In this document: positions 1 through 64,000 of the stretch, one piece after another
Position numbering within the stretch: the first letter of the stretch is position 1
Layout of the letters: each line of letters begins with the position of its first letter
NCBI GenBank assembly: GCA_963719495.1
Contig: CAVRCI010000002.1
Location: 448,001 to 512,000, forward strand
Length of the DNA stretch: 64,000 nt
Origin: an uncultured Verrucomicrobiae bacterium
GTDB taxonomy: Bacteria; Verrucomicrobiota; Verrucomicrobiia; Chthoniobacterales; JAATET01
Reading direction: 5' to 3'
Translations under genes and position numbers: made by a program
The notes under the pieces: model-generated
The model's database searches: none
The model's input: only the letters and a program-made list of their open reading frames with translations
What the model was told of the DNA's origin: nothing

Positions 1-317
1 TCGAGGCTAAGTATCGTGCGGCCGGGGTGTATACCACGCCGACCATCTCGGTGAGCGTCCCCTTCGAAGCTCGCTTCGTGAACGTGGGGGGCGAGGTTAG
101 GCTTCCGCAGCGGATCTCCTACACGACCGACCTGACCGTGCTTTCCGCGATCAACGCGGCGGGCGGTTTCACGGAATACGCCGCTCAAAATCGGATGCGG
201 TTGGTGCGCAACGGAGAAGCTCTCAGGGTCGACATGCGGCGCATTCGCCGAAACCCAGGTTTGGACATCGTGCTCGAGCCGGGGGATACGATCGAAGTGA
301 TGCGTAGCTTCTTTTGA
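1..317 (+). CDS. Polysaccharide export (Wza-like, SLBB domain) protein, 5' end outside the window
   Basis: FVNVGGEVRLPQR..TVLSAINAAGGFTEYA..DIVLEPGDTIEV is a typical SLBB repeat. Confidence 0.8.
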   Translation, partial: EAKYRAAGVYTTPTISVSVPFEARFVNVGGEVRLPQRISYTTDLTVLSAINAAGGFTEYAAQNRMRLVRNGEALRVDMRRIRRNPGLDIVLEPGDTIEVMRSFF

Positions 318-342
318 GCTTTCAGCTCGGGGCGGTTTTCGC

Positions 343-912
343 CTAGTCCGCCGCGAGAAGTGACTTGTTTCGCAGAAGGTAGCCGAGGCCGGAGTAGACG
401 GTCAGGATCGTCGTGACGGTGATCAGGAACGGGCTGCCGTAGACCCAAAGCGGGGCGAGTAGCTGGATGCCGGCGGGTGCCCATTCGCGGATCGCAAGAT
501 AGACAAGGAAGAAAATGATGGTAGCGATCTGCCACGCGGTTTTGTGTTTGCCGAGCTTCTCGGCGGGGAGGATGAGGTTTTTGTTGGCGGCTAGGAGCCG
601 GAGGCCGGTGATGAGGAACTCTCTTGCGATGATGACGATGACGACCCAGGCGGGGATGAGCTCGAAAGGAATCAGGCAGATGAAGGCGGCGGCGGTGAGG
701 ATTTTGTCGGCGACGGGATCCATCAACTTTCCGAAGTCGGTGATGAGGTTGTGTTTTCTCGCGATGCTTCCGTCGAGGTAGTCGGTGATGCTGGCGGCGA
801 TGAAGAGCAGAAGCGCGATCGTGTGGGCTCCTCGAACCGGGATCGTCAGACAGATGACGAATCCGGCGGTGATGAAGAGGCGCAGGACGGTGAGTTTGTT
901 GGGCAAATTCAT
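343..912 (-). CDS. pgsA: CDP-diacylglycerol--glycerol-3-phosphate 3-phosphatidyltransferase
   Basis: MNLPNKLTVLR start; CDP-alcohol phosphotransferase motif TDYLDGSIARK..FGKLMDPVADK. Confidence 0.93.
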   Translation of the reverse strand: MNLPNKLTVLRLFITAGFVICLTIPVRGAHTIALLLFIAASITDYLDGSIARKHNLITDFGKLMDPVADKILTAAAFICLIPFELIPAWVVIVIIAREFLITGLRLLAANKNLILPAEKLGKHKTAWQIATIIFFLVYLAIREWAPAGIQLLAPLWVYGSPFLITVTTILTVYSGLGYLLRNKSLLAAD

Positions 913-1325
913 GGGAATTGCGGATTTCGGATCGCGGATTGCGGATTGGTGAAGATGGGGTGCTTCCAGATGGGGGCGCGGAGCTTGAGTTGTTCGATGA
1001 TCCAGCGGCTGGCGGTGTAGGCCGGGTCGCGGTGGGCGGTGTCGACACGGACGAAAAGGGAGGGCTCGTGGGTTGGAACCACGCCGACGCGGTGGACGAG
1101 GCGGCAGCCGAGGAGGGGGTGGGTGGACGCGGCTTCGGCGACGATGCGGGCGAGTTCGGCTTCCGCCATTGTGGGGTGAAAGTGGTAGTCGATTGCCGCA
1201 ATCGGTTCGCTATTTTCGCTGGGGCGGACGATGCCGAGGAAGTCCAGACGGGCTCCGGTGCCGGGCGCGGGGTCGCCGGGAATGACGATCGGAGAGTCGG
1301 TGAGGCGGGTTTCGCAGAAGGCCAT
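909..1325 (-). CDS. moaE: Molybdopterin synthase catalytic subunit MoaE family
   Basis: GARLDFLGIVR, HRVGVV, AHRDPAY, LKLRAPIWKH motifs; start chosen at ATG 1325. Confidence 0.8.
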   Translation of the reverse strand: MAFCETRLTDSPIVIPGDPAPGTGARLDFLGIVRPSENSEPIAAIDYHFHPTMAEAELARIVAEAASTHPLLGCRLVHRVGVVPTHEPSLFVRVDTAHRDPAYTASRWIIEQLKLRAPIWKHPIFTNPQSAIRNPQFP

Positions 1326-1378
1326 TGCCACTCTCGGGGCGGGGTGGCTAGGTTCTTTGTTCTCCATTTTTTCAATCA

Positions 1379-2800
1379 ATGAGCCAAAGCAACATCGGAC
1401 TAATCGGTCTCGCCGTCATGGGCGAGAATCTCGTTCTCAACATGGAAAGCAAGGGCTTTTCGGTCAGCGTTTACAACCGCACCACGGCGGTGACGGAGAA
1501 GTTCGCCGCGGGGCGCGCGAAGGGTAAAAACATCACGGCGACGAAGACGCTCAAGGAATTTGTGCAGTCGCTCGAGAAGCCGCGTAAGGCGATGATCATG
1601 GTGAAGGCTGGGAAACCGGTCGACGCGGTGATCGACCAGCTCGTGCCGCTGCTGGAGAAGGACGACATCATCATCGATGGTGGGAATTCGCTCTGGACCG
1701 ACACGCAGCGCCGCGAGGAGGCGCTTCGCGAGAAGGGGATTCACTACATGGGCTGCGGGGTATCCGGCGGCGAGGAGGGGGCGCTTTTGGGGCCTTCGAT
1801 GATGCCGGGTGGTTCGCAGCATTCCTGGGAGGCTCTGAAACCAATTTTTCAAAAAGTCGCGGCCATCGTGGAGGGTGAGCCCTGCTGCCGATTGATGGGT
1901 CCCGACGGCGCCGGGCATTACGTCAAAATGATCCACAACGGGATCGAATACGGTGATATGCAGCTCATCTGCGAAGCCTACGCCGTTCTCAAGGCGACGA
2001 TCGATCCGACCGCCGAGGAGTTCCACGAGATCTTCGCGAATTGGAACAAGGGCAAGCTGAATAGCTACCTCATCGACATCACCGAGAAGATTTTCACCAA
2101 GAAAGATCCGGAAACCGGCAAACCGATGGTCGACGTGATCATGGATCGCGCGGGTCAGAAGGGGACCGGCAAATGGACCGTCGGAAATGCGGTCGAGCAC
2201 GCCATCGTGCTTTCGACGGTGAACGCCGCCGTCGAGGCGCGCATTCTTTCCTCGATGAAGGAGAAGCGGGTCGCCGCCAGCGAGATCCTGCCGGCTCCGG
2301 AGCCGAAGAAGTTCGAAGGGGATCGCCAGCGTCTCATCGACTCGGTTGGCGACGCGCTCTACGCCAGCAAGATCGTGAGCTACGCGCAGGGGCTCGATCT
2401 CCTTGGCACGGCTGGAAAGTTCTACAACTGGGACCTCAACTTCGGCGACATCGCCACGATCTGGCGAGGCGGCTGCATCATTCGCGCCGTCTTCCTGAAT
2501 CGGATCAAAGAAGCCTACGAGGAGAATCCCGAGTTGGAGAACCTGATGCTGGCTCCTTTCTTTACCGAGATCTTCGCGAAGACTCAGGCCAATTGGCGGC
2601 ACGCCGTGATGACGGCAATCGACAACGGCGTGGCGGCTCCGGCGTTCAGCGCCTCACTGGCCTACTTCGATAGCTACCGTCAGCCGCGGCTGCCGGCGAA
2701 TCTGCTCCAGGCGCAGCGTGATTTCTTCGGCGCGCACACTTACGAACGGGTCGACAAGCCGGTTGGAGAGTTTTTCCACACCGAGTGGTTGGCGGAGTAA
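1379..2800 (+). CDS. gndA: NADP-dependent 6-phosphogluconate dehydrogenase (decarboxylating)
   Basis: IGLIGLAVMGENL, GVSGGEEGA, GHYVKMIHNGIEYGDMQ, QAQRDFFGAHTYER. Confidence 0.97.
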   Translation: MSQSNIGLIGLAVMGENLVLNMESKGFSVSVYNRTTAVTEKFAAGRAKGKNITATKTLKEFVQSLEKPRKAMIMVKAGKPVDAVIDQLVPLLEKDDIIIDGGNSLWTDTQRREEALREKGIHYMGCGVSGGEEGALLGPSMMPGGSQHSWEALKPIFQKVAAIVEGEPCCRLMGPDGAGHYVKMIHNGIEYGDMQLICEAYAVLKATIDPTAEEFHEIFANWNKGKLNSYLIDITEKIFTKKDPETGKPMVDVIMDRAGQKGTGKWTVGNAVEHAIVLSTVNAAVEARILSSMKEKRVAASEILPAPEPKKFEGDRQRLIDSVGDALYASKIVSYAQGLDLLGTAGKFYNWDLNFGDIATIWRGGCIIRAVFLNRIKEAYEENPELENLMLAPFFTEIFAKTQANWRHAVMTAIDNGVAAPAFSASLAYFDSYRQPRLPANLLQAQRDFFGAHTYERVDKPVGEFFHTEWLAE

Positions 2801-2840
2801 GAAGGTGCGCCCCGGTGCCCAGCAGCCAGCGAAAGGGGGG

Positions 2841-3347
2841 GTGAACGTTCCCCTGCTCGTGATTGTGACTTTGGCGCTGGTCGCGGTGATTGGGAGTCTC
2901 GCAATTCCGGCGGTAACAAGTGGGCCGGTTCGTGGTGACCACGTGCGGCAACTGAACAATGCGCGGCAATTTCAGATCGCGGCGCAGACGATGGCACTGG
3001 ACGGGGTCGCGCTTGGCGATCCCCGTTTGCTGTGGCCGGCTGATTCCGGGGTCACGTCTCTCGAGGAGTATTGCGACCGGATGGTCGAGGGAAGGTATCT
3101 CACCCAAAAAGATTTGGAAATGTTGGCCATCGAAGAGCACTTCGTCGTGACCAATCTTTCCAAGGAAGACCGACCGGACACGGCTTTTGTGCTGAGCAAG
3201 GCCTACTTCCAGACGGATCCACCGAAGTGGATGCCGAATGTCGTGGTCTTTCAAAAGGGTGGCGAAGGGAATTTTGCGAGGGGTTCGGAGGCACCGTTCG
3301 AGGTCGTTCTGCCGGACCGGGAGCCCGCGCTCCTGCCAGCGGACTAG
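2841..3347 (+). CDS. Pseudopilin-like membrane-anchored protein, paralog 1 (start uncertain)
   Basis: N-terminal hydrophobic helix ending LAIPAV then NNARQFQIAAQTMALDG; homologous to the next gene. Confidence 0.6.
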   Translation: MNVPLLVIVTLALVAVIGSLAIPAVTSGPVRGDHVRQLNNARQFQIAAQTMALDGVALGDPRLLWPADSGVTSLEEYCDRMVEGRYLTQKDLEMLAIEEHFVVTNLSKEDRPDTAFVLSKAYFQTDPPKWMPNVVVFQKGGEGNFARGSEAPFEVVLPDREPALLPAD

Positions 3348-3355
3348 GTTTCCAG

Positions 3356-3898
3356 ATGGCGATGGAAAGTGGAACCCGACCGAGCCGATGGAAGCGGGTC
3401 CGGAATTGGCTGCTCGGGGTGGTTTTTGTGGTGCTCGGCGCCACGATCTTCCTGGTTCCGGCGGTCTTGGATTCCCTCCGGCGTGGCAGATTGGTGCGGG
3501 TCCTCAGCGCTGCCCGGCAATTTCAGATCGCGGCGCAGACGATGGCGCTGGACGGTTTCACCAAGGACGAACCGAGGTTGCTGTGGCCAGCGGACTCGGG
3601 CGTGTCTTCCGTCACAGAATATTGCGACCGGTTGATCGCCGAAAACTATCTCACTCGAAGGGACATCGAGAATCTTCAGATCAAACAACGCTTCGTGGTA
3701 ACAAATCTCTCGGGATCCGATCCTGGCGAGACGTTGTTCCTAATCACGAAAAACTATTTCGAGCGGGACCCTTCGGCACGGGAGGGCGGAATCGTCATTT
3801 TTCGGAAGGGAGGCGAGGGCAATTTTCTCACTTCGCCCGAGCCTGGGACGAATCTGGTGTTTCCGCCGCGAGAGCCGGCGGTTTTGCCGGCGGAATAG
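3356..3898 (+). CDS. Pseudopilin-like membrane-anchored protein, paralog 2
   Basis: TM helix, then ARQFQIAAQTMALDG..PRLLWPADSGV shared with 2841-3347. Confidence 0.6.
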   Translation: MAMESGTRPSRWKRVRNWLLGVVFVVLGATIFLVPAVLDSLRRGRLVRVLSAARQFQIAAQTMALDGFTKDEPRLLWPADSGVSSVTEYCDRLIAENYLTRRDIENLQIKQRFVVTNLSGSDPGETLFLITKNYFERDPSAREGGIVIFRKGGEGNFLTSPEPGTNLVFPPREPAVLPAE

Positions 3899-4014
3899 AT
3901 TGCGGGAAATGTCCGGCGTTGCCGGATTGGATTGGTTCGGCGATTGCAAATCGCCGCTCCTTGGAGTTTTTAAGCATCCAATCCAGTGAATCCTGTAAAT
4001 CGAGTTAATCCCGT

Positions 4015-4965
4015 TTAGTTGGCTGCAATCGCCGCCAAGACTTCGGCTGCGGTCTTGAAGTGCGTTTTCGCAACCGTCGGCAGGATCTCGGGACCGTGCT
4101 TGCGGATCAAATTTGTCGCGACCGTTTTCACCTGAGCGCTTGCGCCTCTCGGCAAAGTCGTCCCGAGGCGCTTGCCGGTGGAGTCGAGCCAGTCGATAAA
4201 TTTTTCCCGAGCCAAGATCGAGGCCGCGGCGACGGCTGGGTCGGATTCCGCTTTGGTGCGTTGTTCCAGCTCGAGGCCTTGGCCGCGCTCCATGAGCGCG
4301 TTCTTGATGAGGCTCACGTGCGCGAATTTGTCGGAGAGGGCGCGCGGGCAATCGGGTCGGAGTTCGCACAGATTTTCGATGGCGCGGGCGTGGCCCCACG
4401 CGAGGAGGCGGTTGAGGTTGCCGATCTTGGTGAAGAGGGCGTTGTAGCGCTCGGGGGTGATGAGGATGACGGTTTGCGCGGTTTTGGATTTGCGAATGGC
4501 TCCGGCGAGGTCGCGGATCTTTCGGTCGGATTTGATGGCCTTGCTGTCGGTGACGCCGAGGTCGCGGAAGGCGCGCGTGGTTTTTTCGTCGGTGAAGACG
4601 CCGGCGATCACGAGCGGGCCGAAGAAATCGCCCTTGCCGGACTCGTCGATGCCGAAATGGGGAGTGAGAAGCGCGGGATCGAGCTCTTCCTCGTAGCCGA
4701 ACGCGGCCTCGCCGAGGACCTGGGGCTCAAGGGTGAACGTGATGAAATCCTCGAGGCCTTTGCCTTGGAGGAGGACCTTGGGACCCTTCTGGTAGACGGC
4801 GACGGTGAGCTTGTCCTTGCGGGCGGCGTAGTGGGTGTAGGGCTTTTCTTCGAAGTCGAAGTTCTGGGTGATCAGCGCGGCGCGGAGGGACTCGACTTGA
4901 TCGAGAGTGAGGGGTTTGGTGTAGGTCGTCACTTTCTTGATTGCGTGGATTTTCCGCCGACTCAA
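4015..4965 (-). CDS. rnhC: Ribonuclease HIII (start may be GTG 4932)
   Basis: N-terminal TBP-like extension (VAVYQKGPKVLLQGKG), GIDESGKGDFFGPLVIAG, KAESDPAVAAASILAR. Confidence 0.92.
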   Translation of the reverse strand: MSRRKIHAIKKVTTYTKPLTLDQVESLRAALITQNFDFEEKPYTHYAARKDKLTVAVYQKGPKVLLQGKGLEDFITFTLEPQVLGEAAFGYEEELDPALLTPHFGIDESGKGDFFGPLVIAGVFTDEKTTRAFRDLGVTDSKAIKSDRKIRDLAGAIRKSKTAQTVILITPERYNALFTKIGNLNRLLAWGHARAIENLCELRPDCPRALSDKFAHVSLIKNALMERGQGLELEQRTKAESDPAVAAASILAREKFIDWLDSTGKRLGTTLPRGASAQVKTVATNLIRKHGPEILPTVAKTHFKTAAEVLAAIAAN

Positions 4966-5014
4966 CAGGATTAACTGGATTGACAGGATTGACTGGATTT
5001 TTTTTGGGCAAGAA

Positions 5015-6022
5015 GTGAGCGGAGTGAGATTTGAGGTGGCCGGCTTTCGCTCGGCGTTGGAGCAGTGGTTTGCCGAGTCGGGGCGGGACTTGCCTTGGCG
5101 TCGGACGACGGATCCTTACGCGGTGCTGGTGAGCGAGTTTATGTGCCAGCAGACGACGGTTGCGGCGGTCGTGCCCTACTTTGAGCGTTGGATGGCGCGT
5201 TGGCCGTCGGTTGCGGACCTCGCGGCGGCGAGTGAGGACGAGGTGCTCTCGGTGTGGGAGGGGCTTGGTTATTACTCCCGTGGACGAAATCTGCGGCGGG
5301 CGGCCATCGAATTGCGGGATCGTTTTGGCGGCAAGGTGCCGGCCGACTACGAGTCGTTGCGGAGCCTGCCAGGGGTGGGGGAATACACGGCAAACGCGGT
5401 TCTGGCGTTTGCCTTCGATCTGGCCGCGCCCGTGGTGGATGGCAACGTGGCGCGGGTGCTCACACGAATTTTCGATTACCGAGAGCCGATCGATTCGGGG
5501 CCGGGGAAAATTTGGCTACGGTCGACGGCGGACGAGTTGCAGGAGACTGACGCGGGTCGGGCGTTCAACTCGGCGGTGATGGAATTGGGTGCGCTCGTTT
5601 GCCGCCCGCGGTCGCCGCTTTGCTTATCGTGCCCGGTCCGCACTTGGTGTCGGACCTCGGAGGCCGAAACGCTGCCCGTCAAGCGACCGCGGGCGAAGAT
5701 CACGAAACTCACCGAACGGCGGGAATGGATCTTTGACGGCGAGGCCGTGTGGCTGACCCGGTCGGAGGGAGCGCGTTGGCGGGGCATGTGGGTGCTGCCG
5801 GGAGTGGTCGAAAGTCCAAAGTCGCAATGTCGGGATGGTTCCGCTGGTGCGGATGTCTTGTGGGTCGAGGAGTATCCGATCACTCGTTACCGGGTGCGGC
5901 TCGAGGTGGTGGCGGGGTTGGCTCGCGAGGGATTGACCCGATTTTCGTTGGATGCACTGGCGGTGTTGGCGGTGCCGGCTCCCCATCGCCGCGTCATTCG
6001 GGCGATGTTGGCTGAGTCCTGA
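5015..6022 (+). CDS. mutY: A/G-specific adenine glycosylase
   Basis: GRDLPWRRTTDPYAVLVSEFMCQQT, WEGLGYYSR, HhH LPGVGEYTA, VDGNVARV, CxxxxxxCxxCxxxxxC Fe-S motif. Confidence 0.93.
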   Translation: MSGVRFEVAGFRSALEQWFAESGRDLPWRRTTDPYAVLVSEFMCQQTTVAAVVPYFERWMARWPSVADLAAASEDEVLSVWEGLGYYSRGRNLRRAAIELRDRFGGKVPADYESLRSLPGVGEYTANAVLAFAFDLAAPVVDGNVARVLTRIFDYREPIDSGPGKIWLRSTADELQETDAGRAFNSAVMELGALVCRPRSPLCLSCPVRTWCRTSEAETLPVKRPRAKITKLTERREWIFDGEAVWLTRSEGARWRGMWVLPGVVESPKSQCRDGSAGADVLWVEEYPITRYRVRLEVVAGLAREGLTRFSLDALAVLAVPAPHRRVIRAMLAES

Positions 6023-6073
6023 CGGGCGGCAATCCGGGTTGGCGTCGAGAGCTTCGCTCCCTAGCTTTGGGTC

Positions 6074-7300
6074 ATGGCGGGAGAAGTGATCGAGCGGAAG
6101 AGACATGGGGTGATGGCGTTGTGTCTGGCGCTGACGTTGCTGAATTACCTCGACCGGGTGGTGATCTCGTTCGCGATCTCGCCGATTCAGCGGGAATTCG
6201 GTCTGAACAACACGGAATTTGGATTTCTGATGTCGGCGTTCGCCTTCGGCACGCTGGCGGTGAACGGAGTGGCGGGCGTGCTGCTGGACCGGGGAAGCGT
6301 TCGGTTTTTTTGGGGGGGAGCGGTGGTGCTGTGGTCGCTGGTGATGATGGGGCAGGGGCTGGCTTCGACGCTTTTGGTCTTTCTGGGATTGCGGTTTCTG
6401 CTCGGGGTGGGCGAGGGGGTAAATTTTCCGGCGATGAACCGGGCGATGGCGGATTGGATGGCTCCGGGTGAGCTGGGGAAACGCCTGGCCTTCGGTCTGA
6501 TCGGGGTGCCGTTGGCGTTGTTGATCGGTGGGCCGCTGCTCTCGCAGACGATTGCGGGCGTCGGGTGGCGGGCGGCTTTTGGCGCGCTTGGAGCGTTGGG
6601 TTTGGTGTTGGGAGGATTGATGCTGTGGCTTTATCGGGACGGGCCCGCTCGGGCGGTCGTTCGAGTCGAGACGGGTGGGGCTGGTGGGGCTGGTGGGGCG
6701 AAATGGGTGGACCTGCTTCGGAACCGGACGTTGCTGGCGACGTGCTGGTCGTTTTTTGCTTTTGGCTACGTGCTGTTCTTCGGGGTGAGTTGGTTGCCGG
6801 GGTATCTGGAGCAGACTTATGGGATGGACCTCAAGGCGACGGGGTGGTTCTCCGTGCTGCCCTGGGGGATCGCGTTGGTGCTGATGATGGGGGCGGGATG
6901 GCTCTCGGATTGGTTGATGGTGCGGACGGGGAGCGTCCGGACGGCGCGAGTCCACCTCATTTGGGTGGGGCAAGCCCTGGCGGTGGGGTTTTTTGGCGCG
7001 TTGCTCCTGGTTCGCGATCCGACGGTGGCGGTGGTCCTTTTGTCGCTGGCGATCGGTTTCGCGATGATGCCGAACGCGCCCTATTACTCGATCTGCACGG
7101 ATCTCTTCCCGGATCGCTCGGGGGCGGCGACCGGGATTCTGGTCACCTGCTTTTCGGCGTCGGGGATCGTCTCGCCGGTGCTGACTGGCTGGTTGAGCCA
7201 CGTGTCCGGAGGGTTCGACGCGGCGATCGCGGCGTTGATCGTGATTGTCGGGTCGGCGGTGGTCGGAATGGTGATTTTCGCCCGACCGGATCGGAGATGA
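6074..7300 (+). CDS. MFS transporter (ACS/glucarate-galactonate-like)
   Basis: [27 protein letters not shown], about 12 hydrophobic segments. Confidence 0.88.
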
Positions 7301-7331
7301 CTCCGAGGCCGGGCTGGTGCATAGTGCGCGT

Positions 7332-8534
7332 ATGAGCACTGCGACGGGATTCGTGTCCGAGCCGGACGAGATGGGGCACTTCGGAGCTTACGGTGGAATG
7401 TTCGTGCCGGAGACGCTGATGACGGCGCTTCAGGAACTCGACGGAGCCTACGCCGAGGCGCGGAAGGACGCGGCTTTTCGAACGGAATTGGCCGGGTTGT
7501 TGAAGGATTTTTGCGGGCGGCCGACGCCGCTTTATTTTGCGGAGCGGATGACCGAGCACTTGGGCGGCGCGAAAATTTACCTCAAGCGCGAGGACTTGCT
7601 GCACACGGGGGCTCACAAGATCAACAACGCGGTCGGGCAGATCCTGCTGGCCAAGCGCATGGGGAAGAAGCGGGTGATCGCCGAGACCGGGGCGGGTCAA
7701 CACGGTGTGGCGACCGCGACGGTGGCGGCGCGGTTTGGCTGCGAGTGCGTGATCTACATGGGGGCGGTCGACATGGAACGGCAGGCGCTGAACGTGGCGC
7801 GGATGCGTTTCCTCGGCGCGAAGGTGGTCGCGGTCACGGCGGGCCAAGCGACGCTCAAGGAGGCGGTCAACGAGGCGATGCGCGACTGGGTGACGAACGT
7901 GCGGTCGACGCATTACATTCTGGGCACGGCCTACGGGGCGCACCCGTATCCGAAGATGGTGCGTGATTTTCACCGGGTGATTGGTGACGAGGCGCGTCGG
8001 CAAATTTTGCAACGGGAGGAGCGCCTGCCGGATCTGCTGCTGGCTTGCGTGGGCGGTGGGAGCAACGCGATCGGATTGTTCTATCCGTTCTTGAACGACG
8101 AAAGTGTCCGGATGGTCGGCGTCGAGGCCGGTGGCCGTGGGATCAAGAAGGGCGAGCACGCGGCGCGTTTTCAGGGCGGTCGGCTCGGGGTGCTGCAAGG
8201 GGCGAAGACGTGGTTGCTGGCGGACGAGGATGGCCAGATCGAGCTGACGCATTCCGTCTCGGCGGGACTCGATTACGCAGCCGTGGGGCCGGAGCATTGC
8301 TACCTGCGCGATCTCGGACGCGTGCGGTATGACTTCGCGACCGACGAAGAGGCGCTGGCGGCATTCCGGACTTTGGCGGAAGTCGAGGGGATCATCCCGG
8401 CGCTGGAATCGGCGCACGCGGTGGCCTACGCGATGAAGGTGGTGCCGGACATGTCGAAGGATGAGCTCGTGGTCGTGAATCTGTCGGGTCGCGGCGACAA
8501 GGACGTGGATCAGGCGGCTCGGATGTTGCTTTGA
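7332..8534 (+). CDS. trpB: Tryptophan synthase beta chain
   Basis: [16 protein letters not shown] (PLP lysine), [28 protein letters not shown]. Confidence 0.97.
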
Positions 8535-8600
8535 GTCGGAAGGTCGAAGGGTCGGAGGGTCGGAAGGTCGGAAGGTCTGAGATGAGCGGCTGGTGCCGCT

Positions 8601-9614
8601 TTAGAGTTGGGCGGTTAGTTTGAGGTCGTTGCCGATCCGTTCGTAGATTGGGTCTTTGAGCTTGAGCGCTTCTTCGTTGCTCCCGATGCCTTCTCCGGTG
8701 ACCGCGGGAGTCGGGCCTCCGATCAGGATCGGGGCGGTGTAGAACACGACTTCGTTGACCAACCGCTGGTCGAAAAAGGCACCCAGAGTCTGGCCGCCTC
8801 CTTCGACGAGAATCGAGATCACGTTTTGGGTCCCAAGGTGGTCGAGAAGTTCGGCCAAGGGTGTTGCGAGGACTTCGGTTTTCGCTCGGTGGGGATCGGT
8901 GAGGACCTTGGCGTCGCTCGGAATTTTTCCCCTTTTCGACCAGATGATGCGGCGAGGTTGGGGGGGGGCGGGGATGCCGCGGACGGTGAGGCTCGGGTCG
9001 TCGTCGCGGATGGTGCCGGCCCCGACGAGGATGGCGTCGACCTGGGAGCGGAGGGTCATCGCGTCGGCTCGGGATTCCTTCGAAGTGAGCCAGCGGGACT
9101 TCGGGTGGGAAGAAATGCGGCCGTCGAGTGACTGGCCGCATTTTGCGATCACGTAGGGACGCTGGGTCCGCATCCAATGGTTCCACGCGCGGTTGAGATG
9201 TTCGCACTCTTTTCGAAGAACTCCGGTGGTCACGGCGATTCCGGCTTTCTGGAGGATCCGGCGCGCCCTCCCGGCGTGGGCGGGATTCGGGTCGGTTGCG
9301 CCGAAGACGACGCGCGCGAATCCGCGGGTGAGGATGGCTTCCGTGCAGGGCGGAGTTCGGCCTTGGGTCGAGCAGGGTTCGAGGGTGACGTAGAGCGTCG
9401 CGTCCGCGGTGCGGACTTGAGGTCCGAGCGTGGCGAGTGCCTCGATCTCGGCGTGCGGCGAGCCAGCGGCGCGGTGGTGACCCTGGCCGAGGATGCGGCC
9501 TCCGCGGACGATCACCGCTCCGACCGCTGGATTCGGGCTGGTGCGACCGAGGGCCTTGCGGGCTTCGGCCAGGGCCACGCGCATGAATCGCTCGTCGGTG
9601 GCGCGGTCGGACAT
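8601..9614 (-). CDS. ribD: Riboflavin biosynthesis deaminase/reductase RibD
   Basis: TSPNPAVGAVIV, PHAE, TLEPC..TPPC, SLDGRI, LVEGGG. Confidence 0.95.
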   Translation of the reverse strand: MSDRATDERFMRVALAEARKALGRTSPNPAVGAVIVRGGRILGQGHHRAAGSPHAEIEALATLGPQVRTADATLYVTLEPCSTQGRTPPCTEAILTRGFARVVFGATDPNPAHAGRARRILQKAGIAVTTGVLRKECEHLNRAWNHWMRTQRPYVIAKCGQSLDGRISSHPKSRWLTSKESRADAMTLRSQVDAILVGAGTIRDDDPSLTVRGIPAPPQPRRIIWSKRGKIPSDAKVLTDPHRAKTEVLATPLAELLDHLGTQNVISILVEGGGQTLGAFFDQRLVNEVVFYTAPILIGGPTPAVTGEGIGSNEEALKLKDPIYERIGNDLKLTAQL

Positions 9615-9620
9615 GCCGTT

Positions 9621-10829
9621 TTAGAGATTGTCGCGGATCGCGCGGAAGACGTCGGTGTTTTCCTTGAGGCCCTGGAGCGCTTCGGAACCGGGTCCGGAGC
9701 TTGTCGCGATGGCGTCGGCGGCTGTGCCGATCGCGGCGGTCGTGGTGACGGCGGCGGGCTCGGATTCCGATCCGGGTCCGGTCGACCAGGTGATGAGGGG
9801 GACCGAATCGGCGTTGACGCCGAGGATCGAGACGCCGCGGTCGTTCTTGAATGGATAGCCGTTGAGGCTGAAGCCGCCGATGGATTGTTTGCCGGCGACG
9901 ATGATGAGGGCTTGGTCGCCGGCGTAGCGCAGGGCGGCTCCGACGGCGCGGTCCAGCTCGACGATTTCCCGGAGCACGCGTTCGCCTTCGTTGTGGTGGG
10001 CGGCTTTGCCGATGAGCCCGGCGTCGACGACGAGGACGTAGCCCTTGGGGTTGTATTGGAGCAGGCTGATTGCGCGGGTCGTCATCTCGGCGAGGGTGGG
10101 TTGCCCGAGACGGACCTGATCTTCGCCCGCGAATTTCAGATTTCCGCGACTGAACATGCCGAAGACTCGGGGAAACTGCCAGGCCGGGGTGCGTTCCAGT
10201 TCGGCTTCCGAATGAACGATATCGTAGCCCTGCTTTCGAATCTCGAGCATGAGATCGCGGCCGTCGGTGCGCGCCCCGTCCTTTGACGTCGGCAGGAAGC
10301 TGGCTTCGCCTCCACCGAGAATGACCGACAGATCGATGTCGTCGACCAGTTGGCGGGCGAGTTCGAGGTGGTCGAGCGGATTGTCGGACTTCGCGTAGAA
10401 GGCGGCGGGGGTCGAGTCGGTGAGCGCGGCGTTCGTGACGAGTCCGGTCGCGCGGCCGGAGCGTTGGGCGAGTTCGAAGAGGGCCGGGAGGGGGTTGCCG
10501 GCGGGATCGATGGCGAGGGTTCGATTGTTGACGCGCTCGCCCGTTGCGAGGGCCGACGCGGCGGAGGCGGCGTCGGGGACGGCGAAGTCGTTTGCGTGGG
10601 TCGAAAGGACGGCGAGGTGCGGGAGGGACTCGAGTCGGAGGCGGCGATCGGCTCCGGCTTCGTAGAGTCGCGCCGCCGGGAGGGTGGAGGTGTTGAGATT
10701 GTCGGCGACGAAGAGAATGATTGCGAACGGGCGCTGAACGACCCAGTTCGTGTAGTAAAGGGCTCCAAGCCCGATGAAGGCGAGGACGCAGGTGAGGGCC
10801 AGGAAGCGGTTGCGGAGTTTCTTCGACAT
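9621..10829 (-). CDS. Alkaline phosphatase family protein
   Basis: IILFVADN, VPDAASAASALATG, TDSTPAAFYA, VILGGG, IGKAAHHNE; some catalytic positions look divergent. Confidence 0.8.
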   Translation of the reverse strand: MSKKLRNRFLALTCVLAFIGLGALYYTNWVVQRPFAIILFVADNLNTSTLPAARLYEAGADRRLRLESLPHLAVLSTHANDFAVPDAASAASALATGERVNNRTLAIDPAGNPLPALFELAQRSGRATGLVTNAALTDSTPAAFYAKSDNPLDHLELARQLVDDIDLSVILGGGEASFLPTSKDGARTDGRDLMLEIRKQGYDIVHSEAELERTPAWQFPRVFGMFSRGNLKFAGEDQVRLGQPTLAEMTTRAISLLQYNPKGYVLVVDAGLIGKAAHHNEGERVLREIVELDRAVGAALRYAGDQALIIVAGKQSIGGFSLNGYPFKNDRGVSILGVNADSVPLITWSTGPGSESEPAAVTTTAAIGTAADAIATSSGPGSEALQGLKENTDVFRAIRDNL

Positions 10830-10938
10830 CGAGCGGGCCGCTATCTATGCCGCACTGGGGAGGAGAGGGAAAGTGGAGTTTTTTTGGGGAAACGGTTTGC
10901 GACGGGCGGAATCGTTGATTATATCAGGGTTTGAAGTT

Positions 10939-11012
10939 TGCCCTGTGGTGTAATGGTAACACAGCGCCCTTTGGAGGCGTTATTCATGGTTCGAGTCCAT
11001 GCGGGGCAGCCA
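10939..11012 (+). tRNA. tRNA-Gln (anticodon TTG)
   Basis: Cloverleaf: acceptor TGCCCTG/CGGGGCA, anticodon arm GCGCC-CTTTGGA-GGCGT, T arm CATGG-TTCGAGT-CCATG, encoded CCA. Confidence 0.95.
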
Positions 11013-11116
11013 CTCTCCGACCGAGCAAAAGTTTTTCGATTGGTTGGTGCGATTTCCGACGTTTGCGCGGGCCGGAGATTCGAAAAGCGGCCCGGGATGG
11101 GACCGTTGATTGGTTT

Positions 11117-11191
11117 TGGAGCCGGTAGTCGGATTTGAACCGACGACCTGTCGCTTACGAAGCGAATGCTCTACCACTGAGCTATACCGGC
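11117..11191 (-). tRNA. tRNA-Thr (anticodon CGT)
   Basis: Minus strand GCCGGTA..GCTC-AGTGGTA-GAGC..TTCGTAA loop..GTCGG-TTCAAAT-CCGAC-TACCGGC-TCCA. Confidence 0.95.
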
Positions 11192-11257
11192 GTGTTTCGG
11201 GAGCGCGGAATTTACGTCCCGGCGCCGGGCGAAGTCAAGGGCGCGCTCGGCACGCGG

Positions 11258-11512
11258 TCACGCTTGTTGCTTCTTCACGTATTCGACGGCTTTCGTGATC
11301 CCGAAGACGAGCAGGGCCGGCTTGATCGACCAAAGGACGAGTCGAATGAGGAGGATCAGGATCCCGAAGAGCGGAAGGCGGCTGAGCACGAGGCCGGCAC
11401 CCGTGCCGATGAGGACGGCCTTGAGCGGTTCCTCGCGGATTTTGGTTTCGGCATCGGCGACACCTCGGTCGATGCGGGCTTTGAACGTCTCGTTTGTATT
11501 GTTGGTTTCCAT
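11258..11512 (-). CDS. Small membrane protein (ElaB/YqjD-like C-terminal motif)
   Basis: IREEPLKAVLIGTGAGLVL followed by hydrophobic helices. Confidence 0.6.
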   Translation of the reverse strand: METNNTNETFKARIDRGVADAETKIREEPLKAVLIGTGAGLVLSRLPLFGILILLIRLVLWSIKPALLVFGITKAVEYVKKQQA

Positions 11513-11635
11513 GATTGTCAGAGGTTGGGCTGTGGTGTTTTAAGAGTGCGTTTGTAGGCGAGTCGAGTCGGTTCGAAAAGTGAGAACACGGGAAGATGCG
11601 GCGACATTCGTTGAAGGAGTTGAACGAGTGCGCGA

Positions 11636-11791
11636 TCAGCGCCGTTTGGTAATGAGCGAAATGATGAAAAGAATGACGAATATGACGACGAGGATCTGGG
11701 CGATCCAGGCCGAGGTGCCGGCGATCCCGCTGAAACCGAGGACGGCGGCGATGATTGCGACGATGAGAAAGGTGATGGCCCAGCTTAACAT
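11636..11791 (-). CDS. DUF1328 family small membrane protein
   Basis: [42 protein letters not shown] matches the family pattern. Confidence 0.9.
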
Positions 11792-11873
11792 GATGCGTGA
11801 TTGGTTCGGTCGCGTGGTCGAGTCGGTCGGGATGCGCTCCCAGCGATACCATCGGTTGGCGATTGGGCGCTGG

Positions 11874-12554
11874 ATGGGTCGGGTGGGTGGCTTTGTGATG
11901 ATCGCCGCTTGTGCGGTGACTTCGGCGCGAGCGGAGGATGAGAAGAATACGGCGGTGACGACCGCGCTCACCGCGGCGGAGTTGACCGATTTCGACGCGA
12001 ATCCCGAGCCGGTGAAGACGTTCCTCACTTCGGCGCTCGCTCTCACGGCCCGCGGATTGGGTTACCAATATGGCTCGGCCGATCCCGAGAAGGGAGGGAT
12101 GGATTGCTCGGGAACGATTTATTTTCTCCTGCGAGACGCTGGATTCGACGACGTCCCGCGGACGGCGAGTCGGCAATACGTGTGGGCGCGCAAGGCGGAC
12201 GAATTCGAGGCCGTGGTGAGTCGCAGCAAGGAGAGTTTCGAATTGGACGACCTCGAGCCGGGCGACCTGCTTTTCTGGACGGGCACGTATTCGACGGACC
12301 GGGATCCACCGGTCACGCATTCGATGATTTATCTGGGAACGGCGAAGTCCGACGGAAAGATGCTGATGTTCGGCGCGAGCGACGGGCGAAGCTATCGAGG
12401 AACCAAGCAGTCCGGCGTGAGCGTTTTCGATTTCAAAATCCCGCAGGGAAAACCCGATTCCTATTCGCCGGGTGCGCGGTTCGTTGGCTACGCGCGGATT
12501 CCGGGAATGGATGACCGGATCGCCGCGGCGGCTGATGAAAAAGCGGCGGACTGA
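11874..12554 (+). CDS. NlpC/P60 (C40) cell-wall peptidase, secreted
   Basis: [25 protein letters not shown], catalytic His in THSMIYLG; signal peptide. Confidence 0.87.
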
Positions 12555-12600
12555 CGGTGAGAGATGGCGAATCCGGGATTTGCGCGCTAGGAATGACCGG

Positions 12601-13386
12601 ATGAACCAAAAGATCCGAGCGACCGTCTGGAATGAATTCGTTCACGAGCGAGCGAACGCCGTCGTGAAGAAAATCTACCCGGAGGGCATTCATCGCTGCA
12701 TCGCGGATGGGCTGGCGGAAGACCCTGGCATCGACGTGCGGTGTGCGACGCTCGATGAGCCCGAGCATGGGCTTACGGACGAGGTGCTGGCGGAGACCGA
12801 TGTCCTGCTGTGGTGGGGGCATTGTGCTCACGGCAAAGTGGACGACGCGATCGTGCACCGGGTTCAGAAGCGGGTCCTGGAGGGAATGGGTCTCCTTGTT
12901 CTGCATTCCGGGCATTACTCGAAGATTTTCAAGCGTTTGATGGGCACGACCTGTTCGTTGACCTGGCGGGAAGCTGGCGAGAAGGAGCGGCTCTGGGTCT
13001 GCAATCCGGGGCATCCGATTGCTCAGGGGATCGACCGCTGCATCGAGATCCCGCACGCGGAGATGTACGGGGAACCCTTCGGCGTGCCGACTGCCGACGA
13101 AACGGTGTTCGTTTCGTGGTTCGAGGGGGGTGAGGTCTTCCGCTCGGGTCTGACCTGGCGGCGGGGGAACGGGAAGATTTTCTACTTCCGGCCGGGGCAC
13201 GAGACGTATCCGGTTTATTACCAGTCGGAGGTGAAGCGGGTGCTGAAAAACGCGGTGCGGTGGGCGGTGCCCGAGGGAAGTGCGTGGGTGGACTCCTGCC
13301 CGAACGTGCCGGTTGAGGAAGCTTGTGAGCCGCTCACGGCTTCGGGTGAGGGGTTGCACCAAGCGGGGGAAGCGGGGTTTCGGTGA
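12601..13386 (+). CDS. ThuA domain (trehalose utilisation-like) protein
   Basis: [47 protein letters not shown]. Confidence 0.9.
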
Positions 13387-13515
13387 GGTTTTGTTGAACA
13401 GAAGGTCGCGAAGATCGCAAAGGAATACAGAAGAAATGCCCTTCTGAAGGGGATGAGGCCGGGGCTTTGTCCCGGATAAAACCCCCTTGCGAACTTTGCG
13501 CTCTTGGGTTCAAGC

Positions 13516-15009
13516 TCATGGTATTGACGCTTGTTCCGGGGGTTCGCTGGGTTGCCAGGAGTCGCGGGCGGGGGGGAGGTTTTGGTTGCCGCGGAGCGAA
13601 ACGAGGAAGGCGACGAGGGCGGTGGTTTCGTCCGGGTCGAGATTTTTGCCGTAGGCGGGCATATTGCCGCCACCCTGGAGGACCTGGCGGGTCAGCTGGG
13701 GGTCGGTGAGCCGGGTGCCGACGGAGGCGAGGTCGGGACCGCGGTGTCCGCCGACGCCGTCGATCGCGTGGCAGGCGCGGCATTGTTTGTATTGAAAGAC
13801 GTTGGCACCGGCTAGCTCGAGGGCGGAGCGGTCTTCGAGAAATTGCGGGGGAATCGGGTCGCTGGACCAGGCGTCCATTTCCGGTGACCAGGGAGAGGTT
13901 TTTCCCAGATAGGTGAGAAGTCCGAGGGTGAGATAGGTGAGGACGACGGTGATGACGGCGACGGGGCGGCGGCGCCAGTGTTTTTCGCCGGTGCCGCAGA
14001 CGAAGGGGAGGGCGAAGAGGACGGCGATGACGACCGGAGCGCCCCCGAGGAGAACGATGGACTCGAGGTTTTCCGGCAGGAGCGCCGCGATGGCGAAGAC
14101 CCAGAGGAAGAAGAAATCCGGACGCGGCAGCGTGTCGATGAGCGTGGGATCGGGCGGGCCGGATGGTCCCTTCGGTCCGAAGAGGACGGCGGCGAGGAAG
14201 ATGCCGAAAACGACGACCGCTCCGGCGATGAGGTCTTTGTCGACGGCCTTCGGGAAGAAGGGGACGCCCTCCTTTTTCAGGATGTCCTTGTAGTGCTGGT
14301 CGTAGGTGGCCTTTTTGACGAGCACGCCGGGGGTCGGGTATTCGTTGATGCCTTTGGTCAGCACCATGCGGAGGTGCAGGCTGATGAGGGCGATGATCGT
14401 GCCCGGGATCAGAAAGACGTGGAGACTGAAAAAGCGCGAGAGCGTCTCGCTGGCGATGATGGGGCCACCGAGAATGAGGTGGACGAGACCCTCTCCGACG
14501 AACGGGACGCGCCCGGCGATGGCGGCACCGATGCCGAGGCCCCAGTAGGCGTCTTCGTCGAATCGCAGAACCTGGCCGGTGAAGGCCATACCGAGAACGA
14601 GGAAAAGGAGGATGCAGCCCGAGAGCCAGGTGATCTCGCGGGGGTATTTGAAGGCGCCCCACAAGTAAACCTGCGTCATGTGCAGGATCATGATGGCGAC
14701 CATGAAATTGGATCCCCAATTGTGGACGGCGCGGAGGAACCAACCCAGTTCCTGCTCGTAGGTGAGGTAGTTCAGGGTATTCCAGGCCTCGGCTCCCGAG
14801 GGAACGTAGACGAACGCCAGAAGGGTCCCGGTGAGAACCTGAATGATGAAGCAAACGAGCGTGGCGCTGCCGAAGACGTAGAACCAACTGCCGGCGCTCT
14901 GCGGCACGTGGTGGCCGGCGGTTGCCTCCCAGAGCTTGGTCACGTGCAGCCGGTCGTCGACCCAATTGTAGAGGTCGAGGGCCGGTTTGGTGAGGCGCTT
15001 CGGGTTCAT
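13516..15009 (-). CDS. Cytochrome b of a bc complex (cyt b + subunit IV) fused to a C-terminal cytochrome c
   Basis: RAVHNWGS, ILHMTQV, FFSLHVFLIP..LHL; PDFF at the PEWY position; C-terminal CRACH. Confidence 0.9.
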   Translation of the reverse strand: MNPKRLTKPALDLYNWVDDRLHVTKLWEATAGHHVPQSAGSWFYVFGSATLVCFIIQVLTGTLLAFVYVPSGAEAWNTLNYLTYEQELGWFLRAVHNWGSNFMVAIMILHMTQVYLWGAFKYPREITWLSGCILLFLVLGMAFTGQVLRFDEDAYWGLGIGAAIAGRVPFVGEGLVHLILGGPIIASETLSRFFSLHVFLIPGTIIALISLHLRMVLTKGINEYPTPGVLVKKATYDQHYKDILKKEGVPFFPKAVDKDLIAGAVVVFGIFLAAVLFGPKGPSGPPDPTLIDTLPRPDFFFLWVFAIAALLPENLESIVLLGGAPVVIAVLFALPFVCGTGEKHWRRRPVAVITVVLTYLTLGLLTYLGKTSPWSPEMDAWSSDPIPPQFLEDRSALELAGANVFQYKQCRACHAIDGVGGHRGPDLASVGTRLTDPQLTRQVLQGGGNMPAYGKNLDPDETTALVAFLVSLRGNQNLPPARDSWQPSEPPEQASIP

Positions 15010-15044
15010 TTCCGTGAGTGATTGGTGACTGAGTGAAAGTGGAT

Positions 15045-15653
15045 TTAGACGTTCGTGTTCGCCAGGGTCGGGAGGACGCCGCCTTTCACCCAGAGGGCGT
15101 TGGATTCGACCTTGTATTCGTATTCGTAGAGGCCGCGCGGGGGTGGGCCGGCGGCGTAGGAGCCGTCCTGGTAGTAGGCGCCGCCGTGGCAGGGACAGAG
15201 GAAGAGTTTGGATTCCTCGAACCAGCGGACCGGACACCCGAGGTGCGCGCAGTTGATGGCGAAGACCTGGAATTTCTCCTCGCCGTTTTCCTCGAAGTGG
15301 CGGACCCAGCAGGGGAGATCGGCGGTCTCGCCGTCCCAAGTGCGGGAATTCGGATTGCGGTAGCTGGCCAGACGCGTGGTCTCGAGTGGGAATTTGTCGA
15401 GCGTGCCGAGCTTGATCCATTCGAGCGGCATTTTTTTGGCGAAAGCCGAGAGCGCGTAACCGAGGATGGGGACGCCGATCATGGTGCCGGCGACGACGTT
15501 GAGGCCGACGCCGATTTTCAGCATGAGATTACGGCGGGTGGTTTTTTCGGGTCCGAGCGGGCCGGGCGGCGTCGATTCGCAGCGGGTTGGCGCGTCCGGG
15601 GTGGTGGCTTCCGGTGGAGCCGTGGGTGTCTTCGGATCGGTGTCGTCGGTCAT
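15045..15653 (-). CDS. Rieske 2Fe-2S subunit of a cytochrome bc complex
   Basis: Tat-like TRRNLM + TM helix; CAHLGC and CPCHGG; GPPPRGL. Confidence 0.93.
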   Translation of the reverse strand: MTDDTDPKTPTAPPEATTPDAPTRCESTPPGPLGPEKTTRRNLMLKIGVGLNVVAGTMIGVPILGYALSAFAKKMPLEWIKLGTLDKFPLETTRLASYRNPNSRTWDGETADLPCWVRHFEENGEEKFQVFAINCAHLGCPVRWFEESKLFLCPCHGGAYYQDGSYAAGPPPRGLYEYEYKVESNALWVKGGVLPTLANTNV

Positions 15654-16480
15654 GGCTGAAGTGCGGCTTCGCCGTTGGTTTGATTCGGCCGCCGGAGCGG
15701 AGCGGAGGTCGGCGAAGGTGATTCCAAATCGCCGCTCCTTGAAGGGGTTTGGACGGTCGGGGATGGTGACGTTCTTCGGTGCGAGGCTAACCAGGCGACG
15801 ATGTCCGCAACTTCGGGGTCGGCGAGATTGGTGGGGGGCATTCCGAGGTGCGGGCGGCCGACGACGGTGACCGTGCGGAGGTATTGATCGCTGACCAGGC
15901 CGAGATACGCGGTCGCGAGAACGGAACTTGCGGTGCCCCCGAGGCCATCGGCTCCGTGGCAGCTGGCGCAGTGGGTCGAGTAGGCGGTCGCGCCGGCGGC
16001 GGGGTCGCCGAGGGCGGCTTCGTAAGCGGGGAGGTTGGCGGGGGGAGCTCCCGTCTTCCAGGCCGAGATGCCGGTCACGAGGGAATCGATCTGCTCATCG
16101 GTGAGGCTCCCTCCCGCGGCGGGCGCGAATCCCGGCATGGGAGCGCCGGGGACACCGTGGACGATCACGGACCGAAGTTTCCCGGTCGGGATGAAGTGCA
16201 GGTAGCGCGGGAAGTTCATCGGGATCGAGGCGGAGGGCGTGTCGTTCTCGCTGTGGCAGGCGAGGCAATTTTCCCGGTAGAGCTCGGAGAAATCGGTGAC
16301 CGCCGACTCCGGCTGCCAGCGTTCGCTCTCCTTCGGATAGCCGGGCATCCAGTCGCAGGACGTGAGGAGAGTGAGGCTGGCCAACGCAACGACGACGGCT
16401 CGGTGGCGCCTTGTCGTCGTGGATTCGGCGGGACGCCCCATCCCGCACGCGGGGACGCGTGCGCTCCCCGAGTTTTTCAT
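15650..16480 (-). CDS. Di-heme c-type cytochrome, probable lipoprotein
   Basis: LTSC lipobox-like; CLACH and CASCH heme motifs with downstream MP ligands. Confidence 0.85.
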   Translation of the reverse strand: MKNSGSARVPACGMGRPAESTTTRRHRAVVVALASLTLLTSCDWMPGYPKESERWQPESAVTDFSELYRENCLACHSENDTPSASIPMNFPRYLHFIPTGKLRSVIVHGVPGAPMPGFAPAAGGSLTDEQIDSLVTGISAWKTGAPPANLPAYEAALGDPAAGATAYSTHCASCHGADGLGGTASSVLATAYLGLVSDQYLRTVTVVGRPHLGMPPTNLADPEVADIVAWLASHRRTSPSPTVQTPSRSGDLESPSPTSAPLRRPNQTNGEAALQP

Positions 16481-17307
16481 CGGTCCTCCTTTTCCTGGGC
16501 TTCGACACCGAGGCGTTCGGCGAGGCTCCAGCTTTGCATCGTGTCGATCTTGCCGCTTTTGAAGACGACGAAACCTCCCACCATACCGAAGGCGACCTGA
16601 CAGACCACGAACCACGGCCAATCGATGCGGGCGGCGAGGGCGGGGTCGATGATGCCGATGACGGGGTAGAGCATCCCGGTCCAAATGAGCGGCATGATGA
16701 TGCCACCCCAGAACCACTGGAATTTGTCGGGCAGCATCGGAAGGATGGTCGTGTAGAGGAGGCCAATGAGGATCGAGATCGAACCGTGCGCGATGATGGC
16801 GACGACGAGACCGATGAGACTGAAACTTCGGAGCGTTTCGAGATCGGCGTTGGCCAGTGTGCTGACGCCGGCGGCGGCGAGAAGATTGATCGGATACCAG
16901 ATGCTGCCCTCCCAGATGATGCCGTAAAGCATCGCCAGCACGGCCATGACGGCTCCACCGACGAGACCGCCGAAAGCACCCGCGGTGTAGGGATGAACCT
17001 CGACCGGGATCCGCGCCCGGTGCCCCATTTTACCAACCCGAAGGTGACCCACGGAGCGTCCGGAAGTCTTGATGGCAGCCGGGCGTTCGCCGGGAGGCCG
17101 GATCGGGACGGCTTCGTGCCGAGAGTAAGGGAGGCACTCGCGGAACCAGCCGACCGCGGCGAAGAGTCCGCAGATCAGGCCGATCCCGCTGACAAACAGG
17201 TTCGTCACGAGGCCGGCAAAGATGAGGGCAAGGCCGAAGGCCGCGACCAGCGGCCAGGCCGTCGGCGTGGGGAGCTCGATTTGGTTGGGATCGTTGTGGT
17301 CGTCCAT
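16477..17307 (-). CDS. Multi-pass membrane protein of the oxidase operon (subunit-4-like)
   Basis: ELPTPTAWPLVAAFG start, several TM helices, translationally coupled between cox genes and cytochrome c. Confidence 0.7.
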   Translation of the reverse strand: MDDHNDPNQIELPTPTAWPLVAAFGLALIFAGLVTNLFVSGIGLICGLFAAVGWFRECLPYSRHEAVPIRPPGERPAAIKTSGRSVGHLRVGKMGHRARIPVEVHPYTAGAFGGLVGGAVMAVLAMLYGIIWEGSIWYPINLLAAAGVSTLANADLETLRSFSLIGLVVAIIAHGSISILIGLLYTTILPMLPDKFQWFWGGIIMPLIWTGMLYPVIGIIDPALAARIDWPWFVVCQVAFGMVGGFVVFKSGKIDTMQSWSLAERLGVEAQEKEDR

Positions 17308-17308
17308 A

Positions 17309-17944
17309 TCAGAAGGGGATCAGGCCCGCGCTGACCACGTAGACGACCAGGAGGACGACGGCCCAGATGGCGTCGACGAAGTGCCAATACCAGGAAATCA
17401 TTTGAACGCGCTCGAATTGGTCGGGTTTGACGTGGCCGAGCATGCTGAGAATCCACACGAGGCTGAGCAGGATGAGCCCGACGATGACGTGAAACGCGTG
17501 GAGACCGACGAGCGCGTAGAAGGTCGAACCGAACACGTTTGATTGAATCGTGAGCCCGTCGTGGACGATGAGCGTGCGCCACTCGAAGGCGGTGAAACCG
17601 ATGAAGAAGAAACCGAGCAGGCAGGTGACACCCCACCAGAGGTGAAAGGCTCCGGGCGCGCCCCGATGGAAGGCCCGCTCGGCGACGACGACCGTGAAGC
17701 TGCTCCCGAAGAGCGCGATGCTGGCGAGGATGGGGAATTTCAGAACGTCGACCGCGTAGGGTCCGTTCAGGCTCTTCCCGATGTAGAAAAGGTAGGCGAC
17801 GACGAAGATCGTGAAGAGCGCGCTTTCCGTGAAGATGAGCGCCGCGATGCCGACCTTCCGGATGGAAGGCAGCGTCCAGGGATGCAGATCCTCCGGCGGC
17901 ACCGGATCGTTGATCATGAGATCGTCGGTGGACGAGTCAGTCAT
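17309..17944 (-). CDS. ctaE: Cytochrome c oxidase subunit III
   Basis: FGSTFYALVGLHAFHVIVG, WYWHFVDAIW. Confidence 0.93.
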   Translation of the reverse strand: MTDSSTDDLMINDPVPPEDLHPWTLPSIRKVGIAALIFTESALFTIFVVAYLFYIGKSLNGPYAVDVLKFPILASIALFGSSFTVVVAERAFHRGAPGAFHLWWGVTCLLGFFFIGFTAFEWRTLIVHDGLTIQSNVFGSTFYALVGLHAFHVIVGLILLSLVWILSMLGHVKPDQFERVQMISWYWHFVDAIWAVVLLVVYVVSAGLIPF

Positions 17945-19631
17945 ACTTCCAATCGGGGTCCTCCGGGTGTTTGAGATCCCACAGCGGGCGGCGGGACCGC
18001 ACGACGGGGAGTTTTTCGAAATTGTATTCGGCCGGTGGCGAGGTCGTCGTCCATTCCAGCGTCCAGGCGTCCCACGGGTCGTCGCCCGCGGGTTTGCCCT
18101 TGAAGTAGGACCACACGAGATTCACCACGAAAGCGAGAATGCCGCCCGCTTGGAAGGCGACGCCAATGGTCGAAATCAAGTTCCAAATTTCCCACCCACG
18201 CCCCGGTTCGTAGGTAAAAATCCGGCGCGGCATCCCGAGGATGCCGGAGACGTGCTGCGGCGCGAAGGTGACCGTGAACCCGATGATGAAGAGCCAGAAA
18301 TGCCAGTGGCCCAGGCGGACGTCCAGCATTCGGCCGAAAGCCTTGGGATACCAATAGTAGATGCCCGCAAAGATCGTGAAGAGCAGGCCGCCGATCAGGA
18401 CGTAATGGAAGTGGGCGACCACGAAATACGAGTCGCTGAGCTGCCAATCGAACGGGGCCACGGCCAGCATCACGCCGGTGAGGCCCGCGATCAGAAATTG
18501 GAACAAAAACGCGATGCAGAACATCATCGGCAATTCCAGCCGCAGCTTGCCGCCGTACATCGTGCCGAGCCAATTGAAGATTTTGATGCCGGTCGGAACG
18601 GCAATGATCATCGTCGAAATCGCGAAGAACGTGTTGCCGAGCGACGTCATCCCGACCGTGAACATGTGGTGGGCCCAGACCCCCAGGCTGATGAACGCGA
18701 TCATCACCGTGGCGGCGACCATGATGGGATAGCCGAAAATGGGTTTCCGCGAGAAGACGGGGATGATTTCCGACGCCATCGCGAAACCAGGTAGGATCAG
18801 GATGTAAACCTCGGGGTGTCCGAAGATCCAAAAAAAGTGCTGCCAAAGAACGGCCGATCCACCCGCCTGCGTGTCGAAGAATTTCGCGCCGAGGTAGCGG
18901 TCGAGCGACAGCATGATCTGGCACGCTGAGAGCGATGGCATCGCGATCAGAATGAGGAACGCGGTCACGAACAACAGCCAAACGAAGAGCGGCATCCGGC
19001 CCAGCGTCATTCCCTTGCAGCGGAGGCAAATGATCGTGACGACGATGTTGAGCGACGTCGCGATGCTGCCGATGCCGCTCAGGAGCAGACTCAGCGTCCA
19101 ATAATCCGTCGAATGGCCGCGGGAAAACGCCTTGGCGGTGAGCGGCGAATAAGCGAACCAGCCGACGTCCGGGGCGGAACCCGCCCCGTAAAGTCCCTGC
19201 GCGCCGAGGTAGCTGAAGTAGAACAACGCGCCCGAGAACGCGAAGACCCAGAAGCCAAAAGCGTTCAAGCGGGGGAACGCCATGTCGCGGGCCCCGATCA
19301 TGAGCGGAACGAGGTAGTTGCCGAGACCGATGATGATGGGCATGCCGACGAAGAAGACCATCGCCGTGCCGTGCATCGTGAAGAGGCGATTGAAGACGTC
19401 GGGCTCGACGAAGTCGTTCTTGGGAACCGCCAGTTGGATGCGGATGGCGGCCGCCATGAGCCCGGCGACCACGAAAAAGAAGAGGCCCATGCCGATGTAC
19501 ATCAACCCGATTTTCTTGTGATCGACGGTGTAAAGCAGCGATTGGAAGATGCTCGTGAGCGCGCCGGGTTCCTCGCCGGGGCGCGCGGGTGCGATGGGGA
19601 TTTCGCGGGTGGTCGTGGTTGCGCTTGGCAC
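17937..19631 (-). CDS. ctaD: Cytochrome c oxidase subunit I (A1-type)
   Basis: TVDHKKIG, FTMHG, DMAFPRLN, FGHPEVY, WAHHMF, PTGIKIF, AHFHYV. Confidence 0.96.
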   Translation of the reverse strand: MPSATTTTREIPIAPARPGEEPGALTSIFQSLLYTVDHKKIGLMYIGMGLFFFVVAGLMAAAIRIQLAVPKNDFVEPDVFNRLFTMHGTAMVFFVGMPIIIGLGNYLVPLMIGARDMAFPRLNAFGFWVFAFSGALFYFSYLGAQGLYGAGSAPDVGWFAYSPLTAKAFSRGHSTDYWTLSLLLSGIGSIATSLNIVVTIICLRCKGMTLGRMPLFVWLLFVTAFLILIAMPSLSACQIMLSLDRYLGAKFFDTQAGGSAVLWQHFFWIFGHPEVYILILPGFAMASEIIPVFSRKPIFGYPIMVAATVMIAFISLGVWAHHMFTVGMTSLGNTFFAISTMIIAVPTGIKIFNWLGTMYGGKLRLELPMMFCIAFLFQFLIAGLTGVMLAVAPFDWQLSDSYFVVAHFHYVLIGGLLFTIFAGIYYWYPKAFGRMLDVRLGHWHFWLFIIGFTVTFAPQHVSGILGMPRRIFTYEPGRGWEIWNLISTIGVAFQAGGILAFVVNLVWSYFKGKPAGDDPWDAWTLEWTTTSPPAEYNFEKLPVVRSRRPLWDLKHPEDPDWKYD

Positions 19632-19731
19632 TGAGTTGAGAGTTGAAGGGTTGGCTTGGAAGGCTTGGATTACTGGGGGTTCCCGGCGTTGCCGAACTTC
19701 GGCGGCTGGAAGCCGATGCTCCTTGGAGTCA

Positions 19732-20844
19732 TCATTCGAGCGTTTGGAGGTAGGTTACGATGTGGTCGATGTCGGAGTCGACGAGTTGCATGGCTGGCAT
19801 GAGGGCACCGGGCTTCATGTCGTGGGCTTCGGGATCCTTGATCCAATCGAAGAGGACCTTCGGAGTGTTGGGAAGCGACCCGCCGGCGATCGTCGTGCGG
19901 GTCGCCAGCTTGGTGAGGTCCGGGCCGAAGACGCGGGCTCCGAGGGCCCCGTCGACCACGTGGCAGTTGATGCAGGAATTCGCCGCGAAGAGCTGTCGGC
20001 CCAGCTCGACCGCGGGATCCGGGGACGTCGCCGGCGGGAGCAATTGCTGATTTCTCGCCCAAGCCTCGTAGTCCTCCGGTTTCTCGACGAAGACGCGCAG
20101 GAGCATATTTGCGTGCTGGGTGCCGCAGTATTCGGCGCAATTCCCAAGAAAAAGTCCGGTCTCGGTCGGCTCCAGCCACAGCTCGTTCGTGCGGTTGGGG
20201 ATCACGTCGGTTTTGCCGTTGAGCTGGGGCACCCAGAAACTGTGAATCACGTCGGCGGATTGGAGGGCCACACGGGTTGGGCGGCGGTCTTCGTCGGTGC
20301 TCAGTGGGATGTGGATCTCGTTGGCAGTCGTGAAGATCGTCTCGCCCGAAGCATTGAGATACTGCACCTCCCACCACCACTGGTGGCCGACGACTTTGAT
20401 GTCGAGAGCACTTTCGGGCAGCCGGGCATTCTGGATGTCCGCGATCGTTCGCGCGGTGACGAGCACGAGAACGACGGTGATCAAAATCGGCAGGACGGTC
20501 CACGCGAGCTCGATCTGGGTGCTTCCGTAGACCTGTGGTGGTTCCTGGTCGTCGTCACCGGGGCGGCGGCGGAATTTGAAAATCGTGTAGGTGAGAAGGC
20601 CGGCGACGACCACGAAAATACCCGCGCAGATGAGCAGAACGAGGAGCGACACCTCGTGGATCATGAGCGCCGGGGTCGACTTCGGGTCGAACATGTTGGA
20701 GACCGCGTGAGTGGTCACTCCATCGACGACCGTTTGGGCGGTCAGGCCGCTCGGTAGCGAGACCACGAAAACAGCCACGACGCGGCGCAGCCAAGGCGAC
20801 GAAGGCCACTTCCCAGAATTGCGTGAAGCCGTCGCGTGAACCAC
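19732..20844 (-). CDS. ctaC: Cytochrome c oxidase subunit II with fused cytochrome c (caa3-type); start uncertain, ORF open to 20937
   Basis: IELAWTVLP, GHQWWW, CuA ligands DVIHSFW..CAEYCGTQHANM, C-terminal CINCH. Confidence 0.92.
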   Translation of the reverse strand: MVHATASRNSGKWPSSPWLRRVVAVFVVSLPSGLTAQTVVDGVTTHAVSNMFDPKSTPALMIHEVSLLVLLICAGIFVVVAGLLTYTIFKFRRRPGDDDQEPPQVYGSTQIELAWTVLPILITVVLVLVTARTIADIQNARLPESALDIKVVGHQWWWEVQYLNASGETIFTTANEIHIPLSTDEDRRPTRVALQSADVIHSFWVPQLNGKTDVIPNRTNELWLEPTETGLFLGNCAEYCGTQHANMLLRVFVEKPEDYEAWARNQQLLPPATSPDPAVELGRQLFAANSCINCHVVDGALGARVFGPDLTKLATRTTIAGGSLPNTPKVLFDWIKDPEAHDMKPGALMPAMQLVDSDIDHIVTYLQTLE

Positions 20845-20991
20845 GAATGGTTTGATAGCAGGAGGGAGTCGAAAAGCCAATCCGATTGCGCGACATCGCT
20901 CACGTCTTCCGTCGCTTTCCAGGCTCTTCCGAATCACTGACCCTGAAAGGAGATAAGCCGCTCTGTTCGAGCGCTACGACGACGCAAGACT

Positions 20992-21027
20992 AAAAAGGCC
21001 GCCGCAAGCTTTTCTTGCGGCGGCCTT
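20992..21027 (-). terminator. Intrinsic terminator downstream of the tRNA-Met fragment
   Basis: Minus strand AAGGCCGCCGCAAG-loop-CTTGCGGCGGCCTT followed by a T run. Confidence 0.85.
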
Positions 21028-21032
21028 GAAAT

Positions 21033-21079
21033 TGGTTGCGGGAGTAGGATTTGAACCTACGACCTTCAGGTTATGAGCC
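21033..21079 (-). mobile_element. 3' fragment (47 bp) of initiator tRNA-Met; probable att site of an integrated island
   Basis: Minus strand GGCTCATAACCTGAAGGTCGTAGGTTCAAATCCTACTCCCGCAACCA gives the CAT anticodon loop, T arm and CCA; no D arm or 5' acceptor strand. Confidence 0.85.
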
Positions 21080-21799
21080 GTATTAACTCACTCTAAACCA
21101 ACAACTAAAAACTCTGCATCTCTGATGAGAAGACGTGCATCATGAGCAACAAGTGCAACATGAGCGACTGACAGACACACATCGCACGATTTTTCGGACA
21201 CACAAGTTTGCATTTCTTGCGGCTGGCTATGGCGCGGCGCGGAAAGCACGAGGTTGCCGTCTAAGAAAGTTAGCGTAGCGGTTAACGATTCACGCTAAAC
21301 GCCACTGGCATGAGGTAAATCCATGCCGAGGCCATGAGGTTCTTGAAGTCGATCACCGACGCGTCTGCGGGGGTGCGATTTTGGATCGTTCCAGCACGCT
21401 CGGGACGTTGGTGCAGACTCTGGCAGACAGCCAAGCCACTTCGCTATATTGCCACTCTGCAATGCCGGTGCTGGTTGGAAGTCATTGAATGAGGGGATGT
21501 TCCGTGGTTCTCGGCGCTTTGTTGGATGGAGTGGTGGGCCTGCGAAGAAAGGCACGGGGGCGAGAAACGCGTTCGACCTAGCTAGACTCTTTCCTGACCA
21601 CTGTTTGAGTTTTTGCAGCGTGTCAAACTGCACCCCGCCGGTTGAGTTGGTGGCATTCTCAATTGCTGCATGCCTTCAATCAGAATAATTGACCGCGGCG
21701 TTGCGAACTAAGGAAAGTCGCTCTGAGAAAAGCCAGTTGGCTGCGGCTTCGGATCGACCATTGCGGTAGATTGAGGGGTGACCACGGCAATTGGTCTCC

Positions 21800-22564
21800 C
21801 TACTTGAGCGTCATCAAATACTCGTAACTTTGACGGAGCGAATCGAGGGGATCGCCGGGGGTGGTGTCCTGCTCGACGACGAACCATTGGCAGCCGGCGG
21901 CTTCGGCGGCGGGGATGATGCGGCTGAAATCGAGGGTGCCGGCTCCGATCTCGCAGAAGTGGGGTTTGTCCTCGGCGGTGTAGGTGTAGTCCTTGAGGTG
22001 AATGAGGGGGAGGCGGCCGGTGAGCTTTTCGCACCAGGCGGCGACGTCGCCGCCGCCGTAGTGGATCCAGTAGGTGTCGAGTTCGGCCTGGAGGTGGGCG
22101 GGGTTGGTTTCGTTGTAGATGCGGTCGAGGGCGGTGAGGCCGTCGGTTTTGACGAATTCGATGCCGTGGTTGTGGTAGGTGAGGGTGATGCCCGCTGCGG
22201 CCATCATTTTGCCGGCGGCGTCGAGGTCGGCGATGAGGGCGCCGAGGCTGGCGGGATCGGTCATGTCGACTCCGGCGGGCCAGGGGTAGGCGGTGAGTTT
22301 GCAGCGGAGCTTCTCGAGGCGGTCGATCACTTTGGCCGTGTCGTGGCGGATGGCGTCGCCGTCTTCGTGGGTGGCGCAACAGACGAGGCCTTCGCCGTCG
22401 AGGATGGTGTTGAGTTCCTCTTCGGGGATGGGTCCCATTCCGCTGACCTGGACGGCGGTGTAGCCGACGGCGCGGACACGCTCGAGGGTGGCGGCGATGT
22501 CGGCGGGGGTCCGGAGGAGATCCCGGCAGGTGTAGAGCTGGGCGGCGATTTGGGTGGGTTTCAT
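21800..22564 (-). CDS. Sugar phosphate isomerase/epimerase (xylose-isomerase-like TIM barrel)
   Basis: AAQLYTCRD, YHNHGIEF, ELDTYWI, IHLKD, VVEQD. Confidence 0.88.
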   Translation of the reverse strand: MKPTQIAAQLYTCRDLLRTPADIAATLERVRAVGYTAVQVSGMGPIPEEELNTILDGEGLVCCATHEDGDAIRHDTAKVIDRLEKLRCKLTAYPWPAGVDMTDPASLGALIADLDAAGKMMAAAGITLTYHNHGIEFVKTDGLTALDRIYNETNPAHLQAELDTYWIHYGGGDVAAWCEKLTGRLPLIHLKDYTYTAEDKPHFCEIGAGTLDFSRIIPAAEAAGCQWFVVEQDTTPGDPLDSLRQSYEYLMTLK

Positions 22565-22642
22565 GATGGGGTCGTTGGGATTGGGGTCGGGGAGTTTGGC
22601 ACCTCGATGGCGGGAGGCCAGGTGGATTGGTGGCGCGGATGG

Positions 22643-24025
22643 TTAAGCCGTTAGATCTTCGTTGCGGTAGGCTTGGGCGAGGAGGGTGATGGGGTGGGCG
22701 ATGGTGAGGTCGGACTGGCTTTGGTCGATGCCGAATTGGAGTTGGACGGCGCAGCCGGGGTTGGCGGAGGCGATGACTTTCGCTTTGGTGCGGTGGACGT
22801 TGGTCATTTTACGGTCGAGGAGTTTTCGGGACATCTCGGGCTGGGTGATGTTGTAGATGCCGGCGCTGCCGCAGCACCAGGTGGACTCGGGGAGTTCTGT
22901 GAGGCGGAGGCCGGGGATGGCGCGGAGGATGGCGCGGGGTTGGCGGGTGATCTTCTGGCCGTGGCAGAGGTGGCAGGCTTCGTGGTAGGTGACGGTGATG
23001 GGCTCGGCGGGGGTGGGGTTTTTCGCGGGTTGGCGCGGGGCGCGGAAATCGATCTCGACGAGGTATTCGTGGATGTCCTTGAGCTTGCGGGACCAGGTGG
23101 CGGCGCGGTCGGCGTAGGTGGGGTCGTCGTGGAGGAGGTGGCCGTAGTTTTTGAGGTGGGAACCGCAGCCGGCGGCGTTGGTGATGATGGCGTCGAGGCG
23201 GTCGAGCGGGCCGGCGGCGGCTTCGAGGGCGTCGATGTTGCGGCGGAGAAGCTGGCGGGAGCGGTCGAGTTCGCCGTTGTGGGCGTGGAGGGAGCCGCAG
23301 CAGTGCTGGGCGCGGGGGGTGATGACTTCGCAGCCGTTGGCGAGAAGGACGTCGGCGGTGTCGCGGTTGACGTCGGGGCAGGTGAGATCCTGGACGCAGC
23401 CGGTGAGGAGGGCGACGCGGCGGGTGGCGGGGGTGGTCGCGGGCCGTTCGTGGGCGGCGATCTGGGCGTCGGAGAAGTGGCGGTGGATGCGGGGGGCGAG
23501 GGGTTCGAGTTCGCGGAGGCTGCGGGGGAGCAGGCGGGTGAGGCCGGTGCGGCGGACGAGGGATTCGAAGCCGCTGGCCTGGTGGAGATAGAGAAGGCGT
23601 CCGACGAGGCGGAGGAGGCGGGGGCGGGTGAAGAGCCGGCGGAGGGTGAGGGTGCGGACGAGATTGCGCCGGGGGGAGGCGCGGACGCCGGAGGCTTCGA
23701 TGTCGGCGCGGGCGCTTTCGAACATTTTGCCGTAGTGGACGTCGGCTGGGCAGACGGTCTCGCAGGCGAGGCAGCCGAGGCAGAAGTAGAGTTCGTCGCC
23801 GAAGGCGGGGGTGACGGGGAGGCGTTCTTCGGCGACGGCGCGCATGAGGGCGATGCGACCGCGGGGGCTGTTGCGCTCGAGTTTGGTCTCGTCGTAGGTG
23901 GGGCAGGTGGGCAGGCAGAGGCCGCAGTGGATGCACTGCTGGAGGACGGAGAAATCGAGGGCGGCGAGGTGGGGGGCGGGAGACGGGCCGGGCTTGCGGG
24001 GTGTGGGCGGGGCGGGTGGGGTCAT
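22643..24025 (-). CDS. glcF: Glycolate/2-hydroxyacid oxidase iron-sulfur subunit (GlcF-like)
   Basis: CIHCGLCLPTCPTY, SPRGRI, CLGCLACETVCP, two CCG domains (HCCGSL, WCCGSAGIYN). Confidence 0.87.
   Translation of the reverse strand: MTPPAPPTPRKPGPSPAPHLAALDFSVLQQCIHCGLCLPTCPTYDETKLERNSPRGRIALMRAVAEERLPVTPAFGDELYFCLGCLACETVCPADVHYGKMFESARADIEASGVRASPRRNLVRTLTLRRLFTRPRLLRLVGRLLYLHQASGFESLVRRTGLTRLLPRSLRELEPLAPRIHRHFSDAQIAAHERPATTPATRRVALLTGCVQDLTCPDVNRDTADVLLANGCEVITPRAQHCCGSLHAHNGELDRSRQLLRRNIDALEAAAGPLDRLDAIITNAAGCGSHLKNYGHLLHDDPTYADRAATWSRKLKDIHEYLVEIDFRAPRQPAKNPTPAEPITVTYHEACHLCHGQKITRQPRAILRAIPGLRLTELPESTWCCGSAGIYNITQPEMSRKLLDRKMTNVHRTKAKVIASANPGCAVQLQFGIDQSQSDLTIAHPITLLAQAYRNEDLTA
22644..22653. 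promoter_or_regulatory. Candidate LacI operator TAACGGCTTA (minus-strand copy)
   Basis: Exact motif copy over the glcF stop, 80 nt upstream of the isomerase start. Confidence 0.5.
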
Positions 24026-25476
24026 GGGAGGTCGAAGATTTTGCCGGGATTGAGGAGGTTGTGCGGGTCGAGGGCGCGCTTGAGGAGGCGCATGGTGTCG
24101 AGGCTGGCGTCGCCGATGGCGGCGGGGAGGTAGGGCTTCTTCGCGAGGCCGACGCCGTGCTCGCCGGTGATGGTGCCGCCGAGGGCGATGGCGTGGTCGA
24201 AGATCTCGCGCATGGCGAGTTCGACGCGCTCCATCTCGGGGTGGTTGCGCTCGTCGGTGAGGAAGGTGGGGTGGAGGTTGCCGTCGCCCATGTGGCCGAA
24301 GGTGGCGACGCGGAGGTCGTATTTTTTTGCGCTGGCTTGGACGAAGTTCACCATGTCGGCGAGGGCGCTGCGGGGGACGGTGGCGTCCTCGAGGATGGTG
24401 GTGGGCGAGAGGCGGGCGAGGGCGGAGAAGGCGGAGCGGCGGGCGGTGGCGAGGCGGGTGGCTTCCTCCTCGGTGGTGGCGGTCTGGAAGCCGGACGCGC
24501 CGTGGGCTTCGGCGATGGCGCGGATGCGGGTGGCTTCGTCGTCGACGACGGCGGGGTGGCCGTCGGTCTCGATGAGGAGGATGGCTTCGGCGTCGAGGGG
24601 GAGGCCGACGTGGGCGAAGTCTTCGACGCAGCGGATGGTGGTGCGGTCGAGGAATTCGAGGGTGCAGGGGATGATTTTGGCGGCGATGATGGCGGAAACG
24701 GTCTCGGCGGCGGCGTCCATGCGGGCGTAGGTGGCGAGCATGGTGCGGCGGGCGGCGGGGAGGGGCACGAGTTTGAGGAGGATCCTGGTGACGATGCCGA
24801 GGGTGCCTTCGCTGCCGATGAAGAGGTCTTTCATCGAGTAGCCGGCGACGTCTTTGACGCATTTGTTGCCGTAGGTGACGATCTCGCCGCTGGCCATGAC
24901 GACCTCCAAGCCCATGACGTAGTCGCGGGTGATGCCGTATTTGAGGCCGCGGAGGCCGCCGGAGTTCTCGGCGACGTTGCCGCCGATGGTGGAGATTTTC
25001 ATCGAGCCGGGGTCGGGCGGGTAGAGGAGTCCGGCGGCGGCGGCGAGGTCGGAGATCTTCTGGGTGATGACGCCGGGTTCGACGTGGAGGGTGAGGTTTT
25101 TTTCGTCGAGCTCGAGGACGCGGTCCATCTTGACGAGGCAGAGGACGATGCAGTCGGGGACGGGGACGCTGCCGCCGCTGAGGCCGGTGCCGGAGCCGCG
25201 GGTGACGATGGGTGTGGCGTGGGCGGCGGCGAGCTTGACGACGGCGGCGACTTCTTCGGCGGTGGTCGGGAAGACGACGACTCCGGCTTCGCCGTGGAGG
25301 GCGGCGGTGCCGTCGAAGCCGTAGGTGAGGAGGTGCTCGGGGTCGGTGAGGACGCGGTCGGGGGGGAGGGTCGCGCGGAGCTGGGCGTGGAGGGTCGCGC
25401 GGAGCTGGGTGTGGAGGGTCGCGCGGAGCTGGGTGTGGAGGGTCGCGCGGAGCTGGGTGTGGGGAGGGGCGGGCAT
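24022..25476 (-). CDS. glcD: FAD-linked oxidase, glycolate oxidase GlcD-like
   Basis: TRGSGTGLSGG, YPPDPGS, TIGGNVAENSGG, GSEGTLG, GHMGDGNLHP, TGEHGVG, LNPGK. Confidence 0.88.
   Translation of the reverse strand: MPAPPHTQLRATLHTQLRATLHTQLRATLHAQLRATLPPDRVLTDPEHLLTYGFDGTAALHGEAGVVVFPTTAEEVAAVVKLAAAHATPIVTRGSGTGLSGGSVPVPDCIVLCLVKMDRVLELDEKNLTLHVEPGVITQKISDLAAAAGLLYPPDPGSMKISTIGGNVAENSGGLRGLKYGITRDYVMGLEVVMASGEIVTYGNKCVKDVAGYSMKDLFIGSEGTLGIVTRILLKLVPLPAARRTMLATYARMDAAAETVSAIIAAKIIPCTLEFLDRTTIRCVEDFAHVGLPLDAEAILLIETDGHPAVVDDEATRIRAIAEAHGASGFQTATTEEEATRLATARRSAFSALARLSPTTILEDATVPRSALADMVNFVQASAKKYDLRVATFGHMGDGNLHPTFLTDERNHPEMERVELAMREIFDHAIALGGTITGEHGVGLAKKPYLPAAIGDASLDTMRLLKRALDPHNLLNPGKIFDLP
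25365..25462. repeat. 24-bp tandem repeat x4 in the 5' coding region of glcD
   Basis: GGAGGGTCGCGCGGAGCTGGG(C/T)GT four times, encoding H(T/A)QLRATL. Confidence 0.92.
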
Positions 25477-25586
25477 CGTGGCGGAGGGCTGGTGATTGGT
25501 GAGTGGTGATTGGTGAATGGTGAATGGTGGTGGGTTTAGGGAGGGGGTGGGGTTGGGTGGGGGGCAATTGGTTTAACGGGTTTGGC

Positions 25587-25596
25587 TAACGGCTTA
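25587..25596. promoter_or_regulatory. Candidate LacI operator TAACGGCTTA in the glcD/aldolase divergent region
   Basis: Exact motif; a weaker copy TAACGGGTTT at 25574-25583. Confidence 0.6.
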
Positions 25597-25695
25597 GGTG
25601 TTTCGGGCGGGCGGTCGCTTGATTCGGTGGGGGTGGCTATCCATGGGGGTGGCTATCCATTGTCTTTTTCCCTTACTCTTTCCTTCCCTCGATCC

Positions 25696-26529
25696 ATGAA
25701 ACAATACCGACTCAATCGACTCTTCAACCCTGCTTCCAACCATTGCTTCGATGTCGCCGTCGACCACGGATTTTTCAACGAGCGGGGCTTTCTCAATGGC
25801 ATCGAGGATCTGAAATCTTGCGTGGAGGCGTTGGTCGAGGCCGCGCCGGACGCGATTCAGTTGACGGTGGGGCAGGCGCGGTTGTTGCAGAGCATTCCGG
25901 GCAAGCGGAAGCCGGCGCTGGTGCTGCGGACGGACGTGGCGAACGTTTACGGGAAGGATCTGCCGCGGACGCTTTTCAGCAAAATGATCGAGGATCCGGT
26001 GACGCAGGCGGTGCGGCTGGACGCGACGTGCGTGGTGGTGAATCTGTTTCAAATCCCGGGCGAGCCGGAGGTGACGGCGCAGTGCGTGGACAACATTCTG
26101 CGGATCAAGCCGGCGTGCGACGCGTGGGCGATGCCGCTCATGATCGAGCCGCTGGTCTTCCGGTCGAACGCGGAGGCGGGGGGCTACATGGTGGACGGGG
26201 ATTTGGAAAGAATCCTGCCGCTGGTGCGTCAGGCGGTCGAGCTGGGGGCGGACATCATCAAGGCGGATTCGACGGATGACGTGGGTGATTACCACCAGGT
26301 CGTGGCGATGGCGGGAGACATTCCGGTGCTGGTGCGGGGTGGCGGGAAGGCGGGGGACGTGGAGATTCTGGAGCGGACGGAGGGTCTCATTGGGCAGGGC
26401 GTGGCGGGCATCGTGTATGGCCGGAACATCATTCAGCACGAGCATCCGGCGGGGATGACGCGGGCGCTGATGGCGGTCGTGCACGAAGGGGCGACGGCGG
26501 CGGAAGCGATCAAACTGGTGGCACGATGA
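25696..26529 (+). CDS. Class I (DhnA/FbaB-type) aldolase
   Basis: VAVDHGFF, MPLMIEPL, AVELGADIIK (Schiff-base Lys), VLVRGGG, GIVYGRNI. Confidence 0.87.
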   Translation: MKQYRLNRLFNPASNHCFDVAVDHGFFNERGFLNGIEDLKSCVEALVEAAPDAIQLTVGQARLLQSIPGKRKPALVLRTDVANVYGKDLPRTLFSKMIEDPVTQAVRLDATCVVVNLFQIPGEPEVTAQCVDNILRIKPACDAWAMPLMIEPLVFRSNAEAGGYMVDGDLERILPLVRQAVELGADIIKADSTDDVGDYHQVVAMAGDIPVLVRGGGKAGDVEILERTEGLIGQGVAGIVYGRNIIQHEHPAGMTRALMAVVHEGATAAEAIKLVAR

Positions 26530-27656
26530 GCGGCGGGACGATGCGGGTCGGGATCATCGGCGGCGGGCTGATGGGGCGGGAGGCGGCGAGTGCCTATGCG
26601 CGGTGGTTTGTGCTGGAGGATTTTCCGGTGCGGGCGGAGTTGGTCGCGGTGTGCGATTTGCAGCCGGCGCTGCTGGAGTGGTTCGAGCGGGTGCCGACGG
26701 TGCGGTTGCGGACGCCGGATTACCGGGAGTTGCTGGCGTCGGTGGAGGTGGACGTGGTTTACGTGGCGGTGCCGCACAATTTGCACGAGCGGATTTATTT
26801 GGACGTGCTGGAGGCGGGGAAGGATCTGTTGGCGGAGAAGCCGTTTGGGATCGATCTGGGGGCGGCGCGGCGGATTCGGGACGCGGCGGCGAAGTCGGGG
26901 CGGTTCGTGCGGTGCAGCTCGGAGTTTCCGTTTTTGCCGGGAGCGCAGCGGGTGATCGCGGCGGCGCGGTCGGGGGAATGCGGGCGGTTGCTCGAGGTGC
27001 GGTCGGGCTTTTGGCATTCCAGCGATCTGGATCCGGGCAAGGCGGTGAATTGGAAACGGCAGGTGAAGACTTGTGGCGAGATCGGGGTGATGGGGGATCT
27101 CGGGATGCACGCGGCGCACGTGCCGTTGCGGCTGGGTTGGCGGCCGGAGCGCGTTTACGCGCAGTTGCAGAAAGTTTACACCGAGCGGCCCGACGGGAAG
27201 GGCGGGATGGCGGCTTGCGACACGTGGGACAACGCGATGCTGCACACGGAGGTGCGGATCGACGGGCGGGCGGTGCCGCTGCGGATGGAAATGAAACGGC
27301 TGGCACCGGGCGAGACGAACACGTGGTTTCTCGAGGTGCTGGGGACGGATGGCGGGGCGCGCTTCAGCACGAAGGAACCGAAAACGCTGTGGACGTTTTC
27401 GCGCGGGAAGGAGCAGTCGTGGGGTCGGGTGGATCTGGGGTTTCAGACGCCGTTCAAGACGATCACGGGTGGGATTTTCGAGCCGGGGTTCCCGGATTGT
27501 TTCCTGCAAATGTGGGCGGCTTTCGCGGCGGAGCGGGCGGGGGCGCTCGGGGATCGGTTTGGGTGCGTGACGCCGGACGAGGCGGTGGCGAGTCACGAAA
27601 TTTTTGCGGCGGCGTTGGAATCGCACGCGGGCCGGAGCGCGGTGGAGTTGGCGTGA
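26526..27656 (+). CDS. Gfo/Idh/MocA family oxidoreductase
   Basis: VGIIGGGLMG, VYVAVPHNLH, AEKPFG, GDLGMH. Confidence 0.9.
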   Translation: MSGGTMRVGIIGGGLMGREAASAYARWFVLEDFPVRAELVAVCDLQPALLEWFERVPTVRLRTPDYRELLASVEVDVVYVAVPHNLHERIYLDVLEAGKDLLAEKPFGIDLGAARRIRDAAAKSGRFVRCSSEFPFLPGAQRVIAAARSGECGRLLEVRSGFWHSSDLDPGKAVNWKRQVKTCGEIGVMGDLGMHAAHVPLRLGWRPERVYAQLQKVYTERPDGKGGMAACDTWDNAMLHTEVRIDGRAVPLRMEMKRLAPGETNTWFLEVLGTDGGARFSTKEPKTLWTFSRGKEQSWGRVDLGFQTPFKTITGGIFEPGFPDCFLQMWAAFAAERAGALGDRFGCVTPDEAVASHEIFAAALESHAGRSAVELA

Positions 27657-28234
27657 AGCGGTCGGAGGTCAACGCGGCGGTGCGGGCGGCGACTGAGTGC
27701 TTCGCGCGAAGTGGCTGGGCGCTGCCGCCGGAGCCGCGGTGGGACGTGACGGATTTCGGTCTCGGGCGGTTCGCGGAATGCGGGCTGGTTCTCGTGAATC
27801 TGGCGGAGGAGCCGGAGTATTGCGAGAAGCTCATGTTTGCGGCGAAGGACCAACGGACGCCGGCGCATTGTCATCGGCAAAAGAAAGAGGACATCATCGC
27901 GCGGGCCGGGGCGCTGGCCGTGCGGGTGTGGGACGGGTCGCCGGAGGCGGCGGGGGAGGGTGAGTTTTTCGTGCCGGTGAACGGGGAGCCGACGGCGGTG
28001 CGGTCGGGGGACGTGGTGCGGTTGGCGGCGGGGTGTCGGGTCACGTTGGTGCCGGGGATTTATCACGAGTTCTGGCCGGAGACGGACGGGTGCGTGATCG
28101 GGGAGGTGTCGACGGCGAACGACGACGCGAATGATAATTTTTTTGTCGACGCGGAGGTCGGGCGTTTCCCGGGGATCGAGGAGGACGAGGCGGCGGCGGT
28201 GCGGCTGGTGTCCGACGGTGGCGATGGAGTCTGA
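27653..28234 (+). CDS. D-lyxose/D-mannose family sugar isomerase (cupin)
   Basis: KRSEVN start, WDVTDFGLG, YCEKLM, PAHCH..KKEDII, PGIYHEFW, GEVSTANDD..DNFF. Confidence 0.88.
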   Translation: MKRSEVNAAVRAATECFARSGWALPPEPRWDVTDFGLGRFAECGLVLVNLAEEPEYCEKLMFAAKDQRTPAHCHRQKKEDIIARAGALAVRVWDGSPEAAGEGEFFVPVNGEPTAVRSGDVVRLAAGCRVTLVPGIYHEFWPETDGCVIGEVSTANDDANDNFFVDAEVGRFPGIEEDEAAAVRLVSDGGDGV

Positions 28235-29252
28235 ACGGCGCGGGATCGCGGCGGCCGGGAATTGGATTGTCGACCAGGTGAAGATCGTCGACGTGTATCC
28301 GCGGCAGGACGCGCTGGCGAACATCACTGCGATCACGAGGGGGAACGGCGGCGCGGCCTACAATGTGCTCAAGGATCTGGCGCTGTTCGGCGCGGGGTTG
28401 CCGCTGGAGGCGATCGGGCTGCTGGGCGAGGACGCGGCGGGGCGGGAGATCCTCGAGGATTGCCGGGCGCACGGGATCGACGTGGCGCAGTTGCGGACGA
28501 CGGCGGCGGCGCCGACTTCGTTCACGGACGTGATGAACGTTGCGGGGACGGGGCGGCGGACGTTTTTCCATCATCGCGGGGCGAACGCGCTGTTCGATCT
28601 CGATGGATGCGATCTGTCGCGGAGTCGGGCGCGGATTTTTCACCTTGGGTATCTGCTGCTGCTGGATCGGTTGGATCAGCCGTCGGCGGCGCACGGGACG
28701 CGGGCGGCGGAGTTGCTGGCGGCGGCGCGGGCGGCGGGGATGAAGACGTCGATCGACGTGGTGAGCGAGGATGGGCGGCGGTTTGCCGAGGTGGTGACGC
28801 CGGCGTTGCGGCAGACGGATTACTGCATTCTCAATGAGTTCGAGGCGGAGCAAACGACCGGCGTGGGGCTGCGGACGGAGGCGGGGTTGCGGTGGGACGA
28901 ACTGGGGCGGGCGGCGGAGGAGCTGCTGGCGCGGGGGGTGCGCGAGTGGGTGGTGATTCATTTTCCGGAGGGCGCGTTCGCGCGGTCGGCGGCGGGGGAG
29001 GTGGGGTGTCAGGGCAGTCTGCGGCTGCCGGAGGCGTGGATCGCGGGGACGGCGGGCGCGGGCGACGCATTCTGTGCCGGGGTGCTGCTGGGGCTGCACG
29101 AGGGGTGGGCGATGGAGCGGTGTCTGCGGTTTGCGGCGTGCGCGGCGGCGGGGTCGATGCGGGACGTGACGTGCAGCGCGGGGGTGGAGCGAGTGGAGAA
29201 GCTGTGGGAGTTGGAGGCGGAGTTCGGTTGGCGGGACGTGGGGGTTGCTTAA
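28224..29252 (+). CDS. PfkB family carbohydrate kinase
   Basis: GNGGAAYN, RRTFFHHRGAN, ILNEFEA, GTAGAGDAFCAG. Confidence 0.9.
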   Translation: MESERRGIAAAGNWIVDQVKIVDVYPRQDALANITAITRGNGGAAYNVLKDLALFGAGLPLEAIGLLGEDAAGREILEDCRAHGIDVAQLRTTAAAPTSFTDVMNVAGTGRRTFFHHRGANALFDLDGCDLSRSRARIFHLGYLLLLDRLDQPSAAHGTRAAELLAAARAAGMKTSIDVVSEDGRRFAEVVTPALRQTDYCILNEFEAEQTTGVGLRTEAGLRWDELGRAAEELLARGVREWVVIHFPEGAFARSAAGEVGCQGSLRLPEAWIAGTAGAGDAFCAGVLLGLHEGWAMERCLRFAACAAAGSMRDVTCSAGVERVEKLWELEAEFGWRDVGVA

Positions 29253-29273
29253 CGGTTGAGAGCCGAGTCGAGC

Positions 29274-29362
29274 GGCGCGACGTGCGCCCGTGGCGGGTCG
29301 AAGGCTTCGAAAAAGTCAGACAGGATTAACAGGATTTACAGGATGGTCTGAAGTGACTGAGG
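29274..29362 (+). repeat. 89-bp direct repeat, copy 1 (copy 2 at 35990-36078)
   Basis: Aligns with 35990-36078 with 5 mismatches by eye; contains ACAGGATT(A/T) 9-mers. Confidence 0.9.
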
Positions 29363-29533
29363 AAGGATCGAATGCAGACCTGTGGGATGCGCGCTCCCTC
29401 TCAGCAAATCGAGCGACGGCTGATACTTCGCTGATGACTGCCAGCTCGAAAGCAGGGCGTGCGGCGGACTCAATCTTCGAGGTGGATAACGTGCGCGGGG
29501 TGCCGGGGTTGTGGACGCCGATGATGGCGTGGC

Positions 29534-30652
29534 TCACTTGGATCCGCTGGCGGCGGCGTTGACCACCATCGTCCAGCTCGCGAAGCGCTTGGCGTCGCTT
29601 TCGCGTAACTCGAGTGCCAGCGGCATGAGCGAGGGATCGAAGTAGCTGGCATCTTCGAGCAGCGTGATTGCGTCCGTGGGTTCGTAGAGCCGCCCGGTGC
29701 GGTAGGCCTCGATGCCTGCGGCGGCGCGATTGCGGTCGAGTTCGGATTTCGTGTTCACCCATTCCTCATGGGTCTTCGTGCCGTTGGCGTAGGGGACGAC
29801 GTAATTGACGGACTTTTCGAGCGAGGAACCGTTCGGAGATTCCCAAGTGTAGAGATTTTCCCCGTCCGTGCCCTTGACGATCGCCAGCTCGATCACGGGG
29901 CGCAGTCCGCTCGAGTGGTAGGTGAGCGTGTCGCGCCGCTCGAGGTCGAGGCTGCCGCCGTCGGGTCGCAGGCTTTGCGTGACCCAATGTTTGAGACCCG
30001 CGGTGGCCTGCTCCGTCCAATCTTTCCGGTCGAGGATGCGCCCGCAAATGGCGACGATCCGCACCGACTTCGTGTAGAGGTTCGTCATGATGTCGGCGGC
30101 CTCGACGGCGTCGGCGTGCCGCTTTCCGATCTCCTCGATCCACGCGTCGATGCGCTGGCGGTCCGCGTCGTCGAAGGTCGACCGCAGCGCCGCGTAGGCG
30201 GTGGAGAGCGGGTAGAGCTTGTTCTCGTTCACGTCGTTGCCGGTGGGTTCGTAGGTGGCGGCCCAGGCCGTGATCAGACCGCGGAGCGCCTGCGCGGCGC
30301 GCGGGTCGTCGCTGGCCTGCCAATACTGCGTGAGGATCGCGACGTCGCTCATTTGCCGGACCTTCGCGACGGTGGCGATGCGCTTGGGGTCGGTGTTCAG
30401 CAGTCCCTGGTAGTTGATTTTCTTCAGGGGTGTCGGCTCGATCTCCAGCAGTGGGGCGGCCCGTTGCTTCAATTCGGCGTAGAGCGCCGCCGCTTCGGGA
30501 TCGGTTTTGACCAACTCCCGCAGGTTCGCGATCTGGGTCGAGTCCAGGGGTAGGGTTCGCTCGATGGAGAATTCGCCGGCGTCCCCGGGACTGGCGGCGT
30601 GGAGGGAGGCACCGAGGAGGGCGAGGATGAGAAGGATGCGGCGTGGGATCAT
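29534..30652 (-). CDS. Alginate-lyase-family (alpha/alpha barrel) secreted protein, paralog 2
   Basis: Signal peptide; PTGNDVNENKL, DLERRDTLTYH, HEEWVN; close paralog of 30694-31803. Confidence 0.75.
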   Translation of the reverse strand: MIPRRILLILALLGASLHAASPGDAGEFSIERTLPLDSTQIANLRELVKTDPEAAALYAELKQRAAPLLEIEPTPLKKINYQGLLNTDPKRIATVAKVRQMSDVAILTQYWQASDDPRAAQALRGLITAWAATYEPTGNDVNENKLYPLSTAYAALRSTFDDADRQRIDAWIEEIGKRHADAVEAADIMTNLYTKSVRIVAICGRILDRKDWTEQATAGLKHWVTQSLRPDGGSLDLERRDTLTYHSSGLRPVIELAIVKGTDGENLYTWESPNGSSLEKSVNYVVPYANGTKTHEEWVNTKSELDRNRAAAGIEAYRTGRLYEPTDAITLLEDASYFDPSLMPLALELRESDAKRFASWTMVVNAAASGSK

Positions 30653-30693
30653 GATTTTGTGAGTTGGGGGTTCGTTTGGCGGATGTTCACCGG

Positions 30694-31803
30694 CTATTGG
30701 TTCGCGGCGGCGTTGACGACCATCGTCCAGCTGGCGAAGCGCTTGGCGTCGCTGTCGCGGAGCGCGAGCGCGAGGGGCATGAGCTTGGGGTCGAAGTAGC
30801 TGGCTTCCTCGATGAGCCTCAGCGCGCTTTTGGGTTCGTAAAGTCGACCGGTGCGGTATTCCTCGAGACCCGCCGCGGCGCGTTGGCGATCGAGTTCGAC
30901 CGTGGTGTTCACCCACTCTTGGCGGGTTTTCGAGCCGTCGGCGTAGGGCACGACGTAATCGACGGATTTCTCGAGCGAGGCCCCGTTCGGCGATTCCCAG
31001 GCGTAGAGGCCGGGTCCGTCCGCGCCCGAGACGACGGCCAGCTCGATCATCGGGCGGAGGGCGCTGCTGTGGTAGGTGAGAGTGTCGCGCCGCTCCAGAT
31101 CGAGGCTGGTGCCATCGGAGCGCAGGCTTTGGGTGACGAAATTCTTCAGGCCCGCGATGGCCTGCTCGGTCCAGTCCTTCCGACCGAGGATGCGACCAAA
31201 CAGGGCGACCATGCGCACCGATTTCGTGTAGCGGTTGGTCACGAAATCCGACTCCCGGACGGTCTCCGCGTGGCGTTCTCCGATGTCGCTGATCCACGCG
31301 TCGATGAGTTGACGGTCCGCGTCGTCGAAGGACTCCCGCAGCGCCGCGTAGGCGGTGAAGAGCGGGTAGAGTTTGTTCTCGTTCACGTCGTTGCCGGTGG
31401 GTTCGTAGGTGGCGGCCCAGGCCGTGATCAGGCGGCGCAGCGCTTCCGCCGCGCGCGGGTCGTCGCTGGCCTGCCAATACTGCACGAGAATGGCGGCGTC
31501 GCCCATTTGACGGACTTTCTCGACGCTGGCGATCCGCTTCGGATCGGTGTTCACCAAGCCCTCGTAGTCGATCTTCTTCACCGGGGTGGGGACGACGTCG
31601 AGCAGGGGCACGGCTTTCGTTGCGAGTTCCGCAAAAAGCGCGGCCGCTTCCGGATCGCTCTCGACCAGCTCGCGCAGCCGATCGCGTTGCTCCGGGTCGA
31701 GCGGCACGGTGCGTTCGATGGAAAATTCGCCCGGGCCAACCGCGCGGAGGTGCGCGGGGAGGAGACCGAGGATGCCGAACAGGGCGAGGTGGAGGATTTT
31801 CAT
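30694..31803 (-). CDS. Alginate-lyase-family secreted protein, paralog 1
   Basis: Signal peptide; PTGNDVNENKL, DLERRDTLTYH motifs. Confidence 0.75.
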   Translation of the reverse strand: MKILHLALFGILGLLPAHLRAVGPGEFSIERTVPLDPEQRDRLRELVESDPEAAALFAELATKAVPLLDVVPTPVKKIDYEGLVNTDPKRIASVEKVRQMGDAAILVQYWQASDDPRAAEALRRLITAWAATYEPTGNDVNENKLYPLFTAYAALRESFDDADRQLIDAWISDIGERHAETVRESDFVTNRYTKSVRMVALFGRILGRKDWTEQAIAGLKNFVTQSLRSDGTSLDLERRDTLTYHSSALRPMIELAVVSGADGPGLYAWESPNGASLEKSVDYVVPYADGSKTRQEWVNTTVELDRQRAAAGLEEYRTGRLYEPKSALRLIEEASYFDPKLMPLALALRDSDAKRFASWTMVVNAAANQ

Positions 31804-32011
31804 GTCGCGACGCTAGCAACTTTTTTTTACGAATTCGAGGAATGCGGCATCGCCACGGCAGACATGCTGGAAAAGCTTGATTCGAGAGGGAAATTGCTGG
31901 CTTCTCTGACCCGGCGGCGGGGCGCTTCGGCGATCATTCGGACGATCTTGGATCTCCGCTGGCGACGCTCGAGGTTCGTAACCGTCTCCCGATCTTCCTC
32001 CCAATTTCATA

Positions 32012-33271
32012 ATGGCCCTCCGCATTGCATTGCTCCTCGCGCTCGCCGTTCTCGGCGGGTGCCAGCGGGCGGACGACGGGGTGGTGCATCTGCAGTTTTC
32101 GATTTGGGGGTCGCCGCTTCGGCAGGAGGTCGAGCGGTCGATCGTGGCGGAGTTCGAGCGGACGCATCCCAACGTGAAGATCGACCTGCTGGCGATTGGC
32201 TCGCGCTACGGCGAGAAGTTGCAGGCGATGATGGTCGGGAACGTCGCGCCGGACATCATCATGGTCGAGATGGTGCAGAGCTTCGAGTGGGCGTCGCGCG
32301 GGGTGCTGCTCGATCTGACGGACGACATGCGGGCGATCACGGCCGACGAGACGTTGATGCCGATCCCGGCGAAGGCGTTTGGGCACGGCGGGCGGTTTTA
32401 TTCGCTGCCGGTGAATTGCCACGGCTACGTCATGTATTACAACGAGGATGCGTTGGCGCGGGCGGGGGTGGAGCTTCCGACCGGAGGGGCGACGTGGGAT
32501 TGGATCGAGAGCGTGGCACCGAGGTTGTCCCGGCGCAACGGCGACCCGGACGCGCCGACCGACTACGCGCTGCTGCTGCCGCCGCCGTTCATTTTTTTCT
32601 GGCAGCACGGGGCCTCGCTCTTCGACGACGCTTTCGCACCCACCCGGGTCACCGTCAACTCGCCGGAGAGTGCGGCGGCCATCGAGTTCCTGCGGCGGAT
32701 GGAAGCCAGCGGATACGCCGTGCCGCCCGACGTGGTGAGTGAACAAGGCACCTACGAGTTATTCCGCGACGGTCGGGTGGCCTTTTTTTTCACCGGGCGG
32801 TCGGCGACGACCGATCTATACGGCAACACGGATTTCGAATGGGATGTCGCGCCCATGCCCGCGGGCCCGGTTTCCGGGATGACGATGCACGGCGGAACGG
32901 GGCTGGCCGTTTCGCGCGGATCGAGGCATCCCGAGGAGGCGCGTGAGTTCGTGCGATTCTTTGCGTCGCGGCGGGGAGCGGAGATCGCGATGCGGGGGCG
33001 GCGTTACGTGCCGGTCTTCCGCGATCTGGCCTACGGTCCGGAATTTCTCGCGCTGCGCCCGCCGGAGTCGGTCCGCGTCTATTCCGAGACGATGGAAGCC
33101 GGCGCGGCGGAGACGGTGCTCTACGCGCCGGGCGCGGAGGCGGTGGCCAACATTTTCTACGGGCGCATGCAGCAGGCGATGAGCCAGCCCGAACTGCCCG
33201 CGAGTCAGGTGCTGAAGGGCATGGAAGAGGACTTGCAGCGGTGGCTCGACCGGAGGAACGCACGGCGATGA
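32012..33271 (+). CDS. Sugar ABC transporter substrate-binding lipoprotein
   Basis: LGGC lipobox, FERTHPNVKI, YYNED, FRDGRVAF, WDVAPMP. Confidence 0.9.
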   Translation: MALRIALLLALAVLGGCQRADDGVVHLQFSIWGSPLRQEVERSIVAEFERTHPNVKIDLLAIGSRYGEKLQAMMVGNVAPDIIMVEMVQSFEWASRGVLLDLTDDMRAITADETLMPIPAKAFGHGGRFYSLPVNCHGYVMYYNEDALARAGVELPTGGATWDWIESVAPRLSRRNGDPDAPTDYALLLPPPFIFFWQHGASLFDDAFAPTRVTVNSPESAAAIEFLRRMEASGYAVPPDVVSEQGTYELFRDGRVAFFFTGRSATTDLYGNTDFEWDVAPMPAGPVSGMTMHGGTGLAVSRGSRHPEEAREFVRFFASRRGAEIAMRGRRYVPVFRDLAYGPEFLALRPPESVRVYSETMEAGAAETVLYAPGAEAVANIFYGRMQQAMSQPELPASQVLKGMEEDLQRWLDRRNARR

Positions 33272-34185
33272 ACGCGAAACCTCCCGGTCAGCGGCAGGAA
33301 ACGACCGCAGCTCTTTGCTTCCTGCTGCCGAACCTCATCGGCTTTCTGCTCTTCACGGCGTGGCCGGTCGTCGCCTCGCTCGGGCTTAGCTTCACGTCGT
33401 GGGATCTGCTCACGCCGCCGCGCTGGGTCGGGCTGGATAATTACGTCGAGTTGCTCGGATTCCACCAGTCGGCGGAGGGCCTGCGCGCGAACGATCCGAA
33501 CTTCTGGAAATATCTCGGCAACACCCTTTTTCTCATGCTCGTGATCCCGGTGAACATGGCGGGATCGCTCGCGCTGGCGCTGGCGCTGAACCGGAAAATC
33601 CGCTTCTCCCACTTCTATCGCGTGATTTTTTTCCTCCCCAGCATCCTCGCGGGCGTGGCGATCTTCTACCTGTGGCGTTGGATGTATAACCCGGACTTCG
33701 GGTTGATCAACGCGGCCCTCGCGGGGCTCGGCATCGAAGGGCCGCGCTGGCTCGTCGATCCGTTTTGGGCCAAGCCGGCGCTGATGATGATGAGCGTCTG
33801 GCTGGGCGTGGGCGGCGGCAGCATGATCCTGGATCTCGCCGCGCTCCAGGGTGTGCCGCAGGAACTCTACGAGGCGGCGGAGATCGATGGCGCCGGTGCG
33901 TGGCGGAAATTCTGGGTCGTCACCTGGCCGTCGGTCATGCCGGTGACGTTTTTCATCTTCACGATGGCGCTGATCGGCGGGTTCCAGTCCGGCTTCGACA
34001 TGGCCTACATCATGACGGGGGGCGGTCCGTTTGGCAGCACCACCACGATCGGCTATTACATTTACACCAAGGCCTACGTGTTTTTCGAAATGGGCTACGC
34101 GTCCGCCGTGGCCTACGTCCTCTTCGTGATCGTTCTTGGGGTCACGCTCCTGAGCTGGAAACGCGGAGGGCACCAACTCCAATGA
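33268..34185 (+). CDS. Sugar ABC transporter permease
   Basis: FLLPNLIGFL, VGLDNY, EAA loop LYEAAEIDGA, MGYASA. Confidence 0.92.
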   Translation: MNAKPPGQRQETTAALCFLLPNLIGFLLFTAWPVVASLGLSFTSWDLLTPPRWVGLDNYVELLGFHQSAEGLRANDPNFWKYLGNTLFLMLVIPVNMAGSLALALALNRKIRFSHFYRVIFFLPSILAGVAIFYLWRWMYNPDFGLINAALAGLGIEGPRWLVDPFWAKPALMMMSVWLGVGGGSMILDLAALQGVPQELYEAAEIDGAGAWRKFWVVTWPSVMPVTFFIFTMALIGGFQSGFDMAYIMTGGGPFGSTTTIGYYIYTKAYVFFEMGYASAVAYVLFVIVLGVTLLSWKRGGHQLQ

Positions 34186-35105
34186 AAGCCGGACTCCGCT
34201 GGCTCTGGCACGTGCCGCTCGTGCTGCTGGGCATCACCTTCCTGTTGCCGCTCGCCTTCATGTTCGCCACGGCGCTCGCGAAGCCGGGGGAGGCGATGGG
34301 GGCGGCCGATTCGCTCGCCGCGATGATCTGGCCGCAGTCGTGGGAGTGGGGGAACTTCGCGGAGGTCTGGCGGGTCGTCCCGTTCCTGCGCTATTACATC
34401 AACAGCCTCGTCGTGGCTCTTGTCGTGACGTGCGGGCAGGTCTTCACCAGCGCCTGCGCCGCTTACGCCTTCTCGCGGCTGCGCTGGCCGGGCCGGGACA
34501 AACTTTTTCTCGCCTACCTCGCGACCATGATGGTGCCGCACTCGGTCACGATGCTGCCGAATTTTGTCGCCATGAAGATCCTGCCGGAATGGCTCGCCGC
34601 CGTCTTGCCGGGCATCGACTGGATGGCGATGCGCTACCTCGGGACGGGGCCGGACGCGATCCCGATCGGGCGGCTCGTCGGGCTGGATTCGTATTTTGCG
34701 CTCACCGTGCCCGGGATGTTCTCGGCCTACGGCACGTTCCTGCTGCGGCAGTTTTTCCTCGGACTTCCGAGGGAACTCGACGAGGCGGCGACGATCGATG
34801 GGTGCAGCTATTGGCAGACGTTTTGCCGGGTCATCCTCCCGCTCGCGCTGCCGGGCTTGGCGACGCTCACTATCTTCACGTTCATGGGTGTCTGGGGTTC
34901 GTTTCTCTGGCCGCTTGTCGTGACGAACCAGGAATTCCTGCGCGTGCTGCCCGTCGGTTTGCAGGCGTTTCAGGGTCAATACGGCACGGAGTGGCACCTC
35001 ATGATGGCGGCGGCTCTGCTGATGCTTTTGCCGATCGTAGGGATCTTCCTGGCGGGCCAACGCTTCTTCGTCTCCGGTCTCACCGTCGGAGCGGTGAAAG
35101 GCTGA
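34182..35105 (+). CDS. Sugar ABC transporter permease
   Basis: AAYAFSRL, FLLRQFF, LDEAATIDG, FLWPLVV, TVGAVKG. Confidence 0.92.
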   Translation: MKAGLRWLWHVPLVLLGITFLLPLAFMFATALAKPGEAMGAADSLAAMIWPQSWEWGNFAEVWRVVPFLRYYINSLVVALVVTCGQVFTSACAAYAFSRLRWPGRDKLFLAYLATMMVPHSVTMLPNFVAMKILPEWLAAVLPGIDWMAMRYLGTGPDAIPIGRLVGLDSYFALTVPGMFSAYGTFLLRQFFLGLPRELDEAATIDGCSYWQTFCRVILPLALPGLATLTIFTFMGVWGSFLWPLVVTNQEFLRVLPVGLQAFQGQYGTEWHLMMAAALLMLLPIVGIFLAGQRFFVSGLTVGAVKG

Positions 35106-35115
35106 GGGCGCTCCA

Positions 35116-35248
35116 CGGGGGGAGGGGTTTCACAAGGCGTTGGTGGGGAAATTGCACCGTCACGCGGGGTTGCCTCGCCGGGATCTGGTGGGGGACGTGG
35201 CGGGGACGCGGGCGTTGGCTTTCGATGACGTGATGGAGGTGAGCGGGA
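35116..35248 (+). pseudogene. Decayed 133-bp internal fragment of the sulfatase gene at 36300-37709
   Basis: Colinear with 36561-36693 (ALVGKLHRHAGL..GDVMEV) with scattered substitutions. Confidence 0.85.
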
Positions 35249-35365
35249 TTGCCGGATGGGCGTCGGTCGCGCCATACTTCGGCGATGACTGAAGGCGTTT
35301 CCCGAGGTATTAGAACCTTCCCTTCGCACGGTGAGACCCTCGCGCCGCGGGCACTTGGCTAATAC

Positions 35366-35869
35366 ATGGAAGCGACGATCCGCATTCTGAACGAACTGGA
35401 GCGTGAGGGCGTGATCCATCGCTACGCCATCGGCGGTGCGGTTGGCGCGATCTTCTACATGGAGCCGTTCCTCACCTACGATCTCGACGTGTTTGTCGTC
35501 CTGCCGGAGACGGCGGGCGGACTTGTCACGTTGACGCCAATTTACGAGGCCTTGCGCGCGCGGGGTTGCGAGGCCGAGGGCGAATGCGTGATGGTGGCCG
35601 GGATGCCGGTGCAGTTTTTGCCCGCCCACAACGCTCTGCTGGAGGAGGCGCTGGCCGGGGCGCGGGAAACGCGCTACGACGATGTCCCGGTGCGCGTTCT
35701 GCAACCGGAGCATTTGGCGGCGATCATGCTGCAGACGGGCCGGGCCAAGGATCGTCAGCGGTTCGATACCTTTCTGAAGGAAGCGCCGTTGGACGACGAG
35801 TCGTTGCGGGAGGTGTTGAAGCGGCACGCGTTGGCGGATAGATACCAGCAATGGACGAAAGCGAACTAG
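35366..35869 (+). CDS. Nucleotidyltransferase-fold protein
   Basis: YAIGGAVG..TYDLDVFV (GG..DxD) and GRAKD; overlaps a small downstream gene. Confidence 0.7.
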   Translation: MEATIRILNELEREGVIHRYAIGGAVGAIFYMEPFLTYDLDVFVVLPETAGGLVTLTPIYEALRARGCEAEGECVMVAGMPVQFLPAHNALLEEALAGARETRYDDVPVRVLQPEHLAAIMLQTGRAKDRQRFDTFLKEAPLDDESLREVLKRHALADRYQQWTKAN

Positions 35870-36045
35870 ACCGCCTGCTCGCGGGTAAGGAGGCTCGCCG
35901 CCATCGATTGGCCCGGGTGCCGATCGAGGAAAAATTGCGCGCCGTCGTACGCCTGCAGGAGATCGCCGCGCCGATTCTTCGCGCTCGCGGGCGCGACGTG
36001 CGTCCGTGGCGGATCGAAGCCTTCGAAAGAGTCAGACAGGATTAA
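35851..36045 (+). CDS. Small helical protein, partner of the nucleotidyltransferase (possible toxin-antitoxin-like pair)
   Basis: 64 aa, overlaps the upstream gene by 19 nt, KEARRHRLARVPIEEKLRAVVRLQE. Confidence 0.6.
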   Translation: MDESELDRLLAGKEARRHRLARVPIEEKLRAVVRLQEIAAPILRARGRDVRPWRIEAFERVRQD

Positions 36046-36078
36046 CAGGATTTACAGGATGGTCTGAAGGGACTGAGG
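35990..36078 (+). repeat. 89-bp direct repeat, copy 2
   Basis: Matches 29274-29362. Confidence 0.9.
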
Positions 36079-36208
36079 GAAGGTTGAGCGTTCAAATGTG
36101 AGATGAGTGGCCCGGCTTCGGTGAATGAAATCCAATCCTGTTCACCTGTAAATTGCCTTTCAGGCTGTCTCCGCTGCGCTCCGGCTCTGTCTATTTTGGG
36201 TTTTTGAT

Positions 36209-36222
36209 TAACGGCTTATAAT
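36209..36222 (+). promoter_or_regulatory. Candidate LacI operator TAACGGCTTA overlapping a TATAAT -10 box
   Basis: TAACGGCTTATAATGCG about 80 nt upstream of the sulfatase start. Confidence 0.65.
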
Positions 36223-36299
36223 GCGAATTCGCCTGTCAGCTTGTCGGCGAGCGGGGTCGCGAGCTATGACTCTCCGGTGAAAATCGTGGAGGAGCGCGG

Positions 36300-37709
36300 G
36301 TGAACATTCTTTTTCTGACGATCGATCAGCACCGGTGGGACTTCGTCGAGGGGGGCGGGGTGCCGGGATTGCGGACGCCGACGATGGCACGGCTGCGGGC
36401 GGAGGGGACGACGTTTCCCAACGCGTTGAGCAATTGCCCGGTGTGCATGCCGACGCGGTTCACGTGGATGCACGGGCTGTATGCGAGTCAGGCTTCGGCG
36501 GGGTTGCTGGAGAACGCGGCGGACTGGCCGACGGGGTTGCCGACGCTGCCGGGGGTGCTGCGGGGGGCGGGGTATCGCACGGCGCTGGTGGGGAAATTGC
36601 ACCGTCACGCGGGGCTGGCTCGCCGGGATCTGGTGGCGGACGTGGCGGGGACGCGGGCGTTGGGTTTCGGTGACGTGATGGAGGTGGGCGGGAAATCGTT
36701 GGCGCTTTGGTATGACTGCAATTGGACGCGGCACCTGCGGGAGCGGGGCGGGTGGGGGGATTACGTGCGGGACGTGGTGGCGCGGGGGGATGAATTCGGG
36801 CAGTCGCGCAGCGGGCCGGCGTCGGTGCTGCGGGAGGAGGATTCGATGGACGCGTTCGTGGCGGGGCGGGCGTGCGCGTGGCTGGAGAATTACGCGGAGG
36901 AGCGGCCGTTTTATCTGCACGCGTCCTTGTGCGGGCCGCACTTTCCCGTGGATCCGCCGGAGCGGTTCGCGGCGCGCTACGAGGCGGAGGCCATGCCGCC
37001 GCCGGAGGGGGTCGACGATCCGGAGAAGGTGCGGGCGTGGCGGCGGCGGCGGGCGGGCTACGCGGCGTTGGTGGAGCACGTGGATTTCGAGTTGGGGCGA
37101 ATCCTCGACGCGCTGGAGCGGTCGGGTCGGGCGGGGGAGACGCTGGTCGTCTTCGGGTCGGACCACGGGGAGATGATCGGGCACCGGGATCGGGCGAACA
37201 AGGGAACGCCTTACGAAACGTCGGTGCGCACGCCGGTGACGTTCCGGCTGCCGGGGCGGATTCCGGCTGGGCGGGTGGTGGAGGATTTGTTGGAGGCGGT
37301 GGATCTGCCGCTGACGATGGCGGAGGCGGCGGGGATCGCGGAGCCGGGTGGGAGATTTCGGAATACGCCGGGCCGCTCGGCTTGGGCGCGGGTGACGGGG
37401 ACGGCGACCGAGCCGGTGCGGACGCACGGCTACAGCGAGGCCGGTGTGGGGGAGCGGGCGTGGCGTTCGTGCCGGGATGGCCGGTATAAGCTGGTCGTGC
37501 GGGGGGACGGAGCGGATGAGCTTTACGATTTGGAGGGCGACCCGTGGGAGCTGGCGAATCGGATCGACGATCCGGCGTTGGCGGAGGTGCGCGGGGGTCT
37601 GCGGGCGGAGCTGTTGCGGACGATGGCGCGGTGCCTGGTCGCGGTGGAGCGGGGCGAGCGATTGACGCGGGACGATTGGTGGCGGGCGGAGCTGGGGCTC
37701 GGCGGGTGA
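36300..37709 (+). CDS. Formylglycine-type sulfatase
   Basis: NILFLTIDQHR, CMPTR (CxPxR), GKLH, SDHGE, ELYDLEGDPWE; no obvious signal peptide. Confidence 0.9.
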   Translation: MNILFLTIDQHRWDFVEGGGVPGLRTPTMARLRAEGTTFPNALSNCPVCMPTRFTWMHGLYASQASAGLLENAADWPTGLPTLPGVLRGAGYRTALVGKLHRHAGLARRDLVADVAGTRALGFGDVMEVGGKSLALWYDCNWTRHLRERGGWGDYVRDVVARGDEFGQSRSGPASVLREEDSMDAFVAGRACAWLENYAEERPFYLHASLCGPHFPVDPPERFAARYEAEAMPPPEGVDDPEKVRAWRRRRAGYAALVEHVDFELGRILDALERSGRAGETLVVFGSDHGEMIGHRDRANKGTPYETSVRTPVTFRLPGRIPAGRVVEDLLEAVDLPLTMAEAAGIAEPGGRFRNTPGRSAWARVTGTATEPVRTHGYSEAGVGERAWRSCRDGRYKLVVRGDGADELYDLEGDPWELANRIDDPALAEVRGGLRAELLRTMARCLVAVERGERLTRDDWWRAELGLGG

Positions 37710-38707
37710 GGGCGGCGGTATGGCTGCTGGCGGTCGTTGGGCTCTGGTCGGCTCACGCGGCGGAGGAGCGCATCGTTCTCGAGAACGGGGGGAGTCGGCT
37801 CGAAATCGTCCCCGACGCGGGGGGACGGGTGGTGAGTTTTCGTCACGACGATTCGCCGAATTTCATCGAGGCGAACGAGGCGGTGCTGGCGGGTGACGAG
37901 CCGCTGCCGGAGGCGGAGTTCGATGCGAAATACGTCCCGCTGGACGGGCACATCGTGTGGATCGCACCGCAGTCGGCATGGTGGCAGCGGAATCGCGACA
38001 AGCCCTACCGGGTGGATTGGCCGCCGGATCCGTGGTGGGAATACGGGCGATTCAAGGTGGTTGAGCGGACGGCGAGTGCGGTGACGCTGGACGGGCCGTT
38101 CAGTCCGCTGGCGTCGCTGCGGATGCGGAAGTCCTTCGCGGTCGCGGCGGACGGGAGCGTGACGATGGATTACACGATCACGAATCCGACCGACGCGGAG
38201 GTGGCGGGGGCGATCTGGAGTAACACGCGGGTGGTGCCAGAGGCGGCGGTGATTGTGGATTTTCGCGGGGAGGCGGACGCGGAGGTCGTGTTCCAACCGG
38301 GGCGGAAGGGGCGGACGCCGGTGCCGTTGGAATACGAGGTGATTAGGAACTACGTCGTGCCGCGCCACCTGGCGATGCGGGCGGCGGGAAAAGAGTTCAA
38401 CGGGAAGCTCGCGGTGACGGCGGAGGGACGGCGGATCGCGGCTTTTCTGGACGGTTGGGTGTTTGTGAAAGAAGCGGATCGGGTGACTCCGGCGGGGGAG
38501 ACGGCACCGGGTCAGCGGTTCATCGAGGTTTTCGCGAATGGGCGACCGGGGGAAGCGGGTTACCTCGAGTTGGAGTTCCAAGGGCCGTATGGCGTGATCG
38601 CGCCGGGGGAGGCGCGGCATTTTCGCGAGCGGTGGCGGTTGGTGCCGGATGGGGGCGCGGCGGGTGATGGGGAGCGGGGGGAGTGGTTGGATAGTTTGCG
38701 GGAGTGA
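37706..38707 (+). CDS. Secreted aldose-epimerase-fold protein (DUF4380-like)
   Basis: Signal peptide; PDAGGRVVSF, GHIVWIAPQ, WPPDP, YLELEFQGP. Confidence 0.65.
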   Translation: MRAAVWLLAVVGLWSAHAAEERIVLENGGSRLEIVPDAGGRVVSFRHDDSPNFIEANEAVLAGDEPLPEAEFDAKYVPLDGHIVWIAPQSAWWQRNRDKPYRVDWPPDPWWEYGRFKVVERTASAVTLDGPFSPLASLRMRKSFAVAADGSVTMDYTITNPTDAEVAGAIWSNTRVVPEAAVIVDFRGEADAEVVFQPGRKGRTPVPLEYEVIRNYVVPRHLAMRAAGKEFNGKLAVTAEGRRIAAFLDGWVFVKEADRVTPAGETAPGQRFIEVFANGRPGEAGYLELEFQGPYGVIAPGEARHFRERWRLVPDGGAAGDGERGEWLDSLRE

Positions 38708-38786
38708 GTGATTCTCGCGCGAGAGCGCGAAGGGAATCCGGGATACGGGTCTCGCGCAGAGACGCGGGGGCGCAGAGGGGTGAAGG

Positions 38787-40469
38787 TTACGATTTGGGTG
38801 GGGTGAAGGTCACGATGGTGACGGACTTGGCGGGGAGGTTGATCTGGTAGGTGTTGGGTTCGGTGGGGTGGAAGGTTGTTTCTTGGGTTTGGGTGAGGGG
38901 GGTGCCGGATTTGCGGGCAGCTCGTTCGTCGTCGACGCCGGTGAGGGTGGTTTGGGTGGTGCTTGAGAAGGGTGCGAAGGCGTTGAGGTCGAGGGGGACG
39001 GTGAGGGTCTCGTCGTAGCTGCGGTTGATGAAGTGGGCGTGGATGGTGCCGTTGGTTTGGCGGGTGAAGAGGCAGTCGAGGAGGGCGACTTTTGCGGAGG
39101 GTTCGAGCTGGCCGAGGGTGATGGGTTGGGGGGTGGTCGGCAGCGGGGTGGCGGGGGTCCAGGCGAGTTGGTCGATGCCGTGGGATTTGCGGTAGAGCGC
39201 GAGGATGGCTCCGGTGGGGAAAATGGTGGCGTGGCCGTCGCGGGCATCGATGGCGCGGAGTTCCCACTGGCTGCCGACGAGGAGGGATTGGGTGGCGAGG
39301 GCGATGGTGCCGGGATTGCGGAGGATGCCGTGGAGGAGGCTGGCGCTGGCGACGCCTTTGGCCCAGAGGGGTTCGTGGAAGGGTGGCTTGGCGTCGTCGG
39401 GGAGCTGCCACCAGGAATTCCAATTCCATTCGGTGAGGGCGACCGGGTATCCGGCGGCGTTGGTCTTCGCGACGAGCGGTTCGTCCCAGAGGGCGAGACC
39501 GCGTTCGTCGGTGCCGGGGGCGCTGACGGCGGCGTTCCAATAGTCTTCTTCGGTGAAGGTGGCGGGGTCGATGGGTTCGCCGTGGCGGAGGAGACGGTCG
39601 ATGCCCCACGCGTAGTATTGGTGGGTCGAGAGGTAGTCGATCCGGTCGCCGAGGCGCTCGCGGAGGCGGTCGGTGACGGGGAGGCCGATCTTGGCGATTT
39701 CGGGGTAGTTTTCGACGAGGATGGCGGCGTCGGGGTCGAGGGACTCGATCATCGTGAGCGTGCGCTCGACGGCGTCGACGTAGGTGGTGGCGATCCGATC
39801 GTCCGACCAGCCCTTTTTGCGGAGATTCGGGACGGCGACCCAGGCGAACTCGTTGCCGATCTGCCAGTAAGGTATCGACCACGGCTCGCTGCGGCCATTG
39901 GCGATCCGGAGCGCGACCCATGGCCGGAGGTCGGCGGGGAGGGCCGGATCGTCGATCCGACCGGTGACGTAGGCGGCCATCGAGCGGGCGGCGGCGAAGA
40001 TATCGTCGGGCGGGATCAGCGCGCGCACCTGATCGGCGAGCGGGAGGACGAGAAGGGGGGCGATGGATTCGGCTTCGCAGAAGTCGAGGAATTCGTTGAG
40101 GCCGAATTTGAATCGCCGCTCGTCCTTGGCGGCGCCGTCCGCGGGACCGTCGATGAGCTGCGTCCAGCGGAACCCGGGACTCTCGACGAGACCGCCGCCG
40201 GGGTAGCGGAGCAGGGGGGGGGCGATCTCGAGGATGGCGGCGACGACGTTTGCGCGGAGGGTGCCGGTGGCGGGATCGATGGCGGCCTCGGGGCCGGGCT
40301 CGTCCTGCGTGGTCAGTTCGACCAGACTGCCAAACATCCGGTCGTCGACGTGGCCGACGACTTCGTCGTGAACGGTGATCGTTGGGATGGCTAGCGGGCT
40401 TTTGTCGGCGTCTTCTGCCCAAGCGGCGCTGGCGATGAGGAGGATTGCGAAGAGGGAGCGGGAGGTCAT
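38787..40469 (-). CDS. GH51-like glycoside hydrolase (arabinofuranosidase-like)
   Basis: Signal peptide; LRYPGG, FGLNEFLDFC, YWQIGNE, ALTEWN, C-terminal LPAKSVT sandwich. Confidence 0.8.
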   Translation of the reverse strand: MTSRSLFAILLIASAAWAEDADKSPLAIPTITVHDEVVGHVDDRMFGSLVELTTQDEPGPEAAIDPATGTLRANVVAAILEIAPPLLRYPGGGLVESPGFRWTQLIDGPADGAAKDERRFKFGLNEFLDFCEAESIAPLLVLPLADQVRALIPPDDIFAAARSMAAYVTGRIDDPALPADLRPWVALRIANGRSEPWSIPYWQIGNEFAWVAVPNLRKKGWSDDRIATTYVDAVERTLTMIESLDPDAAILVENYPEIAKIGLPVTDRLRERLGDRIDYLSTHQYYAWGIDRLLRHGEPIDPATFTEEDYWNAAVSAPGTDERGLALWDEPLVAKTNAAGYPVALTEWNWNSWWQLPDDAKPPFHEPLWAKGVASASLLHGILRNPGTIALATQSLLVGSQWELRAIDARDGHATIFPTGAILALYRKSHGIDQLAWTPATPLPTTPQPITLGQLEPSAKVALLDCLFTRQTNGTIHAHFINRSYDETLTVPLDLNAFAPFSSTTQTTLTGVDDERAARKSGTPLTQTQETTFHPTEPNTYQINLPAKSVTIVTFTPPKS

Positions 40470-40523
40470 GAGGGGAGTGTAGGCGTTAGCGAGCATCAGG
40501 ACGCAAGGATTGCCGCGAAATAA

Positions 40524-40538
40524 TAACGGGATAGCATT
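40524..40538. promoter_or_regulatory. Variant motif TAACGGGATAGCATT between the GH51 gene and the pseudopilin cassette
   Basis: One mismatch to TAACGGCATAGCATT found upstream of both PEP-CTERM genes. Confidence 0.55.
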
Positions 40539-40694
40539 CCGCTCCCTTTTGCGGGAGTCGACCGTGCATAGGTTGCATTCGAGCGACAGTTCGCTGAATG
40601 GTCCCCATCGTTCTCCCTGTATTTCGGGGTGGGTGTTAAACAGTTAAGCTGACGCCGATTTCATCCCCGAACTTCCCAATTTTTCCCCGCACCC

Positions 40695-41492
40695 GTGAGA
40701 CATTCCTCCGCGTCCTCCCGCTCCCGCTCTGAGCGCTCGCTGGCGTTCAGCCTCACGGAGTTGCTTGTGGTGATGGCGGTGATTGCGGTGATGGTGGGCC
40801 TGGCGGTGCCGGCGATGAATGCGTTGCGTGGGGCGGGTGACATCACGCGGTCGGCTTACGAGATGGTGGCGACGCTGGAACAGGCGCGGGCTTACGCAAT
40901 GGCGAACAATACTTACGTGTTCGTTGGATTTTTCGAAGAGGACGGGGCGCTTTCGGGTTCGGCTGGGACGGCGGGAACGGGGCGGGTGGTGGTCGCGGCG
41001 GCGGCTTCGACGGACGGGACGCGGGTCTATCCGGCGAGTGGAACGTTGAGCCGACTGGACGCGACGGCGGACACGTTGCGGCCGATCATGAAGCCGATCA
41101 AAATGAACAACCTCGATCTGGCTGAGCTGGCGGCGACCGACCCGGAGCGTCCGGGCTCGGTGCCGAACGAGTATCAGGTGGCGGCGGCGGATTTTGCCAA
41201 GACGCCGAGTTCGGCGAGCGGTGGATCGTTGACTCCGAACAGCGCGACATTTTCGTATCCGCTGGGCGCGTCGAGCGGCTCGGCCCAATACACGTTTCAA
41301 AAGATCATCCAGTTCGATCCGAGGGGCGACGCGAGCAAGATCCGGGACACGCCGCCACGGCTGATGGAGATCGGCTTGCGGGTGGCGCGGGGCAATCAGG
41401 CTGACACGAATTCCGCGAATCTCGTCGCGATCCAGCTTACGGGCATTGCTGGCGACGTGGACCTTTACCGCCCGAACCAACGAATCCCATGA
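40695..41492 (+). CDS. Pseudopilin, Verru_Chthon cassette protein D-like
   Basis: Prepilin motif AFSLTELLVVMAVIAVMVGLAVPA; EQARAYAMANNTYV; IQFDPRG. Confidence 0.8.
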   Translation: MRHSSASSRSRSERSLAFSLTELLVVMAVIAVMVGLAVPAMNALRGAGDITRSAYEMVATLEQARAYAMANNTYVFVGFFEEDGALSGSAGTAGTGRVVVAAAASTDGTRVYPASGTLSRLDATADTLRPIMKPIKMNNLDLAELAATDPERPGSVPNEYQVAAADFAKTPSSASGGSLTPNSATFSYPLGASSGSAQYTFQKIIQFDPRGDASKIRDTPPRLMEIGLRVARGNQADTNSANLVAIQLTGIAGDVDLYRPNQRIP

Positions 41493-41935
41493 AGACCCCC
41501 AAACTCCCCAGCACCCGCGGCTTTTCCCTCGTGGAAGTCACTCTGGCCCTCGGCCTGATGGCCTTCTGCATGACGGCAATCTTCGGATTGCTGCCGGTGG
41601 GGATGAACTCGAATCGAGCCGCTATCGCGCAAACGGAAGCGGTCAATTTGATCAGCACGATTCACTCCGATCTCAAGTCGACACCACGGGACGCGACGGC
41701 TTCGTCGACGTTCAATCTGCCGATGACCGGGCAAAGCGCGGTGATGTATTTCAACGAGGATGGCGGGGAGGAATCAGTGGGTGACGCGAACTTCCGGGCA
41801 CAGGTGTTTTTGAGTTCCGTGTCGGGTCAGGCCGCGACGACAGGGCGGATCGTGGTGAGCTGGCCGGCGCAGCAGGACGATGTGGCGCAAGCGTTTGGGC
41901 GGGTGGAATCGTTCGTCGCACTGGACCGGAATTGA
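41489..41935 (+). CDS. Pseudopilin, Verru_Chthon cassette protein B-like
   Basis: RGFSLVEVTLALGLMAFCMTAIFGLLPVG; YFNEDG; VSWPA. Confidence 0.82.
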   Translation: MKTPKLPSTRGFSLVEVTLALGLMAFCMTAIFGLLPVGMNSNRAAIAQTEAVNLISTIHSDLKSTPRDATASSTFNLPMTGQSAVMYFNEDGGEESVGDANFRAQVFLSSVSGQAATTGRIVVSWPAQQDDVAQAFGRVESFVALDRN

Positions 41936-41936
41936 G

Positions 41937-42803
41937 ATGAAGTGGATTGAGCGCAGTCGGGCATTCGCGCCGCGCGATGGCGGGTTCACCATCATCGAGT
42001 TGCTGGTGAGCATTGCGGTGCTGACGTTGCTGGTGCTCGTGACGGCGCAGATCGTGTCGAGCGCGGCTTCAGTGACCGGGGACAGCCGCAAACACATGGA
42101 CGCGGACTCGCAGGCGCGGTTCGTCTTCGACCGGATGGCGCTGGATTTCGCCGGGTTGGTGCGGCGGCCCGACGTGGATTATCTTTTCGAGAAGAAGAGC
42201 GGAGACGACGCGATGGCGTTCTACAGCGAGACGACGGGGTATTTTCCGGTTGGCGTGTCGGGGCCGGCGTTGAAGAGTCCGGTGGCTTTGGCGGGATACC
42301 GGATGGGGGCCGATGGGCTGGAGCGCCTGGGTAAGGGGTTGGTTTGGAATGGCGCGAGCGTGGGCGGCGGGGGATCGCCGATGGTGTATCTGCCGGAGAC
42401 CGTGGGCGGGACCTGGCCGGCGGTGGCGAGCGGGACCGATCCGGATTATCAGGTGATCGGGGATCAGGTGTTTCGGTTCGAGTATTGCTTCCTGCTGCGG
42501 AACGAGACGGGGACGGTGCTGTCGGACCAGCCGTGGCTGCCGACGGACTCGGGGCCGAATGGGATGAAGGACGTCGCGGCCATCGTGGTGACCATCGCGG
42601 TGCTGGACGACACGAGCCGGGCGATTCTGGGGACCGGGGATCTGTCGTCGGCGGCGGGGAATTTTTCGGACGTCACCGGCTCGGCCATCACCGAGGGGCC
42701 GGCGGGAGGTTGGGAGGAAAAGGTGAACGCCGGTGGCCTGGGCCTGCCGAATCTCGCGGCGTCGCAGGTGCGCATCTACCAACGGTTTTTTCCAATCAAC
42801 TAA
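41937..42803 (+). CDS. Pseudopilin, Verru_Chthon cassette protein C-like
   Basis: GGFTIIELLVSIAVLTLLV; ARFVFDRMALD. Confidence 0.8.
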   Translation: MKWIERSRAFAPRDGGFTIIELLVSIAVLTLLVLVTAQIVSSAASVTGDSRKHMDADSQARFVFDRMALDFAGLVRRPDVDYLFEKKSGDDAMAFYSETTGYFPVGVSGPALKSPVALAGYRMGADGLERLGKGLVWNGASVGGGGSPMVYLPETVGGTWPAVASGTDPDYQVIGDQVFRFEYCFLLRNETGTVLSDQPWLPTDSGPNGMKDVAAIVVTIAVLDDTSRAILGTGDLSSAAGNFSDVTGSAITEGPAGGWEEKVNAGGLGLPNLAASQVRIYQRFFPIN

Positions 42804-42818
42804 ATTTTGTCGCGATCC

Positions 42819-45800
42819 ATGCCGCCACCTCAAATCAGTCGAAACCCCGAGCGCCGCGCCGAGTCCGGCGTTGCGCTGGTGATCGTCCTTGCCTTCGTCG
42901 TTCTACTGACCGGGCTGGTCATCGCGTTCTTCTCGGCGACGCTGAGTGAGCGGCAGAGTTCGGACGCGAGCGCGAACCAGACGCGGGCAAACTTGCTGGC
43001 GCGGGACGCGTTGGATCTGGTGCTGACCGATCTGAAGGACGAGATCGTGGCGGGGTCGGAGACTCCGGCGACGAGCTACGGCGACACGAAAGTCTACGTG
43101 CCCAGCGATCCGGCGACGCGGGTGCCCGCGCGGATCGGCGTGGCCACGCCCGGGAGTAATCCGCCGCTGGCGAATCTGGTGCGGCGCAGCGCGCGCTCCG
43201 GGGCGGCTCCGCAGTTTGTCGCGCCGACGACCGGGTATTCGGGGTTTCCGGCGAACCGGGCGTCGGCGGTGTCCACGGGTGACAAGTCGCGGAATGGTCG
43301 GCGGATGACGGCGGCGCGTTGGAACGCGCCGTATCTGCTGCCGCTCACGCCCGCCGCCGCTACCAGCGGGACGACCGAGCCGATCGCCGACTTCGCAGAC
43401 AACCTGCCAGATTGGATGATCGTCACTCGATCGGGGGTGGCGCCCCGGACGAACGGCGACGTCTCGGCGATGCGCGATTCGGATAACGCGAACTACGCAC
43501 TCGGCCGCTTTGCCTACACGATTTACGACGAAGGTGGTCTGCTCGATGTGAACGCGGCGGGTTTTCCGACCGGGCTGACCGACGAGCAGATCGGGCGGAA
43601 AGGCTCAATGGCGTTGGCCGACCTCGTGCGGGTACCGACGGGCGCGGGCGATCCGCTGGTGCAGGCGGACGTCGATAGTCTCGTGGGGTGGCGAAATTAC
43701 GCCACCGGTCAGCCGGGCGGGTCGTTCCCAGCGTTTTCGTTCAACGTGACCTCGGCCGGTCGTTGGTTGGAGAATTTCGTCGAGGACAACGAGACGAGTT
43801 ACCTGCGGACGGCGGACTCGGTGTTCAACGGTCGCACGGATCAGGCCGTGCTCTCGCGGCAGCAGCTTCTCGCGCTCTGGCGGTCACTCGATCTCGCCCC
43901 CGAGGCATTGCAGTCGCTCGGGACGTTCAGCCGCGATCTGGCTGGGCCGTCGTTCCGGCCCGACCCGAATCGACCGCGGATCGTCGGTTCGACGGACGGT
44001 GAAAAATCGACGCTGAACGGCGGCAACTTCGCTTGGGGTTCTGACGACAAGTTCAATCCCAGCTTTCTCTCGGTGCGGGTGAAGGCCGGAAAGACCTTCA
44101 CCCGGGCCAGCGACGGGACGCTGGCGAAGGAGAACGAGCCACTGGTCAAATACCGCTTCCCGCTCGATCGGCTGGGGTGGATCACGGCGGACGGTCCGGC
44201 GGCGACGATTTCGAACGGCGATCCGCGCTACGACGAGGACGGGACGGTGGAGAATGTGCTCGAGTCGTTCGGCCTGACGTGGAATTCGGCGGATCGGGTG
44301 TGGGTTTACGACCACGGGGATCCGACGCGCATTCTTCGGTTGGGCGAGCTGGCTGACGGCAGCGTGGTGTCGGCGCGCGAGCCGGATTTCTTCGAGTTGC
44401 TGCAGGCGGCTATCAACGTGGGCTCGTTGGGGCGGAGTTTTACGAAGGCGGAATACAGCCCTTCCGACGGGCCGTCCCGCTACGACGAACGCAACTGGCA
44501 TCGGCAGAACCCCAAGGGCGATCTCATCGCCTCGCAGCCGAAATACCAAATCTGCCGGATCGCCGCGGCCATCATCGATCAAGCTGATCCGGACAATTAT
44601 CCGACCATCGTTCGGATAAACGCCTTCGATTTTGCGGGGACGGAGCGGCTGCCGATGTTGACCAGGGCGACCTTCTTCGGCACGCGGCGGCCCGCGGCGG
44701 GCGGCGACACCGGTGGCCTGGGCATCTTCATCGTCCCCGAGGTCTGGGATCCGCACGATTCGTCGAGTGGCCCGCGCCCGTCGACGGTGACTGTTCGGTG
44801 TTCGCTCTCGCCGGTGTCAGTGTCCCAGGGTTGGAAACACAACGTGAAAATCAGCGGTGACTCGAGCAAGCAATACCTCACTCCCGGCCCGCCCGCGCTG
44901 ATGAGTAAAACGAGCGAGTTTCCGGTGGCGATTGTGGGGGACAGCTACACGCGGGTGATTGCCGCCGGCGACAACCAGTTCGCGGAGCCAGCGGTTCTGT
45001 GGCGCGACGGGACGCCTAATTTGATCTCGCCGACGTCCAAAGGACTCCCGCAGGTGGCGGGACTCGTTTTCCAGCTCTACGACCCGCTACCGAGTTACAC
45101 CGACGGGTTTCCGGTAGGGAAGACGAGCGAAGACATCGGTGAGTTTTTGCCGGACTCCAGCGACGTGACCGGTTTCAGCGTGATCCTCGAGTATCAGGAT
45201 GCGGCGGGGACTTGGCACGTTTACAACGAGATGAAGGACACGCTTCCCGTGCGCGAGCAGCTTTATAAAAACGAGTTTCTCAAGCCGTCCGACACCTCGA
45301 TCTCGGATAACTTGAGTCAGCAGTCGTATTTCGCGATCCGGCCCGATCCACGCACCAGCCGATTCCCGTTGAGCCGGTCGAACGCGTCCTCTTCAATCAG
45401 CCCATTCCCGTGGAAGCGCACCTTCCGGAACGCGACCTCCACCGCAGGAAATTTCATGCAGCGCTATTCGCACAGCAATAGCAAAAAAGACGCGTCCAAG
45501 CCGAATCGCGATCCGGCGATCGGTTGGAATCCGAGTCTCTCCGCCAGTGGTGACTACGAATACTACCTTGGTCTGCTGTCAGTGAATCAGGACAAGGAGA
45601 TCGGCGGAAAGAAGACCTTCTACGCCGACCCCGACGGGGTGGTGCGCGGGGCCGACGCGATGTATTACGACGTGCCGTCCAGCAAGACGGATGGCGACCC
45701 CATCACGACCGCGACGGCGTCGACGCCGAACGCCGCGCGCCCGGTGATCCTCAATCGGCCATTCCGCAACGTCGGGGAGCTGGGCTACGTCTTCCGCGAC

Positions 45801-46403
45801 GAGCCGTTCAAGACCCTGAATTTCTTCTCGAAGAACAGCGGGGACGCCGCGTTGCTCGATGTCTTCACGATCAACGAACCCGCGACGGACGCTGGTGACC
45901 TCGTGGGTGGAGTGGTGAATCTCAATACCCGCAACGCCGCGGTGCTCGAAGCGCTCATCAGCCGGTCGGTGAAGGACGAATCCCCGGCTGGTCCGGCGAC
46001 ATTCGTGAGCGACGCGGAGATCGCCGACATGGCCGCGAAAATCGTCACCGCAACCGAGGCCGTGCCCGCGATCAATCCCGCGGACCTGGTGGCGCGCATC
46101 GCGGGTGATCTCACGCCAGCTCCCGGCGATCCCGTGCTCCCAGCGGCAGTGCCCGGCACCGGCACGGACGCGGCTTTCAAGCGACGCCGCGAGACGGCGG
46201 TGCGCGCGCTTTCGGGCGTGACCAACGGGCGCGTGTGGAATCTCCTCATCGACCTCGTTGCCCAGACCGGCCGCTACCCGGCGGGCGCGACGACTTTGCA
46301 GGACTTCAACGTCGAGGGCGAAAAGCGCTACTGGATGCACGTCGCCATCGACCGTCTCACCGGCGAGGTGATCGACCGTCAACTCGAACCAGTTTTTGAG
46401 TAA
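42819..46403 (+). CDS. Large PilX/GspK-like protein, Verru_Chthon cassette protein A-like
   Basis: SGVALVIVLAFVVLL (no Glu at +5); GRFAYTIYDEGGLLDVN; PFRNVGELG; GVVNLNT; VEGEKR. Confidence 0.8.
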   Translation: MPPPQISRNPERRAESGVALVIVLAFVVLLTGLVIAFFSATLSERQSSDASANQTRANLLARDALDLVLTDLKDEIVAGSETPATSYGDTKVYVPSDPATRVPARIGVATPGSNPPLANLVRRSARSGAAPQFVAPTTGYSGFPANRASAVSTGDKSRNGRRMTAARWNAPYLLPLTPAAATSGTTEPIADFADNLPDWMIVTRSGVAPRTNGDVSAMRDSDNANYALGRFAYTIYDEGGLLDVNAAGFPTGLTDEQIGRKGSMALADLVRVPTGAGDPLVQADVDSLVGWRNYATGQPGGSFPAFSFNVTSAGRWLENFVEDNETSYLRTADSVFNGRTDQAVLSRQQLLALWRSLDLAPEALQSLGTFSRDLAGPSFRPDPNRPRIVGSTDGEKSTLNGGNFAWGSDDKFNPSFLSVRVKAGKTFTRASDGTLAKENEPLVKYRFPLDRLGWITADGPAATISNGDPRYDEDGTVENVLESFGLTWNSADRVWVYDHGDPTRILRLGELADGSVVSAREPDFFELLQAAINVGSLGRSFTKAEYSPSDGPSRYDERNWHRQNPKGDLIASQPKYQICRIAAAIIDQADPDNYPTIVRINAFDFAGTERLPMLTRATFFGTRRPAAGGDTGGLGIFIVPEVWDPHDSSSGPRPSTVTVRCSLSPVSVSQGWKHNVKISGDSSKQYLTPGPPALMSKTSEFPVAIVGDSYTRVIAAGDNQFAEPAVLWRDGTPNLISPTSKGLPQVAGLVFQLYDPLPSYTDGFPVGKTSEDIGEFLPDSSDVTGFSVILEYQDAAGTWHVYNEMKDTLPVREQLYKNEFLKPSDTSISDNLSQQSYFAIRPDPRTSRFPLSRSNASSSISPFPWKRTFRNATSTAGNFMQRYSHSNSKKDASKPNRDPAIGWNPSLSASGDYEYYLGLLSVNQDKEIGGKKTFYADPDGVVRGADAMYYDVPSSKTDGDPITTATASTPNAARPVILNRPFRNVGELGYVFRDEPFKTLNFFSKNSGDAALLDVFTINEPATDAGDLVGGVVNLNTRNAAVLEALISRSVKDESPAGPATFVSDAEIADMAAKIVTATEAVPAINPADLVARIAGDLTPAPGDPVLPAAVPGTGTDAAFKRRRETAVRALSGVTNGRVWNLLIDLVAQTGRYPAGATTLQDFNVEGEKRYWMHVAIDRLTGEVIDRQLEPVFE

Positions 46404-46595
46404 TGCCCCTGAACCCGAGTTGTTGGTTGTTGGTTGATGGTTGGTGGACTGAAAATGGCGACTTGCGTCGCTTACTGCCCTCACCCAACCGGCAAGCGGC
46501 TGAAATGGCGTAAGCTGCTGAAATCCAATCCTGTCCATCCTGTTAATCCTGTCTATTTCAGTATTTTGAATCATTCACACCGCTGCTGACCGATC

Positions 46596-47390
46596 ATGTT
46601 CATGAACTCTCTCTTCTCCATTTTTCCTCTGGTGGCCATCGCGCTGGTGACCATCCTCCCGACGATGCCGTTGCGTTCGCAGGACGCGACGCCCGCCGAT
46701 CTCCCGATGGGTTCGGATGTGCTGAAAGAACGGATCGGGCCGACGGCGGCGTGGCAGATCGCATATCGGCCGTTGCGATCGGGCGGGAATCTGCCCGAGT
46801 CCGCGGTGGAAGGTGCGGGCACCGCGGGCGGATCGACCGACTCCGACGCGACCAAACTTCTCGAGATCGAGAGGGCGGGGAACGTGAATTACGTGCGGTT
46901 GACGCACGAAAACGGGGAGGTCGACGAATTCTGGACCGTCGAGGATCGCAAGATTGCCGACGTCGCGGCCTTTGGCGGCTTGATCTACGTGTCGCCAAAT
47001 TACGTGCCAACGCAAAACTTCCAGGAGACCGATTTCCCGGAGCTGGGTTGGGTCCGCACGACGCGGGCGTCGAGTTTGACCGATTACCAGGGGACGGCCT
47101 GCTACATTTTCGAGGCCGACGCCAAGACGGTGGAAGGGTATCTCCAGCAGATCGCCGCCGCGGACGGCGATCCGGAGGGAGCGGACAATGTCGGGCCAGC
47201 CGAGGCCAGTCGGGCCTTCATCAACGCCGAGACGGGGTTGCCGGTGGCGGCGGTGACTGGGCAACGGGCCGGTTTCTACACCTACAATGCTGCCCCCGAC
47301 AAGCTGGCGATCCCGGGGGATTTTCGGCAGGGCTTCAACGATTGGACGAAATTGATCGAAAGCAAGATGCCCGCGCGGTCGGAACCGTGA
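46596..47390 (+). CDS. Secreted hypothetical protein downstream of the cassette
   Basis: Signal-peptide-like N-terminus; a decayed paralog at 48613-48919 confirms the frame. Confidence 0.7.
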   Translation: MFMNSLFSIFPLVAIALVTILPTMPLRSQDATPADLPMGSDVLKERIGPTAAWQIAYRPLRSGGNLPESAVEGAGTAGGSTDSDATKLLEIERAGNVNYVRLTHENGEVDEFWTVEDRKIADVAAFGGLIYVSPNYVPTQNFQETDFPELGWVRTTRASSLTDYQGTACYIFEADAKTVEGYLQQIAAADGDPEGADNVGPAEASRAFINAETGLPVAAVTGQRAGFYTYNAAPDKLAIPGDFRQGFNDWTKLIESKMPARSEP

Positions 47391-47434
47391 AGCGTTCATT
47401 CAACCATCGTTCGGTTCGAAAATTCGCATCACAA

Positions 47435-47449
47435 TAACGGCATAGCATT
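47435..47449. promoter_or_regulatory. Motif TAACGGCATAGCATT upstream of PEP-CTERM gene 1
   Basis: Identical copy at 48926-48940. Confidence 0.55.
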
Positions 47450-47546
47450 GTGGTTTATTTACAAACTCCTGCATTACGCGAAGATCTGGCATCCACATCC
47501 AGTGCGGTCGTTTAACAAACTCCCAGCACTCCCACTAGAAAACGTC

Positions 47547-48464
47547 ATGAAAACCACCCACCGCTCCCTCCTCGCACTCGTTGGAATCGCAGCGTCGCTG
47601 CAGATCGCATCCGGCCAGACCCTCGTCAACGACACCACGTTCACTGCCAACAACTCGACCGCCGCCGGCGGATACATCTACGCGACCGCGCTCGGCAATC
47701 CGATTCTCACCGGTGGTTCCACCTTGGCGATGACCACCGATCCGGGAAATGGCAGTACGATCAACGGAGACTACAGCTTCATAAATCGTCGGTTTGCATC
47801 TCAGGCGATGGACGTCGGTGACAGACTCACCCTTTCGTTCACGGTTCTGAACATCAATACCGACTTCGACGACTTTCGGAGCTTTGCTTTTGCGTTTGTT
47901 GGCAGTTCCAGCCCCGACATGCCGACCACAAACACGAGCACGATCAGTTCTGCCGACGATACTTATTATTCACTTGGCGGTATCGCAACCCAGGGAAATA
48001 ACGGTCAGTCGGGCTACAATGGATTGAGGGCGAACTGGACGGGCGGTAATGGCCTCAACAATCCCCTGGCCTTTGGTGGAACCAACGGAGGCGGGAACTC
48101 TCCGAACGGCGCGAGTGGCATCAATAACGACGACGTGGTGCAGTTTAGCATCGAACGAATCAACAATAACGTCGACGGTTTCGCTCAATACACCGTCATG
48201 ACCATCGTCAATCCCAACGGTCTCACCCCCGACACGTCGCGGGGGTCCACCACCATCGGAGGGCGGAGCACAACCGAGTTCCTTTCCTGGGATGGTCTGG
48301 CGATCGGTGCAACCGGCTCAATGGCAAATGATGCCGCTTTCAACCTCACCCTCGACAACATAATCGTCCAATACACCGCCGTCCCCGAGCCTTCGTCGGT
48401 GTTGTTGATTCTCGGTGGCGTTGGTTTGCTCGTCGTCCGGGGTATCCGCCGCCGCCAAGCCTAG
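47547..48464 (+). CDS. PEP-CTERM surface protein 1
   Basis: Signal peptide; Asn/Thr/Gly-rich body; VPEPSS-TM helix-RRRQA terminus. Confidence 0.9.
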   Translation: MKTTHRSLLALVGIAASLQIASGQTLVNDTTFTANNSTAAGGYIYATALGNPILTGGSTLAMTTDPGNGSTINGDYSFINRRFASQAMDVGDRLTLSFTVLNINTDFDDFRSFAFAFVGSSSPDMPTTNTSTISSADDTYYSLGGIATQGNNGQSGYNGLRANWTGGNGLNNPLAFGGTNGGGNSPNGASGINNDDVVQFSIERINNNVDGFAQYTVMTIVNPNGLTPDTSRGSTTIGGRSTTEFLSWDGLAIGATGSMANDAAFNLTLDNIIVQYTAVPEPSSVLLILGGVGLLVVRGIRRRQA

Positions 48465-48481
48465 TTCTTGGCTACGATCTG

Positions 48482-48520
48482 AAAACCTCCCGTGGAGCTG
48501 ATCCGCGGGAGGTTTTTTGT
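48482..48520 (+). terminator. Intrinsic terminator
   Basis: AAAACCTCCCGTGGA-GCTGA-TCCGCGGGAGGTTTTTT. Confidence 0.88.
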
Positions 48521-48612
48521 TGGGTGTGACGGTGTCTGTTTTTCGTCGATTGTGACCGCAACTGCTCGAGATTTTATGAGAAGTGAAGCGCTCATCAGGC
48601 ACGGAGACGGTC

Positions 48613-48919
48613 GATTATCAGGGGCAGCGTTGCTACGTCTTCGAGGCCGGTGAGAAAGACATTGGCGACTTTTTGCAGAGCATCCGCAGTGCGGAGGGCG
48701 ACGGCCTGTGAGCGTCGATTCGGCGCCCGCGAACGCGGCGGAAGCGTTCGTCGCCGTCGACTCGGCTTGCCGAACATCGCCGTCAGCGGGGACTGCGCCG
48801 GCGTTTACGGTTACAACGAACCCCAGTTGAAACTCGCGATCCCCGACGATTTTCGCAAGGGCTTCAACGAGGGGACCGAGTGGATCAAGAGCGAAATGCC
48901 CGCGAGATCGGAGCCTTGA
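48613..48919 (+). pseudogene. Truncated, frameshifted paralog of 46596-47390
   Basis: DYQGQRCYVFEAG..(stop, frameshift)..KLAIPDDFRKGFNE..MPARSEP versus DYQGTACYIFEAD..KLAIPGDFRQGFND..MPARSEP. Confidence 0.85.
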
Positions 48920-48925
48920 TCGCGA

Positions 48926-48940
48926 TAACGGCATAGCATT
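48926..48940. promoter_or_regulatory. Motif TAACGGCATAGCATT upstream of PEP-CTERM gene 2
   Basis: Identical to 47435-47449. Confidence 0.55.
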
Positions 48941-49080
48941 GACTTTTCTTTGCGCGAGTGCCTCCGATGCTAGCTTTCGCTAAATCGACGTTCCCCCTGC
49001 CGGATTTCAGCGAACACTGAAGGCCGATCGGCTGCGACCTCCTCACAAAACATCACACCACCCACCCCATAAAAACTGAC

Positions 49081-49980
49081 ATGAGAACCCCTAAGTTCAC
49101 CCTCCCCCGCTTCTCGCTGGCCGCTGCAAGCCTCGGCGTCGCCGCCGTTGTTTCCTTCGCTCCGACCACGGCGTTGGCTGTCCCAATCGCTTCCGACTCG
49201 TTCGCGGTTGGTGTTTCGAACGGATACACCGTCGGCAATCTCACGGGCCAGAATCCTTCCTTCGGCGCGAGCGGCTTTAGCGCGAATTGGTCTCCATTGT
49301 CAGGTAGCACCAGTGACTTGGTCGCGGAAACCGGTGGCTTGACGGCCAGCTTGGTTCAAGGCAGCACCCAACCCGGGCAGGCATCGCATATCGGCACCGG
49401 CAATAATACTCGGGCAAACTACCATCGGGTTTCGAGCGTGCCGGCGAGCACTGAGTATTACTTCAGTTTCCTGCTCAGCAGCACGGCAGGCAACGCGGCG
49501 CAATTCGGGCTGAGTCCTCAGGGCGCCCAGAATGCTCTTCCCACGCAGGGAGTGAGAGTGGGCGTCACCGCTGCGAACAACATCGTCTTGTATGTGGACG
49601 GGCTCCCCAGCACGATCCTCACTGGCTACACGCCGAGCACGACTTATTTCGTGCTGGTGGATATTGCGAATGTTGCTGGCACTGGTAACGATACCGTCGG
49701 GGCCCGTGTCTTCAGCAGCACGGCCACCGATCTCTCGACTCCTCTCGGGACGGCAACGCCGATTACCACGGCTGATATTTCCGGCGACCTTACCTATCTC
49801 GGGCTTTCGAAAAACGCCACTACCAGTACTGGCGCCGACTTCGACGAATTCCGCTTCGGCACGACCATCGCCGATGTGGCAAATATCACCGCGGTTCCCG
49901 AGCCCTCCTCGGTGGCGATGCTCCTGGGTGGATTCGGTCTGCTCGTCGTCCGGGCGATGCGCCGCCGTCGTCTGGCCTGA
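49081..49980 (+). CDS. PEP-CTERM surface protein 2
   Basis: Signal peptide; DFDEFRFGTT; VPEPSS-TM-RRRRLA terminus. Confidence 0.9.
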   Translation: MRTPKFTLPRFSLAAASLGVAAVVSFAPTTALAVPIASDSFAVGVSNGYTVGNLTGQNPSFGASGFSANWSPLSGSTSDLVAETGGLTASLVQGSTQPGQASHIGTGNNTRANYHRVSSVPASTEYYFSFLLSSTAGNAAQFGLSPQGAQNALPTQGVRVGVTAANNIVLYVDGLPSTILTGYTPSTTYFVLVDIANVAGTGNDTVGARVFSSTATDLSTPLGTATPITTADISGDLTYLGLSKNATTSTGADFDEFRFGTTIADVANITAVPEPSSVAMLLGGFGLLVVRAMRRRRLA

Positions 49981-50000
49981 GTCGCGGATCGCAGTTTTGG

Positions 50001-50040
50001 AAAAACCTCCCGTGGAGCCGATCCGCGGGAGGTTTTTTGT
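50001..50040 (+). terminator. Intrinsic terminator, near-identical to 48482-48520
   Basis: AAAAACCTCCCGTGGA-GCCGA-TCCGCGGGAGGTTTTTT. Confidence 0.88.
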
Positions 50041-50267
50041 TGGGTATCACGCTCGCCCCTCTCGTTGATCGGGGCAGCCACCCTCCCGAACCCCGAACGA
50101 GTGGATGACGGCACGCACAATCAGGTGGAGCGGGCGCTCCGCGCACGCTGGCGGGGGACTCGGCGTGCAAGTTCAACGCCCGATCTTCAAGCGACGTCGC
50201 CCGCCAACTCGCGCGGAGCGCGAATGCCACCCTTCGAGCAGTCACCAATTGGACTTGATTTGAGACT

Positions 50268-51269
50268 ATGAAAACTGAAGCGCTCATCATGCACGGGGAC
50301 GGACGGGTTGCCGTCGAAGCGATTGAAATCCCGGCCCCGGGTCCGGGCGAAGTGATGGTCGAGACGGCGTTCTCGTCGATCAGTCCGGGGACGGAGTTGC
50401 GCTGCCTCACGGGGCGGCAGCCGGGCGCGCCGGACGGCGGCTGGATCCCGGGATACTCGGCGACGGGGATCGTGCGGGAGTGCGGGGACGGCGTCGTGCT
50501 CGCGGTGGGCGCGGCGGTTTCCCACGGCGGCACGCAGCGTGCGTCGCGACCGCGGATGTGGGGCGGACATTGTCGGCATGTGATTGTCGCGGAGTCGGCG
50601 GTGTTTCCGGTGGCGGGAGATTTGCGGGCGGCTTCGTTGGCGAAGCAGGCGGCGATCGCGCACCGGGGTTTCTCGCTGGGCCGCATTCGAGCGGGGGAGA
50701 TCGTGGTGGTGGCGGGGTTGGGATTGATCGGGCAGTGCTCGGCACGGATCGCGCACGCGGCGGGGGCGCGGGTCGTCGGGTTGGATCTGTCGGAGCGACG
50801 GTGCGCGATCCTGGCGGCGCTGGGGATGCCGGCGTTCAGTCCGAAGGAGTTCGATGTGGCCGCGTTGATCGCGGAACTCGGGGCGGCGGCGGACGTGGTG
50901 ATCGACGCGACGGGAGCGGCGGGAGCGTTGCCGTCGTTGCTGGAATACGGAGCGGAGTTGCCGTGGACCGACGAGCCGGGCGAGGGGCTGCGCTACGTGA
51001 TGCAGGGGAGTTATCCGGAGACGTTCAGCGTGCCCTACGATCCGGCGTTTCTGCGGGAGGTGACCTTCCACCTGCCGCGCGACGTGCGGCGGTCGGATCT
51101 CACGGCGGTGCTGAATCTCATTGCCGAGGGGCAGCTTCCGCTCGCGGATCTGATTCCAGCGGTGACCGATCCGGCGGACGCGCGGGCGCTCTACGAGCGA
51201 TTGAAGGATCCGGCGAGCGACGTGGTGACCGGGGCGTTCGGTTGGGCGGGCGGGGCGGAGGCGGCGTGA
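50268..51269 (+). CDS. Medium-chain dehydrogenase/reductase family protein
   Basis: SSISPGTE, PGYSATG, GLGLIGQ, DVVIDATG; catalytic-zinc Cys/His not evident. Confidence 0.82.
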   Translation: MKTEALIMHGDGRVAVEAIEIPAPGPGEVMVETAFSSISPGTELRCLTGRQPGAPDGGWIPGYSATGIVRECGDGVVLAVGAAVSHGGTQRASRPRMWGGHCRHVIVAESAVFPVAGDLRAASLAKQAAIAHRGFSLGRIRAGEIVVVAGLGLIGQCSARIAHAAGARVVGLDLSERRCAILAALGMPAFSPKEFDVAALIAELGAAADVVIDATGAAGALPSLLEYGAELPWTDEPGEGLRYVMQGSYPETFSVPYDPAFLREVTFHLPRDVRRSDLTAVLNLIAEGQLPLADLIPAVTDPADARALYERLKDPASDVVTGAFGWAGGAEAA

Positions 51270-52606
51270 ACGTCGTCTATTTCGTCTGCCACGACATCGG
51301 TCGGGCACTGGGTTGCTACGGCGCGGCGGTGCCGACGCCGCGGTTGGACGAGTTCGCCGGGGAGGCGGTCCGGTTTACGAACGCGCATTGTTCGTCCCCG
51401 GCGTGCAGTCCGTCGCGGGCCTGCGCGATGTCGGGGGAATACGCGCACCGCACCGGAGCCATTGGGTTGTCGCATTTGGGGTGGCCGCTGCCGCTGGACG
51501 TGCGGACGACGGTGGATGATTTCAACGACGCGGGATACGAGACGATTCTGAGCGGGATCAATCACGAGCGGCATCCGCGGACGGATCGCTACGCGGTCGA
51601 TCTGTCGCGGGATTGGGACGACTGGAAGGTGCCGAGGGCGGTGGACAACGCGCTGGATCATCTGGCGCGGCGGGAGGCAGGACGTCCGTTTTACCTGAAC
51701 GTGGCCTGCCAGGAACCGCACGCCTGCACGTGGGGCGAGGTGGGCGCACGGATTCCCGCGCTGCCGGAGGACTTCGAGCCGTGGTTCCCGGCGGGCATGC
51801 CGCGGACGCCCGCGCTCGCGGCGGCGTTCCGGCGGTTTGCGGCGAGTGCGGCGTACATGGACGCGCACTTCGGGCGGTTCGTCGATGGGCTGAGGCGGCT
51901 GGGGTTGTTGGACGACACGATGATCGGGTTCACGACGGATCACGGCATCGCGGGGCCGCGGGGGAAGGGGACGCTGCTGGGGCTGGGGACCGAGATTGCG
52001 TTGATGATCCGGCTGCCGGGGGGCGAGCACGGTGGGGAGACGCGGGAGCAGTTGATTTCGAACGTGGATTTTCGGGCGACGTGGCGCGAGGCGTGCGGCT
52101 TGGGGGCGGCGGGCGAAAGCGACGGACGGTCGTTCTGGCCGGTTCTGGCGGACGCCGAGGTGGGGCACCACGAGGCGATTTTTTTGGAGCGAAATTTTCA
52201 CGGCGAGAAGCCGTGGCGGACGGAGCCGAAATACGTCGATTGCTACGATCCGACGCGGGCGGTGCGGACGCGCGATCACCTTTACGTCCGGCATTTCCGG
52301 CCCGAGGCGAAGCCACCGGAACCGCTGCCGGGTGGGATCGATGCGCGGGAGACGGACGATTGGTCGGAGTGGGAGAAGTCGTGGGTGCCACCGGTCGCGA
52401 AGCGGGCGGAGGAGGAGCTTTACGAATTGGAGGGTGATCCAAACGAGGTGCGTGATGTCGCCGGGGACGCCGCGATGGAGGGGGTGCGGAGCGAACTGCG
52501 TGGGCGACTCGAGAATTGGATGAGGCAAACGGGGGACTTCCTGCCAAATGAGCCACCGTTTCAGCCGGAAGCGCTGGGCTGGGGAAGCGGGTGGCCGGCT
52601 TCCTGA
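51266..52606 (+). CDS. Formylglycine-type sulfatase
   Basis: NVVYFVCHDIG, CSPSR, TDHG, GKGTL, EELYELEGDPNE. Confidence 0.9.
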   Translation: MNVVYFVCHDIGRALGCYGAAVPTPRLDEFAGEAVRFTNAHCSSPACSPSRACAMSGEYAHRTGAIGLSHLGWPLPLDVRTTVDDFNDAGYETILSGINHERHPRTDRYAVDLSRDWDDWKVPRAVDNALDHLARREAGRPFYLNVACQEPHACTWGEVGARIPALPEDFEPWFPAGMPRTPALAAAFRRFAASAAYMDAHFGRFVDGLRRLGLLDDTMIGFTTDHGIAGPRGKGTLLGLGTEIALMIRLPGGEHGGETREQLISNVDFRATWREACGLGAAGESDGRSFWPVLADAEVGHHEAIFLERNFHGEKPWRTEPKYVDCYDPTRAVRTRDHLYVRHFRPEAKPPEPLPGGIDARETDDWSEWEKSWVPPVAKRAEEELYELEGDPNEVRDVAGDAAMEGVRSELRGRLENWMRQTGDFLPNEPPFQPEALGWGSGWPAS

Positions 52607-52744
52607 ATTTTCTCACGCGAAGGCGCGAAGACGCGAAGGAATGCGGATTCTCACGCAGAGACGCAGGGGCGCAGAGCTGATTCATGAGGCAATCGCGCCA
52701 AACTCCCCGCCGAAGTATTTTTCAATCCCCAGCACTCCCACTCG

Positions 52745-53857
52745 ATGACCTCGATTCCCGAATCTCCGCTTTTCACACCCTGCATTCATCCCGAAACCGG
52801 CATCACGAGCTACCTGCTCGATGTGCGGGTCGCCGCTCAGCAACAGACATTTTATTACGTCAACGACAGCTCGACCCGCGACCGGCGGTTTTTCTGGTTC
52901 TACTGCAGCTTCCCGCCGTCCGGCGACGCGAACGCCGGGCGAACGCTCGGCGTGATCGATTTCGAGAGCAATGAAGTGCGGCACTTCCCCGAGACTCAAT
53001 TCTCGCACGCTTCGCCTTGGATCGATCCAGAGACCGGCGAGGCCGCCTGGGGAACGGGGCGCGCCATCTGGAAACGCGGACCGCTTCCTGGAAACGAGCC
53101 GGAGAAGATTGGCGAGATTACAAGGGAAGTGATCGGCTGGCGGGACGTGACCTGCACAGTCACGCATCTTTCGCGTTCGGCGGACGGGAGGAATTTCTTC
53201 ATCGATCTCCGGACTCCAGCCACGACTTTCCTGGGCACGATGGACATCGCGACCGGGGCGTTCGACTGTTGGGCGGAACTCGACGGCATCTGGGACCACG
53301 CTCAATTCCACCCGACCGATCCCGACCTCGTCCTGTTCTCGCAGGAGTTCCACAACGATCCGATCACCGGGCGGCAGATTCCGTGCCTCGATCGAATGTG
53401 GACGGTGCGCCGTGGCGAGCGCCCGCGGCCTGTGCTACCTACGGCGACTGTCTGCACCCACGAATGGTGGAGTGCCGACGGGCGCGCGATCTACGCCATC
53501 GACGGCGACGGCACGTTTCGGGTCGACCTCGCAAACCTTCGGCGCGAACTCATCTGGCCCGAGGGCTCGTGGCACTCGCACGCCAACGCCGACGGCACGC
53601 TTCTCGTCGGCGACAGCCATTCGAAATTCGCCCGCGGCTGCGAATCGCGGGTGAGCTTCAAAAATCTCGCGACCGGTCGACAAGTCGAGATCGCTCACAA
53701 TCCCGAAATGACCGGCGAGGTGGGGACAAAGTATCACGTCGACCCCCATCCGCGCTTCGTTCTCGGCGAGGAATTTGTTGCCTACACGACCACGATTCGC
53801 GGCCGCCTCGACGTCGCGTTCGCCGCGACCGCCGACCTGCTGGCGGCGACGACCTGA
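52745..53857 (+). CDS. Oligogalacturonate-lyase (PL22)-like beta-propeller
   Basis: DHAQFHPTDPDLVLFSQE, RMW, THEWWS, WHSH, DPHPRF. Confidence 0.65.
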   Translation: MTSIPESPLFTPCIHPETGITSYLLDVRVAAQQQTFYYVNDSSTRDRRFFWFYCSFPPSGDANAGRTLGVIDFESNEVRHFPETQFSHASPWIDPETGEAAWGTGRAIWKRGPLPGNEPEKIGEITREVIGWRDVTCTVTHLSRSADGRNFFIDLRTPATTFLGTMDIATGAFDCWAELDGIWDHAQFHPTDPDLVLFSQEFHNDPITGRQIPCLDRMWTVRRGERPRPVLPTATVCTHEWWSADGRAIYAIDGDGTFRVDLANLRRELIWPEGSWHSHANADGTLLVGDSHSKFARGCESRVSFKNLATGRQVEIAHNPEMTGEVGTKYHVDPHPRFVLGEEFVAYTTTIRGRLDVAFAATADLLAATT

Positions 53858-54181
53858 CGTCTCTGGTGTAGCGGCGGTTCTGTGAACCGCTCAGGCCCCC
53901 GTTTTGCAATTTACCCGGTGAGTGCTTCATCCTAAATCCGGGAATGGACAGGATTTACAGGATTCAAAGGATTGAATTTCAATGACTTCGAACAAAATCT
54001 GCGCTCACTCATCGGGTGACCGACTCCAACCTCATAAGTCGTTCCTGATCATCCTGTTAATCCTGTAAATCCTGTCCAGTTTTCCTTTTCAGGTTCATGG
54101 AAGCACCGGCGGCGGACTCAGGCGGGGAAATCGGGGGATTTGGCGTCAGAGATGAATGGCACTGGTTTTAAGCTGGTTTTC

Positions 54182-54444
54182 GGGAGAGTCCCCGCGAACC
54201 GGGCGCTTCGCGTCGCAGACTGCTTCCGCTTGATGGACGTCGCCGGCAGGGTGGCAGGAAATGGGAGCGGCTGCGTCCTCGCTGCCGCAGAATCCCTTCG
54301 CGAAGCGGCTCGAGAACCTGTTCGCGTTCGTTGGTCCCACCATCTTGATGCTTCGCATATTCAGACGACGGCAGCGGAGACGCAGCCGCTCCCGGTCTGC
54401 GCGGGCGGCTTTCGTGCCGACGCGGCTCGCGGGGACGCTCGCCC
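54182..54444. repeat. Nested inverted REP-like pairs
   Basis: GGGAGCGGCTGCGTC (54263-54277) and its exact reverse complement (54379-54393), inside a second degenerate pair at 54182-54201/54423-54444. Confidence 0.75.
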
Positions 54445-54493
54445 TTCTCGACGCCTGGTCCCCAACTATCCGCTTAACGCAGAGCCATACGCG

Positions 54494-56713
54494 TCAGAGA
54501 TTCAGCGCTCGGGTGGTGTCCGAGGTTGTTTCGACCCGCGGGAGGAGACTGAGGTGGTAGGTGGAATTCCAGTCGGGGTGGTCCGTGATGGTGAGTTCGA
54601 GGGTGAACTCGCCGGAATGCGATGCGGGCAGTCGGTGGCGGACGCTGGGGCCGGGGATGTTGGTCTGGGCTTCGAGATCGGGGATGGTCCAGCGGAGGAG
54701 TTCGGTCTTCGTTTCGTCGCAGATGAGGGTCGCGACCAATTCGGCTCCGGGTGCGGTTTCCGGATGGTCGTCGAGGATCCAGATTTCCGCGGTGAAGAGT
54801 TCGTGGGCGGCCCACTGGAACTTCGGGATGCGGGCGCTGGCGAGGATCGGGCGGCAGGCTTGCTGGACGGCGAAGTAGGCGGGCTTGGGGCGGGCGGGGA
54901 AGTTGACGAGACTGTTGTTCGCGGCGGACGGCCACGGTTCGTTGAAGCACCAGGCGAGGGCCATCGCGCAACGCGGGGACTGGCGGCGGGATTCTTCGTA
55001 GATGGAGCGGAAGCCTTCGCACTGCAGCCATTCGCCGCGCGCGACGAGTTCGGCGACCGAGCTGGAATTGCCGAAGAGGTGTTCGAGCGTGCGGAGGCCG
55101 AGCCAGGTCGTCGGATCGGCGTCCCAGGCTCCGAAAGCGTGGTGGGTCTCCCAACTCGTGCCGGGCCGCGGGGGCCACAATTCGTCCGGGGGAATGAAGG
55201 TTTCCAAGTAGTCGACCGGGGAGGGGCCGGAGCAGCCGAACTCGGTGTAGGCGGTGCCGATGGCACTCTGCATGATCTGGAAAACGTCCCGCCCGTCGGC
55301 GTCGAGGAACCGGTAGTCGCCGTGGCCCATGCCGTCGAGGGGTGAAGTCGCGAGGAAGGGCGTGGCGGGATCGAGGTCGTAGCAATTCCGGTTGAGGAGG
55401 CGGAGGGCGAGGGATTGATCGGTCATGCCGGACCAGGCGTTGAAGAGTTCGTTGCCGCCGCACCACATCGCGAGACACGGGTGCTGGCGGACGCGCCGGA
55501 TGATGGCGCGGGATTCCCGGTCGAGGAGGGCGAGGTAGGCGGGGTCGTCGGGGTAGGGATTGCAGGCGAGCGGGAATTCCTGCCAGACGAGGACGCCGAG
55601 TTCGTCGCATTGGTCGAAGAAACTCTCGCGCTGGACGGGCGCGCCGCCCCAGCAGCGGAGGAGGTTGAAATGGGCGTCGCGGGCAAGATCGATCAGCGGT
55701 CGGGTCGTGGCGGCGGTGATCCGCCCGTGGAAAATGTCGGGGTTCACCCAGTTGGCTCCCCGGGCGAAGATGCGGCGTCCGTTCAGTTCCAACGTGGCGG
55801 GCGGGTGGCTGCGGGACTTCGGGAAGCTGGCGGGGTGATCCCACGCGCCGTCGTGCATGACAAGGCGGACGCGGCGAAACCCGACCCGGCGCTTGAGCGT
55901 GAGGTGCTCGCCGACGGTGACTTCGAGCGTGTAGCGGGCCGGGGTGCCGTGGTCGTGGGTCCACCAGATTTGCGGATCGGCGAGGGTCGCGTTGGGATCG
56001 GTCGCGGTCAGGACATTTTTCCCGCCCTGGTCGCGGAGGGTCCAGGTGAAAGGGGCTTCGGGTTCGACGATGACGGTGATCCGCGCCTCGGAAAAATCGT
56101 CGGTGAGTGTGTAGTCGAAGTCGACGTGGTCGGGGTCGGCGGCGCGCCGGATCTCGAAGCGGACGTCTTCGCAGAGGCCGACCGGGATCAGGCGGGGATG
56201 CCAGTCCCAGCCGTAGCTGACTGCGGGCTTCGTGACGTGCGAGGCTTGGGACCGGTCGGCGGGCGCGGCGTGGCGCTTGGGCGCGGGGTGAAGGAGGATC
56301 TCGACCGGGGTGTCGGCGGCGTCCGCCGTGACGTCGATCTCGAAGGGGGTGAAGCAGCCGGTGTGGGTGAGCCGGAGGTCACCGCCGATTCGGATCTCGG
56401 CGTGATAATCGAGTCCGCCGCCCGCAAGGACGAGCCGGTCGCCGGCGTCGAGTTGCGCCGAGGGAAGGGTGGTGCGGTAGAGCCAGAACGAGTCCTCGAG
56501 GCCGCCCCAGGCCCGGACGTTTTGGCCGAAATTCAGCTCCGGGAGGTCGTGGGCGCGTGCCCAGTCGAGTTGGACGGCTCCAGGGACGGTGGCAGGAATG
56601 TGATCCGCGTCGGGTGGGCGGACGGCGGGGTCGGTGAGGCGGGCGAGCGTCCAGCTCGGACGGGCGAGAGTGCGCCGGGAACGAAGATGGGTCGGAGGAT
56701 CAGCGGCGGCCAT
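54494..56713 (-). CDS. GH2 glycoside hydrolase (beta-mannosidase-like)
   Basis: ATVPGAV, YGWDW, FARGANW, RCWGG, DELGVLVWQEF, WCGGNE, TEFG, WCFNEPWP. Confidence 0.87.
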   Translation of the reverse strand: MAAADPPTHLRSRRTLARPSWTLARLTDPAVRPPDADHIPATVPGAVQLDWARAHDLPELNFGQNVRAWGGLEDSFWLYRTTLPSAQLDAGDRLVLAGGGLDYHAEIRIGGDLRLTHTGCFTPFEIDVTADAADTPVEILLHPAPKRHAAPADRSQASHVTKPAVSYGWDWHPRLIPVGLCEDVRFEIRRAADPDHVDFDYTLTDDFSEARITVIVEPEAPFTWTLRDQGGKNVLTATDPNATLADPQIWWTHDHGTPARYTLEVTVGEHLTLKRRVGFRRVRLVMHDGAWDHPASFPKSRSHPPATLELNGRRIFARGANWVNPDIFHGRITAATTRPLIDLARDAHFNLLRCWGGAPVQRESFFDQCDELGVLVWQEFPLACNPYPDDPAYLALLDRESRAIIRRVRQHPCLAMWCGGNELFNAWSGMTDQSLALRLLNRNCYDLDPATPFLATSPLDGMGHGDYRFLDADGRDVFQIMQSAIGTAYTEFGCSGPSPVDYLETFIPPDELWPPRPGTSWETHHAFGAWDADPTTWLGLRTLEHLFGNSSSVAELVARGEWLQCEGFRSIYEESRRQSPRCAMALAWCFNEPWPSAANNSLVNFPARPKPAYFAVQQACRPILASARIPKFQWAAHELFTAEIWILDDHPETAPGAELVATLICDETKTELLRWTIPDLEAQTNIPGPSVRHRLPASHSGEFTLELTITDHPDWNSTYHLSLLPRVETTSDTTRALNL

Positions 56714-56731
56714 GAAAGCGAACCGCGGATC

Positions 56732-57574
56732 TTAGCCGCCGACTTCGTGTTTCACCACGACGTTGTCGATTTCGAACGAGACGTTTTCGCCCTTGGGGAA
56801 AACGCCGGTGGCTCCGATGACGATCCCGTCCCACGTGTTGTAATCGGTGTCGGACCCCTTCGAAGTGAGCGGGTAGGTGCCTTTGTCGTCGGTCGTTCCG
56901 TTGGGTCGCAGGATGGTGAGGGTCGTGTCGTAGGTCGGTTTGCCTTCCTCTGAATCTTCGACGCGGACGATGCGAAGGGAGACGCCGCAGGCGGGCGCGA
57001 CGCCGCCGCCGGTGCTGCCGGCTTTCGACCCGTCGACGCCGCCGGTCTGGAGCGGACTGCCGGTGTCGCCGTGATACTTGCTCCGCACGCCGCTGACGAG
57101 GAACTGTCCCGCCCGTTCGCCACCCGTGAGAACGCCGACGATGGAATAATATTCGTCGCGATCCGTGAGAGCGCTGGGAAGGTCGGCGTCGGGCAGGCCG
57201 CCCTCGGAGGGGCCCACGAATCCGAAGCCAAAACTCCGAATCGTGCCGAAGCCGTCGCCAAGATTCGTGACGGTGAACGAGAGCGTCAGCGAGCCGCCGA
57301 CCTCGAGCAGGATCGGATCGAAGCGGCGGTAGGCGAGGGCGTATTCCCCGGCCTCCTCACCGGTGTTCGACGTATCGAAGCCGAGGCTGTCGCCCCCGAC
57401 CATGGCGGTCGACTCGATGGACGAAAGCGACACGTAGCCGCCGCCGTCGGTCGTGCCGTCGACCGTGAAGGTGGCATCGTCGACGAGGGCATCCTGAGCG
57501 TTGGCTGGGATGGTGGGCAGGCAGGCGGCGAGGCCGACGAGCGCGAGGTGGAGGGGGCGGCGGAGGTGGATCAT
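56732..57574 (-). CDS. Secreted protein homologous to PEP-CTERM protein 1 but without the anchor
   Basis: Signal peptide; shared RRF..VG..LTLSFTV.N, RSF.F.FVG, YYS, WDG..IGATG, DN..V blocks. Confidence 0.75.
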   Translation of the reverse strand: MIHLRRPLHLALVGLAACLPTIPANAQDALVDDATFTVDGTTDGGGYVSLSSIESTAMVGGDSLGFDTSNTGEEAGEYALAYRRFDPILLEVGGSLTLSFTVTNLGDGFGTIRSFGFGFVGPSEGGLPDADLPSALTDRDEYYSIVGVLTGGERAGQFLVSGVRSKYHGDTGSPLQTGGVDGSKAGSTGGGVAPACGVSLRIVRVEDSEEGKPTYDTTLTILRPNGTTDDKGTYPLTSKGSDTDYNTWDGIVIGATGVFPKGENVSFEIDNVVVKHEVGG

Positions 57575-57608
57575 GGGGAGGTCGGGGTAGGCGACGACTC
57601 GGGCCGGA

Positions 57609-60011
57609 TTATCGGTCGAGTGCGCCGAGTGGGAATTTCGGTTTCTGGTCGGGCGTGAGTTCGCCCGCCTTGACGGCGTCGGCGAAGATCATGGCCGCGT
57701 CGAAGGCGGATGGTCCGGTGGTCTGATGGATGGTGAACTCCGAGTAGATCTCGGCGAAGTCGCCCCACACGTCGCGCCAGCTCCGCCAGAGCGGCCAGCC
57801 TTTTGGCTCGTAGCCTTCGGCTTTCACGCCGTCCTCGCCGGGGCCGGGGTAGTTCTTCACCGGCGGGCCGAAGCCGTAAACCGTGTAGCCGCGGATGGTG
57901 TCGCCGTAGATCTCGGCTTCATCCTTGTCGAGGTAGAGGAACATGCTGATCTCGGGCCGCTGCGGGTAGCGTGTGCCCATGCTCGTGATCATCGTTTTGC
58001 CGAGCGGGTTCACGCCGCTGGTGAAGTCGTAGTTGAGCGTGGCGGCGTCGAAGTATTTTTGCTCGCCGGTGAGGCCGTAGGCGATGAGGAGGTTCTCGGC
58101 GTGCGAGAGGCCGTTCGCGCGACCCCAACCGATCTGGGTGCCTTTGCCGTTGCCCATGCGGTAGCTCCCTTCTTCGGTGCCCCGAAGAGCCGCCTCGGCA
58201 CCATTGCCGTTCTTCGCGAGCATTTTCGAGAGAAACGCTTCGCGGACCTGGGGATCGGTCTGATCCTCGGGCATCCGGAGGTAGGACCAGAACGCCTGGG
58301 GCGCGGTCGACCAGTAGCCGCCGTCCTTGAAATGTGCGGAGATGTAGTCCGAGTATTTGGCGTCGCCGGTTGCGGCGTAAAGTTCACAGGCGGCCCAGAG
58401 GATCTGGCTGGGGCGGGACCTCTCATCTTTTTCGTCGTAGATGAGCTTGGTCTTTTCGTTGCGGTGTTCCTCCCAGACGTCTTTCGCGGTGCGGGTCGAG
58501 GCGTAGTCGAACGCGCGGCGGGCGGCTTCGAGGTATTTCGCGGCGAGAGCTTCATCGAGGGGCTTGACGATGCGGGCGAACTGCGCGGCGATGGCGGCGA
58601 ACTGCGGGGTGGAATTTTTCGCGGGTGGGAGCACGCCGTGGGGCGGAGCGAAGACTTCGCGGTCCTTCTCGAAGTTCTGCTTGATGGCGTCGGAGAGGTT
58701 GGCGCGACCCAGCGGAATGGCTCCGGACTCGAGTTGGTTCTCGAGGTAGAAGGAGAGACCCCAGGCGGCTTCGTCGAGGAGGTCGGGGAAGCCGTTGCCG
58801 CTCTCGGGAATGTTCAATTGCGAGTCGGTGAAGGCGGGGGGGTGAAACTCGTAGGCGATGAGCGTAAGGCCGGTCGCCGGGAGGTGGTAGGCGAAGGTGT
58901 CGAAATCGGCGGCGTCGTGGTAGCCGCCCTTGAACTCCTTCAACTCGCCGCGCGGGCCGAGTTTCTCCGGCTGGCGGACCTTGGATTCCTGGAGGCCGAT
59001 CCGGTCGAGTCCTTCGGGGAGTTCGCCGTTCTCGTAAACGTGGGTGTGGCACGCGGCCTTGGTGGCGGCGGTGTGGGGCAGGCCGAGCTCCTGCCCGCAG
59101 CGCTGGTGGAAGAAGACGCGCATCGTGTGGTAGTAGGTCTCGAAGACATTTTCGCCGCCGACGGTGAAGGTGTCGGAATTCGCGAAGCCGGGGATGCGGA
59201 CGTGGTAGGTGCCGATTTTCAGCGGCGAGAGGTCGAATTCGTAGACGTCTTCGCCGCTGAGTTCGTCGCCTTCGGCGCGGAGCGTGAGGTCGCCTTCGAG
59301 CGCGGTCTCGCCGGACTTCTCGTCGATGACCTCGAACTTTTTCAGCTCGGAATAATCGACCGCGCCGCCGTCGCCCTGCCACCATCCGAGGTAACCGTAG
59401 CGGCGGTCGGACTGCGCGGAGTAGCCGAGGGTATTGACCTTGATGGCCTTGGTCGTCGTCTTGTCGTCGAAGGTGAATTCCGTCGTGTCCTTGGCGCGGG
59501 CCTCGGCGGCGCCGCCAACGACCTGGATCGTGTAGGTGTGACCGGGCACGAGTGGCGTGGGCAGGTGGAGGTAGTAGTTGTAGTGAACGAGATTGCGAAC
59601 GGCCAGGGACCAGTTGCCCTTGGTGTCCTTGGCGTTAAAGACGTCGTAGGAATCGCGGAAGACCTTCTCGGGCTGGACGCCTTCGGCGAAACCGGGGGCG
59701 GTCGCGCTGGTGATCACGAAGGCTTCGGGCTTCTGGAGGTCGGCGGCGAGGCCACCGAGTATGCGTCCCCGCTCGCCTTCGACGTCGGTGTGGTCGCCGA
59801 CGAGGGCGCCGTCGAGCGTGACCTCCAGGATGTCGTCGCGGATGAGTTCCACGTCGACGAGGCCGGTAATGAGTCCTTTCTCGATGGCGTATTCGCGACC
59901 CTGCTTGAGGAGTTCGAGTTGGCGGGCGTCGGCGGTGTTCAGCGCGGCGAAGGAGGCGCTGGCGGTGGTGACGACGAGGAGGGGGATGAGGACGGTGTGA
60001 GACAGACGCAT
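57609..60011 (-). CDS. GH9 glycoside hydrolase with N-terminal Ig-like domain
   Basis: Signal peptide; IKVNTLGY, FHQRCG, GGYHDAADFD, LNIPESGNGFPDLLDEA.WGL, GVNPLG, EFTIHQT. Confidence 0.85.
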   Translation of the reverse strand: MRLSHTVLIPLLVVTTASASFAALNTADARQLELLKQGREYAIEKGLITGLVDVELIRDDILEVTLDGALVGDHTDVEGERGRILGGLAADLQKPEAFVITSATAPGFAEGVQPEKVFRDSYDVFNAKDTKGNWSLAVRNLVHYNYYLHLPTPLVPGHTYTIQVVGGAAEARAKDTTEFTFDDKTTTKAIKVNTLGYSAQSDRRYGYLGWWQGDGGAVDYSELKKFEVIDEKSGETALEGDLTLRAEGDELSGEDVYEFDLSPLKIGTYHVRIPGFANSDTFTVGGENVFETYYHTMRVFFHQRCGQELGLPHTAATKAACHTHVYENGELPEGLDRIGLQESKVRQPEKLGPRGELKEFKGGYHDAADFDTFAYHLPATGLTLIAYEFHPPAFTDSQLNIPESGNGFPDLLDEAAWGLSFYLENQLESGAIPLGRANLSDAIKQNFEKDREVFAPPHGVLPPAKNSTPQFAAIAAQFARIVKPLDEALAAKYLEAARRAFDYASTRTAKDVWEEHRNEKTKLIYDEKDERSRPSQILWAACELYAATGDAKYSDYISAHFKDGGYWSTAPQAFWSYLRMPEDQTDPQVREAFLSKMLAKNGNGAEAALRGTEEGSYRMGNGKGTQIGWGRANGLSHAENLLIAYGLTGEQKYFDAATLNYDFTSGVNPLGKTMITSMGTRYPQRPEISMFLYLDKDEAEIYGDTIRGYTVYGFGPPVKNYPGPGEDGVKAEGYEPKGWPLWRSWRDVWGDFAEIYSEFTIHQTTGPSAFDAAMIFADAVKAGELTPDQKPKFPLGALDR

Positions 60012-60118
60012 GGTGCGGGGATGTGAGGGTTCGGGGTGAGGGTGAATGAGTGGGGCCGCCGATGGAGATCGGGGCCGTTGAGGACACTACGAGCGGCGGG
60101 AACGCGCGAAAGTCCCGC

Positions 60119-60134
60119 ATTATGTAAGCCGTTA
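60119..60134 (-). promoter_or_regulatory. Candidate LacI operator TAACGGCTTA adjoining a CATAAT -10 box
   Basis: Minus strand TAACGGCTTACATAATGCG about 110 nt upstream of the GH9 start. Confidence 0.65.
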
Positions 60135-60170
60135 GTTTTGGATTCGGAGCGGTGCGTTCGATCGACAGCC

Positions 60171-61961
60171 TCACGGCGCCTTGACCGGGGTGAATTCGAT
60201 TTGAAAGAGCCGGAGGGGTTCGTCGGTTGGCTTCGCGCCGGGTGCGGTGTCGAGCGCGATGGACAGCTCCGCGGCGTCCGGTGTGAACAGGGGCGGCGGA
60301 AACTTCAGATCGAGCCTTCCATCGGTCGTGGCGCGAACTTCGTTCGTCCCCGCGCGAATGGATAATGCGCACCCCGCGGGCGGGGCGTCCCGCCAGGTCA
60401 GTCGGATGAAGAACGACCGCTCAGCCGGAGTCCGGATCTGGTAGTGGGCCGCGTCCCCCGCGTGTCGCCAGCCTCGGAGATCCGAGATGGTGTTCTGGAG
60501 CTTCCCGTCCAGGCGGGCGGGGAGTTTCGCGGGAATGACGGTGGCTTGATCGGCGGCGAGGTCGATCCGAGGGGCGGTGAACGAATGCGGGGACTGTCGG
60601 ATGCCGACGAACCAATCCGTCAGCTCGGCCTCCAGCGCCGTGGCGACCTCGGGATGTTGATCGATCACGTTGGTGCTCTCGCCGGGGTCGAGGTGAAGGT
60701 CGACGAGGACCCGGGTCGGGTCGGCGTTTTCGCCCGCGGGGAGCGGATTGAGGAGTAATTTGAAGCGGCCTCGACGGACGGAGATTGGCTGATCGAGTGC
60801 TGCGAGTTCGGCTTTGGCCGCGGGGGTCACGGGATCGTATTCGCCGTCGATCCCGGTGGGCGTGTAGGGACGCTCGGACGTGATCCAGCCGGGATGCGCG
60901 TAGTTGAAGATCGGCTGGTCGCCGCCGTTTAGGTCGCCCATCGCCGCCTCCAGCAGCGGGCGACGGCTGGTGCCGTCGAGGGGTGGGTGATCGGCCGGCC
61001 ACGCGACCTGGCACCAATCGAGGATTGTCGGGAGCAGGTCGACTTGATCGAGCGGTGCCGCGACGATCCCGGGCGAGAGTCCCGCGGGCCAGTGAATGAG
61101 GAGGGGAGCGCGCACGCCGTTTTCCCACAGATCGCCCTTCCAGCCGCGGCGGGCACTGATTTTCCGAAGACTTCGCTCGCGGGGAGTGAGCAGGTCGTTG
61201 TTGATGGCCGGGCCGTTGTCGCTGGTGAAGATCAGCAGCGCGTCGTCGAGGCAATCCGTCGCCCGAAGGTGATCGACCAGGCGCCCGACGGCTTGATCCA
61301 AACTCGAGACCATCGCGTTGACCACGGCGAGATTCCCCGGCACACCGCGATCACGGTGGAAGTCGATCCAGTCCTCGGGGGCGAGCAGCGGGGTGTGCGG
61401 CGTGAGACTCGGGAGGTAGAGAAACGTCGGCTGGTCGCGGTGCCGATCCAGGAAATCGACCGCGTAATCGACGATCACGTCGTCGCACCATTTCTCGTGC
61501 GCGACGGGGCGACCGTTGAATTCGCCCCGCGTGTCTTCGTGTTTGTAGAGCTGGGCCGCGTAGGCTTCGTCGAAGCCCCGGTCCCACGGCGAATAACCCG
61601 GCAGCCGCCCGAGGTGCCATTTTCCCCACATGCCGGTCCGCCAATCCGCCGCGCGAAAGGCGTCCGCCAGCGTCCGCTCGTCGCGGTGGAGAAAATCCTT
61701 TCCGCCGTGGACGTGCGACACCCCGGTGCGCAGAAAGTGGCGGCCGGTGAGGAGGGTGGCGCGCGACGGAGCGCAAACGGGATTGACGTTGAAATCCACC
61801 ACGCGGATCGAATTTTTCGCGAGGGCGTCGAGGTTCGGGGTGTGTGCCAGCGGGTTCCCGTTGAACCCAAGATCGTCCGAGCCGAGGTCGTCGGCCTGGA
61901 TGATGATCACGCGGGCGGGCGGCGTTTCCGGAATCGGGGGGGGCATGGCAAGCGGGAACAT
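60171..61961 (-). CDS. Arylsulfatase-family protein with C-terminal extra domain
   Basis: IIQADDLG, CAPSRATLLTGR, GKWHLG, SDNGP, KGDLWENGVRAP. Confidence 0.9.
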   Translation of the reverse strand: MFPLAMPPPIPETPPARVIIIQADDLGSDDLGFNGNPLAHTPNLDALAKNSIRVVDFNVNPVCAPSRATLLTGRHFLRTGVSHVHGGKDFLHRDERTLADAFRAADWRTGMWGKWHLGRLPGYSPWDRGFDEAYAAQLYKHEDTRGEFNGRPVAHEKWCDDVIVDYAVDFLDRHRDQPTFLYLPSLTPHTPLLAPEDWIDFHRDRGVPGNLAVVNAMVSSLDQAVGRLVDHLRATDCLDDALLIFTSDNGPAINNDLLTPRERSLRKISARRGWKGDLWENGVRAPLLIHWPAGLSPGIVAAPLDQVDLLPTILDWCQVAWPADHPPLDGTSRRPLLEAAMGDLNGGDQPIFNYAHPGWITSERPYTPTGIDGEYDPVTPAAKAELAALDQPISVRRGRFKLLLNPLPAGENADPTRVLVDLHLDPGESTNVIDQHPEVATALEAELTDWFVGIRQSPHSFTAPRIDLAADQATVIPAKLPARLDGKLQNTISDLRGWRHAGDAAHYQIRTPAERSFFIRLTWRDAPPAGCALSIRAGTNEVRATTDGRLDLKFPPPLFTPDAAELSIALDTAPGAKPTDEPLRLFQIEFTPVKAP

Positions 61962-61990
61962 GGGAGGAGGGGGGAAGGGGGGGGCGGCAA

Positions 61991-63019
61991 CTACCGGGCT
62001 GCTCGCCTGGCTTTTCGCAAACTGTCGGTGTGCCGGAAGTCGTGCTCGACGACGGTCTGGATGGGATTTGCCGGTTTTCCGAAGTGGCCTTCGCGCAGCA
62101 TGCTGTTGATCTGGCGGACGGCCTGGACGCCGAGGGCGCGGTCGTTGGCGAGGATGCCGGACATGGATTTCATCGAGGGATTGTCGGGCGACATGTAAAC
62201 GAACGCGACGGGCGGGATCTTGCGGCGGCGCTTCTGATAGATGGTTTCGAGCAGCGCGTGGCGATCGAGGCTCTGCACGAGAAAGGCGTCGGGCGAGTGC
62301 TTCGTGATGTAAGCCGATAGCGCCTTCTCGTCGCCCTCGTGCCAGTCGAAGATGGGGAGCAGGCGGTCGCCAAATTCCGTTAGCCGCCGCGCGCCCTCGA
62401 CACCGGCGAACTGCCCCATCGCGTCGCGGTGGCGCGAGATGCGGGAATTGAAGACGAATCCGATCCTCTCGAATCCCTCCGCGGCCATGATCGTGAGCGC
62501 GTTCTCGACCGCGGCCAGCCAGCTCACCCGCACCTCGTCGAACGGAAACGGCGTCACGTTCGTCTCGCAGCCGACCACCGCGTAGCGTTCCCAGCGCAGA
62601 TCGAATTCGAACGGCGCGCGAAAGATCGTGCCGAAGATCAGTCCGCGAATCCCCCGCGAATACAGCGTCCGGTCGAGGTGGGTGGCGCTCTGGAATTCCG
62701 CCACGTTGAAGGACTGGAGCGAATAGCCGAGCCGCTCGGCGTGCTCGCTGCCTGCTGTGATGCAGACCTTGTCCTGCCCCGGGATGCGGGCGTCGTGGAG
62801 GAATGCGATCACCTCGTTCACCGCCTTGCGCGTCGTGCGGAAACGGCTGGCCGCGATGGCCGACAGCGTCGGATTGTTCCGATAGCCCATCTCGGCCGCG
62901 GTCGCCAGCACCAGCTCGCGGGTGGCGCGGGCGACGATGGGGTCGCCGCGCAGCGCCTTCGAGACGGTGCAATTGCTGAGGTCGAGGCGCTTGGCGATGT
63001 CGTTCTGGGAGCAAATCAT
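61991..63019 (-). CDS. LacI family transcriptional regulator
   Basis: HTH QNDIAKRLDLSNCTVSKALRG..AAEMGYRNNP followed by a periplasmic-binding-like sensor domain. Confidence 0.88.
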   Translation of the reverse strand: MICSQNDIAKRLDLSNCTVSKALRGDPIVARATRELVLATAAEMGYRNNPTLSAIAASRFRTTRKAVNEVIAFLHDARIPGQDKVCITAGSEHAERLGYSLQSFNVAEFQSATHLDRTLYSRGIRGLIFGTIFRAPFEFDLRWERYAVVGCETNVTPFPFDEVRVSWLAAVENALTIMAAEGFERIGFVFNSRISRHRDAMGQFAGVEGARRLTEFGDRLLPIFDWHEGDEKALSAYITKHSPDAFLVQSLDRHALLETIYQKRRRKIPPVAFVYMSPDNPSMKSMSGILANDRALGVQAVRQINSMLREGHFGKPANPIQTVVEHDFRHTDSLRKARRAAR

Positions 63020-63031
63020 GGGGAGAAATTG

Positions 63032-63041
63032 TAACGGCTTA
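63032..63041. promoter_or_regulatory. Candidate autoregulatory operator TAACGGCTTA
   Basis: Exact motif 13-22 nt upstream of the LacI ATG. Confidence 0.65.
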
Positions 63042-63090
63042 TCGTCGGTGGCTCCTTTCCCGGTCGCAACCGAAAACCTGCCGGCTCGCG

Positions 63091-64000
63091 TCACTGGTGG
63101 CCGTTCGCGGCGGCGGGTGGAGCCGGAGCGAAGTCGAGCACCGTGATCGAGACCGGCGGGAGCGTGACGGGGCCGATGCCGTCCGCGAAATCGAAGGGCG
63201 CCGCGCCCGCCCACGTCGGCTCGGTGTCGTCGGGTCCGCTCCCGGAGAATTCCCACCGCGCCGCCGACGCGGCGACGGTCCCGCCGGTGACCTCGAGGTC
63301 CACGGTCCGCGAGCCGGTGTCTTTGTTGACGAGAAAAACGGCGAGTCCCCCCGCGTCGGAGCGCGTGGCGAAGGCGCGAATCCCCGGCGTCTCGCCGCTG
63401 ACGGCGACCATTTCGTCTCCGAGGAATTGACCGAGGATGGCGAGTGCCCGCCCGGTGGCGTTCGGGTTGCCGACCTTGTCGAGGGCGTCGGACACTTCCG
63501 GTTCCGCTCCGGTGCCGGCGACCGTGGCCACCGAGAAGTCGTCCACGAGAAGCGCACCGCCCGCCTCGCTCTGCACCCAGAGCCGCACCGAGTCGAAGCG
63601 GGCGGGCGAGGTGACGGTCGCGCTCGAGCGGGCGTAGTCGCCGCCCTCGGCGTTGGCTTTGGCCTCGGTTTGAGAGTCGCCGTCGAGAAACGTGAGGCCC
63701 GCCACGCCCCACTTCGCCGCGTCTTCCTTGCGACCGAAGTAGCTGAACTCGTAGCCGGTATTCGGCTGGAAGCGTTCGCGTGGCAGGGACCGAAAGTGGT
63801 AGCCGCCGGTCGTGCGCAGCGCATTCCCGCCCGAATGCGCGTCGTTCGAAACGCCGAGGTTGGCGTTCGATCCCCAATCGGCACCGCCGCGTTCCAGGCC
63901 CGGATCGTCGGAGGCGGCGAGCGCCTCGATGCCCGGTGTCCTCGATTCACCCGCGATGCGTCCGTCGTCGTTGTGGATCCACCGTGAGTTCCAGAGCAGG
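63091..64000 (-). CDS. C-terminal part of a probable glycoside hydrolase with an inserted CBM-like module; 5' end outside the window
   Basis: Frame open from 63999: LLWNSRW, DAHSGGNAL..LLVDDFSV (CBM4/9-like), then VFLVNK..TLPPVSITVL sandwich. Confidence 0.6.
   Translation of the reverse strand, partial: LLWNSRWIHNDDGRIAGESRTPGIEALAASDDPGLERGGADWGSNANLGVSNDAHSGGNALRTTGGYHFRSLPRERFQPNTGYEFSYFGRKEDAAKWGVAGLTFLDGDSQTEAKANAEGGDYARSSATVTSPARFDSVRLWVQSEAGGALLVDDFSVATVAGTGAEPEVSDALDKVGNPNATGRALAILGQFLGDEMVAVSGETPGIRAFATRSDAGGLAVFLVNKDTGSRTVDLEVTGGTVAASAARWEFSGSGPDDTEPTWAGAAPFDFADGIGPVTLPPVSITVLDFAPAPPAAANGHQ

What the first reader, a model, noticed from the sequence alone, without database searches (positions are those of the whole stretch)
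40695..49980. Pseudopilin cassette plus PEP-CTERM proteins at the centre of a glycan-utilisation locus: candidate pilus-based glycan capture or uptake module
Seen: four coupled prepilin-motif genes (three small, one of about 1195 aa), a secreted protein and two PEP-CTERM genes. They are flanked on both sides by lyases, glycosidases, sulfatases, an ABC importer and a LacI gene, and no TonB-dependent receptor or SusD-like gene is visible in the 43 kb. Known: TIGRFAM Verru_Chthon cassette proteins A-D form a recurrent operon of unknown function, often near PEP-CTERM genes; the order here is D-B-C-A. Inference: the cassette is a minor-pilin tip complex, with the large A protein as substrate-specific subunit. 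It may do the job SusC/D does in Bacteroidota, using a shared pilus motor encoded elsewhere.
Basis: partly seen in the sequence, partly recalled or inferred. Interest (0 to 1): 0.85.

Follow-up and report, generated by a model that had tools for sequence, protein, structure and literature searches.

The report
Sugar-regulated pilus-tip operon, Verrucomicrobia
A bacterium with no detectable TonB-type outer-membrane receptors carries, inside a sugar-degrading gene cluster, an operon for a pilus-like tip with a giant cap protein and a lipid-carrier-like partner; the operon shares a DNA control box with neighbouring surface-protein and enzyme genes and is likely part of how the cell handles polysaccharides at its outer membrane.

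Summary
Window 40695-46403 holds four tightly packed pilin-type genes in GspH-I-J-K order. A secreted protein and two PEP-CTERM genes follow, all inside a sulfatase/glycosidase/lyase/ABC-importer/LacI locus.

The genes are not members of the Verru_Chthon A-D families by NCBIfam cut-offs. Only the N-terminal helices match. They form a sister subfamily.

New here:
- The 1,198-aa protein models as a GspK/XcpX-type cap (Z 13.5 and 12.9) with about 900 extra residues.
- The secreted protein belongs to a large conserved partner family with a LolA/LprG-like fold.
- An oriented 10-mer box (TAACGGSWTA) stands before the cassette, both PEP-CTERM genes and the enzyme operons: 8 copies in the window against 0.03 expected. 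It is conserved at the orthologous locus of a relative.
- The genome shows no TonB receptor, Plug or SusD match.
- Glycan-degrading genes are enriched beside such cassettes, strongly in this genome. In relatives they are enriched per gene but not per locus.

Secretion/surface display and capture/uptake cannot be told apart by computation. I favour a locus-specific type II pseudopilus tip that displays the PEP-CTERM proteins (0.4) over a retractile uptake fibre (0.3).

This scan has found such cassettes before, on other DNA and elsewhere in this genome.

The parts
40524..40539 (+). Box copy (TAACGGGATAGCATT form). It lies 162 nt before the D-like start and 28 nt from the start of the divergent GH51-like gene.
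40695..41492 (+). GspH-like minor pseudopilin (Verru_Chthon D-like), 265 aa
   Evidence: TIGR02596 42.5 bits (cut-off 70), GspH 31.4 bits, TIGR02532 17.7 (cut-off 16.3). The AFSLTE motif is in the sequence.
41489..41935 (+). GspI-like minor pseudopilin (Verru_Chthon B-like), 148 aa
   Evidence: TIGR02598 43.4 bits (cut-off 51.4), XpsI 19.6 bits. The GFSLVE motif is in the sequence.
41937..42803 (+). GspJ-like minor pseudopilin (Verru_Chthon C-like). The ORF begins at 41880; the likely start is 41937.
   Evidence: TIGR02599 33.8 bits (cut-off 256.5), GspJ 20.3 bits, N_methyl 23.9 bits (cut-off 21.2)
42807..46403 (+). Giant GspK/XcpX-type cap pseudopilin, 1198 aa. About 900 residues have no counterpart in GspK.
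   Evidence: model pLDDT 77.4, pTM 0.84. XcpX Z 13.5 and GspK Z 12.9. GspK HMM 20.9 bits (cut-off 130), TIGR02600 33.9 bits (cut-off 332.3); 1203 relatives.
46596..47390 (+). Secreted partner with a LolA/LprG/RseB-like fold. It is the conserved fifth gene of the cassette.
47435..47450 (+). Box copy before PEP-CTERM gene 1
47547..48464 (+). PEP-CTERM surface protein 1. Its N-terminal domain has a paralogue at 56732-57574 (-).
48474..48522 (+). Intrinsic terminator hairpin after PEP-CTERM 1
   Evidence: -29.7 kcal/mol, z -7.5
48650..48919 (+). Remnant of a second partner gene. It marks a tandem duplication of the unit partner, PEP-CTERM gene, terminator.
   Evidence: 63% identity over 51 aa; duplicated flanks.
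48926..48941 (+). Box copy before PEP-CTERM gene 2
49081..49980 (+). PEP-CTERM surface protein 2
49994..50042 (+). Intrinsic terminator hairpin after PEP-CTERM 2
   Evidence: -29.3 kcal/mol, z -6.5
38787..40496 (-). Secreted, distant GH51-like glycosidase, divergent from the cassette
22644..22653 (-). Box copy before the TIM-barrel gene 21800-22564
25587..25596 (+). Box copy before the aldolase/oxidoreductase/isomerase/kinase operon
36209..36218 (+). Box copy before the sulfatase-DUF4380 operon
60125..60134 (-). Box copy before the GH9 / 280-aa protein / GH2-like operon
63032..63041 (+). Box copy 13 nt outside the likely LacI start (63019). It is the only copy not oriented with its gene.
61991..63019 (-). 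LacI-family regulator of the locus. That it reads the box is inferred, not shown.
56732..57574 (-). Secreted 280-aa paralogue of the PEP-CTERM 1 domain without the anchor, between GH2-like and GH9
   Evidence: 36% identity over 273 aa

Best explanation
This is a five-gene operon for three small pilin-like proteins, a 1,198-residue cap pseudopilin whose predicted structure aligns with GspK, and a secreted partner predicted to have a LolA-like fold. It shares an oriented DNA box with two PEP-CTERM surface-protein genes and the flanking glycan-degrading operons. It likely forms a locus-specific tip on a shared type II secretion-type pseudopilus that would carry the PEP-CTERM proteins, and perhaps the enzymes, to the cell surface for glycan capture.

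Shown:
- the gene set and its order;
- the box and its conservation;
- the absence of detectable TonB receptors;
- the enrichment of glycan-degrading and PEP-CTERM genes beside such cassettes.

Predicted from models:
- the cap fold of the large protein;
- the LolA-like fold of the partner.

Inferred:
- the four pilin-like proteins assemble as a GspH-I-J-K-like tip after cleavage by the single prepilin peptidase;
- they prime a filament on one of the secretin/ATPase machines encoded elsewhere;
- the partner shields a hydrophobic or lipid anchor during transit;
- the PEP-CTERM proteins bind the glycan.
For: 1. Tip identity.
- The order H-I-J-K follows from the second-best NCBIfam hits.
- The K-like protein lacks Glu5 (sequence).
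- Its model (pLDDT 77.4, pTM 0.84) aligns with XcpX at Z 13.5 (237 of 259 residues) and with GspK at Z 12.9 (259 of 280). The next hit is at Z 7.0.

2. Shared machine.
- A canonical type II cluster with its own G-H-I-J-K lies at C2:391179-402070.
- The genome holds 9 orphan cassettes.

3. Co-regulation.
- TAACGGSWTA occurs 8 times in the window against 0.03 expected. No shuffle of 100 reached 8, and the largest had 1.
- 12 of 17 genomic copies lie in C2:470644-531604.
- 11 of 12 copies in that stretch point the same way as the gene downstream.
- The 16-mer form occurs exactly 3 times in the genome: before the cassette and before each PEP-CTERM gene.
- In relative G004, 11 of 14 copies cluster around the orthologous cassette, including sites before the D-like gene and the two genes after the partner. 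G003, searched with the same pattern, has none.

4. PEP-CTERM link.
- 9 of 41 PEP-CTERM genes lie within 10 kb of 6 of the 9 cassettes, against an expected share of 0.051 (p=1.8e-4).
- In relatives, 8 of 19 loci against 2 of 19 controls (p=0.06).
- Two exosortase genes are present.

5. Partner.
- 18 of 19 genes directly after A-like genes form one family.
- The family has 2020 representative clusters.
- The fold is LolA/LprG/RseB-like: Foldseek E 1.4e-5 with 57 hits at E<=1e-3, and VIA Z up to 10.7.
- One metagenomic ORF joins an A-like C-terminus to partner domains.

6. Precedent.
- MYXO-CTERM and GlyGly-CTERM tagged proteins are lipidated or cleaved and then taken to the surface by type II secretion (PMC11980579, passages).
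Against: - No binding, secretion or expression data exist for any of these genes.
- The complex prediction for cap plus partner could not be run.
- It is unclear why a piston tip would need a 1,198-residue cap.
- It is also unclear why each locus would need its own tip.
- One A-like cassette in a relative (G015:C114) sits in a haem/corrinoid-type ABC uptake operon without enzymes and without a partner gene. That fits uptake at least as well, although PEP-CTERM genes are present there too.
- PEP-CTERM proteins have not been shown to use type II secretion.
- The PEP-CTERM domains have no detectable solved relative (0 hits at E<=5). Glycan binding rests only on language-model look-alikes such as legume-lectin PEP-CTERM clusters.
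- The box at 40524 lies closer to the divergent GH51-like gene than to the cassette.
Confidence: 0.4

Rival explanations
1. Capture and uptake fibre. The cassette would cap a dynamic, retractile filament. Its giant tip protein, with the PEP-CTERM proteins, would bind the polysaccharide and pull it through a secretin into the periplasm, where the locus enzymes and the ABC importer take over. This would stand in for TonB-dependent SusC/D-type uptake.
For: - No TonB receptor barrel, Plug or SusD match in the 98.6%-complete genome.
- Relatives hold few receptors: 22 of 24 have 0-3.
- Five PilT-size ATPases are present.
- Cassettes sit beside importers, including a haem/corrinoid-type ABC operon in G015 where a TonB receptor would normally stand.
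- The cap has about 900 extra residues, as expected of a tip adhesin.
- The third-best structural match is ComZ, a competence minor pilin with a large insertion (Z 7.0).
- Published work in the same superphylum points the same way. Planctomycetes show energy-dependent dextran uptake into the periplasm, with gold-dextran on pili-like fibres (PMC5394234, passages). In Akkermansiaceae a type IV-like pilus locus is tied to mucin and fucoidan uptake (PMC13174399, passages).
Against: - The cap is of the GspK/XcpX type, which is typical of non-retractile type II pseudopili.
- No glycan-binding domain was identified in the cap. Only weak Ig-like matches appeared, at Z 4-5.
- The LolA-like partner has no obvious role in this model.
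- One genome (G145) has three true Verru_Chthon A genes and at least 10 TonB receptor matches. Cassettes are therefore not simple replacements.
- Porin-type barrels exist in this genome and in a relative. Alginate_exp is and OprB. They could pass oligosaccharides.
Confidence: 0.3
2. Adhesion only. The cassette would tip a fibre that anchors the cell to polysaccharide particles, with no role in transport in either direction.
For: - It has the same tip architecture as adhesive type IV pili with PilY1-type tips (PMC7541494, search listing and abstract only).
- It appears co-regulated with enzymes acting on an insoluble or polymeric substrate.
- The authors of PMC13174399 propose attachment for the Akkermansiaceae pilus locus (passages).
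Against: - It does not explain the haem/corrinoid-type operon context.
- It does not explain the LolA-like partner.
- The GspK-type cap points to a short pseudopilus rather than a long fibre.
Confidence: 0.1
3. Ordinary housekeeping parts. The genes would simply be the minor pseudopilins of the cell's general type II secretion system or type IV pilus, placed in the glycan locus by chance.
For: The best family hits are generic pseudopilin families. The cassette has no ATPase, platform or secretin of its own.
Against: - The canonical type II cluster has its own H-I-J-K genes, with a 317-aa K.
- The genome holds nine cassettes.
- The locus-specific box stands before the cassette in two species.
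- Glycan-degrading genes are enriched in the flanks: 14 of 106 genes against 1 of 101 in this genome, and 29 of 217 ORFs against 10 of 223 in relatives.
Confidence: 0.05

Closest known systems
Verru_Chthon cassette proteins A-D (NCBIfam TIGR02600, TIGR02598, TIGR02599, TIGR02596), function unknown
   Same: - Four genes with pilin-type N-termini, one of them over 1000 aa.
- Restricted to Verrucomicrobia-type genomes.
- They are the best NCBIfam hit for each of the four genes.
- True members occur in the same genome and also stand beside glycan-degrading and PEP-CTERM genes.
   Different: - All four score below the curated cut-offs, and only over the N-terminal 50-90 residues.
- By BLASTP the large protein groups with three other paralogues (C11:210389, C11:139147, C2:595384), not with the true TIGR02600 genes.
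- A conserved LolA-fold fifth gene follows the large gene.
- The term 'Verru_Chthon' occurs in none of the papers searched.
Type II secretion minor pseudopilin tip GspH-GspI-GspJ-GspK (PDB 3CI0; XcpVWX, PDB 5VTM)
   Same: - The same gene order.
- The K subunit lacks Glu5.
- The model of the large protein aligns with 259 of 280 GspK residues and 237 of 259 XcpX residues (Z 12.9 and 13.5).
   Different: - The K-like protein is about four times larger.
- No G, C, L, M, E, F or D genes lie beside it.
- There are nine copies per genome.
- It sits behind a sugar-locus box.
- HMM scores are far below the equivalog cut-offs.
Type IVa pilus priming complex FimU-PilV-PilW-PilX plus PilY1, and sets of alternative minor pilins that specialise one machine (PMC7541494 and PMC13759059; search listing and abstracts only)
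   Same: - Four minor pilins are followed by a non-pilin secreted protein.
- Several alternative sets exist per genome.
- The idea that the set decides what the filament does.
   Different: - Here the pilin-type cap is the giant protein and the non-pilin partner is small (264 aa), with a LolA-like fold.
- No similarity to PilY1 was seen or tested.
T2SS-dependent surface display of C-terminal sorting-tag proteins (MYXO-CTERM/myxosortase, GlyGly-CTERM/rhombosortase; PMC11980579, passages)
   Same: Proteins with a tripartite C-terminal tag are processed at the inner membrane and carried across the outer membrane by a type II system. Here PEP-CTERM genes stand beside, and share a box with, a type II-type tip cassette.
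   Different: PEP-CTERM/exosortase cargo has not been shown to use type II secretion. No dedicated tip or LolA-like factor is described for those systems in the passages read.
Akkermansia mucin utilisation locus MUL2 (amuc_1099-1102) and the fibres of Planctomycetes that bind dextran (PMC13174399 and PMC5394234, passages)
   Same: Bacteria of the same superphylum, with pilus-type structures tied to uptake of large glycans into the periplasm.
   Different: As described, MUL2 has a PilM protein and an archaeal-type pilin, not an H-I-J-K set with a giant cap. The genes behind the planctomycete fibres are unknown. Homology was not tested here.
SusC/SusD polysaccharide utilisation loci of Bacteroidota
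   Same: Enzymes, surface binding proteins, a regulator and an envelope-crossing device are kept in one co-regulated locus.
   Different: No SusC-type TonB receptor and no SusD match in the genome. The inner-membrane step is an ABC importer.

Membership tests
Verru_Chthon cassette A (TIGR02600) | Score of at least 332.3 bits over the 1296-position model | tested here: not met
   33.9 bits, over residues 21-79 only. True members in the same genome score 899.7 bits at C3:71821.
Verru_Chthon cassette B, C, D (TIGR02598, TIGR02599, TIGR02596) | Scores of at least 51.4, 256.5 and 70 bits | tested here: not met
   43.4, 33.8 and 42.5 bits, over the N-terminal parts only
GspK (NF037980) cap minor pseudopilin | Equivalog HMM score of at least 130 bits | tested here: not met
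   20.9 bits, residues 20-80
GspK (NF037980) cap minor pseudopilin | GspK fold (pilin core with inserted domain) | tested here: met
   VIA-align gives XcpX 5vtm_X at Z 13.5, rmsd 4.3, 237 of 259 residues, and GspK 3ci0_K at Z 12.9, 259 of 280 residues. The next hit is Z 7.0. Foldseek alone was not significant, E 0.17.
GspK (NF037980) cap minor pseudopilin | Prepilin-type helix without Glu at +5, encoded last after H, I and J | tested here: met
   Sequence G-VALVIVL. Order from the second-best hits GspH, XpsI, GspJ, GspK. That lack of Glu5 is a GspK hallmark is recalled, not from a call.
PEP-CTERM sorting domain (PF07589, TIGR02595) | C-terminal PEP motif, membrane helix and basic cluster above the cut-off; exosortase in the genome | tested here: met
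   PF07589 scores 21.7 and 24.0 bits (cut-off 20.7). TIGR02595 scores 18.3 and 19.1 (cut-off 16). Two exosortase matches.
LolA/LolB/RseB/LprG-like fold (partner protein) | Unclosed beta-barrel with a lid, as in LolA-clan structures | tested here: met
   Model pLDDT 77.1. Foldseek gives 57 hits at E<=1e-3, led by LprG, LolA3 and RseB. VIA gives Z 10.7 to 8.2 for ten LolA-clan-type chains. There is no sequence-family match in Pfam or NCBIfam, so this is fold level only. Ligand binding was not tested.
SusC/SusD-type polysaccharide utilisation locus | Adjacent SusC-like TonB receptor and SusD-like lipoprotein | tested here: not met
   0 matches to PF00593, PF07715 and PF07980 in the genome at E<=1e-3. 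The control genomes did match.
Akkermansia MUL2 pilus locus | Homologues of amuc_1101 (PilM) and amuc_1102 in synteny | not tested
   No sequence of these proteins was at hand. Only passages of PMC13174399 were read.
Type IVa minor pilins with PilY1 | PilY1-type beta-propeller protein encoded after the minor pilins | tested here: inconclusive
   The gene after the cap has a LolA-like fold, not a propeller. PilY1 itself was not searched for in the genome.

The most novel reading that the evidence does not exclude
Verrucomicrobia with few or no TonB receptors use exchangeable pilus tips as their nutrient-specific outer-membrane gate. Each substrate locus, whether for glycans or for haem/corrinoids, brings three things: its own H-I-J-giant-K tip, a LolA-fold helper and PEP-CTERM binding proteins. 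These plug into a shared secretin/ATPase machine and pull the bound substrate into the periplasm. This would be the PVC counterpart of SusC/D and of TonB-dependent transport.
Probability: 0.3. Interest if true: 0.9.

Novelty: new variant of a known kind. Interest (0 to 1): 0.62.

Why it matters
How Verrucomicrobia and Planctomycetes bring large glycans across the outer membrane without SusC/D is an open question. Uptake has been shown experimentally, but the genes are largely unknown.

This locus gives a concrete and testable gene set:
- a tip cassette;
- a LolA-fold partner from a family with about 2,000 representative clusters;
- two PEP-CTERM proteins;
- a short DNA box that ties them to the enzymes in two species.

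Whichever direction the filament works in, export or import, it would give a function to two large unstudied protein families. It would also explain why these genomes carry many orphan pilin cassettes.

Tried and rejected
- **Palindromic LacI-type operator shared by the promoters.** The palindrome GTGCATAGGTTGCAT at 40564 occurs once only. GC-rich palindromes at 38715, 50209 and 35979 lie between convergent genes or look like hairpins. I dropped this in favour of the oriented box.
- **The 9-bp AATCCTGTN repeats between A and the partner as a regulatory site.** They form a genome-wide intergenic element, at 33 loci. Rejected as locus-specific.
- **Foldseek on the whole A model.** Nothing at E<=1e-3. 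VIA-align was needed.
- **Sigma-70-type promoter scan of 40400-50300.** 0 sites.
- **PDB sequence profile for the PEP-CTERM domains.** 0 hits at E<=5. The word-based search found one other relative at E<=1e-5, plus the query itself.
- **Phylum-wide anticorrelation of cassettes and TonB receptors.** Underpowered. TIGR02600 at E<=1e-40 matched 2 of 151 genomes, with only 3 candidates scored per genome. The one other positive genome also has at least 10 receptor matches.
- **Complex prediction of the cap fragments with the partner.** Never ran because the queue was full. No verdict exists.
- **Locus-level enrichment of glycan-degrading genes in relatives.** Not significant: 12 of 19 against 8 of 19, p=0.33.

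Full report
**What is there.**

On the + strand, window 40695-46403 carries four genes packed without gaps. The D stop overlaps the B start by 4 nt. B ends at 41935 and C most likely starts at 41937. C ends at 42803 and A starts at 42807.

Three of them are small and have a prepilin motif: AFSLTE, GFSLVE and GFTIIE. The fourth is 1,198 aa. It has the hydrophobic helix but no glutamate at +5.

Pfam N_methyl scores 17.9, 20.1 and 23.9 bits against a cut-off of 21.2. TIGR02532 scores 17.7 and 18.7 against 16.3 for the first and third genes.

A 264-aa protein with a signal peptide follows at 46596-47390. Two PEP-CTERM genes follow it. PF07589 scores 21.7 and 24.0 bits against 20.7.

- two alginate-lyase-like genes;
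- an ABC binding protein with two permeases;
- three sulfatases;
- DUF4380;
- a secreted, distant GH51-like gene, divergent from the cassette;
- a GH2-like gene and GH9;
- sugar-catabolic operons;
- a LacI-family regulator.

**Family membership.**

The best NCBIfam hit for each of the four genes is the matching Verru_Chthon cassette family, in the order D, B, C, A. Every score is below the curated cut-off and covers only the N-terminal 50-90 residues:

| Gene | Score (bits) | Cut-off (bits) |
|---|---|---|
| D-like | 42.5 | 70 |
| B-like | 43.4 | 51.4 |
| C-like | 33.8 | 256.5 |
| A-like | 33.9 | 332.3 |

The second-best hits are GspH, XpsI (GspI), GspJ and GspK. The order D-B-C-A is therefore simply the type II order H-I-J-K.

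The same genome has true TIGR02600 genes, for example 899.7 bits at C3:71821-75900. By BLASTP our large protein groups instead with three other paralogues: C11:210389, C11:139147 and C2:595384. It belongs to a large unnamed family. 1,203 proteins reached E<=1e-3 among the 7,999 candidates scored. Where sources name them, the names are 'PilX', 'PulG' or hypothetical, from Chthoniobacterales-type bacteria. At E<=1e-20 the subfamily is in 13 of 25 genomes of the order sample, own genome included.

**The large protein is a GspK-type cap.**

An AlphaFold2 model built on 70 sequences reached pLDDT 77.4 and pTM 0.84. Foldseek against the PDB gave nothing at E<=1e-3. Its top row was XcpX, at E 0.17.

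VIA-align against 48,161 chains placed two hits well above the rest:
- XcpX (5vtm_X): Z 13.5, rmsd 4.3 Å, 237 of 259 residues aligned.
- GspK (3ci0_K): Z 12.9, 259 of 280 residues aligned.
- The next hits were ComZ at Z 7.0 and then Z 5.2 or lower.

Both alignments span model residues 50-1198. About 900 residues are therefore extra. They include a beta-sandwich around residues 612-860 that resembles Ig-like domains of GH2 enzymes only weakly (Z 4-5). No glycan-binding module was identified.

**A fifth gene.**

In this genome a secreted gene of 167-264 aa follows the large gene directly in cassettes a, b, c and d. I took the gene directly downstream of the A-like gene at 14 loci of relatives, together with own cassettes a, b, c, d and i. 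18 of these 19 form one BLASTP component at E<=1e-3. The exception is the gene of the low-GC3 cassette i.

A profile of 15 members finds 2,020 representative clusters at E<=1e-3 and 1,696 at E<=1e-10 in the 1.84-billion-protein library.

The model (pLDDT 77.1, pTM 0.73) has a LolA/LprG/RseB-type fold:
- Foldseek gives 57 PDB hits at E<=1e-3, led by LprG (1.4e-5), LolA3, a LolA-superfamily protein, LprF and RseB.
- VIA-align gives Z 10.7 to 8.2 for the ten best chains, which include LolA-like, RseB, LprF and LprG chains.

One metagenomic ORF (P0134, 988 aa) joins an A-like C-terminal part to partner domains. The A-like part is 34% identical to residues 798-1170, at E 2e-43. This is either a real fusion or a lost stop codon. 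Whether cap and partner bind could not be tested, because the complex predictor was never available.

**A locus-specific DNA box.**

I compared the promoter-side spacers of the window. The 16-mer ATAACGG[G/C]ATAGCATT turned up before the cassette (40523), before PEP-CTERM 1 (47434) and before PEP-CTERM 2 (48925). It occurs exactly three times in the 4.54-Mb genome, with no copy at one mismatch.

Its 10-base core, TAACGGSWTA, behaves as follows:
- It occurs 8 times in the window against 0.03 expected. No shuffle of 100 reached 8, and the largest had 1.
- It occurs 17 times in the genome. 12 of these lie in C2:470644-531604.
- 11 of those 12 are intergenic. The twelfth lies 13 nt outside the likely LacI start.
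- 11 of 12 point the same way as the gene downstream (binomial p=0.003).
- In the window they lie 80-162 nt before the start codon.

The boxed units are the TIM-barrel gene, the aldolase/isomerase/kinase operon, the sulfatase-DUF4380 operon, the cassette, both PEP-CTERM genes, the GH9 operon and four operons beyond the window. The spacer between the lyase genes and the ABC operon has no box.

The same-genus relative G004 holds the orthologous cassette, with a cap 69% identical, in the same gene order. There, 11 of 14 copies lie in C9:211790-268553. These include sites 67, 87 and 29 nt before the D-like gene and the two genes after the partner. G003, of the same genus and searched with the same pattern, has no copy.

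The box's orientation suggests a promoter element or activator site rather than a palindromic operator. The protein that reads it is not identified.

**Duplication.**

The same hairpin follows each PEP-CTERM gene. The two copies fold at -29.7 and -29.3 kcal/mol, with z -7.5 and -6.5. 48650-48919 is a remnant of a second partner gene. The unit of partner, PEP-CTERM gene and terminator was therefore duplicated in tandem.

PEP-CTERM 1 also has an anchorless paralogue between GH2-like and GH9, 36% identical over 273 aa.

**Genome context of the machinery.**

The 98.6%-complete genome gives no match to the TonB receptor barrel, the Plug domain or SusD at E<=1e-3. The control genomes do match.

It has:
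- 5 secretin genes;
- 5 GspE/PilB-size and 5 PilT-size ATPases;
- one prepilin peptidase;
- two exosortases;
- a canonical type II cluster with its own G-H-I-J-K, whose K is 317 aa, at C2:391179-402070.

Including ours, I count 9 orphan H-I-J-K-type cassettes with a large cap gene.

Among 24 relatives, 17 have TonB receptor matches. 15 of these have 1 to 3, and two have 4 and at least 10. Receptors are scarce in this group, not absent.

**Is the cassette tied to glycan use?**

*Own genome.* I used my own codon-model gene calls and Pfam at E<=1e-5.
- The ±10 kb flanks of the 8 other cassettes hold 14 glycoside hydrolase, esterase or sulfatase genes among 106 genes. These lie in 10 of 16 flanks. 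Cassettes b, c, e, f, g and h have them; d and i do not.
- 16 random 10-kb regions hold 1 such gene among 101 genes, in 1 of 16 regions. One region gave no complete gene call.
- Fisher p=0.0007 for genes and p=0.002 for regions.

*Relatives.* I took 19 A-like loci in 9 genomes, ORFs of at least 200 aa from a crude caller, and Pfam at E<=1e-7.
- Flanks: 29 of 217 ORFs, in 12 of 19 loci.
- Control regions of equal total length from the same genomes: 10 of 223 ORFs, in 8 of 19 regions.
- Fisher p=0.0012 for ORFs but p=0.33 for loci.

*Caveats.*
- I classed families by name.
- Borderline families were left out on both sides. These were GDSL lipases, BNR/sortilin, DUF4832, DUF5722 and Laminin_G_3 in the flanks, and NamZ, GtaA and NAGPA in the controls.
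- Six control regions lie only 10-25 kb from a cassette.
- At least four of the 19 loci are orthologues of cassettes of this genome.

The link is real as a density effect but not universal. Cassettes also stand next to sugar oxidoreductases only (own d, G011:C117) and next to housekeeping genes (own i, G012:C3).

In G015:C114 a cassette sits inside a haem/corrinoid-type uptake operon. The order there is an AraC-type regulator, two or three PEP-CTERM genes, ChaN, D, B, C, A, an IsdE/BtuF-like binding protein and a BtuC/FecCD-type permease. There is no partner gene.

**PEP-CTERM link.**

By a motif search on my gene calls the genome has 41 PEP-CTERM genes. 9 lie within 10 kb of 6 of the 9 cassettes, against an expected share of 0.051 (p=1.8e-4).

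In relatives, 8 of 19 loci against 2 of 19 control regions hold one (p=0.06). One of the ten flagged ORFs looks like a false hit.

**Mechanism.**

What is shown:
- the gene set;
- the box;
- the genomic associations.

What is predicted from models:
- the GspK-type cap fold of the large protein;
- the LolA-like fold of the partner.

What is inferred: the four pilin-like proteins form a tip that primes a filament on a shared machine when the locus is switched on.

Two directions fit.

*(a) Export or display.* Sorting-tag proteins of two other kinds, MYXO-CTERM and GlyGly-CTERM, are lipidated or cleaved at the inner membrane. The type II system then takes them to the surface (PMC11980579, passages). 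In this model:
- a GspK-type tip fits a type II pseudopilus;
- the LolA-fold partner could shield a hydrophobic anchor;
- the co-boxed PEP-CTERM genes would be the cargo.

I favour this reading, at 0.4.

*(b) Capture or uptake.* The points in favour are:
- no TonB receptor was detected in this genome;
- the cassettes sit next to importers, including the haem-type operon;
- the cap is very large;
- ComZ offers an analogy;
- published work shows fibre-linked glycan uptake in Planctomycetes (PMC5394234, passages) and Akkermansiaceae (PMC13174399, passages).

I put this at 0.3.

Related observation: in another verrucomicrobium a PulG-like pseudopilin inside an alginate cluster was among the genes over-expressed on alginate. 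Its authors suggest type II export of the lyases (PMC13274419, passages).

**Novelty.**

The cassette type is catalogued (TIGRFAM/NCBIfam) but unstudied. 'Verru_Chthon' occurs in none of the papers searched. My searches for pseudopilins together with Verrucomicrobia, fucoidan or PEP-CTERM found only the alginate paper and its preprint as relevant.

Earlier notes of this scan describe the same kind of cassette, the giant cap with its secreted partner, and a shared operator at another locus of this genome. The thing is therefore not new to the scan.

- the structural assignment of the cap;
- the LolA-like fold and the size of the partner family;
- the oriented box, conserved in two species;
- the PEP-CTERM statistics;
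- a controlled neighbourhood test with its limits.

Noticed in passing
window 36034-36060, 36126-36140, 46519-46555, 53944-53975, 54043-54075: Tandem 9-bp AATCCTGTN repeats, often as inverted pairs about 110 nt apart. They form a genome-wide element at 33 loci, 32 of them intergenic. It looks like a MITE- or REP-like repeat.
   Followed up: partly
G000:C15:112689-118258 (own genome, outside the window): One H-I-J-K-type cassette has GC3 of about 0.51-0.56, against about 0.8 for neighbouring genes. It has no glycan-degrading genes within 10 kb, and its downstream gene is not in the partner family. It may have been acquired horizontally.
   Followed up: partly
L069:3288-9989, the A-like gene at G015:C114:43929-46871 between the two loci, and L070:38-1938: A complete D-B-C-A cassette with PEP-CTERM genes and ChaN sits inside a haem/corrinoid-type ABC uptake operon of a relative, at the place where a TonB receptor is usually found. 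There is no partner gene.
   Followed up: partly
protein P0134 (988 aa, metagenomic): A single ORF joins an A-like C-terminal region to one or two partner domains. It is either a natural fusion or a lost stop codon.
   Followed up: partly
window 24022-25476 (-): The FAD-linked oxidase (GlcD-like) ORF begins with a repeated peptide, LRATLHTQ, about four times. This may be a tandem repeat in the 5' end or a mis-set start.
   Followed up: no
L017:997-6223 (G000:C9:89492-94718): A lone prepilin-type gene stands next to a LacI regulator and a heparinase II/III-like lyase with an F5/8 type C domain. Single orphan pseudopilins therefore also sit in glycan loci of this genome.
   Followed up: no
G000 whole genome, compared with G001, G002, G003, G005, G006 and G007: Six relatives, four of the same genus and two of the same family, each have a TonB receptor match in an open frame of about 753-767 aa (one match per genome). 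This genome shows none. It is either lost or in an assembly gap.
   Followed up: no
L002:1395-6886 (G000:C2:601838-607329): ExbB, two ExbD genes and a 930-aa TPR protein stand next to cassette b, although no TonB receptor is detected in the genome. Earlier notes of this scan treat this locus.
   Followed up: no
window 52745-53857 and G000:C11:8640-9752; window 38787-40496 and G000:C14:59883-61577: Judged by similar N-terminal sequences, the 370-aa protein of unknown family and the GH51-like protein each appear to have a paralogue beside another cassette of the genome (e and h).
   Followed up: no
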